A DNA stretch of 58,998 nt from IMG/VR virus record IMGVR_UViG_3300032295_004123, positions 1 through 58,998 of that record; one strand, written 5' to 3'. This DNA is from a virus (lineage: Duplodnaviria; Caudoviricetes). The position numbers and the translations under genes are program-made. This document shows, piece by piece, positions 1 through 58,998 of the stretch (position 1 is the first letter of the stretch; each line of letters starts with the position of its first letter). A model generated the notes under the pieces. It searched no databases and was not told the DNA's origin. It worked only from the letters and a program-made list of their open reading frames with translations.

Positions 1-993
1 AAATTAGCTGGTAATTTTGCTACTTGGCCTAATAATGTACCTAACATCTTATTCTTTACAGAGACACAATATGCCTCAATCAATGGTTCAGCTACATCTC
101 AAGCTTCAACAATCCCAGGTGTTGCAAACTTTGAATACCTATTAAACGGTAAAGATTCAGTTACATACTATGTAGCAGTAAAAGGTGATGCTAACTCAAC
201 TGGTTTCAAGATGGCTCGTTTAGTACCAGTAACTATTGTTAACCCAAACAATGCTCCAAACTACATTATTGATCAAACAGTTCAATACGATAATGTAATA
301 GATGAAATTGAAGTTAGATTCCCAGACCTAACAGTTAACGAAGGTAACCTAGTAAATGTTCCTGTAACTGTAATCACAGGTCAAGATAACTTAAGCGCTT
401 TACAGTTAAATGTAAAATACGATCAAGACTTACTTGAATTTAAGAGTGTATTAAACAGTGAAAAAGCAATGAAGTGGATGTCATACTTTAACCCTACAAA
501 CGGAGCTGTAGAATGGGGTGGAGCTGATTTCTCAAATGTAAACAATTTAGTAGATGGTGATTTAGCCTTTACTTTACAGTTTACTGCTTTAAAACCAAAA
601 CTAAACTGGACTGTATCTCCCCTTTATGTAGCTGAAAAGTATGTAGGTGATGCCGCAGCAACTGATATGAACATTAAACCTACAAATGGTAGAATTGAAA
701 TCAGAAAACGCGATTTAGATTCAGACATGCTAGAAGGGTTTGATATTATAACTTACCCTAACCCTACAACAGGTTTTACAGCCATTCAATTTAATGTTTT
801 AAAAGATTCTAAAGCAGAAGTAGCTATATTTGACATCACAGGTAGAAAGTTAATCCAGGTTATTAACGAATATGTACCTACAGGTCAATATGTATACGAA
901 GTAGACTTATCGGTTTTAGCTAAAGGTGTTTATTACACTTCTATCTTAACTGATGAGCAGGTTGCTACAAGTAGAACTATAATAATTAAATAA
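1..993 (+). CDS. Partial (5'-truncated) secreted protein with cohesin-like domain and T9SS C-terminal sorting domain
   Basis: Frame is open from base 1. Cohesin-like VNVPVTV..LSALQLNVKYDQDLLEFKSV; C-terminal YPNPT..IFDITGR..LAKGVYY..RTIIIK is typical of a T9SS type A CTD. Confidence 0.8.
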   Translation, partial: KLAGNFATWPNNVPNILFFTETQYASINGSATSQASTIPGVANFEYLLNGKDSVTYYVAVKGDANSTGFKMARLVPVTIVNPNNAPNYIIDQTVQYDNVIDEIEVRFPDLTVNEGNLVNVPVTVITGQDNLSALQLNVKYDQDLLEFKSVLNSEKAMKWMSYFNPTNGAVEWGGADFSNVNNLVDGDLAFTLQFTALKPKLNWTVSPLYVAEKYVGDAAATDMNIKPTNGRIEIRKRDLDSDMLEGFDIITYPNPTTGFTAIQFNVLKDSKAEVAIFDITGRKLIQVINEYVPTGQYVYEVDLSVLAKGVYYTSILTDEQVATSRTIIIK

Positions 994-994
994 A

Positions 995-1321
995 ATGAGT
1001 GAAGAACAAGAAGGAGGATTATCTGGTCTTAAAAAGACTATAATCGGTGTAGCCACCACTGCTGTTACTGCAGCTGGAGTTTATCTAACAACAAACATTA
1101 ATAAATTTTTTGGTGTTGAAGAAGAAACAGAAGTAAAAACTGAACAAGTAGTAGAAGCGCCTGCTCCTGTAAATAATACTACTCCTGCTCCTATTGTTGT
1201 AAACATTGAAAACACCAACCAGCAAAAACAAAGTGGTGGTGGAACTAAAGTAATTGAAAGAGTAGTTGAAAAACCTGCTCCTGCTAAAAAAGAAGAGACA
1301 AGTGAAGAAGATCCTTGGTAG
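995..1321 (+). CDS. Small membrane-anchored protein with Pro/Glu-rich tail
   Basis: N-terminal hydrophobic helix; tightly packed in the operon. Confidence 0.6.
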   Translation: MSEEQEGGLSGLKKTIIGVATTAVTAAGVYLTTNINKFFGVEEETEVKTEQVVEAPAPVNNTTPAPIVVNIENTNQQKQSGGGTKVIERVVEKPAPAKKEETSEEDPW

Positions 1322-1988
1322 TCTAGCATTCCTCCTTCTAATTTCAGGTTGTGGTTCAATGTCAACCGTAACTGAAGGAGACGAGGTAGTATCTAAAAGT
1401 ATATCTACAGTTTCAGATTATTCTGGAGCTAAAACTACTGTTCAAGTTGTAAACGTAGATTTAGAAAAAGTATTTAAAATGTACCCAAGCCTACAAGAAA
1501 AAAATGTAGGTTTAGGATTTGCTGAATCTGTACTTGATTATTTAGATGAAACTAATCGCTTTGATTTTACAGAAGAAAAATCTGAAATCAAAGAAAGAAT
1601 GGTAACACAGTTCAAAGCATCTAAAAAAGGTGTATTTGAAGAACCGATTGATGGTAAAGGTAAAATTAAAGCTGCTCGTTACTTTGTTTATGTAACTGTA
1701 GCTGATTTTGCTGTTGATGAGGATGAAACCGTAGTAAAAGGCAAAGCTAAAGTTGTAGTAACTACATTTATTAGACTACAAGTTAGATTTGTAAACGCTG
1801 AAACTGGACAAATTTACATTGGTTCAGGTGAAGGTGAAGCTACTAAAACAGGTGAAGCATTCTTAAAATCATTGGATGGTATGACATTCTCTCAAAGCAC
1901 AGTAGGTAAGGCAACTCGCAAAGCATTAGAAACAGCTAGTACTAATGTAATCGAAAAACTTATCAAGAACGGTGTATTTGAAAATTAA
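1302..1988 (+). CDS. CsgG/TolB_N-like lipoprotein
   Basis: Likely GTG start at 1302 gives signal MKKILGSLAFLLLISG-C (lipobox); CsgG-like motifs TNRF, LQVRFVNAETGQI, GEGEA. Confidence 0.75.
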   Translation: MKKILGSLAFLLLISGCGSMSTVTEGDEVVSKSISTVSDYSGAKTTVQVVNVDLEKVFKMYPSLQEKNVGLGFAESVLDYLDETNRFDFTEEKSEIKERMVTQFKASKKGVFEEPIDGKGKIKAARYFVYVTVADFAVDEDETVVKGKAKVVVTTFIRLQVRFVNAETGQIYIGSGEGEATKTGEAFLKSLDGMTFSQSTVGKATRKALETASTNVIEKLIKNGVFEN

Positions 1989-3321
1989 AATATTAGCATT
2001 CCTGTTTTTACTTGGAGGTTTGTCCTTAAAAGGACAGACCTTCATGTATTCATATATTGACCCATGTACTCAACAAGTACAAACTTTAGCATACGATATG
2101 AGTGCTCCTATTATAGTTTCATACTATGGGCAGACTCGAGCATTTACTTATAATGAGATTTCTAGTGGTGTTTTAGATACGTGGCTTAACCAAGTATATT
2201 TTAATTATACAGCCTCCCCCTGTAGTGAAGTGTTTACTTCAGTCACAACAACATCTACTACAAATTTAACAACCAATATAATTAATAATGTTCTGAATTT
2301 GAGTACAGTTGCATCTATTTCTTCTCTTAACATAGGTGGGAATGTCAACACAGGTAACCAATCAAATTCAAACTCTAACTCTAATGAAGACAATAACAAC
2401 TCTCAGTCAAATATCCCTGGCTCGAATAACAGCAGTAATAACAATAACAACACTAATTCTTTTGGTAATTCAGGCTCAGGTTCTAGTGGGGGTGGGGGTA
2501 ATGGCGAACCTAATTCTGGTGGTTCTAACCCTAGTGAATCTGGCGGGGGATCAACAACAGGAGAGGTTCAAGAAGGAAATAAAGAGGGTGTCCCATCTCA
2601 AGAAAAAGTAAACGAAGCTAAAACAGACCAACAAAAATCAGACGCGAATCAAACCTCTAAAACAACAGCTAAAGCTAAAGCCCAAGTCCAAAAACCAGCA
2701 ATTTTAGTAACTGGTGATATAGTTGGTCTCCAAAAAACAGACGATAAAACTAATGATGCTAGAGGTACATTTTCATATACTAAAGTAAAAGGAGATGGCA
2801 CAGCATCAATTGGCATCTCAGCTGATTACATGATTAGAGCTAGAATCAGTAATATAACTGCAATGAAGTCTTGGATTAGTACTACTCCAAAAGGAAACAA
2901 AGGTATTAATCTTTTATCTTCAGGAATGTCATTTCAACCTGATGCTTGGTCTAATACTACAATGTTTATTAGAGTGAACAGCTTAAAACGTTTTACTGCC
3001 ATTTATGGTGCTGCTGGTAGTGCTGGGGTTTTATATAAAGAACCTATTATATCAACTCTAGCTGTAGCTGGGTTCATGTATAAAGGTAAACTATATAAAA
3101 ATATAGATGGTACTCTAATTGCAGCTGGTGTTTACGCTCCTTACTCAAAATATTATACTGAATCTTGGTTTGGTTCTAAACCTATTATCATCCCCTTTTT
3201 TAATGTAAATTATAAAATGACTAAAACATTTGGGGTTGGGTTAACTGGAGGTGGAACTTATTTAGCGGGAGCCAACGTTTTAAACTATCAAGTATTATTA
3301 GGTGCTAAACTTGTACTATGA
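1972..3321 (+). CDS. Secreted protein with N/S/G-rich linker and putative C-terminal outer-membrane beta-barrel
   Basis: Signal peptide ending LKG|Q; low-complexity linker; alternating amphipathic strands ending LGAKLVL. Confidence 0.55.
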   Translation: MYLKIKILAFLFLLGGLSLKGQTFMYSYIDPCTQQVQTLAYDMSAPIIVSYYGQTRAFTYNEISSGVLDTWLNQVYFNYTASPCSEVFTSVTTTSTTNLTTNIINNVLNLSTVASISSLNIGGNVNTGNQSNSNSNSNEDNNNSQSNIPGSNNSSNNNNNTNSFGNSGSGSSGGGGNGEPNSGGSNPSESGGGSTTGEVQEGNKEGVPSQEKVNEAKTDQQKSDANQTSKTTAKAKAQVQKPAILVTGDIVGLQKTDDKTNDARGTFSYTKVKGDGTASIGISADYMIRARISNITAMKSWISTTPKGNKGINLLSSGMSFQPDAWSNTTMFIRVNSLKRFTAIYGAAGSAGVLYKEPIISTLAVAGFMYKGKLYKNIDGTLIAAGVYAPYSKYYTESWFGSKPIIIPFFNVNYKMTKTFGVGLTGGGTYLAGANVLNYQVLLGAKLVL

Positions 3322-4370
3322 GAAAATTACTCATAATATTATTAGCTTTATTAGGTGTAAAATCATACGCCCAAACTACTCTTTGTGCTAGTAGTGCTAC
3401 TAGTTTTGGCTATGAATACATGGCAAATCTAACCATAAATGGGCAATACTATCAGGGTAATACAGGATACTCAGGTCCAGGTTACTACAATTATACAGGC
3501 ACTCCTATTCCTACTATTAATGCTGGCCAAAATATCTCTATTTCATTTACAGCTCAAACTAAAGGAAACTACCAACAATATTTTAAATTATGGATTGATT
3601 TTAATGGTAATGGTAATTTAAATGATGCTGGTGAATTAGTATATTCACATACTGATATTTGGACCGGTACTAGAACCTTTAATAGTACATTTACAGTCCC
3701 CACTTCAGTATTTAATGGTCAAGTTTATGCTCGTTTTATAATGGTATATTCTGCATCTCCTACACTTTGTGGTAACTACCCATATGGTAATACATTTGAT
3801 TTTAAAACAACAATTACCGGTGCGCAAGATCCATTCGCTTATAATGGTTATGTTTATGGGGCTAATGGGGTAGGAATCCCAAACATACCATTCCAGCTTT
3901 ACAGTAAATTAAAATCAGATGCTACTTATACTTTATTAAGTAACCATACAACAGATGCCACTGGAAAATATAGTTTAACATCCTCTAGAGATGCTAATTT
4001 ATATGATTTTGAATTACGTTTAGGTAGTTTAACTATAGCGGCTCCTACCAGTAGTGATGTCCAAATCTTCAACCAAAAAATACTGTCTCAATCTTTTGTA
4101 GCTAAAGACTATTATAGAATGGATGTGAACGGAGATAATAATTTATCCATTACTGATATTTACCTTATATTTATGAGAATAATAGGCAGAAGTTGGAAAC
4201 CTGGGGTACCCAGTTATAGAATATTTACTGTAGCAGAATGGTCTATAATAAATGCGTCTAGTTCAAATTTAAAAAATACGTATACCGGACAACAAAATGT
4301 TACTATAAGTGGGTTAACCAATAAAGGTAACACTAATTTTTATTTAATAAGAACAGGATATAATAATTAA
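3318..4370 (+). CDS. Secreted GEVED-domain protein with dockerin-like Ca-binding loop
   Basis: Signal peptide SYA|Q; GEVED-like WIDFNGNGNLNDAGELV..FTVP..ARF; DVNGDNNLSITDIYLI. Confidence 0.7.
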   Translation: MRKLLIILLALLGVKSYAQTTLCASSATSFGYEYMANLTINGQYYQGNTGYSGPGYYNYTGTPIPTINAGQNISISFTAQTKGNYQQYFKLWIDFNGNGNLNDAGELVYSHTDIWTGTRTFNSTFTVPTSVFNGQVYARFIMVYSASPTLCGNYPYGNTFDFKTTITGAQDPFAYNGYVYGANGVGIPNIPFQLYSKLKSDATYTLLSNHTTDATGKYSLTSSRDANLYDFELRLGSLTIAAPTSSDVQIFNQKILSQSFVAKDYYRMDVNGDNNLSITDIYLIFMRIIGRSWKPGVPSYRIFTVAEWSIINASSSNLKNTYTGQQNVTISGLTNKGNTNFYLIRTGYNN

Positions 4371-4371
4371 C

Positions 4372-4791
4372 ATGCTATCACTTTTACTAGCAGCTACTCT
4401 AGCTACAACCCCCATTGACACAGTTATTAATTCAACCCCAATTCAAACAATCGAAGACAGAGATGTTCGATTTGGTGTAAAAGAAACTGTTGAAGAACTT
4501 TTATACGATAAAGGTATTAATCCTTTAGCTAGTCGTACCACAATAGAGATAACTAAAATTGAATCTCCACAACAAAAACTCAATATAGTAGGTATGCAAT
4601 GGTTAAGAAAAAACTATATTGTAGAGGTTAAAATAACCATTGACGGAAAAGAATATATTGGAGATGCTAAAAGAAAAACTTTATTATTTGCAGCTTTATT
4701 AAATGTAGAAAATAATGAAGTTCCTCTTAATAGAAAGGCATTTTCCAAAGCCCTACAGCGTTCTCTTGAGGATGCTTTAAAAACACTTTAA
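4372..4791 (+). CDS. Small exported protein, possibly a minimal CsgG-like fold
   Basis: Hydrophobic N-terminus; FGVKETVEELL and FSKALQRSLEDA echo segments of the CsgG-like ORF. Confidence 0.45.
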   Translation: MLSLLLAATLATTPIDTVINSTPIQTIEDRDVRFGVKETVEELLYDKGINPLASRTTIEITKIESPQQKLNIVGMQWLRKNYIVEVKITIDGKEYIGDAKRKTLLFAALLNVENNEVPLNRKAFSKALQRSLEDALKTL

Positions 4792-4824
4792 TATTTATAA
4801 TAAACGTTTTACCCAATAGTTATA
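4789..4824 (+). repeat. Direct repeat copy 1 (stop codon + TATTTATA motif + leader)
   Basis: taatatttataataaacgttttacccaatagttata, 32/36 identical to 5884-5919. Confidence 0.85.
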
Positions 4825-4839
4825 TTAAACTAACCTTTT

Positions 4840-5886
4840 ATGAATGAAAAAGAGTTAATTATAATAAATGGATTTCCCAATAATGAAAGAAAAATTCAAT
4901 TATTAGAAACTCAAATTAATAATTTTAAAACATTACAACTTCCTATTTTACTTATAAGTGGGTGTGAAGTTCCATCTTACATTTTATCTCAAATAGATTA
5001 TGTAGTAATAAATAAAGAAAATATTTCTTTAGGAAAAGATTTTACTAAATTTATAAGGGATAATGGAGGTTATAGAGTTCCTTTCTATAATTTAACATTT
5101 CCTTCTTATCAAATACAATCCTATAATCCTTGCCCTAATAATATTATTACTAAAAATATTAAATTAGGATTTAATCTAGCTAAATCTTTAGGATTTACTA
5201 AAGTATTTTATACTGAAGATGATAATATTTTTAAAGAAGAATCTTTAAATTGGGTAAAAGATAATTTATTTCAAATTAATAATCCCTATAAACTCTCCAC
5301 AGTTATAGGGCCCCAAATGGGAAGTGATTACATAGGTGCTTTTACCACATTCTTCTTTACCTCAGTTGATTATTTTTTAAGCATTTTTACTTTACCTCAA
5401 GAAATTTCTGAATGGTATTCTGTAGAAAATTTGAGTAAATATTCTTTAGATAAAAATTATGAGGGAATGTTTTATGATTTAATTAAAACTGATCTCCATT
5501 TAATTCAAAATTTAGAAAATTCATTTTTAAATCTAGTCAATTCAAATTATATTGACTGGGGTGTAGTTAACCGTTATCAAAATGAACATTTTTTAATCGA
5601 TAACCTTTTTAACATCTTCCCAGACCCTCAAGGAAATAAACATCTTTTCTTATTTAATGCTACTCAAAATTTATTAACCGGAGACAAACCTTATTCAGTA
5701 AAAATTTATTTTGATTCTCAATTTATTGGAGAACCCTACTTAGCCCATACTAGTTGTTGGTATCGAATCCCCATCCCTTTAGAAGTTAAAGAAGTAACCC
5801 TAGATATATCAAATTATGGTATTGTTACTAGAAATACTTCTTTTGATTTTATCCAAAATAATGGATTACTAATTGAAGATTTATAA
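4840..5886 (+). CDS. Hypothetical protein, possibly glycosyltransferase-like
   Basis: 348-aa very AT-rich ORF with a DxD-like FYTEDD motif. Confidence 0.5.
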   Translation: MNEKELIIINGFPNNERKIQLLETQINNFKTLQLPILLISGCEVPSYILSQIDYVVINKENISLGKDFTKFIRDNGGYRVPFYNLTFPSYQIQSYNPCPNNIITKNIKLGFNLAKSLGFTKVFYTEDDNIFKEESLNWVKDNLFQINNPYKLSTVIGPQMGSDYIGAFTTFFFTSVDYFLSIFTLPQEISEWYSVENLSKYSLDKNYEGMFYDLIKTDLHLIQNLENSFLNLVNSNYIDWGVVNRYQNEHFLIDNLFNIFPDPQGNKHLFLFNATQNLLTGDKPYSVKIYFDSQFIGEPYLAHTSCWYRIPIPLEVKEVTLDISNYGIVTRNTSFDFIQNNGLLIEDL

Positions 5887-5919
5887 TATTTATAACAAAC
5901 GTTTTGCCTAATAGTTGTA
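5884..5919 (+). repeat. Direct repeat copy 2
   Basis: taatatttataacaaacgttttgcctaatagttgta. Confidence 0.85.
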
Positions 5920-5946
5920 CAAATTTTAACTTAAATCAATCAAACT

Positions 5947-6231
5947 ATGGCATTTAAAGACATCTTTAAAGACAAAAACGATTACAATGAAAAAACAATT
6001 GTAGGTTTCATGTCTTTTTCAGTAATGAGTATCGCAGCTCTTGCTGACATCGCAACTGGTATCATGGGTCAAGAACTCGTTATTTCAGATACTGTATTTA
6101 ATTCATTTGTAGTTATTACTCTTGGCGCTTTTGGCATTGCAGAAGCCGGAAAGATCTTTGGAGATAAAAAGCAAGAAAAAGCCTCTAAAGCTAAAAAAAG
6201 CTACGATTACGAAGAAGAAGAACTTGGTTAA
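5947..6231 (+). CDS. Putative holin-like membrane protein
   Basis: Two TM helices and a charged C-terminal tail; immediately upstream of the endolysin. Confidence 0.55.
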   Translation: MAFKDIFKDKNDYNEKTIVGFMSFSVMSIAALADIATGIMGQELVISDTVFNSFVVITLGAFGIAEAGKIFGDKKQEKASKAKKSYDYEEEELG

Positions 6232-6248
6232 TTTAAAATATTAATAAA

Positions 6249-7067
6249 ATGATATTAAAAAGAGGTGATAATAACGAGATTGTAAAAAAAGTACAAATCG
6301 TTTTAGGTGTTGACCCCGTAGGTAATTTTGGTCCAAAAACAGAAGAAGCAGTTAAAGCTTGGCAAAAGAAAAATGGTTTACCTGCTGATGGTATTGTAGG
6401 TCCCGCTACTTTAGCAAAAATGGGCATTGTAGTTGAAACTAAAACCCCAGCTACAACATCTAAACCTACAACAGGAACTACTAAATATTCAAAAGAAAAA
6501 GTTGAAACTGCTGTTAAAGCTAAAGGATATAAATGGTTTGAAGGTAAAGATTACCATTTGAATATTGTTGGTGTTCGTAACTCAGACACAGGTCAAAAAG
6601 TAACTAATGCTTTTGATGACAGACTAACTCTATCCTACCAAGTTAATGGGGAATGGATTTACAAAGAGTGGATGAATACTACCGATCCAGGAACTAAAGG
6701 TGTTAAAGAATATCACAATGCAGCTGGAGTTGCTAGATTAGTAGAAGGTCAGTATATTGATTCACATGCTTTAGGTCTACACCAGGGCAAATACGAAGCT
6801 CTAAAACAACAAAAAGCGGTTAAGGTTTACAGAGATCCTAACAGAGATATGACCTATGATGAAACTAAAATTCAAGAAGGTATCTTTGGTATCAATATCC
6901 ATAAAGCGGGTGCTGATTCAACTTATGTAGAAAACTGGTCTGAAGGATGCCAAGTATTTAAAAGAGCAGCTGATTTTGAAGAGTTTATGGCTATTGCCAG
7001 AAAAGCTAAAACTGCTGGTTTTAAATCATTTACCTACACTCTTATTGAATCAAAAGATATAGTATGA
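6249..7067 (+). CDS. Endolysin: PG_binding_1 domain plus YkuD-like His/Cys catalytic domain
   Basis: FGPKTEEAVKAWQKKNGLPADGIVGPAT; GINIHKAG...WSEGCQVF. Confidence 0.8.
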   Translation: MILKRGDNNEIVKKVQIVLGVDPVGNFGPKTEEAVKAWQKKNGLPADGIVGPATLAKMGIVVETKTPATTSKPTTGTTKYSKEKVETAVKAKGYKWFEGKDYHLNIVGVRNSDTGQKVTNAFDDRLTLSYQVNGEWIYKEWMNTTDPGTKGVKEYHNAAGVARLVEGQYIDSHALGLHQGKYEALKQQKAVKVYRDPNRDMTYDETKIQEGIFGINIHKAGADSTYVENWSEGCQVFKRAADFEEFMAIARKAKTAGFKSFTYTLIESKDIV

Positions 7068-7504
7068 TGAAACTAAACCTCCCACTACTAGCAATAACGT
7101 CTTTGTCAGCAGGGGTTACTTTTATGTGTTCATATTTTCTGAACCTTACTATGGCTAATTCTGACCAGTATTTAGCTATAGTGGGAGTAATGTTTCTAGA
7201 TGGTATCTTTGGTATGATAGCTGGAGTTAAAAGAGAAGGATTTCAAACACGTAAAGCTATTCAAGTATTAAGAAATACATTTGCTTGGTTAGTAATTTTA
7301 ACAGCTATTTTAATGGTTGAACAAGGCTTTGCTGGTACAGCTTGGCTTAGTGAAGTAATTATTGTACCTTTTATGGTATTCCAGATCATAAGTGCACTTA
7401 AAAATGCATCTATGGCTGGTTTTATTAAGGTGGGTTTGTTAAACGAAATCCTTGATAGAATAGATAAACATAAAGGTATAAGAAATGAAGAACCTAAAGA
7501 ATAA
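7064..7504 (+). CDS. Phage holin
   Basis: Multiple TM helices, FLDGIFG..G, ISALKNA; overlaps the endolysin stop. Confidence 0.7.
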   Translation: MMKLNLPLLAITSLSAGVTFMCSYFLNLTMANSDQYLAIVGVMFLDGIFGMIAGVKREGFQTRKAIQVLRNTFAWLVILTAILMVEQGFAGTAWLSEVIIVPFMVFQIISALKNASMAGFIKVGLLNEILDRIDKHKGIRNEEPKE

Positions 7505-8792
7505 AATATTTCCATTTTTAATAGCGTTTTCAGCGCTATCAGTATCTGCTTCGGCCGCTTTCTACTCAGTAAGCGGCCTTAGCAAACTTTTCGCAGGCGC
7601 ATCACTTGAGGTTATTATCATGGCCTCTTCACTCGAAATCGCTAAGTTAGTTATAGCATCCCTACTTTACCAGTACTGGGATACAATCAACAAAGGTCTT
7701 AGAGTATACCTAACCATAGCAGCAGGGGTGCTTATTTTAATCACCTCAGCTGGTATCTATGGTTTCTTGTCTGCTGCCTACCAAGAAACAGCAAATAAAG
7801 AAGGTATCGTAACTCAACAAATAGAAGCCCTAGAAACCAAAAAGGCACTATACGAGGAAACAAGAGACAATCTTCTAGCAGATAGGAAATCAAACAACGA
7901 ACTTAGGGGTACACTATCTAAAGGTTCAACTACTCAATACACAGATAAAAAAGGCAATCTAGTAGTCAGAACAAACAATGCTGCTATTCGTAACCTAGAA
8001 TCAACAGCAAAAGAAAACGAAAAACTAGCAACCAAACTAGATATTGTAAACGATTCTATATTTGCCCTTGAAACTCAAATCTTAGAAACTAAAGTAAATA
8101 GTGAAGCCGCTAGTGAACTAGGCCCACTTAAATATCTTTCAGAATTAACTGGGGTAGAAATGAGTCGTATTATTAACTGGCTTCTTTTAATAATAATCTT
8201 TGTATTTGATCCTCTAGCAATTGCTCTTGTAATTGCAGCTAATTTTGCTTTTACTAAATTGCGTACTAAAGACCCCATAATAGAAGATAATTTTAAGGAT
8301 TGGGATGTTACTTTAAATGATGGTTTAGAAGATTTAGAATGGAACAATTCTACTTCTCCCCCAGAAAACTCCCCAGAAGATCCTAAAAAAGACCAACCAA
8401 TTCCAGTATTCATAGACCCTAAAACTGGAAAACTATATTATGAAGAACCCGAATCTGAATCTACTAATTTAGATTTAGATGGTGATGGAGTCATTGAAGA
8501 AGAAGAAATTCAAGAAATATTTGATAAAACTGACCTTAACCAAGATGGTGTTATAGATGAATTTGAAGCCCTTAAATCTAATTTATCCTCAGAACAAATA
8601 GTTGAATTAAATGAAATTCAAAAAATATTTGACCAAATTGAAAAAAGTAATAGTCAACTAATTGTAGGAGAACCTTGGAAAAGAGAACAAATTAAAAACG
8701 AACATACTGCTCTTAAAAAAGCTATTATCCAATCGTTTTTAAAAAAGACTACTCCTAAAAATGATTCTGAAGATTCAATAAAATATTTTTAA
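7485..8792 (+). CDS. Multi-pass membrane protein with coiled coil and C-terminal EF-hand-like loops
   Basis: N-terminal TM helices, coiled coil, IFVFDPLAI TM, DLDGDGVIEEEE and DLNQDGVIDEFE. Confidence 0.65.
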   Translation: MKNLKNKIFPFLIAFSALSVSASAAFYSVSGLSKLFAGASLEVIIMASSLEIAKLVIASLLYQYWDTINKGLRVYLTIAAGVLILITSAGIYGFLSAAYQETANKEGIVTQQIEALETKKALYEETRDNLLADRKSNNELRGTLSKGSTTQYTDKKGNLVVRTNNAAIRNLESTAKENEKLATKLDIVNDSIFALETQILETKVNSEAASELGPLKYLSELTGVEMSRIINWLLLIIIFVFDPLAIALVIAANFAFTKLRTKDPIIEDNFKDWDVTLNDGLEDLEWNNSTSPPENSPEDPKKDQPIPVFIDPKTGKLYYEEPESESTNLDLDGDGVIEEEEIQEIFDKTDLNQDGVIDEFEALKSNLSSEQIVELNEIQKIFDQIEKSNSQLIVGEPWKREQIKNEHTALKKAIIQSFLKKTTPKNDSEDSIKYF

Positions 8793-8796
8793 TGTA

Positions 8797-8828
8797 CTTG
8801 ATTTTTTAAAGAATTTTTCTTATCTTTA
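8797..8828 (+). promoter_or_regulatory. Bacteroidota-type early promoter variant (TTG-N20-TATCTTTA)
   Basis: cttg 8797-8800, TATCTTTA 8821-8828; motif recurs 11 times in the window. Confidence 0.65.
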
Positions 8829-8850
8829 GATGTAATTAAAAATAAAAGCT

Positions 8851-9060
8851 ATGCAACCCCAACTCACCCCCTCCGAAAAAAAACACCTATCCCTAATCGA
8901 CGAACTACTTTGTGTAGCCAGTGAGCTTGACGAAACATTCCGTTATCACCCAGATAATCCTAATAAAGTTAATGTTGTAGAGCAGTTTAAATATTTATCT
9001 GAGAGAAAAGTAGAAATCGAAGATGAACTTAACAAATTAACTAATGAAAAAACTTCTTGA
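8851..9060 (+). CDS. Hypothetical protein
   Basis: ORF after promoter with A-rich leader. Confidence 0.6.
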   Translation: MQPQLTPSEKKHLSLIDELLCVASELDETFRYHPDNPNKVNVVEQFKYLSERKVEIEDELNKLTNEKTS

Positions 9061-9292
9061 TATAGGTAAAACTATTCGTGTTAAAGGCACTTCAGAACAA
9101 GGTTTAACATGCACCAACATTCATGGTAAATTTTGGACTATAGAACGTATAGAAAAACTAGAAACGGAAAGTAGTTGGGGACCTAAAAACACAATATTAT
9201 TAGCTATAAAAAGTTGTTCCCCCTACCAAAATTGGAAGTGGGTTAAATTTAAAAATGATCCTAATTTAAAGATTACTAAAATTTTATCTTAA
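9044..9292 (+). CDS. Hypothetical protein
   Basis: Overlapping ORF in operon. Confidence 0.55.
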   Translation: MKKLLDIGKTIRVKGTSEQGLTCTNIHGKFWTIERIEKLETESSWGPKNTILLAIKSCSPYQNWKWVKFKNDPNLKITKILS

Positions 9293-9308
9293 ATTTAAAA
9301 AAGTTATA

Positions 9309-10097
9309 ATGGTAAAGGTTAGTCACGAAACCCCGTTATGTTTATTAGATGATAGTCGTATGTTTAATGACTATGATTATTGCCTCCCCCACTTACTTGA
9401 TCAAGAGCAAGGTTACCAAGATTATTTCTTGACTTCTTCAGCACAGGGTCGATATATTATTATGGATAATTCACTTCATGAGCTAGGACATGCTTATGAT
9501 GAGAATCGTCTAATGTATTGGATTGATGTGTTGCGTCCTAATGAATTTATTGTACCTGATGTTTGGCAAGATCGAGACAAATCAGTTGTAAACGCCCGTA
9601 AGTGGGCTCAGGTCGAACTACCTGTAGGAGTAGAAAAGGTAGCTGTGGTTCAAGCAACTACACTCCATGAAGCATCAACTTGCTACCAAACCTACAAAGA
9701 TCTAGGTTACAAGAAAATTGCATTCTCATACGGTGCCTCTTATTACAATGATGTAGTACCTCACCCTAACAAAAATCTAGGCAAAGCATTAGGTCGTATC
9801 TCAGTTATTTCAGCACTTCATAAAATTAATGTTATTGAAAATAATGACCGAGTGCATTTATTAGGTTGTCAAGTACCACAAGAATTTGGTTGGTATCGCG
9901 GATTTAAATTTATCGAATCAATTGATACTTCAAACCCAGTAATGGCGACGTTAGAAGGAATTCGTTATACTAACGCGGGTTTAACCGAAAAACCTAAAGC
10001 CAATATGAATGATTACTTTTTTATGTTATCAGACCAAATTGATTATGAGCTTTTATCTCATAACATTCTTAAGTTCCGTGAAATTAACGATCTTTAA
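9309..10097 (+). CDS. TGT/DpdA-like guanine transglycosylase (putative DNA 7-deazaguanine insertion)
   Basis: IIMDNS, VAVVQ, VHLLG, SIDTS motifs of the TGT barrel; located beside que genes. Confidence 0.6.
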   Translation: MVKVSHETPLCLLDDSRMFNDYDYCLPHLLDQEQGYQDYFLTSSAQGRYIIMDNSLHELGHAYDENRLMYWIDVLRPNEFIVPDVWQDRDKSVVNARKWAQVELPVGVEKVAVVQATTLHEASTCYQTYKDLGYKKIAFSYGASYYNDVVPHPNKNLGKALGRISVISALHKINVIENNDRVHLLGCQVPQEFGWYRGFKFIESIDTSNPVMATLEGIRYTNAGLTEKPKANMNDYFFMLSDQIDYELLSHNILKFREINDL

Positions 10098-10109
10098 AAA
10101 ATAAAAGTT

Positions 10110-10370
10110 ATGCCAGAATTTGAAGCTTGGGTAGATGTTGATGTAGATGACTTCTACTGCGAATGTCGTGATAAAGATAAAAAAGAATTAGCAGAAATGT
10201 TAATTGAAGATGGTTATGCTTCTCCGTTTAATGGTACAGGAGATACTATCGAAGATACTGATCTGGATCAAGCTATAGCTAAAATCATCCGATTCAGAAT
10301 GCAGCTTACAGTTGAAGAAGAAGAATTGATTAAGAAAATTGGAAACAGAGTTTGCCTATACTCTTTATAA
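10110..10370 (+). CDS. Hypothetical acidic protein
   Basis: ORF with aaaataaaagtt leader. Confidence 0.6.
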   Translation: MPEFEAWVDVDVDDFYCECRDKDKKELAEMLIEDGYASPFNGTGDTIEDTDLDQAIAKIIRFRMQLTVEEEELIKKIGNRVCLYSL

Positions 10371-10379
10371 TTTATAATT

Positions 10380-10577
10380 ATGCCTAAATTAACTGTAATA
10401 GAAAGAACTGAACGCATCTACCAAGTAGACCTTACTCAAGAACAGTATATTCGAGCTGAAAAAAGCGGCGAGGGTTGGAAGGAAGTTTATGAGGAGATGT
10501 ATGATAAATTAGAATTAGTAGAGACAAAAGAAGGTCCGACTAGTAAGTTTATTTTAAGCGGTGATAAAATTAAATAG
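10380..10577 (+). CDS. Hypothetical protein
   Basis: ORF in operon. Confidence 0.55.
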   Translation: MPKLTVIERTERIYQVDLTQEQYIRAEKSGEGWKEVYEEMYDKLELVETKEGPTSKFILSGDKIK

Positions 10578-10607
10578 CGTTTGCCTATACGCTCACAATA
10601 CCTGGCA
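10576..10607 (+). ncRNA. Candidate H-type pseudoknot / riboswitch-like element upstream of queC
   Basis: AGCGT(10576-80)/ACGCT(10589-93) stem; loop TGCC(10582-85) complementary to GGCA(10604-07). Confidence 0.35.
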
Positions 10608-10628
10608 CATTAAATATTTATACAAAAC

Positions 10629-11423
10629 ATGGCTAAACACGTAGTAGTTTCGTTATCTGGAGGAATGGATTCCTCAACATTGTTGCTTCGTTGCTTGAAA
10701 GAGTACGATACAGTAACAGCACTTTCATTTGATTACGGTCAAAAACACCGAGTAGAGCTAGAGAGAGCTCAATCATTGGTTGAATACCTAAATAAAAATA
10801 ACCAATCTATTAATTACAGAGTTATCACACTTGATGGTTTGGTCAATCTACTCAACTCAGCACTTGTAACAGGTGGAGATGAAGTACCTGAAGGACATTA
10901 CGCTGAAGAAAATATGAAAGCAACAGTTGTTCCTAATCGTAACAAAATCTTTGCTTCAATCATTCAAGCAGTTGCACTTTCAATCGCTGAAAAAACAGGT
11001 GAACAATGTGATATTGCATTAGGGGTACATAGCGGGGACCATTCGATTTACCCAGATTGTACAAGTGAATTTAGAGATGCTGATGATCATGCCTTTAGAA
11101 TAGGTAATTGGGGAGCTGATAAAGTAGGTTATTACACTCCTTATATGGAAGGTAATAAATTTACCATTCTCCAAGATGGGGAAGTATTGTGTGGAGAACT
11201 TGGATTAGATTTTAATGAAGTATACAAACGCACTAACACAAGTTACAAACCTTACCCGTCAGGTAATTCTGATTACATGTCTGCTTCAAGTGTTGAGCGT
11301 ATTGAAGCCTTTATCCTCTTAGGTCGCCCAGATCCTGTTCAATATGAAGATGAAACAGGTGAAGTAAGTTGGGAAATAGCTAAAACTCATGTTGAAAAAG
11401 TTTTAAAAGAATTTAACCATTAA
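10629..11423 (+). CDS. queC: 7-cyano-7-deazaguanine synthase
   Basis: SGGMDS, FDYGQKH, VPNRN, YPDC motifs. Confidence 0.93.
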   Translation: MAKHVVVSLSGGMDSSTLLLRCLKEYDTVTALSFDYGQKHRVELERAQSLVEYLNKNNQSINYRVITLDGLVNLLNSALVTGGDEVPEGHYAEENMKATVVPNRNKIFASIIQAVALSIAEKTGEQCDIALGVHSGDHSIYPDCTSEFRDADDHAFRIGNWGADKVGYYTPYMEGNKFTILQDGEVLCGELGLDFNEVYKRTNTSYKPYPSGNSDYMSASSVERIEAFILLGRPDPVQYEDETGEVSWEIAKTHVEKVLKEFNH

Positions 11424-11434
11424 TATATTTTCGA

Positions 11435-11467
11435 GGGTATTCACAATATTTATTATCGTGAATACCC
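11435..11467 (+). promoter_or_regulatory. 10-bp hairpin enclosing an AATATTTAT motif upstream of the HNH gene
   Basis: GGGTATTCAC-aatatttattatc-GTGAATACCC. Confidence 0.65.
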
Positions 11468-11482
11468 CTTAATTATATTAAT

Positions 11483-11920
11483 ATGAAAACCTGTAGTGAT
11501 TGTAAATTAGAAAAACCATTTAATGATTTTTCATACGATAAAAGTAGAAATAGATATTTAAGTGTTTGTAAATCTTGTACTGCTATTAGAACTGAAACTT
11601 ATAGACAAAGTAATAAAGATAAGTGGGAAGAAAATAGTAAAAAACATAGTAACAAATACAACCAACTAATATTAGAATGGAAATCCCAAGGGTGTTCTAA
11701 ATGCAATGAAAAAAGACCTCATACAATAGATGCACACCATATTAATCCTAATGAAAAAGATTTTATGGTAGGTACTGTTAAACGAGGAATTAAAATAACA
11801 AAAGAAGAATTAAAAAAATGTATCCCTTTATGTTCCAACTGTCACAGAGATTTTCACTACCATGAAAAACAAACAGGAATAACTATAAACGAATATTTAA
11901 ATTTAAGTCATGAGCGATAG
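11483..11920 (+). CDS. Free-standing HNH homing endonuclease
   Basis: N-terminal CxxC..CxxC; CSKC..DAHHINP..LCSNCH. Confidence 0.85.
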   Translation: MKTCSDCKLEKPFNDFSYDKSRNRYLSVCKSCTAIRTETYRQSNKDKWEENSKKHSNKYNQLILEWKSQGCSKCNEKRPHTIDAHHINPNEKDFMVGTVKRGIKITKEELKKCIPLCSNCHRDFHYHEKQTGITINEYLNLSHER

Positions 11921-12137
11921 AAGTAATATTTACCGAGATATTTTCAACGGTAAAAATAAAGAACGTTGGGAAGAAGAACAAAAGCATATGCCAAACCAAA
12001 AATGGCATAAGATTATGAGCTTTATCAAATCAAGTATTCGTATAACTGGGTATATTCTTATCCCATTTGATTTGGTTACTGCAGCTTTTGTTCTTATATT
12101 CAGCGAAATAGTAGGAATATTAGAAGAATTAGTATGA
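11910..12137 (+). CDS. Small membrane protein
   Basis: KSSIRITGY...EIVGILEELV hydrophobic C-terminus. Confidence 0.6.
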   Translation: MSDRSNIYRDIFNGKNKERWEEEQKHMPNQKWHKIMSFIKSSIRITGYILIPFDLVTAAFVLIFSEIVGILEELV

Positions 12138-12280
12138 AAAAATTTGGAGACTTGATCCTGAAATATGGACATTGGAGCTTTTTAGCAAGCTCATTAGTTG
12201 AAGCATCAAATCGCCATTGGTTTATGGCCTCGGCATTGATGTTTCTTTTTATTAACTATCAATTTTTAGACAAAAAATGA
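12134..12280 (+). CDS. Small hydrophobic protein (48 aa, not in the ORF track)
   Basis: MKKFGDLILKYGHWSFL...DKK; ATGA overlaps at both ends. Confidence 0.55.
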   Translation: MKKFGDLILKYGHWSFLASSLVEASNRHWFMASALMFLFINYQFLDKK

Positions 12281-12525
12281 GAACACTATGGTATTTTTCA
12301 GCTGACTGGTGCGGCCCCTGCAAACAATTTGGACCTATAATGGACCGACTAGCTGAACAAGGCATTCCTATTAAAAAACTCAACATAGATTACACCCCAG
12401 ATGCTTCTACAAGATTTGGAATTAAAAACATCCCAACTGTAATTTTAGTAGAAAATGAACAAGAAATAGCTCGTTTTACAGGAGCTCGTACCCCACAACA
12501 AGTAGTAGAATTTCTTAATCAATAA
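12277..12525 (+). CDS. trxA: Thioredoxin
   Basis: WCGPC active site and IPT cis-Pro. Confidence 0.9.
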   Translation: MRTLWYFSADWCGPCKQFGPIMDRLAEQGIPIKKLNIDYTPDASTRFGIKNIPTVILVENEQEIARFTGARTPQQVVEFLNQ

Positions 12526-12989
12526 TGGGAACCTTTAGATCAACAAAAGTATTTGACGGATACTCAACAGTCTTCCGTCAGTGGAAAGCCGAAGGAACTC
12601 ATTGTGAATTTCTACACGGTTATGGAGTAAGTTTAAAAGTATGGTTCGAAGGTGAACTCGATGAAAAAAACTGGGTTTGGGATTTCGGAGGTATGAAACG
12701 TGCTAAAGGTACTATTGATGGTATGAATCCTAAAGCATGGATGGATTATATGCTTGATCATACTACAATTGTAGCCGAAGATGATCCATATTTACCAGCA
12801 TTTAAACAAATGGAAGCATTCGATGTTATCCAACTTCGTATTCTACCAGCTACAGGAGCAGAACGATTCGCAGAATACTTCTACAATAAAATTAACGAGT
12901 TTGTTCAAGCTGAAACAGATGATCGAGTTAAAGTAGTTCAAGTTGAATTCCGTGAACACGAAAAGAATACAGCATTTTACAAAGGATAA
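12525..12989 (+). CDS. queD: 6-carboxytetrahydropterin synthase (PTPS family)
   Basis: HCEFLHGY, WDFG, LDH, AE motifs. Confidence 0.85.
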   Translation: MGTFRSTKVFDGYSTVFRQWKAEGTHCEFLHGYGVSLKVWFEGELDEKNWVWDFGGMKRAKGTIDGMNPKAWMDYMLDHTTIVAEDDPYLPAFKQMEAFDVIQLRILPATGAERFAEYFYNKINEFVQAETDDRVKVVQVEFREHEKNTAFYKG

Positions 12990-12990
12990 T

Positions 12991-13773
12991 ATGTCACTAG
13001 GAAGAATAGAAGATTATAATAAGATTCTACCAATTGTAGAACTTTATACATGTGTGCAATCAGAGGGTAGCCGTGCAGGTCGCCCTACTGTTGCTATTCG
13101 TACAACAGGATGCACCCACCGTTGCTACTTTGGTGACGGAGGCTGGTGTGACTCTTGGTACACGAGCATTCACCCTGAAAAAGGTAAATATACCTTCCAG
13201 GACATTATCAACATTTACGATGAAAATCCCGAAATCACAGAAATGATGCTTACCGGAGGTTCACCTACAATGCATCCTAAAATCGTAAACGAATTAACTC
13301 ATTTCGCAAATGAAAGAGGTATTATCATCACTATTGAAACTGAAGGATCACATTTTTTGGAAACCGATTACCCTATTGGTTTGGTTTCTTTTAGTCCTAA
13401 GTTTGCTAACAGTGTTCCAACTTTGGGTGCTAAAACGCCTCTTGGAGACGTTGTAGACGAAAAGTTTATCCATACTCATAATCGTTACCGCTTGAATAAA
13501 GATGCGATTAAAAAGTCAATGGAGTACCATAGCGACTACCATATGAAAGTAGTTGTTAACCCAGAAGAACAACCAGCTACATGGGATGAAATTAAAGAGT
13601 TCTTGGATGAACTTGAGGTACCACGCCACAAAATTTGGATTATGCCTCCAGGAGATAATCGTGATGAGTTGATCCGTGTTTACCCTATGGTAATTAATTG
13701 GTGTACTGAACACAAGTACAACTTTACCGGTAGAGAACACATTATTGCTTTTGATACTAAACGCGAAGTCTGA
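12991..13773 (+). CDS. queE: 7-carboxy-7-deazaguanine synthase (radical SAM)
   Basis: VQSEG..GRP..IRTTGCTHRC..WCDS, LTGGSP, IETEG, SPK; ATG at 12991 preferred. Confidence 0.9.
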   Translation: MSLGRIEDYNKILPIVELYTCVQSEGSRAGRPTVAIRTTGCTHRCYFGDGGWCDSWYTSIHPEKGKYTFQDIINIYDENPEITEMMLTGGSPTMHPKIVNELTHFANERGIIITIETEGSHFLETDYPIGLVSFSPKFANSVPTLGAKTPLGDVVDEKFIHTHNRYRLNKDAIKKSMEYHSDYHMKVVVNPEEQPATWDEIKEFLDELEVPRHKIWIMPPGDNRDELIRVYPMVINWCTEHKYNFTGREHIIAFDTKREV

Positions 13774-13967
13774 TGCCTAACGATTATTTATCTGTTCTTT
13801 GGGGTCTTTGGAAAGACAACATTATCACCCCTAATCAAGTTATAGAAGCTCTAAATTTATATGGGTATAACTTAGATTATATCACTAAAAGTGGACTTAA
13901 AGCTTCTAAACCTGGAGAAACTCATGAATTTAAATATGGACCAGCGTTATCCTATGAACAATCTTGA
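13773..13967 (+). CDS. Hypothetical protein
   Basis: Translationally coupled small ORF. Confidence 0.5.
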   Translation: MPNDYLSVLWGLWKDNIITPNQVIEALNLYGYNLDYITKSGLKASKPGETHEFKYGPALSYEQS

Positions 13968-15108
13968 TAAAGCATATCAAGCACTCCTCCAGGACATCCT
14001 AGATAACGGAGTAGAGAAGACAGACCGCACTGGAACTGGAACAATTTCAGTATTTGGACGTCAAATCAGGCATAAAATGTCTGAAGGTTATCCTTTGCTT
14101 ACTACCAAGAAGATGGCATTTAAAACTATGGTAACTGAGTTGCTATGGTTTTTAAGAGGAGATACCAACATCAAGTATTTGGTTGATAATAATTGTCATA
14201 TTTGGGATGGTGATTGCTTTGCTAATTATGTTAGAACTTTTTCTAAGTATGTGGATTCGTTACCTGAAAATAGTGAAACTGAATTTATTATTAACAAAGA
14301 TAAGTTCATCAACAAAATCAAAACAGATGATGAGTTTGCTAAGAAGTGGGGTGACCTTGGATCTGTGTATGGAAAGCAATGGAGAAGTTGGGGTAAAAAA
14401 AACGTAATAAATTATGATTTAGAAAATGTAAAAAGTTCTGACAAAGTTAAAGTTATGGACTTAATTCGTGATGGTGGAGATCATAGTAAATATGATGTTA
14501 AAGTAACGTACCAAAATAATTCAATAGACCAAATCGCAAATCTAATCAACGACCTTAAAACAAATCCAGACTCAAGACGATTGATGGTTAATGCTTGGAA
14601 TGTAGGTGAATTAGACCAAATGGTTCTTCCACCTTGTCATTATGGATTTCAAGTTTATACGAGAGAGTTGAGTTTAGAAAAACGATACAACATATGGTTT
14701 AATAACAACTATGAAACAGGTATGGAAAGGTTCTTTGACCCTAATAATTTACCTGATTTTGATAATCCATATTATACACCAACCCCAACAAGAACAATTT
14801 CATTAATGTGGAATCAACGTTCAGTAGATACATTTTTAGGTTTACCATTCAACATTGCATCTTATGGATTATTATTAATGATGTTAGCTGATGAAATGAA
14901 TATGGTTCCTGACGAACTAATTGGTAATTTAGGTGATGTTCACCTGTATAAAAATCATATTGAACAAGCTAAAGAACAGATCACTAGAGAGCCGATGGAA
15001 CTACCTACAGTGCATGTTAGGGATGGAATCTTCTGCAGCTCTCATGTAGATGTTATTTTAGAGAACTACCAATCACACCCAGCAATCAAAGCACCTTTAT
15101 CAAATTAA
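13954..15108 (+). CDS. thyA: Thymidylate synthase
   Basis: DRTGTGT, ELLWF, LPPCH, QRSVDTFLGLPFN, HLYKNH; two insertions; ATG at 13954 preferred. Confidence 0.95.
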   Translation: MNNLDKAYQALLQDILDNGVEKTDRTGTGTISVFGRQIRHKMSEGYPLLTTKKMAFKTMVTELLWFLRGDTNIKYLVDNNCHIWDGDCFANYVRTFSKYVDSLPENSETEFIINKDKFINKIKTDDEFAKKWGDLGSVYGKQWRSWGKKNVINYDLENVKSSDKVKVMDLIRDGGDHSKYDVKVTYQNNSIDQIANLINDLKTNPDSRRLMVNAWNVGELDQMVLPPCHYGFQVYTRELSLEKRYNIWFNNNYETGMERFFDPNNLPDFDNPYYTPTPTRTISLMWNQRSVDTFLGLPFNIASYGLLLMMLADEMNMVPDELIGNLGDVHLYKNHIEQAKEQITREPMELPTVHVRDGIFCSSHVDVILENYQSHPAIKAPLSN

Positions 15109-15110
15109 AC

Positions 15111-15392
15111 ATGAAGCAAATATTATTAGAAAGACTCAAAGAAGGTTCTAAAACCTTTGTTCTATATTCTTCTGAAGGATGTCATTACTGTAAAGTAGTT
15201 AAACCCCAATTAAAAGAATATTCTCAAACTCATCAAATTCCTACATTTGAGATAGAAACAGGTAAAGAAATTACAGAAGACTTTTCTGAACATTTCCCTT
15301 GTGATGGATATCCTACTTTATATGTTTTTGAAAATCAAGAATATAAAAAATATGTAGGTGCAACTCAAATAGAAAATTTTATAAATGGTTGA
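15111..15392 (+). CDS. Thioredoxin-fold protein
   Basis: GCHYC and GYPT motifs. Confidence 0.75.
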   Translation: MKQILLERLKEGSKTFVLYSSEGCHYCKVVKPQLKEYSQTHQIPTFEIETGKEITEDFSEHFPCDGYPTLYVFENQEYKKYVGATQIENFING

Positions 15393-15909
15393 ACTATATT
15401 CGGCTAAAACCATTGATATTAAAACCAAAATTTTAGCCAAGCAAATTTCAGATGAACATAGAGGCGACGCTACACCTGTTGTAATGGTAGGTGTTTTAAA
15501 CGGAGCCTTTATGTTTCATTCTGATTTAGTCCGTAATATAGATATTGATGTCGAATGTGATTTTATTAGAGTCAAATCCTACTCAGGTAAAGAACGAGGC
15601 AGCATTCAACTTACCAAAGATGTTGAAACCTCAGTTCAAGGTAAACACGTCTACCTTGTAGACGATATCTTTGACTCAGGAGAAACAATGAAATTTTTAG
15701 CTAAATATTTTAACCTAAAAGGGGCTAAAACAATTAACATTGTTACCTTGGTAAAACGAGTTAAAAATAATTTTAACCCAATTGACCCACATAGTCATGT
15801 TTCAAGTTTCCGACATGCCTTCAAATGCGAAGACGAGTGGTTAATTGGTTACGGAATGGATTCAACTGGAGGATTCAAACGAAATTTAAAGTCAATTTTT
15901 GCTCTGTAA
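15385..15909 (+). CDS. hpt: Hypoxanthine/guanine phosphoribosyltransferase
   Basis: VLNGAFMF, KSY, LVDDIFDSGET, IGYGMD. Confidence 0.88.
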   Translation: MVELYSAKTIDIKTKILAKQISDEHRGDATPVVMVGVLNGAFMFHSDLVRNIDIDVECDFIRVKSYSGKERGSIQLTKDVETSVQGKHVYLVDDIFDSGETMKFLAKYFNLKGAKTINIVTLVKRVKNNFNPIDPHSHVSSFRHAFKCEDEWLIGYGMDSTGGFKRNLKSIFAL

Positions 15910-15928
15910 AGATTGTTTAGTACATTTA
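15898..15928 (+). promoter_or_regulatory. Early promoter variant
   Basis: TTTG-N19-TACATTTA upstream of folE. Confidence 0.55.
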
Positions 15929-15943
15929 CGTAAAATAAGTTAT

Positions 15944-16648
15944 ATGGAAAATATTGAAAATAAGCGTCGTAAAAAATACAACGACATTGAATGCGTACCA
16001 GCAGGGTTCGCGAATGGTGTAGCAGGAGATTTCCCGCTTACCCAAGAACAAAAAGATCAAATGATTGAAGAAGCAGCAGAACACTTTGGTAAGTTTCTTA
16101 CTGCACTAAAATGCGATTGGCAGAACGATCCTAACTCAATGGAAACACCTCGTCGTGTAGCTAAAGCTTACGTAAACGATTTGTGGAAAGGTCGCTACAA
16201 CAACTTTACAGAAATCACTTCATTCCCATCAGATGGTTACGATGGAATTATCATTGAACGTAACATTCAACTTACCTCAATGTGTTCACATCACCACCAA
16301 ACCATTCGTGGAGTAGTTCATATTGGTTATGTAGCTGGAAATGAAGGTCGAGTAATCGGTTTGTCTAAACTAAACCGAATTGTAGAGCATTTTGGTCGTC
16401 GAGGCGCTATCCAAGAACAGCTTACAGCAGCTATTCATCAAGCAGTAGATAAAGTAACTGAAGGTAATTTGGGTGTGATTGTAACTGTGGTAGCCACTCA
16501 CAATTGCGTATCTTGCCGAGGTATTAACCACCAAGGCGCAGCAATGGTAACTACCAAAGCATCAGGTGTGTTTATGGATAATACAAATCAAGCACGCCAA
16601 GAGTTTTTTGATTCACTAAAAATCAATAATGGAAATATCTCTATCTGA
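15944..16648 (+). CDS. folE: GTP cyclohydrolase I
   Basis: ETPRRVAK, SMCSHH, GLSKLNR, IQEQLT, HNCVSCRG; ATG at 15944 preferred. Confidence 0.95.
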   Translation: MENIENKRRKKYNDIECVPAGFANGVAGDFPLTQEQKDQMIEEAAEHFGKFLTALKCDWQNDPNSMETPRRVAKAYVNDLWKGRYNNFTEITSFPSDGYDGIIIERNIQLTSMCSHHHQTIRGVVHIGYVAGNEGRVIGLSKLNRIVEHFGRRGAIQEQLTAAIHQAVDKVTEGNLGVIVTVVATHNCVSCRGINHQGAAMVTTKASGVFMDNTNQARQEFFDSLKINNGNISI

Positions 16649-16850
16649 AAAAGACATCAAACGTCTAATTGTAGCTGAACTGCAAGGTAATCTTCAAATA
16701 CTAATTGATCCTAAACAAAAAGACAGCTTTAGTGAAGGCCGCATCCAAGTTTGGACCGACATTGTAAGCACAAGACTTTATCACCATTTAACTGAACAAA
16801 ACAAATATGAATCAATTTCAGGAATTAATCCAGATCGAATTAATCAATAG
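16629..16850 (+). CDS. Small helical protein paralogous to the N-terminus of the next ORF
   Basis: 11/46 ungapped identity to the N-terminus of 16807 ORF (hand alignment). Confidence 0.55.
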   Translation: MEISLSEKDIKRLIVAELQGNLQILIDPKQKDSFSEGRIQVWTDIVSTRLYHHLTEQNKYESISGINPDRINQ

Positions 16851-17466
16851 TTTAGGTCTCCTCCGCTCACTCTCAGACCGAGATGAAGCAACTCGCAACC
16901 CAGAAATGGAATGGGCTGAAACAACATCAAACCGAATCGCAAAATTATTCAATGGACAATATGTACCATTCGTCAGCGAGGTTGAAGAGTTCAACAGCTT
17001 AATGAATAAACCAAACAACTATGTCCCTCAAATACCGAATAATAGAGCTGAGTGGGAGTTCGTATATAACTTCGTTCTCGAAGAACTTGAAGAATATAAA
17101 CAAGCTTGCGAAAGTGGAGACATAGTTGAAGTTTTGGATGCATTGTGCGACATTGCTTACGTTTCCCTTGGGAACGGTACTATGCTTCATGGTCTTAAGA
17201 ATAAAATTTGGCCCGCTTACATGGAAGTACAAGCATCGAATATTTCAAAGGCTTGTGGAACTGAAGAAGAGGCAGAAAAAACTGTACAAGTACGTTCCGA
17301 GGAACAAGGCGAAGTATGTCATTATGAACAGGTTGGTGACAAGTACGTTGTATATCGTAGCCGAGACCGTAAAGTAATGAAATCAATCAATTACTTTAGA
17401 CCTGATCTAAAACAATTTTTCCCACTAGAATACTTCTCAACCCACTCTGCAGCCGCTAAAAAATGA
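16807..17466 (+). CDS. MazG-like (all-alpha) NTP pyrophosphohydrolase
   Basis: EELEEY...EVLDALCDIAYV...EVQASNISK. Confidence 0.8.
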   Translation: MNQFQELIQIELINSLGLLRSLSDRDEATRNPEMEWAETTSNRIAKLFNGQYVPFVSEVEEFNSLMNKPNNYVPQIPNNRAEWEFVYNFVLEELEEYKQACESGDIVEVLDALCDIAYVSLGNGTMLHGLKNKIWPAYMEVQASNISKACGTEEEAEKTVQVRSEEQGEVCHYEQVGDKYVVYRSRDRKVMKSINYFRPDLKQFFPLEYFSTHSAAAKK

Positions 17467-19184
17467 GTTACAAATCCTGTTTCACTCAACCTGTAGGAGG
17501 AAACAAACACAAGATTTACCTTTGGGACGATAAAGGATATTTTGTATACGATTGGTGGTACCCTGCTTATGAGGAGTGCGATGATATTGATTCCGACAAA
17601 AACATTAGAGGATTAAAACAAGAATCACTCCGCAAAGTTAGTAAATGGGATAAAGAAAATCCAAAACTCCATTTTCACGATATGAGACCATACCAAAGGT
17701 TTCTTATTGACAAATTTGGAGACAACGATGAACCATCTACAACTCACCAAGAAGTATTTTTTGATATAGAATGTGAAATGGGAGGAGCACTTACGGAAGA
17801 TTACATCCGTAGTGCTCCCAAACCCATTACCTCTATAGCTTGGTGGCACAAACAAAAGGATGAGTGGAAAATTCTTATTTTAGACAAAAAAGGTGAACTA
17901 CAACACGATAAAGAAGGCAATAGAGAAATTATTCCTTTATTAACAGAAGAGGAACTACTGCAAAGCTTTATAGTGAAAATGCGCGAAATTAATCCGGATA
18001 TACTTATCGGCTATAATAGCGATTACTTTGACATCCCTTACCTCTACTACCGCATTTGCAACGTATTTGACCAAGAAGTAGCAAACATGCTATCCCCAAT
18101 CGGAATCGTAATGGATGAATCCCAATGGAATAGAGACGGTTGGCTTAAAATTGCGGGTACCGAAAGTCTAGACTACATGAAGCTACACAAAAAGTTTAGC
18201 TTTAGGGATGAACCCTCATTTAAACTAGATGCATTAGGTAAAAAATACGTTGGTTTAGAAAAAATCGAATACGAAGGTAGTTTGGACCGTTTATTTAAAG
18301 AAGACAAACAAAAGTTCATTGCCTACAACTTTCGAGACGTAGAGATCCTCAAGGAATTAGACGCTAAATTTCAATACATTTCGCTAACAAAAAACCTAGC
18401 CCACAAGGGAAAAATCAATTATAGTGACGTCTATAAAAACAGTATGATCCACGACGGCGCAATCAGTGCCTACTTATTGTCCCAAGGTATTATACCGCCA
18501 AGCCGCGATAAAAACCCGATTACTAAGCAGAACTACGCGGGTGGTTATTTGTTTTGCCCCAACGCCGGTTTGTTTAGATACATGTTTGATGAGGACTTAA
18601 CGTCGCTATACCCTTCAATTATCATGTCTTTGAATATTGGTAAAGAAACATTAGTAGGTAGGATAATCATTCCAAATGAAAAGGTTGTTGTTGAAGGAAA
18701 GGAAATATTTAACTGTAGATACGGACTGAATGATTTGAAAAATATGAATCCGGAGGAAGAGTTGGTGTTGGAGAATGCTAAGCGTAAGCGTACAAAAATA
18801 ACGGTAGGTAAACTTCTGGAAACTATTCAAAATATGAATTTGGCGGTTTCGGCTAATGGGGTTTTATATAGGACTGATTTTGATTCGGTGTTGAAGACGA
18901 TTCTGGCAAAATGGTTTGAGGAGCGAGTCATATATAAGAATAAGATGAAGGCAGCTTACAAATCAGGGGAAAAGGATAAGGGGGCTCAATACCATCTTCT
19001 ACAGCATACTATGAAAATTTTGTTGAATTCTTTATATGGAGCGACAGCTTTGGGGGGTTTTAGATTCGGTAATGTAGTTTTGAGTGAGTCTATTACTTTA
19101 TCCGGGCAGCGAATTATTCAGGAATCAGCATTGTTTGCTAATACACATATGAATAAAGTAATTAGAGGTGAATTGACATTATGA
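17463..19184 (+). CDS. Family B DNA polymerase, N-terminal part (exonuclease, motifs A and B)
   Basis: FFDIECE, GYNSDYFDIPY, YNFRDV, DLTSLYPSII, KILLNSLYG. Confidence 0.93.
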   Translation: MSYKSCFTQPVGGNKHKIYLWDDKGYFVYDWWYPAYEECDDIDSDKNIRGLKQESLRKVSKWDKENPKLHFHDMRPYQRFLIDKFGDNDEPSTTHQEVFFDIECEMGGALTEDYIRSAPKPITSIAWWHKQKDEWKILILDKKGELQHDKEGNREIIPLLTEEELLQSFIVKMREINPDILIGYNSDYFDIPYLYYRICNVFDQEVANMLSPIGIVMDESQWNRDGWLKIAGTESLDYMKLHKKFSFRDEPSFKLDALGKKYVGLEKIEYEGSLDRLFKEDKQKFIAYNFRDVEILKELDAKFQYISLTKNLAHKGKINYSDVYKNSMIHDGAISAYLLSQGIIPPSRDKNPITKQNYAGGYLFCPNAGLFRYMFDEDLTSLYPSIIMSLNIGKETLVGRIIIPNEKVVVEGKEIFNCRYGLNDLKNMNPEEELVLENAKRKRTKITVGKLLETIQNMNLAVSANGVLYRTDFDSVLKTILAKWFEERVIYKNKMKAAYKSGEKDKGAQYHLLQHTMKILLNSLYGATALGGFRFGNVVLSESITLSGQRIIQESALFANTHMNKVIRGELTL

Positions 19185-19396
19185 GAACTTTAGATTTACA
19201 CGGTGTGTCCCACAAAGAGGTGAAGGATAAGCTTAGTGAGTTTTTCTTTTGGCATGGGGTAGAGAATCCTCAAGCTAAAATAATTACAGGAAATTCAAAC
19301 CATATGCAAAGACTTGTCTTAGAATGGCTTGATGAATGTGAATTTAAGTATTATATTCCGGCGTCCAATTTAGGCGAAATACAAGTTGTTGAATGA
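19181..19396 (+). CDS. Stand-alone Smr-domain protein
   Basis: TLDLHGVS...KIITGNS...NLGEIQV. Confidence 0.75.
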   Translation: MRTLDLHGVSHKEVKDKLSEFFFWHGVENPQAKIITGNSNHMQRLVLEWLDECEFKYYIPASNLGEIQVVE

Positions 19397-20322
19397 TTAC
19401 TCTAGAGACCACTCCTTGGTTTATATGCAAGGAGGAAGATATTAATTATTGTGCATACGTTGATACTGACTCTAACTATTATAATGCTGAACCTTTGCTT
19501 AGGCATCTCCACCCTGATTTTGATTCTATGGATGAGGAGAAAAGGGATGAAGTTTTAGAGCAGGTAGCATTAAAATACCAAGATCTTATTACCAATTACT
19601 ACCAACAGATGGCTGAAGAGGTGTTTAATATAAAAGAGCACCGCTTTGAGATGAAAACTGAATGTACCATTCGTTCAGCCTATTTTAGAGCTACTCGTAG
19701 ATACGCTCAGTGGATTACTAAAAAGGAAGGAGTCAATAAAGACGAGTTGGATATTAAAGGTCTTGAGTTTATGAAGGCTAATTTTCCTCCTATATTTGGG
19801 AAGTTCTTTAATTCTATTTTAGAGAAAGTACTTAAAGGAGTTAATCAAGCTGAAATAGATAAGCTTTTATTAGATTTTAGAGCTCACGTTTTATCTAAAG
19901 ACATTGACATTACTGTATTAGGTAACCCTACTTCGGTTAAAACTTTAGACAAGTATATTGAAAGGAAGCCTCGCAATACTGAAATGTTTTCTTTAATTAG
20001 AGCAGGGGCCCCAGCTCCGGTTAAAGCAGCTATTAAATATAACGATATGCTTCGCTTTTGGAAATTAGACAAACAACATTCGTATATTGTACAAGGCGAT
20101 AAGGTTAAATGGATTTATTTAAAAGATAACCCTTATAAAATTGAGGCGTTAGCATTTTTAGATTTTGACATGCCTGATAAAATTCGTGAAATGCTTAATA
20201 TGTATGCCGATACCAATAAATCATTTGAATCAATTTTAGAAAGTAAATTAGAAGGTTTTTATCATGATTTGGGTTGGACCTTAAACCTAAACCCTTACAA
20301 AACAATGTTTTTCAATTTTTAG
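19393..20322 (+). CDS. Family B DNA polymerase, C-terminal part (motif C, thumb)
   Basis: YVDTDS, RRYA, IKGLE, GDKVKWIYL. Confidence 0.9.
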   Translation: MITLETTPWFICKEEDINYCAYVDTDSNYYNAEPLLRHLHPDFDSMDEEKRDEVLEQVALKYQDLITNYYQQMAEEVFNIKEHRFEMKTECTIRSAYFRATRRYAQWITKKEGVNKDELDIKGLEFMKANFPPIFGKFFNSILEKVLKGVNQAEIDKLLLDFRAHVLSKDIDITVLGNPTSVKTLDKYIERKPRNTEMFSLIRAGAPAPVKAAIKYNDMLRFWKLDKQHSYIVQGDKVKWIYLKDNPYKIEALAFLDFDMPDKIREMLNMYADTNKSFESILESKLEGFYHDLGWTLNLNPYKTMFFNF

Positions 20323-20324
20323 TT

Positions 20325-21062
20325 ATGATCCAAAAATTAGAGTTGCAATCAGTTATATCTAAGTATTTCCTCAACGGTTTAATAGAATCAGTAAAATGGG
20401 TAGTTAAAGATAATACCTTAACTATTGATTTTAATTCGCCTAATAGGGAAATGATAGGACAAGTAATCCATAGTAACTTTCCTTTACCTGATAGTGAAAT
20501 AGCAATTTACAATACTTCTCAACTTAATAAACTATTAGCTATTACTACTGGTTTGATTGAGATGAAATTAACTGCTAACAATAAGATTTTTACCAAAATT
20601 ATTTTTGCGGATAAAAATTATACTTTAAATTATTCTTTAGCAGATATCCTTCTTATCCAAAAACCTGGTAGAGTAGATCGCGAGTTTGATTTTGAGGTAG
20701 TTTGTGATTTGAATGGAGAGTCTTTAGATGCTATGATTAAAGCTAAAAATGCCCTTCAAAGTGATAATGTTGTATTTAATGTAGGGAAAAACTTTGACGG
20801 TGAATCCGTTCTAGAACTAATATTTGGAGAACCTAATCTACACACCAACAACATTAGCTACATTATCCCCGATATGTTTTTTAATGATGCCCCAGAGTTT
20901 AAACTTCCATTTGATTCTGAAATTATTAAAACTATTCTAGTAAATAACAAAGACTCGGAAAATTCTAGATTAAGTTTGAATACTATGGGATTGTTGAAAT
21001 TGGAATTTGCTAAAGATAATATTAAGAGTACTTATTATATTACAAGAAAAGCTGAAATATAA
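20325..21062 (+). CDS. DNA polymerase sliding clamp (gp45/PCNA-like)
   Basis: About 245 aa, alpha/beta pattern, C-terminal GLLKLEF..STYYI; follows the polymerase. Confidence 0.7.
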   Translation: MIQKLELQSVISKYFLNGLIESVKWVVKDNTLTIDFNSPNREMIGQVIHSNFPLPDSEIAIYNTSQLNKLLAITTGLIEMKLTANNKIFTKIIFADKNYTLNYSLADILLIQKPGRVDREFDFEVVCDLNGESLDAMIKAKNALQSDNVVFNVGKNFDGESVLELIFGEPNLHTNNISYIIPDMFFNDAPEFKLPFDSEIIKTILVNNKDSENSRLSLNTMGLLKLEFAKDNIKSTYYITRKAEI

Positions 21063-21063
21063 T

Positions 21064-21094
21064 TTTGAAATACAAATAATTTTTCGTATCTTCA
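21064..21094 (+). promoter_or_regulatory. Early promoter variant
   Basis: TTTG-N19-TATCTTCA. Confidence 0.55.
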
Positions 21095-21114
21095 CGTATA
21101 ATTAAAACCATGTT

Positions 21115-21393
21115 ATGGAAGTAAAAACTTCACTTAAATTTATTAGGGATCCGCTGTTGGAACCTTATTTTATTCAATTAGATGATTATTGTTATGCAGT
21201 ACACAAGACCATTGTAGCCCAAGAAAGTGGAAAAGAATATTCTCAAGCTTTAGGGTTTTATAAAAGTATAGATGGTTGTTTAAGAGCTATTTCTCGAGAT
21301 AAAGTTATGGCTAAAAGTTACAACTCTCTTAGAGAATATATTGATGAATATAAAAGTATCGTATCACGTTTAGATAAATTTGGAGAATTATGA
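21115..21393 (+). CDS. Hypothetical protein
   Basis: ORF after promoter. Confidence 0.6.
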   Translation: MEVKTSLKFIRDPLLEPYFIQLDDYCYAVHKTIVAQESGKEYSQALGFYKSIDGCLRAISRDKVMAKSYNSLREYIDEYKSIVSRLDKFGEL

Positions 21394-21686
21394 GTTTACA
21401 AGCACTATTTAATGCCGTTATCGTTCAACCTATTGAGTTGGAAGAAGCAATGTATGGCAATATTATCGTTCCTGATTTGGGGAGCGAAAAAAACAAAACA
21501 GGTACAGTTGTATCTGTAGGTCCTGGTCACCAATCAATCACTGGAGAATTCCTTACAACAGTTCTAAAAGAAGGAGACATTATTGTTCTTCCTACTTTGG
21601 GATTTACTAAGTTTGAATACAAAGGTGAAGAATATTGGATTGGTCGTGAAAATGACGTTTTAGCTAAAATAAATAAGAATGAGTAA
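21390..21686 (+). CDS. groES: Co-chaperonin GroES
   Basis: IIVPD..GTVVSVGPG..LKEGD..ENDVLAKI. Confidence 0.9.
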   Translation: MSLQALFNAVIVQPIELEEAMYGNIIVPDLGSEKNKTGTVVSVGPGHQSITGEFLTTVLKEGDIIVLPTLGFTKFEYKGEEYWIGRENDVLAKINKNE

Positions 21687-23328
21687 AATAATTGAATTTG
21701 GACCTGAAGGTCGTAAAAAACTAGTTTCAGGTATTGATAAACTAGCAGATGCTGTAGTAGCAACACTTGGTCCTAATGGCCGTAACGTAGTAATCGTTAA
21801 CGAGATGGGTCAAGTACAGTCAACTAAAGATGGTGTAACTGTAGCTAAATCTATTTCTCTATCAGACAATGTAGAAGAAGTAGGTGTTAAAATGGTAAAA
21901 CAAGCAGCTATTAAAACTGCTGATATAGCAGGTGATGGTACAACCACTTCTACTTTGTTGGCTCGCGAAATGGTTAAAGCCGGTTTGAGTTACCTAAACA
22001 ATGGAGCAAATGCTGTAGAGATTAAACGTGGTATTGATGCTGCTGTGAAGCAAGTAACTGATGCTATTCGTACTCAAATTAAAGAAGACATCTCAAGCGA
22101 AGAACAACTTGAACAAATCGCAACCATTTCAGCAAATAATGATCCTGAAGTAGGTAAGTTGATTGCAACTGCTTTAAATAAAGTAGGTCGTGAAGGAGTT
22201 GTTTCAATTGAAGAATCCAAATCAGGAGAAACTACACTTGAAACAGTAGAAGGTATGCAATTTGATCGTGGTTATAAATCCCACTTCTTTGTTACCGACA
22301 ATAACACTATGACGTGCCATTTGGATAATCCTTATATTTTAATAGCAGATAAAAGATTTACTCAAGTAAATGATTTGCTTAAAATACTAGAAGGAGTTTC
22401 TCAACAAAATCGTCCTTTGTTTATTATTGCTGAAGATATCGAAGGTGAAGCACTTGCAACCTTGATTGTAAATAAGGCTAGAGGTATTATTAAAGTTGCT
22501 GCTGTTAAAGCTCCTGACTTTGGTGATCGCCGAAAACTTATTATGGAAGATATAGCTGTATTAACCGGTGGTCAAGTATTCAGTACTGAAAAAGGTATGA
22601 AACTTGATAAATTTAGTTGGGAATGGCTAGGATCAGCACGTGCAGTTACTATTACTAAAGATCAAACTACTATTATTGATGGTAAAGGTGATACTACTAA
22701 AATAGAGGCACGTATTGAAGAACTTCAACAACAGATTGAAAGAGCTAAAACACCTTTTGAGCAGGAAAAACTTCAAGAAAGATTAGCAAAATTTGTTGGT
22801 GGTGTTGCTATTGTTTATGTAGGTGGAAACACTGAAACCGAGATTAAGGAAAAGAAAGACCGCGTAGAAGATGCCTTATATGCAACTAAAGCCGCTATTG
22901 AAGAAGGTATTGTACCTGGTGGTGGATCTACTTTGCTTTTTGCTCGTGAAGCTATTACCCATTTTAACGTAGAAAGTGATGTTATTAGAATTGGTAAGCA
23001 AATTGTTTATCAAGCTTGTGGTAAGCCATTTGAACAAATTCTTTTAAACGCTGGTTATACCCAAAATGACATGTACCCAATTATTAATGAGATTGGTAGA
23101 CAAGGTGAAATGGGAACTAATCCATGGTTTGGTTTCAACATCAAAGAGGACCTTATTGTTGATATGAAAGAAGCAGGTATTATTGATCCCGCTAAAGTAA
23201 CCCGAACTGCACTTGAAAATGCAGCTTCAGTAGCAGGCACAATATTACTTACCGAGTGTGTTGTAGTTGATAACCCATCAGATAAGAAAGAATCTGATCC
23301 AATGGGTGGAATGGGAGGCATGTTCTAA
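21679..23328 (+). CDS. groEL: Chaperonin GroEL
   Basis: [37 protein letters not shown] tail. Confidence 0.97.
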
Positions 23329-23588
23329 TGAATACCCAAGAAGTAGAAAAAAACATTCAAATCGCTGAGCGAGTTCCACCTGGTGACAGGTGGAAACTCC
23401 TCAACGGTGAGAAAGTTTATGAATCCCTAACTGAAACATTAAATGCTTGGTACCAACAAGCAACTACAAAACCTCAAGCATTTAGACTTGAACCCCTGAA
23501 GGGAAAGTTGTATATTATCACTACTGAGGAAATAGAAATACCTAAACCCGAACCTAAAAAATACGATTTGTATGGTGACTACGAGTAA
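23328..23588 (+). CDS. Hypothetical protein
   Basis: Coupled ORF. Confidence 0.6.
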   Translation: MNTQEVEKNIQIAERVPPGDRWKLLNGEKVYESLTETLNAWYQQATTKPQAFRLEPLKGKLYIITTEEIEIPKPEPKKYDLYGDYE

Positions 23589-24519
23589 AGAACATACTTT
23601 ATTTGTTGAAAAATATCGTTCTAAAAATCTGGATGAATATGTAGGTAATGAGAGTATTAAAACTACCATAGCTCAATATTTAGGACAGAACGATATTCAA
23701 AACCTTATATTCTATGGAAGTCCGGGAACTGGTAAAACTACTTTGGCTAAGCTTATTGTTTCCAATCTGGATTGTGATTATATTTACATCAATGCTTCAG
23801 ATGAAAGAGGGATTGAAACAATTAGGGACAAAGTATCCGGTTTTGCTTCGTCTGCTTCGTTTAAAAGTATCAAAGTTGTTATCCTGGATGAAGCGGATTT
23901 TTTAACAATCCAAGCTCAAGCCTCACTTCGAAATGTAATTGAAACTTATTCACGTAGTACTCGTTTTATTTTAACTTGTAACTATGTTGAGCGTATTATT
24001 GATCCTCTTCAATCACGTTGTCAGGTACTTAAAATCGTTCCTCCCTCTAAAGCCGAAGTAGCAGCTCACATTGCTGCTATTATGGATAAAGAAAATATAG
24101 GTTATGATTTGAAAGATTTAAAAGTAATTGTTAATCAATTCTATCCTGATTTACGAAAGTGCCTTAACACAGTTCAATTATCAATTAGAGAATATAGTTA
24201 CAGCCCATCTTACCCTAATGAGAAAGTATTAGACATTGATCAATCAGTAATTGTATCTTCTCAATACACATCACAAGTAATAAATGAATTAAAAACAACT
24301 AAGGATTGGAAAAAAATTCGTCAAATAATAGCTGATTCTAATGTTAATGATTATGAGGAACTTTATAAAGAGTTGTATTCGAATATGTCACACTATGCTG
24401 ACGGGAGAGAAGGCTTGGTGGTAATTATTTTAGAAGAGTATCAATATCATGCAAATTTCCGAATTGATAAGGAAATTAACATTATGGCATGTATTGCTAA
24501 GATTATTCAAACTTTATGA
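23572..24519 (+). CDS. Clamp loader AAA+ subunit (gp44/RFC-like)
   Basis: VEKYR, GSPGTGKTT, NASDERG, ILDEAD, SRC. Confidence 0.93.
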   Translation: MVTTSKEHTLFVEKYRSKNLDEYVGNESIKTTIAQYLGQNDIQNLIFYGSPGTGKTTLAKLIVSNLDCDYIYINASDERGIETIRDKVSGFASSASFKSIKVVILDEADFLTIQAQASLRNVIETYSRSTRFILTCNYVERIIDPLQSRCQVLKIVPPSKAEVAAHIAAIMDKENIGYDLKDLKVIVNQFYPDLRKCLNTVQLSIREYSYSPSYPNEKVLDIDQSVIVSSQYTSQVINELKTTKDWKKIRQIIADSNVNDYEELYKELYSNMSHYADGREGLVVIILEEYQYHANFRIDKEINIMACIAKIIQTL

Positions 24520-24713
24520 AAAAATTTACCTTCTATACTTTAAGTTGGATTAGTGGAAACTTATCCATACCTTTCTGGATGGTAGGGCACGTTCATTTAA
24601 CAATGAACATTTATGAAGACATACATGAAATAATAGCATCCTTTGGGATGAATATAATAGTTGCGATTGGATTTTATTTAGATTGGTTAAAACACAAAAA
24701 AGAAAACTTATGA
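24516..24713 (+). CDS. Small membrane protein
   Basis: Two hydrophobic segments; ATGA overlaps. Confidence 0.55.
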   Translation: MKKFTFYTLSWISGNLSIPFWMVGHVHLTMNIYEDIHEIIASFGMNIIVAIGFYLDWLKHKKENL

Positions 24714-24949
24714 ATCAACAAGACCTTAAATTAAACATTAATTTAAAAAACACCGAAATCATTAAAAGTGAAGAAGGAAATGTAGTATTTTCTGAAGGAA
24801 TTATTCTTCGCAAAGCTTCTAAATTTGCTGTAGGTACTAGTGAAGATGCTATTGTCCCTATTCCTATTTTTTATGATGCTCTTACAGGGAAAATTCTAAA
24901 AGAAACACTACCTAAAGATATTCAAGACGAGTATAATGACTATATTTGA
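24710..24949 (+). CDS. Hypothetical protein
   Basis: ATG at 24710 coupled to the previous stop. Confidence 0.6.
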   Translation: MNQQDLKLNINLKNTEIIKSEEGNVVFSEGIILRKASKFAVGTSEDAIVPIPIFYDALTGKILKETLPKDIQDEYNDYI

Positions 24950-25352
24950 TTGGATCAAAGAGATTACAATTAAAAAAACTCCTTGGGAAAACTTTTCTGA
25001 AGATCAGCGGGGATCATTTAATCCTTACATGATAAATAGATATTTATCTATGAGTGTGGATTACATAGATTTAGTAAATTTTGTGCAGTTCATACCCTAC
25101 ACAGATAAAGAGAAATACTATAAAATTTATGTTGAAATGATCCCTAAAAAGAATGTCTACCTGAAGTACATTAAATCTACTAAAAAAAGCAAATCCAAAG
25201 AAGTAGCAGAATACGTTGCTAAATATTATGAATGCAGTTTAGGCGAAGCTGACCACTACATTGATATAATTAAAGAACACGGTGTTCGAAGCATTCTTTG
25301 GCAAATGGGAGTCGATCAAAAAGAACAAGATAAATTAGTAAAAACTCTATAA
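24936..25352 (+). CDS. Clamp loader small subunit (gp62-like)
   Basis: FNPYMINRYLS, IPKK..YLKYIK, YYECS..EA. Confidence 0.7.
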   Translation: MTIFDWIKEITIKKTPWENFSEDQRGSFNPYMINRYLSMSVDYIDLVNFVQFIPYTDKEKYYKIYVEMIPKKNVYLKYIKSTKKSKSKEVAEYVAKYYECSLGEADHYIDIIKEHGVRSILWQMGVDQKEQDKLVKTL

Positions 25353-25353
25353 A

Positions 25354-25710
25354 ATGGAAGAACAAATAGGTTATAATACATCAATTAAAGATTTTGAAAA
25401 AACATATCCTGAACTAGCAGCTGAATTTGCTTTAATTCAAAAAGAACAATATGAATTGTTCGCTGCTAAAATGATGGACTATGGTTTAGGTAACATTGCT
25501 CTAGGCTCAACACTTGAAGACCCAGATGATGTTAATCTTTCAATTACAGGCATTTGGTTGCGTTGCAACGATAAAATTAATCGTTTAAAAAATATTCTAA
25601 AACGTGGTGGTAAAAATTACGTAGCAGGAGAAGCAGCAATTGATAGTTTTATAGACATCTCTAACTATGGGATTATTGCTCAGTTAGTTATGCGAGGTAA
25701 ATGGAAATAA
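25354..25710 (+). CDS. DUF1599-like nucleotide-modification-associated domain protein
   Basis: KMMDYG...RCNDKINRL...DSFIDISNY. Confidence 0.7.
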   Translation: MEEQIGYNTSIKDFEKTYPELAAEFALIQKEQYELFAAKMMDYGLGNIALGSTLEDPDDVNLSITGIWLRCNDKINRLKNILKRGGKNYVAGEAAIDSFIDISNYGIIAQLVMRGKWK

Positions 25711-27065
25711 TAAAATTAATAATTTTTGATTTAGATGGAGTTCTAGTCGAAGCAAAAAATATTCACTTTGAAGCTTTAAATAAAGCATTAGGTGAATATG
25801 CTATTGACTGGAACGAACATCTTTCGATTTATGATGGGTTAAAAACCAATCAAAAACTTGAAATGTTAACCAAAGAAAAAGGTTTACCTGTAGAATTACA
25901 TTCACAAATTTGGGAAGATAAACAAAAATATACTCTAGAAGAACTTCGTAATCTTAAACCAGATGGGGTATTATTATCTGTAATGAATACTTTAGCAGAT
26001 GAGGGTTATAAAATAGCAGTATGTTCCAATTCAATCAGAAAAACTGTATTAACTGTACTTTCTAAATTGGGGATAATGGAATTTATGGATTTAATTATCT
26101 CTAATGAAGATGTTAAAAATTCCAAACCACATCCTGAAATGTACTGGAAGGCAATTTCAATGATGAGTTGCCTCCCAGAAGAAACTTTAATTGTAGAAGA
26201 TTCACCTTATGGATTACTTGCTGCTTCAAGAAGTAAATCGCACATTTTAAGAGTAAAAAATCCTAAAGAAGTAACTCCTACCAACATATTTAAAAAATTA
26301 GAAGAAATAGAAAACGGATACGTTATGAAATCACCTGCTTGGAAAGACGAAAAATTAAATGTATTAATCCCAATGGCTGGTGCTGGTTCTCGCTTTGAAC
26401 AGGCCGGTTATACCTTCCCAAAACCTCTTATTGATGTTAAGGGCAAACCTATGATTCAAGTTGTAGTTGAAAACCTTAACATTGAAGCTAATTACATCTT
26501 CATTGTCCAGAAATCTCATAGAGAAAAATACAACCTAGATACCCTACTTAACCTTATTACTCCAGGTTGTAAAATTGTAGAAGTAGATGGAGTTACTGAA
26601 GGAGCAGCCGTTACAGCTTTAATGGCTAAAGAATATATTAACAATGATGCTCCTTTATTTTTTGCTAATTCAGACCAATTTGCTGAATGGGATTCAAATG
26701 AGTTCATGTACAAAATGAATGAAACAAATGCTGACGGAGGCATTGTAACTTTTGAAGCAACCCACCCTAAATGGTCATTTGCTAAAATAGATGAAAATGG
26801 TTTAGTAACTGAAGTAGCTGAGAAAAATCCTATTTCAAATATTGCTACAGTAGGTTATTATTATTGGAAGCACGGTTCTGATTTTGTAAAGTATGCAGAA
26901 CAAATGATTGACCAAAATGTTCGTGTTAACAATGAATTTTACGTCTGTCCGGTATTTAACCAAGCTATTGAAGATTGTAAACAAATTAGAACTTTCAATA
27001 TTAAAGGTATGTGGGGTTTGGGTACTCCTGAAGACTTAAAATATTATTTGGAAAATTATAAATGA
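25701..27065 (+). CDS. HAD phosphatase fused to a sugar-nucleotidyltransferase-like domain
   Basis: FDLDGVL, KPHP, VEDS; IPMAGAGSRF..PKPLI, GLGTPEDL. Confidence 0.85.
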   Translation: MEIIKLIIFDLDGVLVEAKNIHFEALNKALGEYAIDWNEHLSIYDGLKTNQKLEMLTKEKGLPVELHSQIWEDKQKYTLEELRNLKPDGVLLSVMNTLADEGYKIAVCSNSIRKTVLTVLSKLGIMEFMDLIISNEDVKNSKPHPEMYWKAISMMSCLPEETLIVEDSPYGLLAASRSKSHILRVKNPKEVTPTNIFKKLEEIENGYVMKSPAWKDEKLNVLIPMAGAGSRFEQAGYTFPKPLIDVKGKPMIQVVVENLNIEANYIFIVQKSHREKYNLDTLLNLITPGCKIVEVDGVTEGAAVTALMAKEYINNDAPLFFANSDQFAEWDSNEFMYKMNETNADGGIVTFEATHPKWSFAKIDENGLVTEVAEKNPISNIATVGYYYWKHGSDFVKYAEQMIDQNVRVNNEFYVCPVFNQAIEDCKQIRTFNIKGMWGLGTPEDLKYYLENYK

Positions 27066-27865
27066 AAACAGCTATCCTACTTTCAGGGAAGTTAGAACAT
27101 TTTCGGGACACTTATAATAACATATCTCAAAGATTACTTTCATCTTTAGGAGATTATGATGTTTTTATAAGTACTTGGGATTTATCTGAAAACGATAAAG
27201 AAGATTTGATTTCTTTATATAATCCTAAAGTATTACATACTGAAGTTCTTAATGAAGATACTAAGTATCTTTTTGAAGGTAGTTATAATTACCAAAAAAG
27301 TTTAGAATTAGAACCTAAATATGGAAGTTCTAATTCTTTATATATGTGGTATAAAATAGGAAGAGGTCTTAATATTATTAATGAATATTCTGGGTTTCAC
27401 AATATAGAATATGATTTAGTAATTCGTTTAAGAACAGATTTCTTTTTTACTAATAGATTAACTCAACATCATATAGATTTAGTTTTAAATAATACTATAC
27501 TACTAGGACCTCATTGCACTGAAAAAAGTCATCTTGGATTTTCTCATGCTAGTGATAATTTTATTATGTTTCCCTGGAAGTATATTTTAGTATTTAAAAA
27601 TATAGAAAAGTATTATAGTAATGTTTGGGAAAACTATCAATATTTTAGTCCTGAAAACTTGCTATATGAAACTTTAAAACAACAAGCTCTTAATTTTACT
27701 AACAGTGATATTAAACTAGGAAGAATTTATAAGAATTCTTGTATTCTTTGGGCCCCTAATGGAACTACCTATGATGGTTACCCCAATGAAACTATTCTTA
27801 ATTTAACTTCTGATTTTAGTATCGATAATAATTCTAATATTATATATGATTCTAATATCTCATAG
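27062..27865 (+). CDS. Putative glycosyltransferase-like protein (paralog family with 38115 and 40423)
   Basis: AILLSG, DVFISTW, SMWYK-like segment, YDLVIRLRTD. Confidence 0.55.
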   Translation: MKTAILLSGKLEHFRDTYNNISQRLLSSLGDYDVFISTWDLSENDKEDLISLYNPKVLHTEVLNEDTKYLFEGSYNYQKSLELEPKYGSSNSLYMWYKIGRGLNIINEYSGFHNIEYDLVIRLRTDFFFTNRLTQHHIDLVLNNTILLGPHCTEKSHLGFSHASDNFIMFPWKYILVFKNIEKYYSNVWENYQYFSPENLLYETLKQQALNFTNSDIKLGRIYKNSCILWAPNGTTYDGYPNETILNLTSDFSIDNNSNIIYDSNIS

Positions 27866-28298
27866 AGGCAATATCTCAGGCCCTAATCCTGAAAGAGAAA
27901 ATCACCCTGACTATATTTTGGAAGCTCTTAAAGCGGGGTATGAAGTTGAAATTGATGTTTGGTTCGTAGATGGTAAATTTAAATTAGGACACGATGGTCC
28001 TCAATATGATTTTCCATTTGAATTAATTAATGAGCACCATTCTAAAATTTGGATTCACTGTAAAAACACAGCAGCTTTAGAAATATTATTAGATTTAGAT
28101 CCTGTAGGAACTAAGGTAAATTATTTTTGGCATGAACAAGATACAGTTACTTTAACTAGCAAAAATAAAATTTGGGCATATCCTGGAAAACAACCTATTA
28201 AACATAGCATAGCAGTCCTCCCAGAATTAAATGAAACTGAGGATTTATCATTTTGCATTGGGATTTGCTCCGATTATATAGAAAAGTATAAAGCATGA
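27846..28298 (+). CDS. Glycerophosphodiester phosphodiesterase-like protein
   Basis: ISHRGN, EN, VEIDVW, LGHD, HCKN, GICSD. Confidence 0.75.
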   Translation: MILISHRGNISGPNPERENHPDYILEALKAGYEVEIDVWFVDGKFKLGHDGPQYDFPFELINEHHSKIWIHCKNTAALEILLDLDPVGTKVNYFWHEQDTVTLTSKNKIWAYPGKQPIKHSIAVLPELNETEDLSFCIGICSDYIEKYKA

Positions 28299-29056
28299 TC
28301 TTTACTCATACAGGTTTAATGGGTGATTTTGTTCAAACTTGGCCCATTGCATCTTGGTACTATAAGCAGACTGGAGAAAAGATAACTTTTGTTTTAGCAG
28401 ATATTCCTTGTTTTAAGGATATAGCTGAACTTACTTTAAACCAACCTTTTACTAAAGAAATTATTAAGGTACCCCATAAAGTAGAAAACTATAGAATGGG
28501 GGGTCAACCTTATAAATTTAACCCTAGTGAATTTGGAATTAAAGGAGAGTATCTAAATCTAGGTTTTAGAGATTACCCCAGAGAAGAATGGGTCCCCTAT
28601 TTTATGGCTGCTGAGTATGGTTTAGGAGTAGATTTAGATTATGTAATAAATGTTTCTGGAATTGAAGCTAGTACTAATGATATAGTAGTGAATAGACCTT
28701 TTATTCAATCTAAAGAAGCTAAAAAAATCTATGATGATTGTGGTAAAAGAGAATGGGGACATTTTATGTTAAGTAATTATATTCCATCTCAAAGTAAATT
28801 TCTTACAGGTGAAAAAAGCCTTTATGCTGATCTTGTAACTATGAAACAAGCTAAACACACTTATGTTTCAGAAGGAGGATTAGCAGTTCTTATTGATTTA
28901 ATGGATATTAATTATACTATTTACTACAAAGAAAAACCAGCTCATCCTGGATGGTGGATGGAACAAGTATATTATAAGCCTAATAATCCTAAGAGACAAT
29001 TTATAGCTATTCCTGAAGAAGTAAATGAACCTAAAATAGGATTAAGTTTTGGCTAA
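28295..29056 (+). CDS. GT9 (heptosyltransferase)-like protein
   Basis: N-terminal HTGLMGDFV motif; SEGG. Confidence 0.45.
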   Translation: MIFTHTGLMGDFVQTWPIASWYYKQTGEKITFVLADIPCFKDIAELTLNQPFTKEIIKVPHKVENYRMGGQPYKFNPSEFGIKGEYLNLGFRDYPREEWVPYFMAAEYGLGVDLDYVINVSGIEASTNDIVVNRPFIQSKEAKKIYDDCGKREWGHFMLSNYIPSQSKFLTGEKSLYADLVTMKQAKHTYVSEGGLAVLIDLMDINYTIYYKEKPAHPGWWMEQVYYKPNNPKRQFIAIPEEVNEPKIGLSFG

Positions 29057-29999
29057 GAAAAAAATTCCACAAATAATAAAAGAAATAAGAAAATTTAAAC
29101 CTTTAGAAGTAGATTATAGATTTCAAAAAGTTATTTCTTTTAGTCAATTTCTAATGTTTAACCAGTGCCAGCATAAATGGGCACTTCAATACAGGGATGG
29201 CCATTATACAAGTGAATCTTCTATTCACATGACTTTTGGTACTGCTATTCATAGTGTATTACAAAACTATTTAGATACATTATATAATGTTAGTATTAAA
29301 GCTGCAGATGAAATTAATTTAGAAGAAGAATTTGAAGAAGCCTTAAGAAATCAATATAAAATTGATTACGAAAAAAATAATAAAACTCATTTTTCTAGTT
29401 CTGAACAATTAAGGGAGTTTTTTGAAGATGGCTTAGGAATTTTATCTTGGCTTAAAAGAAATAAAGGTAAGTATTTTAGTAAACGAGGATGGTATATCGC
29501 AGGGTGTGAAATCCCTATTGTGTTATCGCCTAATAACGCATATAATAACGTTATATACAAGGGTTTTCTTGATGTTGTGTTATACCATGAACCTACTAAT
29601 AAGATAAAAATTATCGATATTAAAACTTCTACTCGTGGTTGGAAGGACAAAGAAAAAACTGATGAAGTAAAAAATATGCAGTTAATTCTTTATAAGAAAT
29701 TCTTCAGTGACCAATTTAATTTCCCAGTAGATAATATTGATATTGAATATTTTATTGTTAAACGTAAACTTCATGGGAATCCTGATTACCCTGATCCTAG
29801 AGTTCAGCTTCATGTACCTGCTTCGGGTAAAATTAAATTAGGAAGAGCTATTTCTAAATTAAATGAATTTATTACTCTTGCCTTCCAAAAAGATAATTCT
29901 TATACTGAAAAGGAATTATTAACTAATCCTTCAAAATTCAATTGCACTTATTGCCCCTTTAAGAATCAGAAAAATCTATGTAACTCATCTATTCTTTGA
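29049..29999 (+). CDS. PD-(D/E)XK nuclease, Cas4/AddB-like with a possible Fe-S cluster
   Basis: SFSQ..QC, FGTAIH, GFLD, IIDIKTS, QLILY, CTYCPF..C. Confidence 0.85.
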   Translation: MAKKKIPQIIKEIRKFKPLEVDYRFQKVISFSQFLMFNQCQHKWALQYRDGHYTSESSIHMTFGTAIHSVLQNYLDTLYNVSIKAADEINLEEEFEEALRNQYKIDYEKNNKTHFSSSEQLREFFEDGLGILSWLKRNKGKYFSKRGWYIAGCEIPIVLSPNNAYNNVIYKGFLDVVLYHEPTNKIKIIDIKTSTRGWKDKEKTDEVKNMQLILYKKFFSDQFNFPVDNIDIEYFIVKRKLHGNPDYPDPRVQLHVPASGKIKLGRAISKLNEFITLAFQKDNSYTEKELLTNPSKFNCTYCPFKNQKNLCNSSIL

Positions 30000-30044
30000 G
30001 ATCCTAATATATGTATAACCGTATATCAACAAAAAATTAAGATT

Positions 30045-30233
30045 ATGAGTACAAAAAAAGATATGACACTTACTAGTGTTAAAATCCAAAGTGATTTATT
30101 TGATGAGTTTAAAGTTTCCTGTGTAAGGCATAAATTCTCGTTCCAAAAGCTTGCCGATCGAGCAATTCATTTGTATCTTACCGATGATGGTTTTAGAAAA
30201 CAAATTCATAATCACAATCAACTAGAGTTATAA
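30045..30233 (+). CDS. Ribbon-helix-helix DNA-binding protein
   Basis: LTSVKIQSDLFDEFK strand-helix-helix pattern. Confidence 0.55.
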   Translation: MSTKKDMTLTSVKIQSDLFDEFKVSCVRHKFSFQKLADRAIHLYLTDDGFRKQIHNHNQLEL

Positions 30234-30244
30234 TAAAATAATTT

Positions 30245-31678
30245 ATGAAAGAAGGTTATATACCAAGAGACCAAAGAAAAAAGATCCTATTACTAACAGA
30301 CGATATCCGACTACCCTCAGGTGTAGGTAACATTGGTAAAGAAATTGTTATTCATACCGCCCATAGATACAATTGGGTAAATATTGGGGCAGCAGTTAAT
30401 CACCCTGATTTAGGAAAACGATTTGACATTAGTCAAGACACTAATGATCTTTTAGGAATTGATGATGCTAGTGTATTTTTATACCCAAATAATGGTTATG
30501 GGGATGCTCAGTTAATTAGAAACCTTATTAAAATAGAAAAACCAGATGCTATAATGATGATTACTGATCCTCGTTATTTTGTTTGGTTGTTTCAAATTGA
30601 AAACGAGGTTAGACAGCAAATTCCTATTATATATCTTAACATTTGGGATGATTACCCAACACCTTTATATAATAAAGCATTTTATGAGTCATGTGACGCT
30701 TTGTTTGGCATTTCAAAACAAACAGTTAACATCAATAAATTAGTTTTAGGTGATAAAGCTAAGAATAAAATTGTTAAATATGTTCCTCATGGATTAAACA
30801 CTGATATTTTTTATCCTATTGCTAATAAAAAAGATGATAAGGAATACCAAGAGTTTAGAAAAAATGTTTTAGGGAATAAAGACATTGATTTTATTGTTTT
30901 CTTTAACTCTCGTAATATTAGAAGAAAACAAATTCCTGATACGATATTAGCCTATAAGTTATTTGTAGAACAATTACCTAAAGAAAAGGCTGATAAATGT
31001 GCTTTATTAATGCATACCGAAGTTTCTAATGAGCATGGTACTGATTTAGCAGCTACTTTAGAAGCTTTAAATATTAAACAAGGTAATGTATTCTTTACTC
31101 CTGGTAGGTTAGATGCCAAAGCTATGAACTATTTGTATAACATGGCAGATGTTCAGATTCTACTTACTTCAAATGAAGGTTGGGGCCTATCACTTACAGA
31201 AGCACTTCTAACAGGTACTCCTATTATTGCAAACGTAACAGGTGGAATGCAAGACCAAATGCGTTTTGAATTCGAAGATGGTACTTGGATTGATTTCAAT
31301 GCTGATTTTCCTTCAAACCATAGAGGTACTTATAAAAAACATGGTAAGTGGGCATTCCCGGTGTACCCAAGTAGTATTTCAATGCAAGGTTCAGTCCCAA
31401 CTCCTTATATTTTTGATGATAGATGTAAGTGGGAAGATGCTGCTGAACGTATTGCTGAAGTATATAACTTATCTAAAAAGGAAAGAGAAGAAAGAGGTAT
31501 GGCTGGGTATGAGTGGGCTACAAGTAATGAAGCTGGATTTACTTCTAAACACCAAGCTCAACGCTTTATAGAAGCAACAGATACTCTTTTTGAAACCTGG
31601 TCTCCCAGAGAAAAATATGAGTTAATTAATGCCACTGAATTTGAAAAACCCGTTATTGAACATAAATTAATATATTAA
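30245..31678 (+). CDS. GT4 (GT-B) glycosyltransferase
   Basis: SGVG, VPHG, RNIRRK, EGWGLSLTEA. Confidence 0.88.
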   Translation: MKEGYIPRDQRKKILLLTDDIRLPSGVGNIGKEIVIHTAHRYNWVNIGAAVNHPDLGKRFDISQDTNDLLGIDDASVFLYPNNGYGDAQLIRNLIKIEKPDAIMMITDPRYFVWLFQIENEVRQQIPIIYLNIWDDYPTPLYNKAFYESCDALFGISKQTVNINKLVLGDKAKNKIVKYVPHGLNTDIFYPIANKKDDKEYQEFRKNVLGNKDIDFIVFFNSRNIRRKQIPDTILAYKLFVEQLPKEKADKCALLMHTEVSNEHGTDLAATLEALNIKQGNVFFTPGRLDAKAMNYLYNMADVQILLTSNEGWGLSLTEALLTGTPIIANVTGGMQDQMRFEFEDGTWIDFNADFPSNHRGTYKKHGKWAFPVYPSSISMQGSVPTPYIFDDRCKWEDAAERIAEVYNLSKKEREERGMAGYEWATSNEAGFTSKHQAQRFIEATDTLFETWSPREKYELINATEFEKPVIEHKLIY

Positions 31679-32967
31679 TGAAACCGTTATTTGTAATAAG
31701 TTGCCCTATTGATACATTTTCAGGTTATGGAAGTTTAGCTCGAGATGTAGTTAAAGCTGTTATCAAAACTGATAAATATGATGTTAAAGTATTGCCCCAA
31801 CGTTGGGGTAATACACCCTGGGGGTTTATAGATAAGCATGAAGAATGGCATTTTTTAAAAGCTTATTTGTTAGAAGGTAATAATTTACCTAAACAACCTG
31901 AAATTTGGATGCAAATTACAATTCCTAATGAATTTCAACCTGTAGGAAAATATAATATAGGAGCTACAGCTGGTATCGAAACTACAGCAGCTCATGGTTC
32001 TTGGATTGAAGGTTGTAATCGCATGAATCTAGTATTTACCTTCTCAGAATTTTGTAAAAAAGTTTTTACTGATGCTCATTATGAAGTTAAAGGACAACAA
32101 GGCCAACCCCAAGGAACACTTAAATTAACTACTCCTATTGAAGTAATTTTAGGAGGAGCTGATACAAACATTTATAAAGTAATTGAGTCTTATCAGATTA
32201 AAAATATAGACCTAAGTTCAGTCAAAGAAGATTTTGCTTATTTGTTTGTAGGTCATTGGATGCAAGGTGAGTTTGGTGAAGATAGAAAAAATGTAGGTCT
32301 ACTAGTAAAAGCATTTTTTGAAACCTTTAAAAATAAGGCCAAAAAACCAGCTTTGATTCTTAAGACTAGTGGGGGTGGTTCATCTTATATGGATAGAGAT
32401 GAAATTCTTAAGAAAATTAACTTAATTAAGAATTCTGTTAATTCAACTAACCTTCCTAATATTTACTTAATCCACGGTGAATTTACTGATTCAGAAATAA
32501 ATGAATTATATAATCATCCTAAAGTAAAAGCTATGGTTAGCTTAACTAAAGGTGAAGGTATTGGTCTACCTCTGCTAGAATTCAGTTTAAGTAAAAAACC
32601 AATTATGACTACTAACTGGTCATCTCATATTGAATTCCTCCACCCTGAATATACAGTTTTAATGAATGGTGAATTAAGACCTCTCCACCCAAGTGTTCAT
32701 AATGAATGGTTTATTCCTGAAGCACAATGGTTTAATGTTAACTATGGTGAAGTAGGACACTATTTTAAAGACATATTTGAAAACTATAAAAAGTATTCGG
32801 AAAAAGCTAAACGTCAAGCTTATAGAAGTAAAACAGAATTTAGTTGGGATAAAATGGTTGAACGTGTTGATCAAATCCTTACTGAAAGAGTACCTGAATT
32901 TCCTAAAGAGGTCAAATTAGAATTGCCTAAACTAACCCTTCCTAAACTTGAAAAATTAAATGGATAA
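31678..32967 (+). CDS. GT4 (GT-B) glycosyltransferase
   Basis: SGYG, DRKNV, KGEGIGLPLLE, FSW. Confidence 0.85.
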   Translation: MKPLFVISCPIDTFSGYGSLARDVVKAVIKTDKYDVKVLPQRWGNTPWGFIDKHEEWHFLKAYLLEGNNLPKQPEIWMQITIPNEFQPVGKYNIGATAGIETTAAHGSWIEGCNRMNLVFTFSEFCKKVFTDAHYEVKGQQGQPQGTLKLTTPIEVILGGADTNIYKVIESYQIKNIDLSSVKEDFAYLFVGHWMQGEFGEDRKNVGLLVKAFFETFKNKAKKPALILKTSGGGSSYMDRDEILKKINLIKNSVNSTNLPNIYLIHGEFTDSEINELYNHPKVKAMVSLTKGEGIGLPLLEFSLSKKPIMTTNWSSHIEFLHPEYTVLMNGELRPLHPSVHNEWFIPEAQWFNVNYGEVGHYFKDIFENYKKYSEKAKRQAYRSKTEFSWDKMVERVDQILTERVPEFPKEVKLELPKLTLPKLEKLNG

Positions 32968-33415
32968 TATAACAACATGTTCTAGATGTGGGAGTGATGC
33001 CTGCTACACACAAGAAGTAAATGATGAAATTAAACTTTACCAATGTTATGGGTGTGGCTTTGTAGCCAACTCAGCTATGACCCGTGAATCTGAATTTTTA
33101 TCTCAACAATTAGAAATTCTTCCAGAATTATATAAAGAGTTAATGGGTGAAGATGAAAATGGTCTTATCTGGATGCCCTCAGTAGTTAACATTCCTGAAA
33201 AAGGAATGGTATTTGCTGATGGTCCTAGTGGAAAATCTTGGATGTGGGGAGCAGTAAAAGCAATTCCCATGCCTGAAGAAGAAAAAGCTAAGTTTAAGGC
33301 TAAAGGTAAGGATTATGATTGGAAAATGGATATGACTACTTTAAAACATTTTCCTGAGCGTGATTTCATAGAGGCTTTAGATTATATTGAAATCTTTAAA
33401 AGTGAAATTGAATGA
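32960..33415 (+). CDS. Zn-ribbon hypothetical protein
   Basis: CSRCG...CYGCG. Confidence 0.6.
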   Translation: MDNITTCSRCGSDACYTQEVNDEIKLYQCYGCGFVANSAMTRESEFLSQQLEILPELYKELMGEDENGLIWMPSVVNIPEKGMVFADGPSGKSWMWGAVKAIPMPEEEKAKFKAKGKDYDWKMDMTTLKHFPERDFIEALDYIEIFKSEIE

Positions 33416-34569
33416 TATCTCTAGTTAAAGATACTATTACTAAAAAAGATATTAACAGTTTAATTAAGTGGCTAAAAACATACCCTAGACTTACTAAGGG
33501 AGAGCAAACTCTAAAATTTGAAGCAGAATTCGCTCAATGGGTAGGAAGCCAATATGCTATTTTTGTTAATTCAGGTTCGTCAGCTAACCTATTAATGGTT
33601 TATGCTTTAAAATATGCAAATCTATTAAACACTAATAAAATTGCTATCCCAACACTTTCTTGGGCAACTGACCTTTCTCCTCTACTCCAATTTGGAATCA
33701 CTCCAGTTCTAGTAGATTGTAATTTAAATAATCTCTCAGTTGATCTTAATCATCTTGAAGAGGTTTTTAAAAATGAAAAACCAGATGCTTTTATTTTAGT
33801 CTCAATATTAGGATTATCTCCTGATATGGATAAAATTGTAGAATTGTGTGAGAGATATAATGTTATTCTTTTAGAAGATAACTGTGAATCACAAGGTACT
33901 TCTTATAAAGGTAAAAAATTAGGAACTTTTGGTTTAGCTTCATCATTCTCTACTTTTTTTGGTCATATTATGAGTACTATTGAAGGTGGAGTAATTACAA
34001 CAGATGATGAAGGATTTTATAATCTACTTTTACAACTTAGAAGCCATGGTTGGGATAGAGACCTACCCCCAGAGGAACAAAATTTATTAAGACTTTTATA
34101 TAATGTAAGCAAATTCGATTCTTTGTATACTTTTTATGTACCTGGGTTTAATTTACGTTCTACAGATTTACAAGCTTTTATAGGAATTGAGCAGTTAAAA
34201 AGTATTGATAAAACTATAAAAAAACGAAATCAAAATTTTAAACAATATATTTCTAAATTAAAAAATCATATTTGGGTACCTAAACCTTTAAAAGATACTT
34301 TTACTTCTAGTTTTTGTTTTCCTATTATAGCAGAAAATAAAGAACAAAGAGATAGAATTATATTAAATTTAAGTAAAAATAATATTGAATGTCGTCCTTT
34401 AATTTGTGGATCACTAGGAAATCAACCTTTTTATTCGGACATTTATGGAAATCTTAAATTACCGAATGCCGATGTGGTAGATAGTTGTGGTTTATATATC
34501 CCAAATCATCCCTATTTGACCAAAGAAGAAATTGAATTAGTTTGTAATAGTATAATTGAAGTTTTATGA
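33412..34569 (+). CDS. DegT-family PLP enzyme, ColD-like GDP-4-keto-6-deoxymannose 3-dehydratase
   Basis: [29 protein letters not shown] (His in place of the Schiff-base Lys), RSHGW; adjacent to gmd. Confidence 0.75.
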
Positions 34570-35534
34570 AAACAGCCTTAATAACAGGTATTAATGGTAT
34601 GGATGGAAGTCACTTAGCTGATTTTCTTCTAGAAAAAGGTTACAAAGTTTATGGTGTTGAAAGAAGAGCATCTAATAGAAACCGAGTCAACACTGAGCAT
34701 TTGGTAGGTAAGGTAACCTTCTTACAAGGTGATCTATTAGACCAAAATTCCCTTCTCCGTTGCCTAAAAGAAAGTAACCCAGATGAAATTTATAATTTAG
34801 GTGCTCAATCGTTTGTAGGTGAAAGTTGGAATACTCCAGAACATACCTCTGAGGTAACAGCTTTAGGGGTGTTAAGAATATTAGAAGCAATTCGTGAGTT
34901 TAATCCTAAAATTAGATTCTATCAAGCTTCTAGTTCTGAAATGTTTGGTCGAATGGTAGAAAATCCTTCTAAAGAAACAACTCCATTTTACCCACGTTCA
35001 CCTTATGGTGTAGCTAAACTTTATGGTCATTGGATTACCAAAAATTATAGAGAATCCTACAACATGTTTGCTTGCTCAGGTATCTTATTTAATCATGAAT
35101 CTGAAAGACGAGGTATTGAATTTGTAACTCGTAAAATTACAGATGGTGTAGCTAAAATCCATTTGGGTTTGGCTGATACTATTACTTTAGGTAATCTTGA
35201 TGCTGAACGAGATTGGGGTTATGCTCCTGACTACGTTGAAGCTATGTGGTTAATGCTCCAGCAAGACACCCCAGATGATTATGTAATTGCTACTAATGAA
35301 AAATACTCAGTTAGAGAGTTTTTGACTGAAGCTTTTAAAGTAGTAGGTATTGAAGATTGGTCTTCTTATGTAGTTCAAGATCCTCGTTACATGCGCCCCG
35401 CTGAAGTAGATGTTTTGCTTGGTGATTATACTAAAGCAAAACAGAATTTAGGTTGGTCACCTAAAACTAGCTTTAAAAATCTAGTTCGCATTATGGTTGA
35501 AAATGATATTGAAATTTTAAAAAATGCAAATTGA
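34566..35534 (+). CDS. gmd: GDP-mannose 4,6-dehydratase
   Basis: [44 protein letters not shown]. Confidence 0.95.
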
Positions 35535-35895
35535 AGTATCTGTTGGAGAAATTGTAGATAAACTTTCAATTCTTCAAATAAAAACAGCCTTTATTAAAGA
35601 CGAGGAAAAACTTACTAATATAAAAAAAGAATACAATTATCTTTATGATATAGTTTTCAATGAAATGAAGATTGAACAGTCCGATTTTTTTGATATGGTA
35701 ATTATTAATCAAAAACTTTGGGAAATTGAAGATAATATCCGTGATAAAGAACGTGATAAAAATTTTGATCAAGATTTTATTGAATTAGCTAGATCAGTCT
35801 ATTATATTAATGATGAAAGAGCTAAAGTAAAAAAAGATATTAATTTAAAGTATAATTCTTCTTTTGTAGAAGAAAAATCATATTCAAAGTACTAA
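35524..35895 (+). CDS. DUF6165-like protein
   Basis: [37 protein letters not shown]. Confidence 0.7.
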
Positions 35896-36518
35896 TGAAA
35901 ATAAGTTACGCAGTTACAGTTTGCAATGAATTGGTAGAGATACAACGTCTTCTACCTTTCTTGCTTAAACATAAATCCCCAAATGATGAGGTTGTAGTTC
36001 TATTTGATTCTAAAAATGGTTCCTCATCTGTAGAACAGTATCTAAGGGCATCATCAGTTTCCGATTCTAAATTCAGATGGTACTCCTATGATTTTGAAGG
36101 TAATTTCTCTGATCTAAAAAATCACCTAACTAATCTCTGTACTGGGGATTATATCTTCCAGGTTGATGCTGATGAAATGCCCAACGAAAATCTAATGAGA
36201 TATTTAGGTCCAATCCTCCTTAATAATCCAGTAGATGTAATTCGAGTACCTCGAGTTAATACAGTTTCTGGTTTGACTCCAGAACACGTTCAAAAATGGG
36301 GTTGGGTTGTAGATGGTAAAGGTAGAGTCCAATGGCCTGATTTACAGTGGAGAATCTACAGAAAATCACCGGATATTAAATGGAAAAACAAAGTACACGA
36401 GGTTCTCGATGGTTACAATACTCACGCCGTACTACCGTTAGAAGAAGAATTTGCACTTCAACACCATAAAGATATTAAACGGCAAGAAAAACAAAACGAA
36501 TTATATAGTAGATTATGA
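35895..36518 (+). CDS. GT2 glycosyltransferase
   Basis: VCNE, IFQVDADE, PDLQWR, VHE. Confidence 0.85.
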   Translation: MKISYAVTVCNELVEIQRLLPFLLKHKSPNDEVVVLFDSKNGSSSVEQYLRASSVSDSKFRWYSYDFEGNFSDLKNHLTNLCTGDYIFQVDADEMPNENLMRYLGPILLNNPVDVIRVPRVNTVSGLTPEHVQKWGWVVDGKGRVQWPDLQWRIYRKSPDIKWKNKVHEVLDGYNTHAVLPLEEEFALQHHKDIKRQEKQNELYSRL

Positions 36519-37399
36519 AAATAACTTTTATTTATGCTTATGAAGGTGAAACTTGGTCTACTCCTTTATCTATAGTTAATGAATTTAAAAATAGAGGATG
36601 GGAAACTGAGATTATTTCTATAGGAAGTAATTCTAAAGCTTATTATCATGATACAGATTTAAAAAAGTGGGTTGAATCTAAACCAAAAACAGATCTAGTA
36701 ATGTTTATGGATTGGGGTAGATTTGATTCTCCATATCTAAATAAAGATTTAGTCCCAGCATTTTGGATTCAAGAATCAGGAGACGACCCTCAAAACTTTG
36801 AACGTAATTATCCTAAAGCTAATAGATTTCACATTACCCTCACTCCCGATCACGATTCATATTTAGAATATACAAAACGAGGTATAAATGCTATTTGGTG
36901 GACTCATTTTGCCGACACTCAAATTCATAAACCCCAAAATGTGCCTATTAAATATGCTGCTGTAACTTCAAGAGGTAAAGGTGGAAGTGAATTATTAGAT
37001 ATTTTAACTGAACATTCTGAAGGAGTAATTGCCAATCAAGGTGGTTGGCAAGGTGAAGAACATAGTAAATTTCTTTGCTCTGGAGTAATGGTAATTCAAA
37101 ATAGTCGTTGGGGTGAAGTTACAAGACGTATTTTTGAGGCAATGGCTTGTGGTAAGATGGTATTAACAGATCGTCTAAATGAATCTAAAAAACTTCATGA
37201 ATTATTTGTTGAAAATGAAGAAATAGTTTTTTATGATGATATTGTAGAGTGCATTAATAAAATTAATCATTACACAAATTCTCCTGAAGAATTAAATAGT
37301 ATAGCTTTGAGGGGTAGAGAAAAAATATTATCTTTACATACCCAAGTACAAAGAGTAAACACTATATTAGAACAATGGAAAAACTACCTATCAGCATAG
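36515..37399 (+). CDS. CgeB / Glyco_trans_1_2-like glycosyltransferase
   Basis: TRRIFEAMACGKMVLTD, IALRG..HT..QR. Confidence 0.8.
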   Translation: MKITFIYAYEGETWSTPLSIVNEFKNRGWETEIISIGSNSKAYYHDTDLKKWVESKPKTDLVMFMDWGRFDSPYLNKDLVPAFWIQESGDDPQNFERNYPKANRFHITLTPDHDSYLEYTKRGINAIWWTHFADTQIHKPQNVPIKYAAVTSRGKGGSELLDILTEHSEGVIANQGGWQGEEHSKFLCSGVMVIQNSRWGEVTRRIFEAMACGKMVLTDRLNESKKLHELFVENEEIVFYDDIVECINKINHYTNSPEELNSIALRGREKILSLHTQVQRVNTILEQWKNYLSA

Positions 37400-38118
37400 G
37401 AATCTTATCTTGGAAATCAGGACAAACTTTAGTCAATACTCTATACAGTTACTATGTTAATGGTTTATTAGATATAACTGATGATATTACTATCCTTTTT
37501 CAAGAATGTAGTAAGGAAGATAAAGAAATAGCAGACCACTTTAATATTAATTATTTAGGGCTAGATACTAATATTGGTATTGGTAAAGGATTTATAGAAT
37601 TAACTCAAAGAGCAAAATATGATCATGTTATGATTTTAGAACATGATTGGCAACTTATTGAATTACCTGAGATAACTTTTACTAGACTTTCCCAAGGATT
37701 AAACCTAATTACTAATTCTGACTTTAATTGTATTAGATACCGACATAGAAAAGATCCAGGGTACCCCCACTTTTCATTCCAGTATCAAGGTAGAGAATTA
37801 GATTATTACGACTCTGAAATTGAGTGTACCTCCCCTCACCTACTAGATTCAGTTCATTGGTGTGACCCATATGAAAAATTCCCAGATAAAATTCAAAAAA
37901 CTGGAGAATATTTTACTACAACCTCAAGATGGGCTAATTGGACTAATAATCCTTGTTTGTACTCTAAAGATTTTTATTTAGAGTGTGTAAAACCCTTTGC
38001 TGGAGATGGGATTGCTCTTGAAGGTAATATTTCTCGTTGGTGGGCTAAACAAAATTTTAAAGTAGCTCATGGTGAAGGATTATTTAAACATGTTGATCTA
38101 ATTAAATACGGAAAATGA
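37375..38118 (+). CDS. GT-A fold glycosyltransferase
   Basis: NIGIG, ILEHDW, WTNNP. Confidence 0.7.
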   Translation: MEKLPISIGILSWKSGQTLVNTLYSYYVNGLLDITDDITILFQECSKEDKEIADHFNINYLGLDTNIGIGKGFIELTQRAKYDHVMILEHDWQLIELPEITFTRLSQGLNLITNSDFNCIRYRHRKDPGYPHFSFQYQGRELDYYDSEIECTSPHLLDSVHWCDPYEKFPDKIQKTGEYFTTTSRWANWTNNPCLYSKDFYLECVKPFAGDGIALEGNISRWWAKQNFKVAHGEGLFKHVDLIKYGK

Positions 38119-38819
38119 AAGTAGCCCTATTACTCTCAGGATTAGCTAGAAAAGTAGAAGAAGGTTATAATATAACTTGGAAACATATTATAGATAACTA
38201 CGATACTGATGTTTATCTTCACAGTTGGAAAGATGAAGAATGGGAAAAAGTTTCACAATTTTACCCTAATGCTAAGTCAATTCATATCCAAGAACCGTTT
38301 AAATTTACAACATATAAACAAGGTATTAAGTTACCTCATAATGATACTTCTAGACCTTTACCACAGTATGATGTGATGAGTTGTTTTAGACAGTTTCCTA
38401 TGGTTTATAGTTGGCAAAATGTCTTTCAATTAATGTATGATACTCAAATTGAATATGATTTAGTTATAAGAAGTCGTTATGATTTAGGAATAGAATATCC
38501 TTTAAATTTAGATCTAATTGATGGTAATTTTTTACACCATGCTGGTAATGAGAATTTTTTAGATGATAATCTTTGCATAACTAATCAAAAAAATGCTGAA
38601 ACTTTATATTATGGAGTTTTTTATAAGCTAATAGAACAATCTAGAAAAAAAAGAATTTTAAATAGTGCTGAAGAAAGCTGGACTAAAATAGTAGAAGAAG
38701 CAGGACTATTATTTGATGTTATTAAAAATCCTAATTTAAAATTTACTTTACTTAGAGATAATTGGCTTTGGTGGGGTGATCCACAAGGAAATATTATCTC
38801 TGAAAAGGTATTATCTTAA
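38115..38819 (+). CDS. Putative glycosyltransferase-like protein
   Basis: ALLLSG, DVYLHSW, YDLVIRSRYD. Confidence 0.55.
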   Translation: MKVALLLSGLARKVEEGYNITWKHIIDNYDTDVYLHSWKDEEWEKVSQFYPNAKSIHIQEPFKFTTYKQGIKLPHNDTSRPLPQYDVMSCFRQFPMVYSWQNVFQLMYDTQIEYDLVIRSRYDLGIEYPLNLDLIDGNFLHHAGNENFLDDNLCITNQKNAETLYYGVFYKLIEQSRKKRILNSAEESWTKIVEEAGLLFDVIKNPNLKFTLLRDNWLWWGDPQGNIISEKVLS

Positions 38820-38826
38820 TAAAAAT

Positions 38827-40020
38827 ATGAAAACACCTAAAAATCCAATACAACTTTTTAAAGTCCACATGGCCCCTACAGCTGCTGATGAAGTAGCTAA
38901 AGTATTAAATAGTGGTTATATAGGGCAAGGACCTAAAGTAGATGAATTTGAAAAACAACTTCAATCATTCTTTGAAGTTGATAAACTTGTTACTTTAAAC
39001 TCTGGCACCTCAGGACTACATTTAGCTCTTCATTTGCTTAAAAACCCTAAAAAAACTACTCAGGTTTATCATGGAGTAATAGCTACTGAAAACTATTGGC
39101 CCGGTTTACAACCTGGTGATGAGGTTTTGGCTACTGCTCTTACTTGTACGGCTTCAAATTTTCCTATTTTAGCTAATGGTTTAAAAATTAAGTGGGTAGA
39201 TATTGATCCTACTACACTTAATATGGATTTAGATGATTTAGAACGTAAAATCACTCCAACAACTAAAGCTATTATTTTAGTTCATTGGGGGGGTTATCCA
39301 AATGATTTAGATAGAATTAAAAAGATTCAAATGAAAGCCCAACAAATGTATGGCTTTAAACCTGCTGTAATTGAAGATGGAGCTCACTCATTTGGTTCAA
39401 AATATAAAGGTAAATACTTAGGCAACCATGGGAATATGGTAATGTATTCTTTACAAGCCATTAAACATATAACAGCAATTGATGGTGGTATTTTAACTTT
39501 ACCTCATCAAGAATTATATAATAGAGCTAAATTGATTCGTTGGTACGGAATTGATAGAGATTCTAATCGTAAAGATTTTAGATGTGAAGCCGATATCGAA
39601 GAATGGGGATTTAAATTCCACATGAATGATGTTTGTGCTACAGTAGGAATTGAAAATTTAAAACATGCTAGTGAATTAATAAAACAGCACCAAGAAAATG
39701 CTGCTTATTATGACAAACATTTATCTAACACACCTGGAGTAACCTTATTAAAACGTGAAGAGGGGTTTGAATCTGCATTTTGGATTTATTCCATGCTAGT
39801 AGAAGATCGAGATGGTTTCTACAAACACATGAAAAAGTGTAACATAGTAGCCTCTCAGGTACATGAAAGAAATGATAAACACACTGCAGTTAGAGAGTAT
39901 AAGTCTTCACTTCCTACATTGGATAAAACTATTAGTAAAGTAGTTTCAATTCCTGTAGGTTGGTGGGTTACCGAAGAAGAAAGAGAATATATTGTAAACT
40001 GTATTAAACAAGGATGGTAA
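38827..40020 (+). CDS. DegT/DnrJ sugar aminotransferase (perosamine synthase-like)
   Basis: NSGTSGL, EDGAHS, SLQAIKHITAIDGG with catalytic Lys; ATG at 38827 preferred. Confidence 0.85.
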   Translation: MKTPKNPIQLFKVHMAPTAADEVAKVLNSGYIGQGPKVDEFEKQLQSFFEVDKLVTLNSGTSGLHLALHLLKNPKKTTQVYHGVIATENYWPGLQPGDEVLATALTCTASNFPILANGLKIKWVDIDPTTLNMDLDDLERKITPTTKAIILVHWGGYPNDLDRIKKIQMKAQQMYGFKPAVIEDGAHSFGSKYKGKYLGNHGNMVMYSLQAIKHITAIDGGILTLPHQELYNRAKLIRWYGIDRDSNRKDFRCEADIEEWGFKFHMNDVCATVGIENLKHASELIKQHQENAAYYDKHLSNTPGVTLLKREEGFESAFWIYSMLVEDRDGFYKHMKKCNIVASQVHERNDKHTAVREYKSSLPTLDKTISKVVSIPVGWWVTEEEREYIVNCIKQGW

Positions 40021-40439
40021 CATTAAGACCTTTAACTAAAGAAGATTTACCTTTTTTACTAGAAGTAAGAAATGATTACTCTACCAGACGTAATCTAGAA
40101 AATGATTCTGTATTTACTTTAGAGCAATGTGAAAATTGGTTTAATAATTTAAAATCTCCTTGGTATATAATTGAAGTAAATAGATTTGCTGTTGGGTATC
40201 TAAGAACAAATGGAGATGAAATAGGGTGTGATATTCATCCTAATTTCCGTAGAAATGGATATGCTAAAATGGCTTATGAAATTTATTTAAAAGATAAAAC
40301 TTATGCTAGTTTATGGGTCTTTAGTGATAATTTTGCTAAAAATTTATATAAACAACTAGGTTTTAAAGAAACTGGAGAACGAGGGTTTGTTAGAGGGAGA
40401 AGTTATATAAAAATGGAATGGGGTGAAAATAGGAATTAA
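40014..40439 (+). CDS. GNAT N-acetyltransferase
   Basis: LRPL, IHPNFRRNGYA, AKNLYKQLGF. Confidence 0.85.
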   Translation: MVTLRPLTKEDLPFLLEVRNDYSTRRNLENDSVFTLEQCENWFNNLKSPWYIIEVNRFAVGYLRTNGDEIGCDIHPNFRRNGYAKMAYEIYLKDKTYASLWVFSDNFAKNLYKQLGFKETGERGFVRGRSYIKMEWGENRN

Positions 40440-41088
40440 TTTAGTAGGTGTATCTTTTAATGATGGTACTTATGGGCGTTATAGAAACTATAAAGATGCT
40501 ATAAATGAATTTAACACATGGATAGTTAACCCATTAAAAGAAGAAGGACACGAAGTATTATTTTACATTTGTACCTACTATAATGATAAATTAAAAGAGA
40601 TAGAACAAGATTATAAACCTCAAAACTTTGTTATTGCCCCTCCATCTTACAATAATTTAGGTGGAGGTGATAAAGTAGGATCATATAAAGCTATTTCTTC
40701 TATTTATTTAAATAGTTTAAATTTTCTTCAAAACCAAGACTTAGATTTAATTATTTCAACTAGGTTTGATATAAAATTTTTTAAAAATCCCTTTAAAGAA
40801 TATAACTTTGATTTTACTAAATTTAATTTTCTTTGGAGAGAACCTGAGTATACTAATTTACCTATTGTAAATGATACTTTTGTAGTGTTTCCTTACTCTA
40901 TGTTAGATAATGTTATATCATCAATTGAAGAAATGGAAACTAATCCACCTGAAGGTATAAATGTAGCTATGCATAATTGGTATCTTCCTATGGTTAATCA
41001 AGTTGGAGCTGAAAATGTTCAATGGGTTGATGATGAATTTAAAAATGCTATAACTAATGATCTTTATATTTTAACTCGCCATGACTAA
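40423..41088 (+). CDS. Putative glycosyltransferase-like protein
   Basis: LDLIISTRFD; similar to 27062 and 38115. Confidence 0.5.
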   Translation: MKIGINLVGVSFNDGTYGRYRNYKDAINEFNTWIVNPLKEEGHEVLFYICTYYNDKLKEIEQDYKPQNFVIAPPSYNNLGGGDKVGSYKAISSIYLNSLNFLQNQDLDLIISTRFDIKFFKNPFKEYNFDFTKFNFLWREPEYTNLPIVNDTFVVFPYSMLDNVISSIEEMETNPPEGINVAMHNWYLPMVNQVGAENVQWVDDEFKNAITNDLYILTRHD

Positions 41089-41845
41089 AATTATCAGTGG
41101 TTACCTTTGGGCCTATCGAAATGTAGATTCAGGAATAAAATCTCTCCAAAGCCTTCAAAAACACTACCCGAATGCTGATTTATTTATAAATGTAGATTAT
41201 GAGGGGGATTTAATTAATTATCAACAACGTGGTTTAGAAATAGGAGCTAAAACTTCAATTAATCTTTTCCAATTAGGTTATTGTGGTAACTTTGGTAACG
41301 TCCAGGTAGGTAGAGAGTGTTGGGATAAAAAAGCAACTTTTGAATGGTTTAGAGGTTTTTATGAGGCCTGCAAAAAAACAGATTCTTATTATATGCTTCT
41401 TTTAGAAGAAGATGATTTTGTTTTAAAACCTATTACTATTTTACAATATGATTTTAGCATAGCGATTCACCCTACAGCTCCTAGCCCAACAGGTAGAATG
41501 AGACCTAATTATATTAATCAAGAATTTTTTGATTATTCTAAACAACATGGTGGAGTTGATAATTGTCCTGGGTATGCATCAGGTGGGGGAACTATAGTAA
41601 ATAGAGAACAATTTATAAAAGCTTGGGAAGATTGTAAAGATCATTTCTACCAAAATTATGATGATTTAGTAAAAATCAACAAAATTATAGGTTGGATTGA
41701 TTTCAGTTTACAATATGTTATGATGCTTGGGGGGTATGAAGTAATTCAAAATCCTACTCTTTGTGAACATTGGGAAGTCCCTACAGGCTGGGAGCAATTT
41801 GATATTATTACGGGTTTAAAAGACCATACTTTAATTGAACTATAA
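41081..41845 (+). CDS. GT-A fold glycosyltransferase-like protein
   Basis: LLLEEDD, GGGTI. Confidence 0.55.
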   Translation: MTKIISGYLWAYRNVDSGIKSLQSLQKHYPNADLFINVDYEGDLINYQQRGLEIGAKTSINLFQLGYCGNFGNVQVGRECWDKKATFEWFRGFYEACKKTDSYYMLLLEEDDFVLKPITILQYDFSIAIHPTAPSPTGRMRPNYINQEFFDYSKQHGGVDNCPGYASGGGTIVNREQFIKAWEDCKDHFYQNYDDLVKINKIIGWIDFSLQYVMMLGGYEVIQNPTLCEHWEVPTGWEQFDIITGLKDHTLIEL

Positions 41846-42744
41846 TGTTACATATAATAATTCATACTTTACCTTACGAACTTAATGCCTTAGAACAAAC
41901 ATTAATCCAGTTAAAAAGGTCCAGTCAATATCTAAATGAGAATCATAGAGTAAGAATTGAGGTTTTATTAAACACTAATCTAGTAGATTGGTCCTTTTCA
42001 GTCCTAGATATAAATTTTTTCAGCTCAGCCTATCACGAGTTAATTAAAATAAATGAAGATTGGGCCGAGTGTGTTTTAAGGATAGATACTGAAGGTAAGT
42101 TTTTAGGGTGTAATGATTTAAGACGACATACTTTTAGAACAACAGATGCTGATTATGTTATGTATCTGGATACTGATGTTATTTTTAATGATACTTTATT
42201 AAGAAGAATATTTGATAGTATTGAACTTGTAACTAATCCTTTATGCATTATCACTCCCCAACTCACCAGAATGTGGGACACTACTTGGGATGTAGTTAGT
42301 AATGAAAGTTTTTTCAATGAGGAAGCAACTCATGAAAATTATTTTAACAGAGATCCTTATAAAAGTACCTTTTTTAATTCTAGTATTAATCTTAAACCTA
42401 TATCTGAGTTTAAGTTTGCTGGGTGGGGTACTGTAATTGCAACTAAATTGGGTAGATTTATTGATATTCCTGATTCATTAGGTCCTTATGGATTAGATGA
42501 TACTTTTATCATGTATGCCTGTGGAATAATGAAACATCATAATATTCACCCTCAACAATATGTTATTGAAGGTGAACTTGTTATTGAAAATAATAAGTTT
42601 AGGTTGGAGTATTTAAAGTCTTTAATTAAATTTATAGATAGAAAAGAAGAATTTACTCAACAATCCCATTCTAATTTCCAACCTGAATTAATTAAGTTCA
42701 ATGAAAAACTTACTGATAGGGAACATAACTCGGTACACCCCTGA
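41845..42744 (+). CDS. GT-A fold glycosyltransferase
   Basis: YLDTDV DxD motif, YGLDD. Confidence 0.65.
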   Translation: MLHIIIHTLPYELNALEQTLIQLKRSSQYLNENHRVRIEVLLNTNLVDWSFSVLDINFFSSAYHELIKINEDWAECVLRIDTEGKFLGCNDLRRHTFRTTDADYVMYLDTDVIFNDTLLRRIFDSIELVTNPLCIITPQLTRMWDTTWDVVSNESFFNEEATHENYFNRDPYKSTFFNSSINLKPISEFKFAGWGTVIATKLGRFIDIPDSLGPYGLDDTFIMYACGIMKHHNIHPQQYVIEGELVIENNKFRLEYLKSLIKFIDRKEEFTQQSHSNFQPELIKFNEKLTDREHNSVHP

Positions 42745-43504
42745 TAAAATCCACCATTGGGTCCAATCTGCCAAAAAACATTTCTCAGGAGAAATTTTAA
42801 CTATAGTGTATGATGTTCCTGAAGAAACCCTTCAATATCTTAAAGAAAATAATGTTAGTGTAGTTGTTACTCAACCTACTGGATTACATATAGTAGTTCA
42901 AAGATTTTTAGACATTTATAATTTTTTGACTCAACACTCTGATTATGAGTATGTTGTAGTTACTGATGTTAAAGATGTAATATTTCAAAGGGATCCTATA
43001 AAACATATAAAGGATGTTTATAAGATGCAATTTGATAAAGTAATAGTAGGAAGTGAGGGTCTTAAGTATGTAGATGAAGATTGGGGAAATAATAACTTAG
43101 CTACTTGTTATCCCCACTTATATGAAAATCATAAAGACAATGAAATTTTTAATGCTGGGACTTTTGGGGGTGTATCTTCTTATGTTAGAGATCTTTGTTT
43201 TAGTGTATTCCATCTTAGCTTAGTCGGGACACAACATGATCCTCAACCTGATCAAGCAGCATTTAATCTAATCCTTAATACCCAACCTTGGAAAAAAGTA
43301 ACTTGTTTTAATTCCTTAGAAGAGAGTTGGTGTGCTCAGTTAGGAACAACCTTAGACCCTAAAGTTGCATCCAAATACACTTCCAAATTATTATCCAATC
43401 CCCCAGTAATAAAAAATAATCAAGTTTTTACCCACTCTGGAGAATTATATTGCATAGTTCACCAATATGATAGGATTCCAGGGTTAGAGATAGAATATTT
43501 ATAA
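42701..43504 (+). CDS. GT-A fold glycosyltransferase-like protein
   Basis: TDVKDVIFQ, NAGTFGG, DQAAFN, VHQYDR. Confidence 0.65.
   Translation: MKNLLIGNITRYTPDKIHHWVQSAKKHFSGEILTIVYDVPEETLQYLKENNVSVVVTQPTGLHIVVQRFLDIYNFLTQHSDYEYVVVTDVKDVIFQRDPIKHIKDVYKMQFDKVIVGSEGLKYVDEDWGNNNLATCYPHLYENHKDNEIFNAGTFGGVSSYVRDLCFSVFHLSLVGTQHDPQPDQAAFNLILNTQPWKKVTCFNSLEESWCAQLGTTLDPKVASKYTSKLLSNPPVIKNNQVFTHSGELYCIVHQYDRIPGLEIEYL
43494..43503 (+). promoter_or_regulatory. AATATTTATA putative late promoter motif
   Basis: Identical motif at 4790, 5885, 10613 and 57484, each just upstream of a start codon. Confidence 0.5.
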
Positions 43505-43506
43505 AC

Positions 43507-43821
43507 ATGGAAACAGCAGCTAGACTCTCAATACCCCTAAAATTAGACATAAAATATAATGACCCAGAAGATTTAGAGAATTTAGTTTTAAGTGAAGAGT
43601 TTTGTGATTTAGTAATAGAAAATGCATTAGCAGCTTTAAAACAAGCAATACGCAAAAATAAAAGTGAATGTGTTTTATTTGATCTAGTTACTTATAACTT
43701 TAAGGTTAAACTCCCTAAATCCCAATACAAACTTCTATTAGATGAAATAATTAAATATTATGAAGTTAGGGAAGATTATGTTAAATGTAAAGAATTATTA
43801 ACCCTAAAATCCAGATTATGA
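43507..43821 (+). CDS. Hypothetical protein (UVR-like C-terminus)
   Basis: YYEVREDYVKCKEL; resembles 45612 ORF. Confidence 0.55.
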   Translation: METAARLSIPLKLDIKYNDPEDLENLVLSEEFCDLVIENALAALKQAIRKNKSECVLFDLVTYNFKVKLPKSQYKLLLDEIIKYYEVREDYVKCKELLTLKSRL

Positions 43822-43987
43822 GTTTTTGTTTTTATTATATCCGTAAAGATGAGTCTAAAGAAATTTTAGGTAAAGCCCATTTTTATTACTCCAGATTAGA
43901 GGCCGCTAAAGAATTTGCTAAACAAAAACAATTGCCCCTTAAAGAATTTCTTAAAATTTGGGCGGTAGATAAAAAAGAAATGTTTTA

Positions 43988-44395
43988 ATGAATCCAAAAA
44001 AAGATTTTAGAAATCTCTTTAGAAAAGTATTGGGTGTTGATATAGAAATAGAAGGTACTCAATTAACCCCTGAAGAGTTAGAAAGAAAGAATTTTATCTT
44101 ATTTATAGAAAACTACCAAAAAGCTATTATAAGATCAGTAGAAGTAGAAGATAAATATAATTTAGATCTTTGGTCATGGGATGATATGTATGCCAAGGCT
44201 TTAGAAGGTCTTATAAATTTTACTTTTGACGAACTTGTTGCAGAATTAATTCTTTGGTTTGTTTATGAACAACACTTAGCTGAAGATGAAAATGATCTTA
44301 TTGTTACTGATTTAGATGGAAATAAAGTTAAAATACAGACCGCTGGAGAACTTTACGATTTTATAATAAAACTAGAAACTGATACAGATGCATAG
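43988..44395 (+). CDS. Hypothetical protein
   Basis: 135-aa ORF. Confidence 0.6.
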   Translation: MNPKKDFRNLFRKVLGVDIEIEGTQLTPEELERKNFILFIENYQKAIIRSVEVEDKYNLDLWSWDDMYAKALEGLINFTFDELVAELILWFVYEQHLAEDENDLIVTDLDGNKVKIQTAGELYDFIIKLETDTDA

Positions 44396-44702
44396 AGAAT
44401 GCTCAGGATGTGGAGAACTTATTAATCCCAAACGTTTAGAAATTTTACCTAACACCAAATTTTGTGTTAATTGTAGCGATTCAGGTCGTAAACGCGGGGT
44501 TACAGTTCAATTAGGCGAAGGCGATCATAGTTACACGGACATTGTGATTTTGGATGAACCCGAGTTTATAGACTTTATAGTAAAAGAACCGGCTTTTTCT
44601 AAACCACAAATACATGAAGTTACTAACTTTGATGAGGAAGATGAAAAACAAGACTTCATTCAAAACTTTGATGTTGAAAATCTAGAAGGAGATTTTGAGT
44701 AA
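44388..44702 (+). CDS. DksA/TraR-type C4 zinc-finger protein
   Basis: CSGCGELINPKRLEILPNTKFCVNC. Confidence 0.75.
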   Translation: MHRECSGCGELINPKRLEILPNTKFCVNCSDSGRKRGVTVQLGEGDHSYTDIVILDEPEFIDFIVKEPAFSKPQIHEVTNFDEEDEKQDFIQNFDVENLEGDFE

Positions 44703-45340
44703 TGCCCTTACCTAAACCTTTAACTAAAGAACAAATTTTAGCTGCCATGTCGCAGACCAAGTCTAATAGGTCTGCTGCAAGGTGGTTAAATCTTTCCTAT
44801 ACCCATTACAAGAAATGGGCTAAATTTTATATTGATGAGGAAAGTGGTAAAAATTTATTTGACAAACATTTAAACCAACAAGGTAAAGGTATTCCTAAAT
44901 TCCTTAAAAATAGTCGTAAAGTTCCAGCTCTTAATGATTTATTAGAGGGTCGTGTACCTATGACTAATTTTAACCCAGAAAAAGTTAAAAAAAGATTATT
45001 TGAGGAAGGACATTTAAATGAAGAATGTTACATGTGTGGTTTTAATGAAAGACGCATATTAGATTACAAAATACCTTTATTACTTCATTTTAAGGATAAT
45101 AATAAAAAGAACTATAGATTAGAGAATTTAGAAGTTCTTTGTTATAATCATTATTTTTTAACAATTGGTGATATATTTAGTGCCAAGGACGAAGAGCAAA
45201 TTGAAACTTCAAGACCACTAAATAACACTACTGATGCTGTTAATTTTGATCTTGATGAGTATCAAATTCAACGTCTTAGAGAATTAGGGTTGTATGATCC
45301 ACCTAAGGACGATGATTTGGACTTAATATCAAGAATTTAA
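44702..45340 (+). CDS. HTH plus HNH-like (degenerate) protein
   Basis: RSAARWL HTH; CYMCG..LLLHFKDNNKKNYRLENLEVLCYNH. Confidence 0.65.
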   Translation: MPLPKPLTKEQILAAMSQTKSNRSAARWLNLSYTHYKKWAKFYIDEESGKNLFDKHLNQQGKGIPKFLKNSRKVPALNDLLEGRVPMTNFNPEKVKKRLFEEGHLNEECYMCGFNERRILDYKIPLLLHFKDNNKKNYRLENLEVLCYNHYFLTIGDIFSAKDEEQIETSRPLNNTTDAVNFDLDEYQIQRLRELGLYDPPKDDDLDLISRI

Positions 45341-45611
45341 AATGGCAAGATCTGTTAAAAAAAGAGGATTTCAACACAAACCTAAAAGTAGAAAATCAAT
45401 TCTTAATGAATTAAAAAGAACTACTAATAATTTTTTAGTATTAAAAAAACTATCCAACCATGAAACACAAAAAACATGATAAGATAGTAAATGATTATCA
45501 AAATGTTAAGTCAAAACATTTAGAAAAACTTGCGACAAATCTTTTGGATACGCAAGAAAAATTTGATAAATTTAGAGAAAAGAAAACGGATGGTAAATTT
45601 TTAAATTTGTT

Positions 45612-45917
45612 TTGATGGTGCCTCTAATTAAAGTCCAAACCATAGAAGAATTCGAATCAATTCTTCTTCAAAAAGACTTCCGCATCTCAGAAGCTATAGT
45701 AACTCAAGCCCTAAAACACCTTAATTCAGGTAAAAGATTTATTCCGGTTTTAGAAGTAGAGGTAATTGATGATGGTGAAATATTTGATATTACTTTAGAT
45801 AGAGTTAATATGGTAGAAACTTTAAAACAAAATTTAGAAATATTTGAAGCTAATGAAGCTTATGAAGGGTGTGTCAAAATAATTAATGCAATTAAAGAGC
45901 TTGAAACCAAATCCTAA
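45612..45917 (+). CDS. Hypothetical protein (UVR-like C-terminus)
   Basis: FEANEAYEGCVKI. Confidence 0.55.
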   Translation: MMVPLIKVQTIEEFESILLQKDFRISEAIVTQALKHLNSGKRFIPVLEVEVIDDGEIFDITLDRVNMVETLKQNLEIFEANEAYEGCVKIINAIKELETKS

Positions 45918-45939
45918 TTAACTTTAAAACTAAAAGGTT

Positions 45940-46509
45940 ATGTTTTACAAATTCAACACTGAAAGTTTGACTTTTGAGAAGATCAAACTTCATAAAATTT
46001 ACTTCAACACTGGAGTTATTTTTGTTTTAGCCTTATTTTTGGCTTATGGAGTAGGTAGAATGACGAAAATTTATTCTTTAAAACCCTACGAAAAAGAGAT
46101 CTTATTAGTTAATATGGATCACCCTCCATTTAATGAAGATGAACTTATCGATTTAATGAAAGAATTAAACATTAAATTTCCCCATATTGTTCTAGCACAA
46201 GCATATTTGGAAAGTTCATATAAGGGGAAGCGCTTTAATTCCCCCATCTTTAGACATAATCACAATTTGTTTGGGATGAGGCAAGCTAAACAACGCATCA
46301 CTACAGCCCTAGGTACCAAACGTAAACATGCCTACTACCAGGATTGGACCAAATCAGTTTACGATTATGGTTATTACCAAGCAACATTCCTGAGTCGAAT
46401 CAAAACCGAGGAGCAATACTTCAGATACTTAGGAAATAGCTACGCAGAAGACCCTAATTATCTACTTAAGATTAAAAAACTCTCAGCCAAATTAAAGGAA
46501 AAATTTTAA
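45940..46509 (+). CDS. Membrane-anchored glucosaminidase (GH73-like)
   Basis: TM helix; LAQAYLES, NHNLFGM, YAEDPNY. Confidence 0.8.
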   Translation: MFYKFNTESLTFEKIKLHKIYFNTGVIFVLALFLAYGVGRMTKIYSLKPYEKEILLVNMDHPPFNEDELIDLMKELNIKFPHIVLAQAYLESSYKGKRFNSPIFRHNHNLFGMRQAKQRITTALGTKRKHAYYQDWTKSVYDYGYYQATFLSRIKTEEQYFRYLGNSYAEDPNYLLKIKKLSAKLKEKF

Positions 46510-46549
46510 TATGTATTAACGGTTTTTATTAATCGTTAATATATTTGAT

Positions 46550-46693
46550 ATGGCTAAAATTAAGGGACAAACTGTTACAATCTTTTTAAAAAAACCTAAA
46601 AAAAGAAGACCTGGGGTGCATGCTAAAACTAAACAGTCTTCTCATAAGCATGGGAAACACTATGATAAGCCATATGTAGGGCAAGGAAAATGA
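46550..46693 (+). CDS. Small basic protein (47 aa, not in the ORF track)
   Basis: MAKIKG..KKPKKRRPGVHAK..YVGQGK. Confidence 0.55.
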   Translation: MAKIKGQTVTIFLKKPKKRRPGVHAKTKQSSHKHGKHYDKPYVGQGK

Positions 46694-47043
46694 TAGAAAC
46701 ATTTCTTATATACCTTTGTGTTATTTGGGCTTGCTGGACGTTAATTTCTTCATTATATTCGGGGAATAAATGTAATAAATGCACTAAATATGAGTAAAAA
46801 CAGCGCTCGCCAAAATGCCCAAACCTTTATAGAATGGTTAAATTGGGCCAAAACCAAATACCCAGAACTCAAAAAGAAAAGAAAACAACGACCTGAGTAT
46901 ATGGTTTATAATGAGGAATATTGAGATCCCGGGTTCAATGTTAGAACTTGTTTTTAGTCTTCCTGACGAACATCTTGCAGAGATTGCTATGGAGAAACCT
47001 CAAATTCTCCATAGCATCTGCATTGGTTTAACTTTAGAGTTAT

Positions 47044-47793
47044 ATGAAATTGAACGAATTAAAAGTTCTAGTAATAGGGGAATCGTGCATTGATAAATTT
47101 ATTTATTGTAGCACTAAACGTTTATCACCTGAAGCCCCGGTTCCTGTACTTAATCCTGTAGAAACAACGATTAATGGTGGGATGGCAGCTAATGTGGTTG
47201 CTAATGTTAAAGCATTAAAACCTGATGTTCAAATAATACATTTGACTTCCTATTCTAAGGTAACTAAAACTCGTTATGTTGATTCTAAATCGAATCATAT
47301 GTTTATTCGAGTCGATGAAGGTGAAGAAACAATAACCCCTATTGAGTGGTCTGCTGATGTTGAGAATTTTATTAAAAATTCAGATATTGTAATTGTAAGT
47401 GATTACAATAAAGGTTATTTAGATAATACTAATTTATGGACTATAGGCCATTTAGCTAAATTATCTATTTTAGATACTAAACGTAAATTAACTCAAGAAA
47501 TAGCTGATAAGTTTACTTTTATTAAATTAAACGAAAGTGAATTTCAAAATAATAAACATCTTAATCCTGATAATCTTATTGTTACTTTAGGATCCAAAGG
47601 AGTACTTTACGACGATAAACTCATACCCCAGGAAAATCCTAAACAAACCATAGATGTATCAGGAGCTGGAGATACATTTACTGCTGCCTTTATTCTTAAT
47701 TATTTTGACTTTGGGGATGCTGAACAAGCTATTGTGTGGGCAAATGTAATAGCCAGTAAAGTAGTTTTAAAAAGAGGTGTGGCTACGCCCTGA
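47044..47793 (+). CDS. RfaE/HldE-like PfkB sugar (heptose) kinase domain
   Basis: RLSPEAPVPV, GGMAANV, KTR, SDYNKG, DVSGAGDT. Confidence 0.88.
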   Translation: MKLNELKVLVIGESCIDKFIYCSTKRLSPEAPVPVLNPVETTINGGMAANVVANVKALKPDVQIIHLTSYSKVTKTRYVDSKSNHMFIRVDEGEETITPIEWSADVENFIKNSDIVIVSDYNKGYLDNTNLWTIGHLAKLSILDTKRKLTQEIADKFTFIKLNESEFQNNKHLNPDNLIVTLGSKGVLYDDKLIPQENPKQTIDVSGAGDTFTAAFILNYFDFGDAEQAIVWANVIASKVVLKRGVATP

Positions 47794-47833
47794 TTTGTTT
47801 GTATCTTTACCCAAAAGTTAAAAAATAAAAGTT

Positions 47834-48118
47834 ATGTCTAATTATTCTCTCCCCAAAGGTCGTCCTTCAGAAAAACCAGCTGAACTTAGGTTAAAATATA
47901 CCCAAGTATTTGAAAGAGATGGTATTAAAACTACTTGGATTTGGGATAAAACCATTTTTGCTAATGGTCCTATTTCTGTAGAAGTAGAATATCCTAAAAA
48001 TTTTAAGAGCTATGAAGAAGAACAAGCAACATTATCTGCTACTAAGCGAATGTATTTTGATGAAGTAGAAGGTTATTACGTTAGTTATCAAACAGCTAAA
48101 AAGAAAGGTATTATATAA
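47834..48118 (+). CDS. Hypothetical early protein
   Basis: Preceded by TATCTTTA (47802) and aaaaataaaagtt leader. Confidence 0.6.
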   Translation: MSNYSLPKGRPSEKPAELRLKYTQVFERDGIKTTWIWDKTIFANGPISVEVEYPKNFKSYEEEQATLSATKRMYFDEVEGYYVSYQTAKKKGII

Positions 48119-48150
48119 TTTGATTTTTTAAAGGAGGTTTTGTATCTTTA
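48119..48150 (+). promoter_or_regulatory. Early promoter variant
   Basis: TTTG-N20-TATCTTTA. Confidence 0.65.
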
Positions 48151-48182
48151 CGAAGTAAAGTTTTATATAAACTATTCCTCTT

Positions 48183-48407
48183 ATGAATCAGAAATATACC
48201 GTTACCGAATCTTATAAAAAAGCCAGACAAGCAGTAAAAGAGGGAAATCTAGATTTAGCTCGTGATCTTTTTGATTTTGGATTGATGATAGTAGCTAAAG
48301 AAAGATATGAAGGTAAAGAAATTGATGATTTAATAGAAGGAGTTAAAATTAGTTTATGGTTGGAACGTTTTTGGTATGGTTTAGAAAATAATAATTTATT
48401 GTTATGA
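48183..48407 (+). CDS. Hypothetical protein
   Basis: ORF after promoter. Confidence 0.55.
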   Translation: MNQKYTVTESYKKARQAVKEGNLDLARDLFDFGLMIVAKERYEGKEIDDLIEGVKISLWLERFWYGLENNNLLL

Positions 48408-48658
48408 CAAAGTACATTGAATTAAACGGTTATGGGAATCACAAAAAGCATTTTATTCCTGTAAAAGCAATTGCTGACATCTGCTTCGAAGACAACTACA
48501 CCTCAGTTTATTTAAATACTGGAGCGTGTGTGAATGTAGTAGAAGATGAGAGTCAAATTAAGGCTTTATTCGATTTTTTGGGAGTTAATTTAATCTCTTA
48601 CCCACCACAAGAAAGTTTCTTTGATGATTATCAACCTGATGATACTCTTCCTTTCTAA
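48404..48658 (+). CDS. Hypothetical protein
   Basis: Acidic C-terminus DDTLPF. Confidence 0.55.
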   Translation: MTKYIELNGYGNHKKHFIPVKAIADICFEDNYTSVYLNTGACVNVVEDESQIKALFDFLGVNLISYPPQESFFDDYQPDDTLPF

Positions 48659-48821
48659 TGAAAAAGAAATCAGTCAAAATCTTTTTAGAATACTCTGATG
48701 CTTTTATATACTGTGTTCTTAATGATATTAAGAATTATAGAGTGGTTAAACACCCTTCTGGTAAGGGGGGGTCTACTCGAAATTGGTTTGTATTTTTATC
48801 TAATGGTAAACCCCTAAAGGC

Positions 48822-49124
48822 ATGAGTGAAAAACGAGGAAACACAGTTAAATTAATTTATGATTTTGAAACTAGTTGTTGTGAAGTTAAACTTAGTAATG
48901 AAATTTGGTACAGAGTTACCGCTAGAGAATTTCGAAGTTTTGATGGCGAAAGACGTTTAATCAGTTATAATAATTCCAATGAACCAATCTACACACCATA
49001 CACTGGCCCAGTCTACCTTTATAAGACAAATCTTGTGGTGGCACGAAAAAATTCAAATCAAGTTAGGTTTGAAGCAGATACCGACCCCAGACAAAATCAA
49101 CAATCCACCTCAAGATTTTATTAA
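48822..49124 (+). CDS. Hypothetical protein
   Basis: WYRVTAREFRSFDG ORF. Confidence 0.55.
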   Translation: MSEKRGNTVKLIYDFETSCCEVKLSNEIWYRVTAREFRSFDGERRLISYNNSNEPIYTPYTGPVYLYKTNLVVARKNSNQVRFEADTDPRQNQQSTSRFY

Positions 49125-49254
49125 AGCTAGAACTGTTTACCCCCCTAATTGGGAAGCGAGGCAGAAAATGAGTCTTAAAGAAAAATGTGATTACTTTAAT
49201 AGTTGGGCACAAAAGTTATAGTATTTATGGATGACATTTTTGAAGACTTTATAG

Positions 49255-49437
49255 ATGAAGAAGATTCCCAACAAAAGGAGAAGCACCGAAGAGGGTCATA
49301 TGGCAGCTTTAGTGAGGAGGAAGATGATTACTAAAAATCATGGTAATCTCAAAGAGTATAAAAGAAAAAATAAACATTATAAGGGTTGGGATTCCAACCC
49401 TTCTTTAACTAGATTTGGTTTATTGGAAAATTTTTAG
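49255..49437 (+). CDS. Small basic protein, ArfA/BrfA-like ribosome rescue factor candidate
   Basis: YKRKNKH matches the ArfA YxRKxKH motif; terminator-like hairpin inside the 3' coding region. Confidence 0.45.
   Translation: MKKIPNKRRSTEEGHMAALVRRKMITKNHGNLKEYKRKNKHYKGWDSNPSLTRFGLLENF
49381..49406 (+). terminator. Intrinsic terminator-like hairpin within the ORF
   Basis: AAGGGTTGG-gatt-CCAACCCTT-cttt. Confidence 0.65.
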
Positions 49438-49445
49438 TAATTTTA
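49414..49445 (+). promoter_or_regulatory. Early promoter variant
   Basis: TTTG-N20-TAATTTTA. Confidence 0.55.
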
Positions 49446-49454
49446 CCCCATAAT

Positions 49455-49643
49455 ATGATTAATGAAGTAAAATATAAGCTAGAAGAAGCTATTGAAGACC
49501 AAAAGTTAGAGCTTCTTTACCCTTCAAGAGAATACTCTGAAGGTGAAATAGTTTACTTAAAAGGTTATATTGAAGGTTTAACGGCTGCATTAGAAGAAAT
49601 ATCAGATTTTGATCCATTTAAATTTCCCCTTAATTACAACTAA
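49455..49643 (+). CDS. Hypothetical protein
   Basis: ORF after promoter. Confidence 0.55.
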   Translation: MINEVKYKLEEAIEDQKLELLYPSREYSEGEIVYLKGYIEGLTAALEEISDFDPFKFPLNYN

Positions 49644-50047
49644 CATGATAAGATTATCTAAAACAACTCAAACCTACATCATTCACTCCGAAACTGATGA
49701 TTTGTACTATACTTTGGTACATGAAATAGATCATGATGATTGTGAAGAGGAGTATATTACTATTACAGACGAAAATGAGTTTGAAGTAGAAAATGATGAA
49801 CTTTTTGAAGAGCTATGTGATTTATGGGAAAAACATTTAAAAACCTCAAGTGAAATTCAGATATGAGTGAAATTGAAAAGATAATGTATAAAGCTTATAA
49901 AAAGGGAATTCAACAACGAGTTTTTGCTTTATCTCAACAGTTAATAATAGATCATCCAAAAATGGATCATGTTGAAAGAATTGAAACTGCTTACAAAATT
50001 GCTAAAAAAGAAATCAAAAATAACTAACCTCTAATTTTTAACCAGTT

Positions 50048-50734
50048 ATGATCGAAACTTACAAAAACCAAGAACTCGAGAATGTCATTTTTGACATTGA
50101 AAGTCAAGATGAATGGAAGGACATCGTCGCAGAGTTAGGCCTGGGCAATCAGATGTCTTTTATGGAAAAGGCTAGCTCCCCGCTTCCTTATCCTCACCTC
50201 AATCAATCAATGAAGAACATCTTCAAAACTCTTTGTCCAGCTGAAACAACTTTAGACAAGTACAACAAGACTCCAATCCCGTTGGAGGTGTTGAGAGAGA
50301 TCAAGTTCTGCAATCAAGAGAAGTACTTCGATAAGATTGTTATCTACTACGACGATAAGAATCCTGACCCGGTGGTGATCGGCTCTCTAAAGAAGTATCA
50401 AGCTTACTACAAAAACTCAGAAGGAGAGTCTAACTCTACAGCCTACGAGTTCTCATCTGAAGCTCAAGCTAAAGAGTATGTAGAAATAATTGGAGGTAAG
50501 ACTACCAACGTTTTTTCAGAGGTAAATGAGTACTTGATTGCTCGATGGGGGGATGAACTGCGTCCTATGAGTGAGCTTAAGAAGATGGCTATCGAACGTT
50601 TAGCGGATAAGTACACGACTGAGTGGAAACTAGCTATGGAAGATCTGAAAAAGAAGCTTGCCAATGCAGAAGATACGGTTAAGCGCTTTATTAATGCTGA
50701 GATCTCAGAATGGGATTTGAGAAAAAATTTATAA
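50048..50734 (+). CDS. Hypothetical protein
   Basis: 228-aa ORF with visibly more G/C-ending codons than its neighbours. Confidence 0.7.
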   Translation: MIETYKNQELENVIFDIESQDEWKDIVAELGLGNQMSFMEKASSPLPYPHLNQSMKNIFKTLCPAETTLDKYNKTPIPLEVLREIKFCNQEKYFDKIVIYYDDKNPDPVVIGSLKKYQAYYKNSEGESNSTAYEFSSEAQAKEYVEIIGGKTTNVFSEVNEYLIARWGDELRPMSELKKMAIERLADKYTTEWKLAMEDLKKKLANAEDTVKRFINAEISEWDLRKNL

Positions 50735-50744
50735 TAATAAAAAT

Positions 50745-51005
50745 ATGACACTAACAACATTTATTATAAGTTTACTTTGGATATTAACTTTGATAATAGC
50801 ATTTTCTTTATTTTTACAAATAATTATGCTTAAAGAGCGAATTTTAGTACTTAAGGAAAATCAAAAATTCTTGGACCAACAAATTAGTGATTTAGGAAAA
50901 CAGGTACATAAAAATCAATATAATATTGAACATATCCAAAACTCGGAATATATTCAAAACCTAAACCAACAGGCATCTGTCTCAAAACAACTTATTAAAG
51001 GATAA
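50745..51005 (+). CDS. Membrane-anchored coiled-coil protein
   Basis: N-terminal TM helix followed by heptads. Confidence 0.55.
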   Translation: MTLTTFIISLLWILTLIIAFSLFLQIIMLKERILVLKENQKFLDQQISDLGKQVHKNQYNIEHIQNSEYIQNLNQQASVSKQLIKG

Positions 51006-51194
51006 TGGAACAAGTTCGTGAAATGCTCAATAAGTATGAGTATTATCTCAATCAAGGGATGATTGTATTAGCTATGGAATACAAGCATCGTGCTGATATG
51101 TTAATGGCTAAATTAGAAGCGTAATGGTATTTTTAGGAATTATTATCGCACTGTTGTTGATTGAGATCTTAGCTGAGATTAAACGTCAACGGAA

Positions 51195-51407
51195 ATGAAA
51201 CAGACAGCAGTAGAGTGGCAACACATTGAGTTATCAAAATTTCTTTATGGAAAATCAGAATTTACAGACGCAAATGATATTCTAATTAAAGCCAAAGCAA
51301 TGGAGAAGGAGCAGATTGTAAATTCCTATACTTCCAATTCGATGATACGCACCAACTCTAAGGCAGAAAAATACTACAACGAAACCTTTAACACCAACGA
51401 GAAATGA
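51195..51407 (+). CDS. MKQTAVEW-family small protein
   Basis: Shares MKQTAVEW, AKxMExExI and NETF with 51980 ORF. Confidence 0.65.
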   Translation: MKQTAVEWQHIELSKFLYGKSEFTDANDILIKAKAMEKEQIVNSYTSNSMIRTNSKAEKYYNETFNTNEK

Positions 51408-51532
51408 AAACAAAACAACAAAGTAACTATGGTGACATTGAAGAAGACCTATCACAAAAGGCATTAGCAGTATTTTTCCTAATTGGATTAGTAATTGCAT
51501 TAGTTCCTTTATTAGTATTAATAAACCTTTAA
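51404..51532 (+). CDS. 42-aa membrane peptide between repeats (not in the ORF track)
   Basis: MKTKQQ..ALAVFFLIGLVIALVPLLVLINL; start and stop both lie in repeats. Confidence 0.6.
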   Translation: MKTKQQSNYGDIEEDLSQKALAVFFLIGLVIALVPLLVLINL

Positions 51533-51544
51533 CACCAACGAGAA

Positions 51545-51772
51545 ATGAAAACACTAACATTTGTAATTGCAGACCGCCTGGATGAATTAGCTGGAGAGTG
51601 GTCTAAACACACCCCACAGTGCGAGGCATTGATGATGGCGGCGAAAGAAGTTGCGACCTTCGAGCAAGAAGAAAAAGAAAGAATGGTTGACTTCGCATAC
51701 AAGTACGGGAACTTGACCCTTCAACAGATTTCTGATGCTTTTGATAACGAGTACAAAAACGAGAATCTTTAA
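51545..51772 (+). CDS. Cassette hypothetical protein
   Basis: Start and stop within repeat copies. Confidence 0.65.
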   Translation: MKTLTFVIADRLDELAGEWSKHTPQCEALMMAAKEVATFEQEEKERMVDFAYKYGNLTLQQISDAFDNEYKNENL

Positions 51773-51784
51773 CACTAAAGAGAA

Positions 51785-51967
51785 ATGAAAAAAATGTATG
51801 AAAAAGAGCTAACTGCAATTAAAGATAACATTGTAGGCGCTACTATATTAAGCATTGAACACAACGAAAACGCTGATGAAGGAATGATATTAACTCTAGA
51901 CACTGGAGTTAAAGTAGAATTTGGATGGAGCGGTTGGTACGGATGGTGTAAAGTATTAACAGTTTAA
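51785..51967 (+). CDS. Cassette hypothetical protein
   Basis: Start and stop within repeat copies. Confidence 0.65.
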   Translation: MKKMYEKELTAIKDNIVGATILSIEHNENADEGMILTLDTGVKVEFGWSGWYGWCKVLTV

Positions 51968-51979
51968 CATTAACGAGAA

Positions 51980-52714
51980 ATGAAACAGACAGCAGTAGAA
52001 TGGTTGATTGAAAAACAACTTGATGCAGGTATTGGATTGCCAAAAGAATGGCGTGAACAAGCCAAAGAAATGGAAAGAGAGTTAATTAAAGAGTCTTGTA
52101 CTATGGCTATTATGCAATGGCACAAATGGGATAAGACAAACTATTTAGATAAGTATGACCATAAAATAGAAGGTGCTGAAATATGGTCAGAAGATTATGT
52201 TAAAGAATTGTACGGAGAGATTGAAGTTCCTGAATTAAATAAAGTAATGGAACTATTTAACGATTATACTTCGTACTGCCAATACGTTAAAGAGGAATGG
52301 AATGACGGTTACATCAATGAGCTTTTTGAAAGTGGTTATATAGTTGAAAAGGAATATATTGGTGAATACGAATGTGCTTCAAGAGATATTGAATACAGAA
52401 TGCTTACCGAAAGTGAATTTAACGAAACCTTTAGCACAGAAGAGCAAATGACACGAGAAGAAAAATTAGAAACAATAGTAAAGCTATTCGCAAAAAGTAT
52501 GTTTTACGGTGATTGGAAATGGGAAACTCCAAACGAAAGAGTTATCACTATGCTAATGCAAGAGGTTGGTATGTACCCGTTTAAAGACGAGGATGATATG
52601 ATTTCTAAAACTCCAGTAAACGACGAGTTGTATAAAAAGGTAATTAAGGAAATACCACCCAGACAAGCTAAAGGTTGGGATGAAAGTGTATCATATAAAG
52701 CCAGCGAGGAATGA
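51980..52714 (+). CDS. MKQTAVEW-family protein, apparent fusion of two cassettes
   Basis: Internal degenerate repeat reads NETFSTEEQ-M157. Confidence 0.65.
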   Translation: MKQTAVEWLIEKQLDAGIGLPKEWREQAKEMERELIKESCTMAIMQWHKWDKTNYLDKYDHKIEGAEIWSEDYVKELYGEIEVPELNKVMELFNDYTSYCQYVKEEWNDGYINELFESGYIVEKEYIGEYECASRDIEYRMLTESEFNETFSTEEQMTREEKLETIVKLFAKSMFYGDWKWETPNERVITMLMQEVGMYPFKDEDDMISKTPVNDELYKKVIKEIPPRQAKGWDESVSYKASEE

Positions 52715-52920
52715 AAGCAAAAGAAAAAGCAGAGGAATTAGTAAGAAAATATTACACCTTTGGAATTAATAAAGAAGGTCAAACATTAAGTTGGAATGAA
52801 TGTAAGCAATGTGCATTGGTTGCAGTTGATGAGGTATTGAATGAAGAAAATCATTTTATTCAAACAGATGCACATTTTTTATATTGGGAGGAAGTAAAAC
52901 AAGAAATTGAAAACCTTTAA
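52711..52920 (+). CDS. Cassette hypothetical protein
   Basis: KEKAEELV..CALVAVDEVL..YWEEVKQEIENL; stop lies in the repeat. Confidence 0.65.
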   Translation: MKAKEKAEELVRKYYTFGINKEGQTLSWNECKQCALVAVDEVLNEENHFIQTDAHFLYWEEVKQEIENL

Positions 52921-52932
52921 CACCAACGAGAA

Positions 52933-53016
52933 ATGATACTAATGGCAGCTTGTTTAATCTCAATACCTCTCTGGATAATAGCGGATATGTTGAGACAATT
53001 AGTTAATAAGAAATGA
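52933..53016 (+). CDS. 27-aa hydrophobic peptide (not in the ORF track)
   Basis: Starts at the repeat ATG; ATGA overlap with the phosphoesterase. Confidence 0.45.
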   Translation: MILMAACLISIPLWIIADMLRQLVNKK

Positions 53017-53747
53017 AAACAGTCTTCCTAGGAGATACACACGGTCGTTCCATTTGGAAAGATATTATCAAAGCAGAAAACCCTGACCGGGTTATCTTCT
53101 GGGGAGATTACTTTGATTCATTTGATATCCCAGGTGTATCTCAGATCCGTAACTTCAAAGACATTATCGAGTTCAAAGAGAACACCGATAAGGAAGTTAT
53201 CATGTTGATTGGTAATCACGATCACCATTACATGGATGCTGGTGAGACTTACAGCGGTCACCAAGCAGCATTGCATTGGGATATTCACGATTTATTAAAG
53301 CAAAATAAACACCACTTACAGGTTGCTTATCAACTCGATAATATAATCTGCACTCATGCAGGTTTGAGTCCTGTATGGCTAAGTTATTGCTTACCAGGTT
53401 GGCAACATGAAAATGTAGTTGAACTGGTAAATGATCTGTTTACCTATCACCCACAACGATTCAATTTTAGTCAAGCTGGTTGGGATCCTTACGGTGATGA
53501 TGAATCACAAGGTCCATTTTGGATTCGCCCTAGAGCTTTAATGAAAGCTAATAAGGGTAAAGGAGGATTTAAGAAGAACTATATTCAAATAGTAGGACAT
53601 ACTCAAGTAACAAATATTTTTGATTCATTTGAAACTACTAAAAAATCAATGGGTGCTAAATATTATTTAATTGACGCTCAAGAAACCAATGGTTATGTTG
53701 TCTATCAAGATGGACAATTGATACCCTCTGTAATTGATATTATGTAA
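53013..53747 (+). CDS. Calcineurin-like metallophosphoesterase
   Basis: GDTHG, GDYFD, GNHD, THAG, GHT. Confidence 0.9.
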   Translation: MKTVFLGDTHGRSIWKDIIKAENPDRVIFWGDYFDSFDIPGVSQIRNFKDIIEFKENTDKEVIMLIGNHDHHYMDAGETYSGHQAALHWDIHDLLKQNKHHLQVAYQLDNIICTHAGLSPVWLSYCLPGWQHENVVELVNDLFTYHPQRFNFSQAGWDPYGDDESQGPFWIRPRALMKANKGKGGFKKNYIQIVGHTQVTNIFDSFETTKKSMGAKYYLIDAQETNGYVVYQDGQLIPSVIDIM

Positions 53748-53750
53748 GTT

Positions 53751-54221
53751 ATGAATAGATTAATGTATTTAAAAGCATTTTGCTCGCCATTCAAGCGACC
53801 TTCCCTCAGATGGTACTTTGGGAAGATCGCTATTGGTGTGCCTTATTTTTTACCTCGTAAGTGGATAAAGAATCCTACTCAACCAGGATATAGAATATCT
53901 GTGCCTAGAAAAGTTGGATTCGATCATTGCAGTTTAGGATGGAAAACAAAATGGACTGAGACAGATTATCGCTACGAATACTCTCCAGTTTTGTCGTTTG
54001 TGTTTTTTAAATGGCAGATTGCAGTTACAGTTTGGACTTCACACCCTGACCCTTACTGGACAGCATTCTTGTTTTACACCTACAAGACCAAAGGAACTAA
54101 GCGTGAACGTATTGAGCAATGTAAGAAAGAGTTTCCCCTTATGTTTACTAGTTATAAACCAGGTAAACCAAAGCAGAAAATAAACTATTATGATATTATC
54201 TTAAAAGAAAAATATAAATAG
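53751..54221 (+). CDS. Hypothetical protein
   Basis: 156-aa basic, aromatic-rich ORF. Confidence 0.6.
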   Translation: MNRLMYLKAFCSPFKRPSLRWYFGKIAIGVPYFLPRKWIKNPTQPGYRISVPRKVGFDHCSLGWKTKWTETDYRYEYSPVLSFVFFKWQIAVTVWTSHPDPYWTAFLFYTYKTKGTKRERIEQCKKEFPLMFTSYKPGKPKQKINYYDIILKEKYK

Positions 54222-54222
54222 G

Positions 54223-54254
54223 TTTGGTTATCTGAAAAATAGTTCATATCTTTA
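54223..54254 (+). promoter_or_regulatory. Early promoter variant
   Basis: TTTG-N20-TATCTTTA. Confidence 0.65.
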
Positions 54255-54278
54255 GACATAATTATAAAAAATAAGGTT

Positions 54279-54566
54279 ATGAAGTTATTCGAATTGAAAG
54301 ATAAAAACAACAAATCAACTGATTTATTTAAAATTGAAGACTTTACTTCAGTAAAGGAAGTTTTTGATCTATTACATAAGCATTTTAATATGACAGTAAT
54401 TGACGAGTCTGATTCTCTTTATACTGACGAAAAAGAAGGCAGTTTTAATTACGTTTATGTAGCAGATGACGGTTTTTGTCGATTTGTAGAATCTTTAACT
54501 GAATTCAGTGAGAATTATCAGAGTGAAGAAGATTGGCAAGTACATAGTTCAGTTGAAGTAAAATAA
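54279..54566 (+). CDS. Hypothetical early protein
   Basis: Own promoter and aaaaataaggtt leader. Confidence 0.6.
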   Translation: MKLFELKDKNNKSTDLFKIEDFTSVKEVFDLLHKHFNMTVIDESDSLYTDEKEGSFNYVYVADDGFCRFVESLTEFSENYQSEEDWQVHSSVEVK

Positions 54567-54626
54567 AAGAATAGATTTATCAAAGAATAGTTCGTATATT
54601 TACGTATAATAAAAAATAAAAAGGTT

Positions 54627-54818
54627 ATGTTTGAAGAGATTCAAGAGTCACACAATGTCTATTTGGACACAGCTTTCGAGGGTGTAGTAAAGTCAATTTG
54701 TCTGGAATTAAATAGAGATCAGGAGTTTACTTTTGATCAGATAAAGGCTTACTTGAAGTTGAAGTTGGATTTAGAGTTAGAGTCTTTTAAAAAAGATTGG
54801 GTAGGAGAGGACGAATAA
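54627..54818 (+). CDS. Hypothetical early protein
   Basis: Preceded by TATATTTA (54595). Confidence 0.6.
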   Translation: MFEEIQESHNVYLDTAFEGVVKSICLELNRDQEFTFDQIKAYLKLKLDLELESFKKDWVGEDE

Positions 54819-54829
54819 TCCTCTCTTAC
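54801..54829 (+). terminator. Hairpin at gene end, possible terminator
   Basis: GTAGGAGAGGA-cgaataa-TCCTCTCTTAC, 11 bp with one G-U pair; weak U tract. Confidence 0.5.
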
Positions 54830-54840
54830 TTAAAATAAAA

Positions 54841-54872
54841 GTTGGTTCGTATTAACTTAGTTAGTATATTTA
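54841..54872 (+). promoter_or_regulatory. Early promoter variant
   Basis: GTTG-N20-TATATTTA. Confidence 0.55.
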
Positions 54873-54917
54873 GGTATAATTAAAAACAACAGAATAATTT
54901 AATTTATTTTGGATAAT

Positions 54918-55223
54918 ATGGCAAAGCGACTAACTCGAGACCAAAAGAAAGATAAGGCACTCAAAGACCTTATCAATCAAATGTTTGTAATTGCAGGTCA
55001 CAATGTTACCTATGATGATATTCTAGGCGTAGAAAAATGGTACCAGAAATACACAATGACTGTTGAGCAAGGGGAGGAATTTAAGAAATGGGGTAAAAAA
55101 TACCTTATGAAAAATCTTCAAATGCGAGCAGCAGCTGCTGAAAAAGAGATGATGTGGTTTAATGTGATGTGGGGTTTGGCTTATTCAAACTATGAAGAAT
55201 ATTATAACCTAAATAAAAAATGA
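54918..55223 (+). CDS. Hypothetical protein
   Basis: ATG at 54918 preferred. Confidence 0.6.
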   Translation: MAKRLTRDQKKDKALKDLINQMFVIAGHNVTYDDILGVEKWYQKYTMTVEQGEEFKKWGKKYLMKNLQMRAAAAEKEMMWFNVMWGLAYSNYEEYYNLNKK

Positions 55224-55373
55224 AAATAGAGCGTTACGAACAATCCTACGAGTTTGTTGTTATACCTTGTATCAAATTTGTTTACGATAAGATCCTATTT
55301 GGTTATTACTGTGTAGATTTCATTTGGGGTCGTTGGGGTTTTTGTATATCTTGGGGACATAAATAAAAATATT

Positions 55374-55625
55374 ATGACTGAAGAAATTTTTGAAAAATTG
55401 GGTTTTGAGAAAGTAGTAGTAACAATAGAAGAATCAGGACATGACACTGATTTCTATTACTACACTCTAGATATTGGTGACATCTGTATTATGTCAAACT
55501 CAGATGATGAAGCAGCTAAAAATGGTTGGGAAGCCTATATTTTTGATTCTTTAACTCTGAAGGTTAAAGGTGCTGGTGATCTAGAAGATTTGGTTCGTAT
55601 TATTCGAAACAATACCAATGTATAA
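55374..55625 (+). CDS. Hypothetical protein
   Basis: 83-aa acidic ORF. Confidence 0.55.
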   Translation: MTEEIFEKLGFEKVVVTIEESGHDTDFYYYTLDIGDICIMSNSDDEAAKNGWEAYIFDSLTLKVKGAGDLEDLVRIIRNNTNV

Positions 55626-55770
55626 AGATATAACTAAACAAGAAGACTGGGTTGTGGTGGAAACACCTAACCTGATTCCTCACTATTTTACAACATTTGA
55701 AGAAGCACTTAAATGCTCCACTAAAGGTCATTTAATGACTGAAACTTTTTACAAATATCATTATAAATGA

Positions 55771-55802
55771 TTTGGTTGCTCTAAAAATAATTTGTAAATT
55801 TA
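55771..55802 (+). promoter_or_regulatory. Early promoter variant
   Basis: TTTG-N20-TAAATTTA. Confidence 0.55.
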
Positions 55803-55882
55803 ACCAAAAGTTAAAAAGCCAATGAAACCCATTATTGTCATTTTAGGAACTATTCTAGCAATATTCTTATTAGCTTTAGGTT

Positions 55883-56074
55883 ATGCCTCTAAAAAATAAT
55901 CTTACCCCCGAATTAATTTCAGAACTCAAATCCTCTCTTACTGAAGGATTAGATTCAGCTATGCAATTAATTCCTAGGGAAAAGTCACTTCATTTCTCAA
56001 CTTATATTTTATTGATTGAGAGAGAACTTTTTAAATCTTTAGATAAACGTATTGGTGCCCTTACCAAAAAATAA
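55883..56074 (+). CDS. Hypothetical protein
   Basis: Short ORF. Confidence 0.45.
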   Translation: MPLKNNLTPELISELKSSLTEGLDSAMQLIPREKSLHFSTYILLIERELFKSLDKRIGALTKK

Positions 56075-56108
56075 AAAAACCTAACACCGGTTTAGTATTT
56101 AGGATAAT

Positions 56109-56137
56109 AGGTGGTTTTGTTAGGTTCCACCTTTTTT
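56109..56137 (+). terminator. Intrinsic terminator-like hairpin with 12-nt loop
   Basis: AGGTGG-ttttgttaggtt-CCACCT-TTTTT. Confidence 0.55.
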
Positions 56138-56151
56138 AAAATAAATTTAGT

Positions 56152-56403
56152 ATGAAAGCTGTAACTACTCGTGGTAATATCAAAGTAAATGATATTAAAA
56201 TTGGAGACATTCATTATGAATTCCAATATGGTTATAAAGTAATAGTAGAAGTAATTAGTTTGCCCGAAAGAGATATTAATGGTTTGTGGGAGTGGAAAAG
56301 TAAAGTATTGGAGACTGGGGAAATAGTTAATTATTCTACTCATGAAGATTATCCTCAATACTCTCCTAAACTTTATGATTACGAAGCTTATATAACAATT
56401 TGA
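56152..56403 (+). CDS. Hypothetical protein
   Basis: 83-aa ORF. Confidence 0.6.
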   Translation: MKAVTTRGNIKVNDIKIGDIHYEFQYGYKVIVEVISLPERDINGLWEWKSKVLETGEIVNYSTHEDYPQYSPKLYDYEAYITI

Positions 56404-56435
56404 TTTGGAAGATTGAAACATGTTTCGTATCTTTA
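56404..56435 (+). promoter_or_regulatory. Early promoter variant
   Basis: TTTG-N20-TATCTTTA. Confidence 0.65.
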
Positions 56436-56459
56436 TATAAGAAATTAAAAATAAAGGTT

Positions 56460-56723
56460 ATGACAATTCTAGAAATTCGCTCACTAGCATCTGATGGTAA
56501 AATCTTCTCTGTAGAATTTATCAAAAAAGATGGTAGCATTCGTAAAATGAAAGCTCGTTTAGGAGTAGTTAATCATCTTAGAGGAGGTAATTTAGCATAT
56601 AATGCTGAAGCTAAAAACCTTCTACCTGTATTTGATATGGAGAAATTTGAGTATAGAATGATTAATGTCTCCACTATTAGAAAAATTAAAATTAAGAGTA
56701 AAGTATTTACTTTTAGTAATTAA
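56460..56723 (+). CDS. SH3/Sm-like (WYL_2-type) beta-barrel protein
   Basis: FSVEFIKKDGSIRKM...VFDMEKFEYRMI; ATG at 56460 preferred. Confidence 0.65.
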   Translation: MTILEIRSLASDGKIFSVEFIKKDGSIRKMKARLGVVNHLRGGNLAYNAEAKNLLPVFDMEKFEYRMINVSTIRKIKIKSKVFTFSN

Positions 56724-56752
56724 GTCTTGATAATCTCTTTATATTTATCACC

Positions 56753-57139
56753 ATGAAAGGTAATTTTGATATAACAGAGTTTATTTACAAAAATAGAAGA
56801 ATTAATTTACTTAACGAAATTAGGGTATCAGCAATGTTACCTTCATTAGACGATTATTTAGCATATTCAAATATAGGAGATTCATTCACAACTTCTAATG
56901 GGTTAGTTAGATTAAAACTAGCTAACATACCTCGAAGCATCCATTCATTCACAATCCCAGAGTATGGTGCGATTCCTGCTAAGGTATTTACAGTAGAATA
57001 TTTAGAGGATTTACCTAATCAAAACCCAGACCAATTTCTTCGCCCTTTAGGTAGAAATAAATATGTTCTAGAAATTGGATCAACTTATGACTATAAGTAT
57101 TTAGTTGAGTTTATAAATCAAATAGAGAATCTACCTTAA
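56753..57139 (+). CDS. Late protein with LLNEIR motif
   Basis: ATATTTAT just upstream; NLLNEIRV. Confidence 0.55.
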   Translation: MKGNFDITEFIYKNRRINLLNEIRVSAMLPSLDDYLAYSNIGDSFTTSNGLVRLKLANIPRSIHSFTIPEYGAIPAKVFTVEYLEDLPNQNPDQFLRPLGRNKYVLEIGSTYDYKYLVEFINQIENLP

Positions 57140-57310
57140 GCTTAAACCTCCACAAATATACAATCTTTATGATACAACTGACTAACTTAGGTTGGGCGTT
57201 GCTTGGTTTTACTTTTTGGTGTATAGGATTTTATACACAAAACATTCTAGCATTTTTATTATTCGGAATGTGTTTTGGTAAAATAATAATTAAAAAACAA
57301 AATTAAGGTT

Positions 57311-57475
57311 ATGTACAAAATAGTTTACAATCGCTACAATATGGATAGCAGCAGTCGCCCTGGTTATTGGGAAGAATTGACTCGTGAATTTCCAGATTTA
57401 AGAGAAGCAACTCGATTTGCTCGAAATATAAATCAATGGGTGATAGTAAGAAATATCAGATTATTTAAGATGTAA
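57311..57475 (+). CDS. 54-aa hypothetical protein (not in the ORF track)
   Basis: aaaattaaggtt leader; MYKIVYNRY... Confidence 0.5.
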   Translation: MYKIVYNRYNMDSSSRPGYWEELTREFPDLREATRFARNINQWVIVRNIRLFKM

Positions 57476-57496
57476 CTTTTCTTAATATTTATAGGT

Positions 57497-57835
57497 ATGA
57501 AATTGATTGACCTGTTAAATGAGATTAGGATTCAAGCACCTAGTGAACTATTATTTCTTATAGAAAATAATTTAGAATATATTAAAAAAAAATTCTTTAT
57601 AAAAACAATAGAAAGTATAGAGTTAATTGGGACTAATCCACAAGAAGTAAAAATGAATGCTACTATTGATGATGGTGATGATCCTGAAGTGGGTGACGAA
57701 TTAAAACTGAGTATTATTTTTAGGTTTTTAGAGGATGCAGAAAACGATGAAAATTTTGTTAGTGACTATGGGTTAGGTTATATAGTCCGTACATTAGATG
57801 GTATTAGGGTAGCAGCAATTGAACTTGAGTATTGA
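57497..57835 (+). CDS. Late protein with MKLIDLLNEIR N-terminus
   Basis: AATATTTATA at 57484; acidic body. Confidence 0.6.
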   Translation: MKLIDLLNEIRIQAPSELLFLIENNLEYIKKKFFIKTIESIELIGTNPQEVKMNATIDDGDDPEVGDELKLSIIFRFLEDAENDENFVSDYGLGYIVRTLDGIRVAAIELEY

Positions 57836-57841
57836 ATAAGG

Positions 57842-58998
57842 ATGAAATTAACAGATATATTAAAAGAAATTAAGATTGAACCTGCAACACCATTCAAAGT
57901 TGACCCAGATAAGGTTTTACAAATGTTTCTTGACCAAATGGTTCATTGGAATCCTCGTGAAAATACACCAGGATTTAAACTTATAGGTTATAAAGATTAT
58001 GATAGGGATGATGAAAAGTATTTGCTTTATTTTTTCAATTTTGGAAATGAAAATCAAATAGTTAAAATAATTTTAAAGCAAGATCCTGCAACAGGTGTGT
58101 ATGAATACTACGCCGAAGACTTCATAACCTCATATGACTTTGAAAACAGGAAAGATATAACTAAAATTAACGAAATTAAGGTCAAACCTGCATCAGGATT
58201 TAAAGTTGATCCCGATGAAGTAATAGAACAACTCGAAACATTAAAGCATCTCCTGGACCCATCATTATTCAGAACATATCCGAATAGGCCTGCTGAATTA
58301 AAAATTGTAGGTTATGAAGAAAGAGAAAGATCTGAAGAATACCCTCTGGCTATTTACTATGTATCTAATTCTCAACGCCCAGATGGAATTGAGAGATTAA
58401 CTTATCGTAAATACCGTGAATCAACCCCATACGAATTTATAAAACTCACTACAATTCCTAGGAATCAATTTGATTCTGATGAAGGTATAATAAGAATTGA
58501 TGAGATTAAGGTTAAACCAGCATTTAACTTAGTTCCACCTGATGAGGTATTAGACATATATTTTAAGGATGATTCAGCCTGGTATTCTGAACGAATTAAA
58601 GATAGCTCCAATTTAAAACTAATAGGGTACAAGGCAAATTTAGCCAAAAAACACCCAGACGATATTAATAATTTAATTTATTTCTTTGCTGTAACTTCTC
58701 CCGAGATACCAGGTTTTGAAGATTCAATTCTAAGAATCGTCTTAATGGAATATCCTGAAGGCTCTGGTATTTACCAATTTGATTCAGATAATAAGATAAG
58801 TTTAGATGCTTTTAATGAAAGGACTGATATAACTAAATTAAATGAAATAAAGATATCAGCACCTCCTACTCCACCAATTGACCCGGATGAAGTATTACAA
58901 TATTATATAAATGCTTTAAAAGATCATTTAGCATCTAACACTGACGGTAGTAAGAAATGGAGATTGAAGAAAAGACCTCAACTCTTCAACCCTGAAAA
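57842..58998 (+). CDS. Partial (3'-truncated) tandem-repeat protein with at least 4 units of about 102-114 aa (not in the ORF track)
   Basis: Hand translation is open to the window end; units begin LKEIKIEP, INEIKVKP, IDEIKVKP, LNEIKISAP, followed by (D/P)PD(E/K)V and later K(L/I)(I/V)GY. Confidence 0.85.
   Translation, partial: MKLTDILKEIKIEPATPFKVDPDKVLQMFLDQMVHWNPRENTPGFKLIGYKDYDRDDEKYLLYFFNFGNENQIVKIILKQDPATGVYEYYAEDFITSYDFENRKDITKINEIKVKPASGFKVDPDEVIEQLETLKHLLDPSLFRTYPNRPAELKIVGYEERERSEEYPLAIYYVSNSQRPDGIERLTYRKYRESTPYEFIKLTTIPRNQFDSDEGIIRIDEIKVKPAFNLVPPDEVLDIYFKDDSAWYSERIKDSSNLKLIGYKANLAKKHPDDINNLIYFFAVTSPEIPGFEDSILRIVLMEYPEGSGIYQFDSDNKISLDAFNERTDITKLNEIKISAPPTPPIDPDEVLQYYINALKDHLASNTDGSKKWRLKKRPQLFNPE

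Follow-up and report, generated by a model that had tools for sequence, protein, structure and literature searches.

To our knowledge, release-factor-dependent back-up rescue factors have been described from three narrow bacterial groups only, the factors being ArfA, BrfA and ArfT, and we know of no such factor in the Bacteroidota.

According to a 2021 review, the stem-loop of arfA leads to transcription termination or to RNase III cleavage and hence to a non-stop mRNA, the full-length form of the protein having a hydrophobic tail and being unstable; the same review describes the KH motif as binding a pocket within the channel through which mRNA enters, and as the one sequence feature common to ArfA and BrfA (PMC8012679). 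The brfA (YqkK) gene of Bacillus subtilis has 71 sense codons, with a rho-independent terminator in the coding region about nine codons before the stop, and its product of about 62 residues is SsrA-tagged and accumulates only in the absence of trans-translation (PMC6881298). BrfA is presented as an RF2-dependent alternative rescue factor, small and basic, with the KH motif in its basic C-terminal part (PMC6881298, PMC8012679). ArfT of Francisella tularensis is a basic factor of about 40 residues through which RF1 or RF2 is recruited to ribosomes of the non-stop kind (PMC8012679, PMC6514570). A 2024 survey of bacterial genomes records arfA in none of 1,956 genomes of the Fibrobacterota-Chlorobiota-Bacteroidota group (its Table 1, PMC11633108). 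The 2021 review adds that further rescue factors may exist, and that these are hard to find by sequence (PMC8012679).

Here we describe a family of small basic phage proteins that is a good candidate for a phage-borne back-up factor freeing stalled ribosomes. As read from the DNA, the gene design in those clades that carry a hairpin is the design of arfA and brfA. A literature search through the main text of papers gave no account of an ArfA/BrfA-like factor encoded by a phage, and none of DUF7230, and we regard a phage-borne candidate family with this gene design as new.

The phage sequence and its likely host

The window, by which we mean the whole stretch of DNA analysed, comprises the 58,998 bases of an IMG/VR virus record whose completeness is estimated at 38%, and has approximately 31% G+C. 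All of its long frames are on the + strand, and its genes specify a DNA polymerase of family A, GroEL, ThyX and a large number of sugar-modifying enzymes. The closest GroEL (58.5%) is that of Flavobacterium phage vB_FspM_immuto, an isolated 160-kb phage whose isolation host is Flavobacterium sp. LMO8, and because of this match the host of the window virus is likely to be Flavobacterium-like (Bacteroidota). Searches of the phage collection gave zero matches, both by blastn with 3 kb of the window and by tblastn with a distant member of the family described below. The sequencing runs that contain parts of the window DNA are labelled as lake water or freshwater metagenomes.

ORF B and its protein family

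The gene of interest, here called ORF B (49255-49437, + strand), reads from an ATG at 49255 through 60 codons to a TAG at 49435-49437, and encodes the protein MKKIPNKRRSTEEGHMAALVRRKMITKNHGNLKEYKRKNKHYKGWDSNPSLTRFGLLENF, in which the count of K, R and H is 19. The initial annotation had described a basic ORF of 60 residues containing YKRKNKH, and this description is correct: the Y-x-R-K-x-K-H motif is found at residues 35-41 (49357-49377). Upstream of it, alignments A1 and A2 show a conserved helix at residues 11-25 (TEEGHMAALVRRKMI; 49285-49329), in which RRKM is invariant in A2. The AlphaFold2 prediction, made with 150 sequences, consists of a single helix over the same residues (pLDDT approximately 93), with coil elsewhere and a mean pLDDT of 70.8. 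There is no named family for the window protein in PHROGs, NCBIfam or Pfam.

Relatives of ORF B are numerous. They were found as 16 protein clusters, 11 viral loci and 87 stretches of metagenome DNA (80 of them retained), and in the 118-kb viral contig of a syntenic relative, L001, the frame is kept at 55% identity. An exhaustive profile search (E <= 0.001) identified 181 representatives at 50% identity, making this a large phage family, all of its members having 35-84 residues and following the consensus ...ERHLAQIIRRKMI[TQ]K....KK.Y.RK.KHK.... The codons used for RRKM vary across the family, being AGG AGG AAG ATG in close relatives and CGT CGA AAA ATG, CGA CGT AAG ATG and others in distant ones. 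Among 50 distinct sequences of the close clade, the entropies of the three codon positions in this frame are 0.43/0.17/0.58 within the overlap with a second frame, ORF A (see below), and 0.53/0.52/0.90 outside it, the third position being the highest. Sequence comparison thus indicates that ORF B is a real gene under selection, with purifying selection being clear, because there are 181 representatives, the RRKM codons vary and the codon-position entropy fits this frame. A single pattern, RRKMI[TS][KR][DNV][HK], was also run against 185,579 genomes of bacterial and archaeal species; it gave 23 stretches with zero relatives among them, which for one pattern does not establish absence.

Across 150 family representatives [YF]xR is present in 146 and the full [YF]xRKxKH in 49. 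Besides the window itself, only one further locus (L013) and roughly a third of the wider family retain YKRKNKH. At this site the closest relatives of the window have YNRKNKDW or FSRNELKRED, and are without the KH.

The in-frame hairpin of the window

Inside the frame there is a hairpin with a 9-bp stem, AAGGGTTGG-GATT-CCAACCCTT (49381-49402, + strand), which spans codons 43-50 and is followed by CTTT. Its stem begins two codons past H41, and the TAG begins 32 nt past the stem, in agreement with the initial annotation, which had placed a 9-bp hairpin within the ORF some 30 nt before the TAG. The stem is followed by a U-containing tail, CTTTAACTA (49403-49411), with a weak T-run, at which terminated transcripts would presumably end. 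The ten codons plus TAG on the 3' side of the hairpin (49403-49437) are non-conserved and would be missing from a terminated mRNA.

The hairpin alone has a predicted energy of -13.5 kcal/mol, and the + strand of the 59-kb window has only 11 perfect-stem hairpins with dG <= -9. The fold of a 51-nt stretch gives z = -2.43, and is equalled in 5 of 200 shuffles, and the fold of a 121-nt stretch is not unusual (z = -0.29). A simple terminator scan with a rule of at least five T in eight did not call the hairpin on the + strand, its tail CTTTAACTAG being too T-poor, and called only the palindromic stem on the - strand. The case that the window hairpin goes beyond chance rests on conservation.

Two other readings of this element were considered and dropped. 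Stems of 7-9 bp, such as those found in these phages, seem too short for RNase III, and a terminator was preferred to RNase III cleavage of the kind seen in E. coli arfA. A promoter at TAGATTTG, 3' of the hairpin, was also dropped: the pattern TTTG-N18-22-TAnnTTTG, which we take to be the Bacteroidetes-type promoter consensus, gave 6 matches in the scan against 3.2 expected, and is not enriched.

Conservation of the hairpin in the clade of the window

For the survey of relatives, loci were anchored on the RRKM codons and the best simple hairpin 45-130 nt downstream was taken, which gave 71 distinct segments of 130 nt. A hairpin with dG <= -10, ending 10-68 nt ahead of the stop and at the same place in the frame, is present in 54 of the 71, and in every one of these 54 distinct sequences the strong hairpin is in frame and before the stop. 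They contain 15 distinct hairpin sequences, all starting 64-66 nt past the anchor, which belong to four stem types: GAGGGGC/GCCCCTC, GAGGAGC/GCTCCTC, GTGAGGACC/GGTCCTCAY and AAGGGTTGG/CCAACCCTT. The peptides encoded by the stems are WRGESPS, WRSESSS, REDRKGPH and KGWDSNPS. The tails 3' of the hairpin differ between stem types and are non-conserved, and the equivalents of the U-containing tail in these relatives are ATTATATTTAT or TATATTCT. RNAalifold, applied to 36 distinct sequences, found changes on both sides of the stem in 3 of 6 consensus pairs. This is an underestimate, because in the MAFFT alignment (A4) the 5' arms of the type I and type II stems are offset by one column, which limits the formal pair count to six.

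In most close relatives, namely those with type I and type II stems, the next gene starts 10-22 nt past the hairpin and overlaps the stop of ORF B, and transcripts that read through the hairpin must therefore exist.

A sister clade with hairpins of full terminator form

The A2 profile identifies one gene in the genome of phage immuto, immuto26A_124, of 49 residues (E 1.3e-3 for that genome). Together with its relatives (alignment A7) it forms an independent sister clade homologous to the window family (hhalign 93.6%, E 2e-7). Each of the clade's 21 distinct viral loci has, directly after RKDKHKKK and always before the stop, an A-tract with a GC stem and a T-run, as in the example AAGAAAAAGGGC...GCCCTTCCTTTTT. 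The T-runs are CCTTTTT or TTTTTTT. About ten different stems are used, the ORFs have lengths of 44-108 residues, and the tails are unrelated to one another. By its sequence, this element has every part of a textbook intrinsic terminator, and a transcript ending there would be without the stop codon.

A putative rho-independent-type terminator in the coding region ahead of the stop, as in brfA, is found in the window as a 9-bp GC-containing stem with a weak T-run, and in the sister clade in 21 of 21 loci; a hairpin within the ORF that would give a non-stop mRNA, as in arfA, is present at the level of sequence and conservation. The initial annotation had looked to homologs for conservation of the motif together with the in-frame hairpin. 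The hairpin half of this holds (54 of 54 and 21 of 21), but the relatives closest to the window do not have YKRKNKH.

The close spacing of genes in the clade of the window suggests another role for the hairpin, as a translation-sensing attenuator: translation through it would block its folding and let the polymerase read into a coupled next gene, and slow translation would allow the hairpin to form and transcription to stop. In the relatives with type I and type II stems the gene 10-22 nt past the hairpin encodes a small membrane protein, and its ATG overlaps the stop of ORF B (GCATGA, ATGTACATTAA), so that only by running through the hairpin can the ORF B frame get to this start. We nevertheless consider an attenuator improbable. 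The window and L013 are without that downstream gene, the next ATG being 17 nt past the stop; the gene annotated next in phage immuto is 75 nt away from immuto26A_124, and yet the in-frame terminator is there in every locus of the clade; and it is as a protein that ORF B is conserved, and not just as a leader.

Distant relatives have ordinary stops

The remaining segments of the survey are different. Sixteen of the 71, all from distant members of the family, have their stop 66-90 nt past the anchor and only weak folds, and one (L012) has the stop codon within the loop of the hairpin. A third sample was taken from the 'KPSGK' subfamily, and its 57 loci gave 45 distinct classifiable sequences after leaving out L258 and L259, which have no anchor, and ten others on account of duplication or insufficient length. 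Of the 45, 39 end at an ordinary stop and are without a strong hairpin; two have a hairpin after the stop, one (L223) has the stop in the loop, and one (L203) has a true in-frame hairpin. The 'in-ORF' rows for L225 and L227 are artefacts of the anchor pattern matching upstream, and are uncounted. Most distant homologs have a normal stop 63-93 nt past the RR motif.

On this sequence evidence the non-stop design is a mark of particular clades and not of the whole family. Its in-frame position may have originated as an accident, with a terminator overlapping the end of the gene. Within the two hairpin-bearing clades, comprising 54 and 21 distinct sequences, there are zero with a stop ahead of the hairpin. 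The initial annotation had named homologs that stop before the hairpin as evidence against its proposal. Such homologs exist and are the rule among the distant relatives (16 of 71; 39 of 45), but they do not occur inside the hairpin-bearing clades. The proposed design for non-stop expression is similarly borne out in part, in that the in-frame hairpin is conserved in two clades and the tails behind it are non-conserved, but the T-run of the window is weak and most distant relatives have ordinary stops.

These results have to be weighed against another account, according to which ORF B encodes an ordinary small basic phage protein, for example one that binds nucleic acid or acts in host takeover. 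ORF B would then be the last gene of its unit, and the hairpin the terminator or 3' stabiliser of that unit, the original stop having been lost, the next one being used instead, and the non-stop messages tolerated. The distant homologs, with mostly normal stops and no strong hairpin, would fit such a history, and the stop in the terminator loop of L012 and L223 is the precursor state that it leads one to expect; nor does it conflict with a protein that no family library names and that AlphaFold2 predicts as helix and coil only. Against it, none of the distinct sequences in the hairpin-bearing clades has regained a stop before the hairpin, despite repeated turnover of stems and stops, and tagging and degradation of a non-stop product would be costly for a protein under purifying selection. 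It also leaves unexplained the specific similarity to ArfA that is described next. On balance we think this account rather unlikely, while taking it seriously.

Similarity to ArfA

Family models do not recognise ORF B as an ArfA, the factor of beta- and gamma-proteobacteria. The Pfam ArfA model PF03889 (cut-off 25.5 bits), which scores 89.5 bits against E. coli ArfA as a positive control, has no match to the window protein at E <= 1, to 29 family members at E <= 10 or to the six-frame translation of the whole record at E <= 10, and it is not among the 25 families listed, of 43 matched, for 150 family members. ArfA was likewise not found in profile searches of the PDB with A2 and A3.

Targeted comparisons and a blind search all the same point to a single segment. 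Using hhalign, VRRKMITKNHGNLKEYKRKNKH aligns without gaps on a 22-residue segment of E. coli ArfA, placing the window motif in register with Y39-H45, with P values of 0.042, 0.026 and 0.0074 as the profiles grow. The score of the window family against ArfA is reached by 2 of 300 shuffles of ArfA 1-55 and, when the columns of the ArfA alignment were shuffled, in 1 of 220 trials. For the sister clade the hhalign P value is 7e-4, and none of 220 column shuffles reaches the real score; BLASTP of the sister clade against ArfA aligns KSKKSYTRKDKHKKKG with 9 of 16 residues identical (E 3e-4 for a single comparison). When the A7 profile was searched against the whole PDB (177,635 distinct sequences), ArfA came first, at E 0.081, and ArfA chains made up four of the five hits at E <= 10. 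Among 38 proteins of the sister clade, the JGI pipeline gives one the name 'stalled ribosome alternative rescue factor ArfA', an automatic name that we treat as a lead only. The ArfA profile used here (A5) is of low diversity, a scan for diverse ArfA genes having given only Enterobacteriaceae-like copies.

The similarity extends over 22-31 columns of the lysine-rich segment, corresponding to approximately residues 24-53 of ArfA and including the KH motif, which is the mRNA-channel part only. No hhalign run with the phage proteins gave any similarity to ArfA N-terminal residues 1-22. The likeness of the ORF B family to the channel segment, as seen in these alignments, is weak but specific.

In both ArfA and ORF B the Y-x-R-K-x-K-H motif follows a helix in the same register, and an in-frame hairpin comes after the motif with a non-conserved tail behind it. 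There are also clear differences. The stem of E. coli arfA has about 20 bp and starts six codons past H45, in contrast to the 9-bp stem that starts two codons past H41 in the window. The KGKGS that precedes the motif in ArfA (a KGKGSYxRKxKH block in A5) is replaced by NHGNLKE in the window, which confirms the absence of KGKGS noted at the outset, and by KSKKS in the sister clade (KSKKSY/TYTRKDKH). Finally, unlike ArfA, ORF B fails the Pfam model, and it has no likeness to the N-terminal 25 residues. The idea of an ArfA-like candidate is thus upheld as far as a weak, specific similarity to the mRNA-channel segment goes, but the protein is not a member of PF03889, and YKRKNKH is unkept in its nearest relatives.

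A similarity confined to the channel-binding segment, with nothing like the N-terminal part of ArfA, would also suit a protein that enters the channel without recruiting a release factor, and that blocks tmRNA-SmpB or host rescue or shuts off host translation. A non-stop design, which would lower the amount of protein as long as tmRNA is at work, is better suited to a back-up factor than to a tmRNA inhibitor, and an inhibitor or hijacker of this kind seems to us quite improbable.

Comparison with BrfA, ArfT and DUF7230

ORF B shares with BrfA the small basic protein, the KH motif in a basic C-terminal part and the short in-frame hairpin of rho-independent type, the last being clearest in the immuto-like clade. 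It differs in being phage-borne, with a likely Bacteroidota host as against Bacillus, and in that many of its relatives have ordinary stops. Three profile searches of the PDB (E <= 10) returned no chain named BrfA, and the likeness to BrfA is one of gene design, by description. ArfT is likened to ORF B by description only, as a small basic factor, and differs in that the sections on ArfT in the papers describing it give no non-stop mRNA design (PMC8012679, PMC6514570).

A possible bacterial counterpart is the uncharacterised Pfam family DUF7230 (PF23876, cut-off 27 bits). Its model has no match to the window protein, and no member of the ORF B family or its sister clade studied here reaches 27 bits; sub-threshold matches at E <= 1 were obtained for 34 of 150 family members (best 1.4e-4), covering profile positions 16-38. 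In the sister clade 18 of 19 proteins tested, as well as the product of immuto itself, score 12-19.5 bits, again below the cut-off. E. coli ArfA itself matches DUF7230 at E 0.11. The ESM Atlas places a DUF7230 cluster among the nearest neighbours (score 0.89), which we take as a lead only. A sample of 201 bacterial genomes contained one true DUF7230 gene (46.4 bits), and this gene has AAGGGCG...CGCCCTT followed by GTTTTTT, in frame and directly after IKHKG, with 28 further codons to the stop. The bacterial member examined therefore has the same in-frame GC hairpin and T-run, but the N-terminal halves of DUF7230 proteins are unlike those of the ORF B family.

An overlapping acidic frame

The first 80 nt of ORF B are overlapped by an acidic frame of 35 residues, ORF A (MDDIFEDF...EEDDY; 49227-49334, + strand), which begins directly after the upstream stop. 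The initial annotation makes no mention of it. ORF A is conserved in L001 and in the close clade, with identical start and end throughout, and is absent from distant members of the ORF B family. Its acidic, aromatic N-terminus is encoded upstream of the ORF B ATG, where frame B is often closed. In the overlap, the close clade has the R-R-K codons of ORF B fixed as AGG AGG AAG, with third-position entropies of 0, 0.14 and 0.14, although other third positions vary; this fits selection on the C-terminal EEDD of ORF A. From these patterns ORF A is probably a second real gene, and it leaves the reading of ORF B unchanged. Its acidic product might be a partner or an antagonist of the ORF B product.

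The overlap also raises the question of a programmed +1 frameshift by which frames A and B would yield a single acidic-basic protein, the recoding being influenced by the hairpin. Frame A begins right after the upstream stop and has a conserved N-terminus, one database protein (P0141) is a fusion of A and B, and the heptamer A_AAA_AAT is found 9 nt upstream of the window hairpin. On the other hand ORF B starts at a conserved ATG of its own, in distant members B occurs without A, and the one fusion could reflect an error in sequencing. As for the heptamer, it is far downstream of the overlap between A and B, its -1 frame meets TAA at once, and neither the type II stems nor the immuto clade has it. 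We give such a fusion hardly any credence. A -1 frameshift on the same heptamer, with its 9-nt spacer and the hairpin, was rejected on the same grounds.

A possible phage-borne rescue factor

How might these features work together? The ORF B product is expected to consist of one amphipathic helix followed by a K/R-rich tail with Y-x-R-K-x-K-H. Transcripts ending at the GC-rich terminator-type hairpin would have no stop codon, and the tmRNA of the host would normally tag the non-stop product, of about 51-52 residues, for degradation. Only under saturation of trans-translation would this product build up, as may occur in infection or once host defences have cleaved RNA. Its basic tail would in that case enter the vacant mRNA entry channel of ribosomes that have stalled at the 3' ends of mRNAs, and the channel-bound factor would recruit a release factor. 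From the analogy with arfA and brfA we infer termination at the hairpin, control by tmRNA, binding to the ribosome and recruitment of a release factor, the last being the least secure of the four. As a whole, the proposal that ORF B is a factor of the ArfA/BrfA style, made from a non-stop mRNA, kept low by tmRNA, freed on saturation and binding the vacant mRNA channel, is one that we put at a little short of an even chance.

A broader proposal is that the ORF B family, the immuto-like clade and bacterial DUF7230 make up one widespread undescribed superfamily of ArfA/BrfA-type peptides produced from programmed non-stop mRNAs. Bacteroidota phages would then carry their own tmRNA-sensing rescue factor, freeing ribosomes when infection or RNA-cleaving defences flood the cell with truncated mRNAs. 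This is a more tentative suggestion, and we would sooner expect it to fail than to hold in full.

If ORF B does encode a factor of the ArfA/BrfA style, it would extend release-factor-dependent rescue to viruses and to Bacteroidota hosts. The combination of a basic KH tail with an in-frame terminator would provide a signature of sequence plus structure by which further factors may be found. The idea is made directly testable by an isolated pair, phage immuto on Flavobacterium sp. LMO8. If true, it would also suggest that phages manage the ribosome-rescue capacity of their hosts during infection.

Frames overlapping and flanking ORF B

ORF B (49255-49437, +), the gene of the candidate rescue factor, shares its initial 80 nt with frame A (49227-49334, +), which would encode an acidic peptide of 35 aa (MDDIFEDF...EEDDY) and whose start and end are both kept across the close clade, the nearest hairpin-bearing relatives of the window. 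The corresponding peptide differs in a second subgroup (L012, L086, L089 and L090), being acidic and aromatic (MxWNDSDVGYTFWDEMWN), and frames A and B are fused in a single database protein, P0141. Upstream of frame A, the + strand frames 48822-49124 and 48979-49221 overlap one another by about 145 nt in the +1 register. In the syntenic 118-kb viral contig L001 (3571-3873 and 3719-3970), the former is conserved in its N-terminal part and the latter in its C-terminal part, and the pair may represent overlapping genes or a recoding site.

On the 3' side, a conserved small membrane-protein gene (M..INYLL.G..FQWFM) begins 10-22 nt behind the hairpin in L003, L004, L006 and their relatives, its start overlapping the stop of the ORF B homologue; this gene is absent from the window and from the YKRKNKH-keeping relative L013.

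Other hairpins and related annotations

Among the window's intergenic hairpins, the strongest (54797-54833, +; 15-bp stem, dG -19.1) lies outside any long frame and has no T-run behind it on the + strand, where the tail reads AATAAAAG. A further hairpin (2013-2044, +; 13-bp stem, dG -20.6) lies within the ORF 1972-3321, 40 nt from its start. A true DUF7230 gene of the bacterial genome G178 (L260:1480-1710; 76 codons, 46.4 bits) carries a GC hairpin and T-run within its own frame; its neighbours are a Fic-like gene (HPFTDGNGR motif) and, on the other strand, a restriction-enzyme-like gene.

The metagenome protein P0294 is 86% identical to immuto26A_124, a Flavobacterium phage protein of the sister clade, and its automatic JGI annotation reads 'stalled ribosome alternative rescue factor ArfA'. 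All 37 other proteins from the same search are unnamed or labelled 'hypothetical'.

Gene cargo

Between 13891 and 43504 (+) the window encodes ThyX, DNA polymerase A and GroEL, together with a long series of glycosyltransferase-, aminotransferase- and sugar-kinase-like genes; a PfkB-like gene lies at 47044-47793 (+). Phages do not usually carry such a set, which suggests that sugars are used to modify DNA or the host surface.

Follow-up and report, generated by a model that had tools for sequence, protein, structure and literature searches.

A 25-28-nt stop-to-start junction recurs between rearranging small genes of uncultured phages

A single 25-28-nt junction stands at hundreds of gene boundaries in environmental phages, and recent insertions, deletions, fusions and permutations between near-identical genomes coincide with it. 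Our preferred reading, to which we give a probability of about 60%, is that it serves as a portable stop-spacer-start linker by which translation is coupled in phages that initiate independently of Shine-Dalgarno (SD) sequences, and that it also supplies short homology for cassette exchange. The case comes from a 58,998-nt stretch of viral DNA (the window), in which the initial annotation had described a 25-nt repeat between small genes. On the same reading, the 1.8-kb array that carries the repeat (51195-53012) was probably, to judge by sequence comparison, acquired as a block by a ~155-kb phage with a backbone that is otherwise free of the element.

The exact 25-mer (AAACCTTTAACACCAACGAGAAATG) occurs at 51382-51406, 51523-51547 and 52911-52935, always on the + strand, as against no match in 100 dinucleotide shuffles. 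With a degenerate pattern we recovered five forward copies (51387, 51528, 51768, 51963 and 52916; 0.03 expected), all within the array, and none on the reverse strand of the 58,998-nt record or in controls; a repeat-family search placed the motif in a six-copy family that includes a variant at 52425. The exact copies and variants annotated from the letters alone were thereby confirmed, and a second annotated repeat was found at 51192 and 51977 (27 nt, 96% identity). The consensus, AAAC-CTTTAACACCAACGAGAAATG-AAA, is about 25-28 nt long, A/C-rich, G-poor and asymmetric, contains neither GGAG nor GAGG, and is non-palindromic as first described: the repeat search of the window detected no inverted-repeat arms or self-complementarity at any copy. 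The G+C content of the array (34.7%) is not distinct from that of the rest of the contig (32.4 +/- 2.5%), and the idea that it is compositionally foreign was rejected.

Open reading frames were called crudely, from the first ATG and on the + strand, where all the features that follow lie. The left boundary of the inserted array is the 3' end (..CAACGGAAATGA) of a 24-aa backbone membrane mini-ORF (51124..51198; MVFLGIIIALLLIEILAEIKRQRK), whose homologues in three related contigs (L125, L127 and G011) stand directly before the next gene. What had been taken for a remnant of the repeat at ~51182 is this 3' end; it is present in array-less relatives and resembles the 3' half of the motif only. Cassette c1 (51195..51407; 70 aa) belongs to the MKQTAVEW family, a real family with a common central AKEMEKEQI block, and ends in ETFNTNEK with a TGA overlapping the next ATG at the first exact copy. 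Cassettes c2 (51404..51532; 42 aa, with a hydrophobic C-terminus) and c3 (51545..51772; 75 aa) both end in NL-TAA, inside the second exact copy and inside a variant with two mismatches in the 21-nt core (51763..51787), respectively, and c4 (51785..51967; 60 aa) ends in V-TAA inside a variant with three core mismatches (51958..51982) that also gives the ATG of c5. The latter (51980..52714; 244 aa) consists of two modules fused in frame, c5N (51980-52447) and a C-module (52448-52714), which meet at a degenerate copy (52425..52450) one base longer than the 25-mer; this extra base puts the ATG (52448) in frame, the in-frame state of this copy having been noted initially. No motif stands between c5 and c6, which simply overlap by ATGA. 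Cassette c6 (52711..52920; 69 aa) ends in IENL-TAA inside the third exact copy, sixth in order, which starts c7 (52933..53016), a 27-aa membrane mini-ORF whose end (AAGAAATGAAAAC) overlaps the start of a backbone calcineurin-like metallophosphoesterase gene (53013..53747) and bounds the array on the right; in L125-L127 the phosphoesterase gene directly follows the 24-aa mini-ORF. The stop usage in the initial annotation (one ATGA overlap, NL-TAA three times, V-TAA once) agrees with these coordinates. No Pfam or PHROGs match was obtained for c1-c5, and c6 matched only phrog_21441, whose function is not known.

A search across viral contigs, which the initial annotation had suggested, showed that the junction is common to many phages. 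At least 119 stretches of IMG/VR viral contigs contain the 21-nt core without mismatch, before many different genes: the 103 unique contexts fall into 53 downstream clusters (at least 53 gene families), with a median downstream ORF of 68 aa. Across the listed loci, conservation has sharp edges (-4 to +24) and the motif always ends on ATG. When up to five mismatches were allowed, the 1.04 Mb of listed loci plus window gave 320 matches, versus 3 in a reversed control, and in every source with at least three copies (48 of the 119 listed loci, and the window) all copies lay on the same strand, in arrays of up to nine. Carrier contigs span 32-52% G+C. G006, G007 and G013 are complete motif-bearing genomes; complete 67-kb genomes carry 13 and 6 copies and lack the GroEL of the window. 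The exact motif served to ascertain all 119 loci, of which 109 are joined in one network of shared proteins, so many of these counts are not independent.

Among 50,697 cultured-phage records, blastn with the region and with a 35-nt query returned no match or partial matches at chance level, and tblastn with c5 returned nothing; homologues of c6 were found at 38-46% in Pseudanabaena phage Pan5 and Nonlabens phages P12024S/L, without the motif at their gene junctions. The 21-mer had no match in 185,579 bacterial species genomes. A 19-mer sub-pattern had three isolated matches there, in two Bacilli MAGs and one Marinilabiliales MAG, without arrays; by our own estimate chance alone would give about four, and these matches therefore point to no particular host. 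The carriers are uncultured freshwater phages, with Bacteroidota as the likely host phylum.

In 54 of the 103 unique contexts the upstream gene stops at the ATGA overlap; 25 use the internal TAA, 10 have their stop before the motif, and the remaining 14 have no upstream ORF; the motif overlaps the last codons of its upstream neighbor in 79 of 103. Two of the three incoming frames are closed in this way, one by a TAA 12 nt before the ATG and the other by the TGA of the ATGA overlap, in which case the protein acquires a tail ..TFNTNEK. The repeat could instead be the conserved C-terminal end (..YYNETFNTNEK) and N-terminal start (MKQTAVEW..) of a single tandem-duplicated paralogous family, since many upstream proteins do end in YYNETFNTNEK and 21 of the 103 contexts belong to one downstream cluster, many members of which start with MKQTAVEW. 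Frame usage already contradicts this idea, which we regard as barely credible: the same nucleotides are read in two frames (54 versus 25 contexts), 14 contexts follow non-coding DNA or a tRNA, the upstream proteins are unrelated (Cys-rich, membrane and PD-(D/E)XK nuclease proteins) and the downstream families number 53.

Other contigs have different "dialects" of the junction with the same layout of TAA, 10-13-nt spacer and ATG. In the window, an SD-like word precedes only 9 of 103 gene starts. The mean predicted unpaired probability is higher at motif starts (0.64) than at other starts (0.54; p about 1e-14), a modest difference. At the mRNA level, the preferred linker reading would have the upstream ORF terminated at TAA or ATGA in two of three frames and the next ATG offered in an A/C-rich, G-poor, weakly structured context that dispenses with an SD sequence. 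Because the linker brings its own stops and ATG, translation of any gene placed upstream would end there, and that of the downstream gene would start through coupling or re-initiation.

The closest relatives of the window, with flanks 97% identical, are without any of the 1.8-kb array and carry no copy of the motif. In one of them (L127) positions 51196-53010 are missing between such flanks, three whole records (G001, of 130 kb, G002 and G003) contain zero copies, and all that the empty site shows is about 14 nt similar to the 3' half of the motif. At the same locus in contig G011, the order of the C-module, c6 and c5N is a circular permutation, and each of the three breakpoints falls on a motif copy; here c5N is a free-standing 156-aa gene ending in NETFNTKEK, the C-module is fused to a different N-module, and c3 lies at another place in the genome. 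Cassette c3 also occurs at 88-97% identity at other places in 15 other contigs. G013, a complete genome of 173 kb, has only two motif copies, and c3 is the sole gene they bracket. A homologue of c4 follows an exact motif at a different place in the related contig L128. The initial annotation had proposed a junction at which genes are added, removed or reordered with stop and start kept. This is what the missing array in 97%-identical relatives, the rearrangements in G011, G013 and L128, the many gene combinations elsewhere and the breakpoint enrichment described below support; gene order varies and the repeat is widespread, clearly the opposite of the fixed order and unshared repeat that would have told against the proposal.

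Internal homology ended inside a motif copy in 492 of 1678 cases, compared with 1.3% of random positions. Gene starts were breakpoints in 82 of 124 cases when they carried the exact motif and in 113 of 185 when they carried a copy with 1-5 mismatches, compared with 301 of 1957 other starts, that is, 61-66% versus 15%, with odds ratios of about 11 (exact) and 9 (degenerate); the degenerate copies had not been used for ascertaining loci. We considered whether the motif is only a favoured translation leader under selection, with mosaic joints merely surviving at gene boundaries. Such boundaries are general mosaic joints, as the 15% of ordinary starts shows, and the motif is less structured than other starts and A-rich with A at -3, the base that Flavobacterium johnsoniae favours there according to PMC6847099. 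However, breakpoints are ~4x commoner at motif starts even when the copies are degenerate (113/185 versus 301/1957), all three breakpoints of the window/G011 permutation lie on motif copies, and selection for an unstructured leader fails to explain 21-nt identity across contigs of 32-52% G+C, all of which makes this reading improbable.

At the DNA level, near-identical copies of the linker would provide short homology for crossover, for which the candidate enzymes are the Erf-type annealase and PD-(D/E)XK exonuclease that many carriers encode, or else RecA of the host; crossover at the copies could then delete, duplicate, permute and exchange whole genes within and between phage genomes. The linker would be common to a large pool of small accessory genes. 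Among the 119 listed loci, the array lies directly behind a DUF3799 PD-(D/E)XK exonuclease gene in 66 and Erf annealase is present in 14, although this proximity may reflect only the ordinary early-region layout of such phages. That no recombinase is visible holds for the window, in which no annealase was seen, but not for these other loci with their exonuclease (66/119) and Erf (14/119) genes. Integrases, transposases and reverse transcriptases (RTs) were absent from the 40 window proteins searched against Pfam and PHROGs, the window covering ~38% of the genome, and from the 20 commonest neighbor families of the 119 listed loci.

These results bear on whether the array is integron-like, as was initially suggested, with a dedicated recombinase or nuclease acting on the 25-mer to cut out and insert units of motif plus gene. 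In integrons, cassettes carry attC, an imperfectly palindromic site that forms a hairpin when single-stranded and is used by the tyrosine recombinase IntI. The likeness is real in that both form unidirectional arrays of small promoterless genes around a recurring site, with content that varies between relatives; moreover, a single cassette sits between two copies in the otherwise motif-free 173-kb genome, and the circular permutation in G011 is what would result if a circle were excised and then re-entered at a different copy. Unequal crossing-over, however, yields that permutation equally well. No integrase, transposase or RT was found in the proteins and families just described, and none of IntI type beside the array; the 25-nt site, unlike attC, is non-palindromic, forms no hairpin and lies within coding and translation signals; and the empty site in relatives has only the ~14 nt like the 3' half of the motif. 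The 5' part of the motif is replaced at different points (GACTAACACC.., GGAAAACCAACG.., ATTAAAACCAACG..), which favours variable crossover points and homology-driven exchange. A dedicated site-specific system is therefore very unlikely, and the element is not an integron; it works like the T4 PeSLs and mycobacteriophage SAS discussed below.

Promoter-early stem-loops (PeSLs) of T4-type phages are short, conserved regulatory cassettes repeated between small non-essential ORFs in hyperplastic regions, and indels or replacements between close relatives are bounded by their copies, with homologous recombination between copies (Arbiol et al. 2010, PMC2839356; Comeau et al. 2014, PMC4122927). Copy-bounded indels are likewise found here. 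PeSLs as described there, however, consist of a sigma-70-like promoter and a terminator stem-loop and are intergenic, whereas the linker has neither component and overlaps upstream codons; it is shared word for word across genome types (67 kb and 173 kb); and mini-circles from neighbouring copies are a feature of PeSLs, while the linker is known from assembled contigs alone.

By analogy with PeSLs, the motif may be primarily a transcription signal, either a phage or host promoter or a regulator site resembling "stoperators", with recombination as a by-product. Stoperators of cluster A mycobacteriophages are binding sites for a DNA-binding regulator. Exact conservation suggests sequence-specific recognition, lineage-specific dialects would fit co-evolving factors, and the motif can directly follow a 75-nt stem-TTTTT element, a hairpin or a tRNA-Arg. 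Since 21-nt identity exceeds what an unstructured leader needs, a promoter or a sequence-specific trans factor, protein or RNA, is conceivable. Most copies nevertheless lie in tightly packed coding sequence, overlapping the last upstream codons (79/103), and the motif itself contains no stem-loop. Between 49000 and 56000 a scan for sigma-70-type promoters, as distinct from Bacteroidota-type or phage-specific ones, gave 28 sites, the shuffle level (28.3), none of them on motif copies; by our own reading the motif also has no match to the Bacteroidota -33/-7 promoter consensus, and no terminator-like site was found on the + strand of 51124-53016. Finally, the element occurs in unrelated genome types, including the 173-kb genome with two copies round one cassette, and with so few copies there and none in the close relatives of the window a cognate phage factor in such genomes is unlikely. 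We therefore consider a primary role in transcription unlikely.

The start-associated sequences (SAS) of cluster K mycobacteriophages have a 13-bp consensus, GGGATAGGAGCCC, with the SD core AGGAG (Pope et al. 2011, PMC3203893). Like the linker, SAS is an asymmetric repeat in one orientation at the starts of non-structural genes of different families, sometimes includes the upstream stop and is absent from host genomes, and a putative role in translation initiation is proposed for it (PMC3203893). The two have no sequence similarity as far as the consensus given there goes, and the motif differs from the 13-bp SD consensus. SAS is reported there 3-7 bp upstream of the start, in 11-19 copies over half the genome of a single phage cluster (PMC3203893), whereas the linker is 25-28 nt long, lacks an SD sequence, includes the ATG and two stops, forms clustered arrays and travels with cassettes into backbones otherwise without it. 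A broader precedent is the modular theory of phage evolution as discussed for lambdoid phages, in which short conserved boundary sequences allow homologous reassortment of non-homologous neighbours; such sequences are rarely found, and illegitimate recombination became the default explanation (PMC3029335). In our dataset, junctions of unrelated modules do coincide with homology breakpoints, with the difference that one defined sequence with a built-in stop and start marks hundreds of them.

The linker thus offers a concrete, testable case of small accessory genes traded between phages, across genome types too. Small accessory genes are the usual home of host-takeover and anti-defence functions. 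It also represents a natural "frame-tolerant" coupling linker for SD-independent hosts that could aid studies of re-initiation and the building of operons in Bacteroidota. It is quite improbable, in our judgment, that the motif is the recognition site of a dedicated trans-acting function that actively mobilises motif and small-gene units between unrelated phage lineages, be it an RNA-binding regulator or an enzyme, nuclease or annealase, by which exchange is initiated; if it were, the array would exemplify a phage-borne integron-like cassette system built on a stop-start adaptor and not on a palindromic attC, and the lineage-specific dialects would be compatibility groups.

In contigs of four sequencing runs, depth peaks and loose ends occur at motif edges (51363-51372, 51408-51415, 52005 and 52936), together with short-sided joints between motif copies (for instance 51407 to 51979, 51393 to 52908 and 52913 to 51195). 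These joints, including those that go back to an earlier position, come from the junctions of other organisms and only repeat the comparison of contigs. Portions of the stretch are present in two RNA-library runs, among them c4 in a different setting and the backbone form that lacks the array; their source may be DNA carry-over.

Some copies of the motif lie directly after a hairpin with a U-run or after a tRNA, as a promoter would. A conserved 75-nt element ending in a stem and TTTTT directly precedes the motif in at least 10 loci; it may be a terminator, a small RNA or a 32-aa ORF. Lying between motif copies, it does not exceed shuffled sequences in stability (z about -1) and shows too little variation for covariation to be assessed. 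No Rfam family reached its gathering score in the window plus six loci, and the window contains no tRNA. A GTTGCA-TTTTT-TGCAAC hairpin directly precedes the motif in other loci, and in one further locus (L108) the motif stands 5 nt after a tRNA-Arg.

An exact 25-mer, AAACCTTTAACACCAACGAGAAATG, occurs three times on the + strand of the window by direct reading of the region (51382, 51523 and 52911), and it had no match in 100 dinucleotide shuffles. A degenerate pattern of this motif (a 25–28-nt repeat with a 21-nt core) finds five copies in the window against 0.03 expected, and all five copies with three or fewer mismatches are confined to one 1.9-kb stretch on a single strand. A repeat search gave a further variant at 52425 (family D2) and a second repeat at 51192 and 51977 (family D10). 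The copies join small genes, here c1–c7, in an array at 51124–53016. The initial annotation had described upstream genes stopping in different frames inside copies that supply the next ATG, and the ORF table bears this out: the TGA of c1 (51195–51407; tail ..ETFNTNEK) overlaps the next ATG; c2, c3 and c6 end ..NL-TAA, with the stop within the repeat; the V-TAA end of c4 falls within the 51958 variant; and an extra base in the 52425 copy puts its ATG in frame within a 244-aa ORF. The cassette proteins had no match of known function in Pfam or PHROGs.

At least 119 viral-contig stretches in IMG/VR hold the exact core, which ends on ATG in 126 of 126 occurrences among the matches listed. Across 100 unique contexts, high information content is limited to -4 through about +24 (AAAC-core-AAA), with both sides at background. 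We counted frame usage in 103 unique contexts among the matches listed, the window's three included: the ATGA overlap ends the upstream ORF in 54 (tail ..TFNTNEK) and the internal TAA does so in 25 (tail ..NL), while in 10 that ORF has already closed ahead of the motif. The other 14 contexts lack an upstream ORF, and the motif there is preceded by a hairpin, a tRNA-Arg (contig locus L108) or a conserved 75-nt element that finishes with a U-run. Downstream genes in these contexts fall into 53 clusters (median 68 aa), and upstream proteins are as varied, including Cys-rich proteins, membrane peptides, a PD-(D/E)XK nuclease and the MKQTAVEW family. Allowing up to five mismatches with the ATG fixed gave 320 copies in 1.04 Mb (the loci listed plus the window), against 3 in a reversed-sequence control. 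Wherever a source holds at least three copies (48 of the 119 loci listed, and the window), all lie on a single strand; arrayed copies are 100–500 nt apart, up to 9 consecutively. The 21-mer was not found in 185,579 bacterial and archaeal species (one genome each), where a 19-mer sub-pattern gave 3 isolated matches, a chance level.

The 75-nt unit (GAGAACTCCGCC...CGGAGTCTTTTT), which is highly conserved, takes the place of a "cassette", with a motif variant on one side and an exact motif on the other, and has at least 10 different upstream contexts (L021, L053, L088, L105–L107, L109, L110, L115 and L116); in the copies of L085 and L091, ATT replaces ATG. Candidate identities for it are a 32-aa ORF, a small RNA and a terminator-like hairpin with a U-run; its fold is no more stable than those of shuffles (z about -1).

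Homology between loci frequently ends at the motif. All-against-all blastn of the loci yielded 1678 distinct internal homology ends, 492 of which (29%) fall within a motif copy; for random positions the figure is 1.3%. Counted per gene start (breakpoint within -22..+6), in contigs ascertained by the exact motif, with crude ORF calls and many mutually related loci, breakpoints mark 82/124 exact-motif starts (odds ratio about 11) and 301/1957 other starts in the same loci; starts with 1–5 mismatches, a class outside that ascertainment, have them in 113/185 cases (odds ratio about 9). The motif connects one downstream gene (MREQFMRIAMARL..) with five or more different upstream sequences, and a single upstream sequence with eight or more different downstream genes.

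Close relatives capture such changes at the window's own array. Five related contigs were retrieved with the phosphoesterase gene at 53013–53747. Over most of a 12-kb comparison one of them, L127, matches the window at 97% identity; it differs by four whole-gene indels, among them 51196–53010. In L125, L126 and L127 the order is a 39-aa gene, a 22-aa membrane mini-ORF and, immediately after it, the phosphoesterase; the array-less joint lies within ..AAACG(C/G)AAATGAAAACAG.., which resembles the 3' half of the motif. At three or fewer mismatches the motif is absent from the whole records of these relatives (130 kb at 81% completeness, 58 kb and 42 kb). Because of this indel, the empty joint and the motif-free records, we take the array to be a block gained by the window, or lost in its relatives, in a backbone otherwise devoid of the element.

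A further relative, G011 (118 kb), carries a different array at the same locus. Its first gene (164 aa) fuses an MKTPIKELI-type N-module to the C-module of window c5 (87% over 98 aa), its second is c6 (96%), and its third is a separate 156-aa ORF, 95% identical to residues 1–156 of c5 and ending ..NETFNTKEK; a motif copy with a GTG start then precedes the phosphoesterase. Since G011 holds the halves of c5 in separate genes, window c5 is two cassettes fused through the one-base-longer 52425 copy. In the DNA itself, window 51980–52444 and 52421–52912 match G011 at 96% and 93% in the opposite order, and all three breakpoints (51980, about 52425 and 52912) fall on motif copies. The arrangement is a circular permutation, of the type expected from unequal crossing-over or from excision and re-entry. 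Other cassettes also occur elsewhere: c3 lies at another place in G011, and the complete 173-kb genome G013 has just two motif copies, which flank c3; in L128, another related contig, c4 follows an exact motif on the downstream side of the phosphoesterase.

L127 also differs from the window by whole genes that are not motif-bounded, at 49227–49429 (a 60-aa ORF) and 50040–50743 (a 228-aa ORF, 50048–50734). A 47-nt intergenic repeat unrelated to the motif (family D5; 54235–54281, 54583–54629 and 54853–54899) has copies that end on gene starts and contain a TATAAT-like box. A 95-aa ORF (54279–54566) lies exactly between two of them and is missing in L127, whose single copy spans the joint, an indel like those of the PeSLs of T4-type phages with a repeat different from the motif. 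D5-type copies also occur three times in G011 (L231).

The window is an entire IMG/VR virus record (58,998 nt, linear, CheckV completeness 38%) of a large phage with clamp loader, thymidylate synthase, endolysin and Cas4-like exonuclease genes. Two ORFs about 200 nt apart make up its split family-B DNA polymerase, the first (17463–19184) holding the exonuclease and the start of the polymerase domain and the second (19393–20322) the remainder. QueC-like, QueE-like and GTP cyclohydrolase genes (10629–11423, 12943–13773 and 15899–16648) point to 7-deazaguanine DNA modification, and a sugar-modifying block (25701–43504) encodes glycosyltransferase, aminotransferase, epimerase and nucleotidyl-transferase. 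The GroEL-type chaperonin (21679–23328) recurs in G013 at 62% identity. We infer a host in the Bacteroidota because of the G+C content (32.5%), the rarity of SD-like words (9 of 103 + strand gene starts), the sole nucleotide match among cultured phages (Flavobacterium phage immuto; 261 nt, 76%) and a BT4734-like primase domain in other carrier contigs.

Among the 119 loci listed, 109 are linked by at least one common ORF of at least 120 aa (single linkage), and G+C ranges from 32 to 52%. The commonest array neighbor is a DUF3799 PD-(D/E)XK nuclease (66 loci), whose stop codon falls in the motif opening the array; Terminase_3 large subunit (26), Erf annealase (14) and BT4734-like/DnaB primase-helicase (14) also recur. 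Two complete 67-kb genomes have 13 and 6 copies (three or fewer mismatches), grouped in small-gene arrays whose products mostly end ..NTNEK or ..TNEK; both lack the window's GroEL.

We favor, at a probability of roughly 0.6, the reading that the element is a stop-start coupling linker that also serves homologous exchange. It closes two frames, both in use, and opens the next gene; it is arrayed, and it coincides with recent indels, one fusion and one permutation. According to two reports (PMC6847099, PMC7797042), an A-rich context and weak structure set initiation where ribosomes ignore the SD. With its stop either overlapping the ATG or 12 nt ahead of it, in an A/C-rich, G-poor tract, the element would favor coupling or re-initiation whatever the upstream gene; predicted unpaired probability is 0.64 at motif starts versus 0.54 at other starts. 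Homologous exchange could act on the 25–28 nt of identity. One report (PMC3945230) credits Rad52-like phage annealases with promoting mosaics among diverged sequences, and the Erf and exonuclease beside the array in many carriers would be candidate exchange enzymes. Entry to a motif-free backbone appears to use a resemblance of about 10–14 nt at an ordinary gene start. We hold the linker reading no higher mainly because the base-for-base identity of the motif has two candidate answers: it could reflect concerted evolution by frequent exchange, or recognition by a trans-factor.

Among known systems, the T4 PeSLs are repeated regulatory cassettes that mediate modular shuffling in hyperplastic regions; the element works in a similar way, but no sigma-70-type promoter and no stem-loop was predicted on it. 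It resembles the start-associated sequences (SAS) of cluster K mycobacteriophages in position, asymmetry and orientation, yet it is longer, SD-less, holds stops and the ATG, is clustered and crosses genome types. It also fits the type of "short conserved boundary sequence" that modular theory predicts and that is seldom found in practice. The integron-like system initially proposed was not sustained, as the element fails to show an integron's defining features: scanning of 40 window proteins and of the 20 commonest neighbor families turned up no integrase, and the site is non-palindromic. The 21-mer was not found in the searchable literature, nor the motif in 50,697 cultured-phage records, which gave chance-level partial matches only.

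Cassette families sampled independently of the motif place it in a wider setting. Thirteen of fifteen full-length c3 homologues (88–97% aa identity), collected without motif selection, have it at their start (3 of them exact, 4 one mismatch away and 6 three mismatches away). Most of the variation is a 5' part swapped at varying points, with ..AACCAACGAGAAATG retained; 10 of the 15 end ..NEK-TGA straight on the following ATG, and the 5' half of the motif is missing there. The c6 family (phrog_21441; 222 related loci) is far broader than the motif, since among the best 80 loci it stands (three or fewer mismatches) at the start in 5 and at the end in 2. Other contigs of this set (L159, L163, L207; L153, L154, L208; L219; L194; L224) have recurring junctions of their own (CTTTAAACAACAAACAAAATG, TTTAAAAACAAATAAGATATG, CCTTTAAATCAGAATAGAATG) that keep the layout, ..CTTTAA, a 10–13-nt A-rich spacer and ATG, with a different spacer sequence, and we regard these as probable lineage-specific "dialects" of the linker.

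At a tandem c6-family junction, GAAAACCTATGACACCAAAAGAAAAAGC (L191, L193 and other c6 loci), an ..ENL-stop overlaps Met-Thr-Pro-Lys-Glu-Lys; 16 of its first 18 positions match the motif with its left flank (window 52905–52935). Speculatively, the motif may have descended from a c6-type tandem gene junction. The MKQTAVEW/MKTPxQEL proteins (window 51195–51407, 51545–51772 and 51980–52447) form a genuine family with a common central AKEMEKEQ(I/M) block around which differing N- and C-terminal halves are paired, so that mosaicism also reaches inside the cassette genes, at a conserved stretch; some members share the C-half of c3 (..DFA(F/Y)KYG(D/N)LT..). In Nonlabens phage P12024S (L131), a cultured Flavobacteriaceae phage related to this gene pool, neighboring starts (282–311 and 464–493) share an upstream repeat of ~26 nt (..AATCAAATTAG(T/C)TTATTTTAATT-ATG), a start-associated repeat other than the motif.
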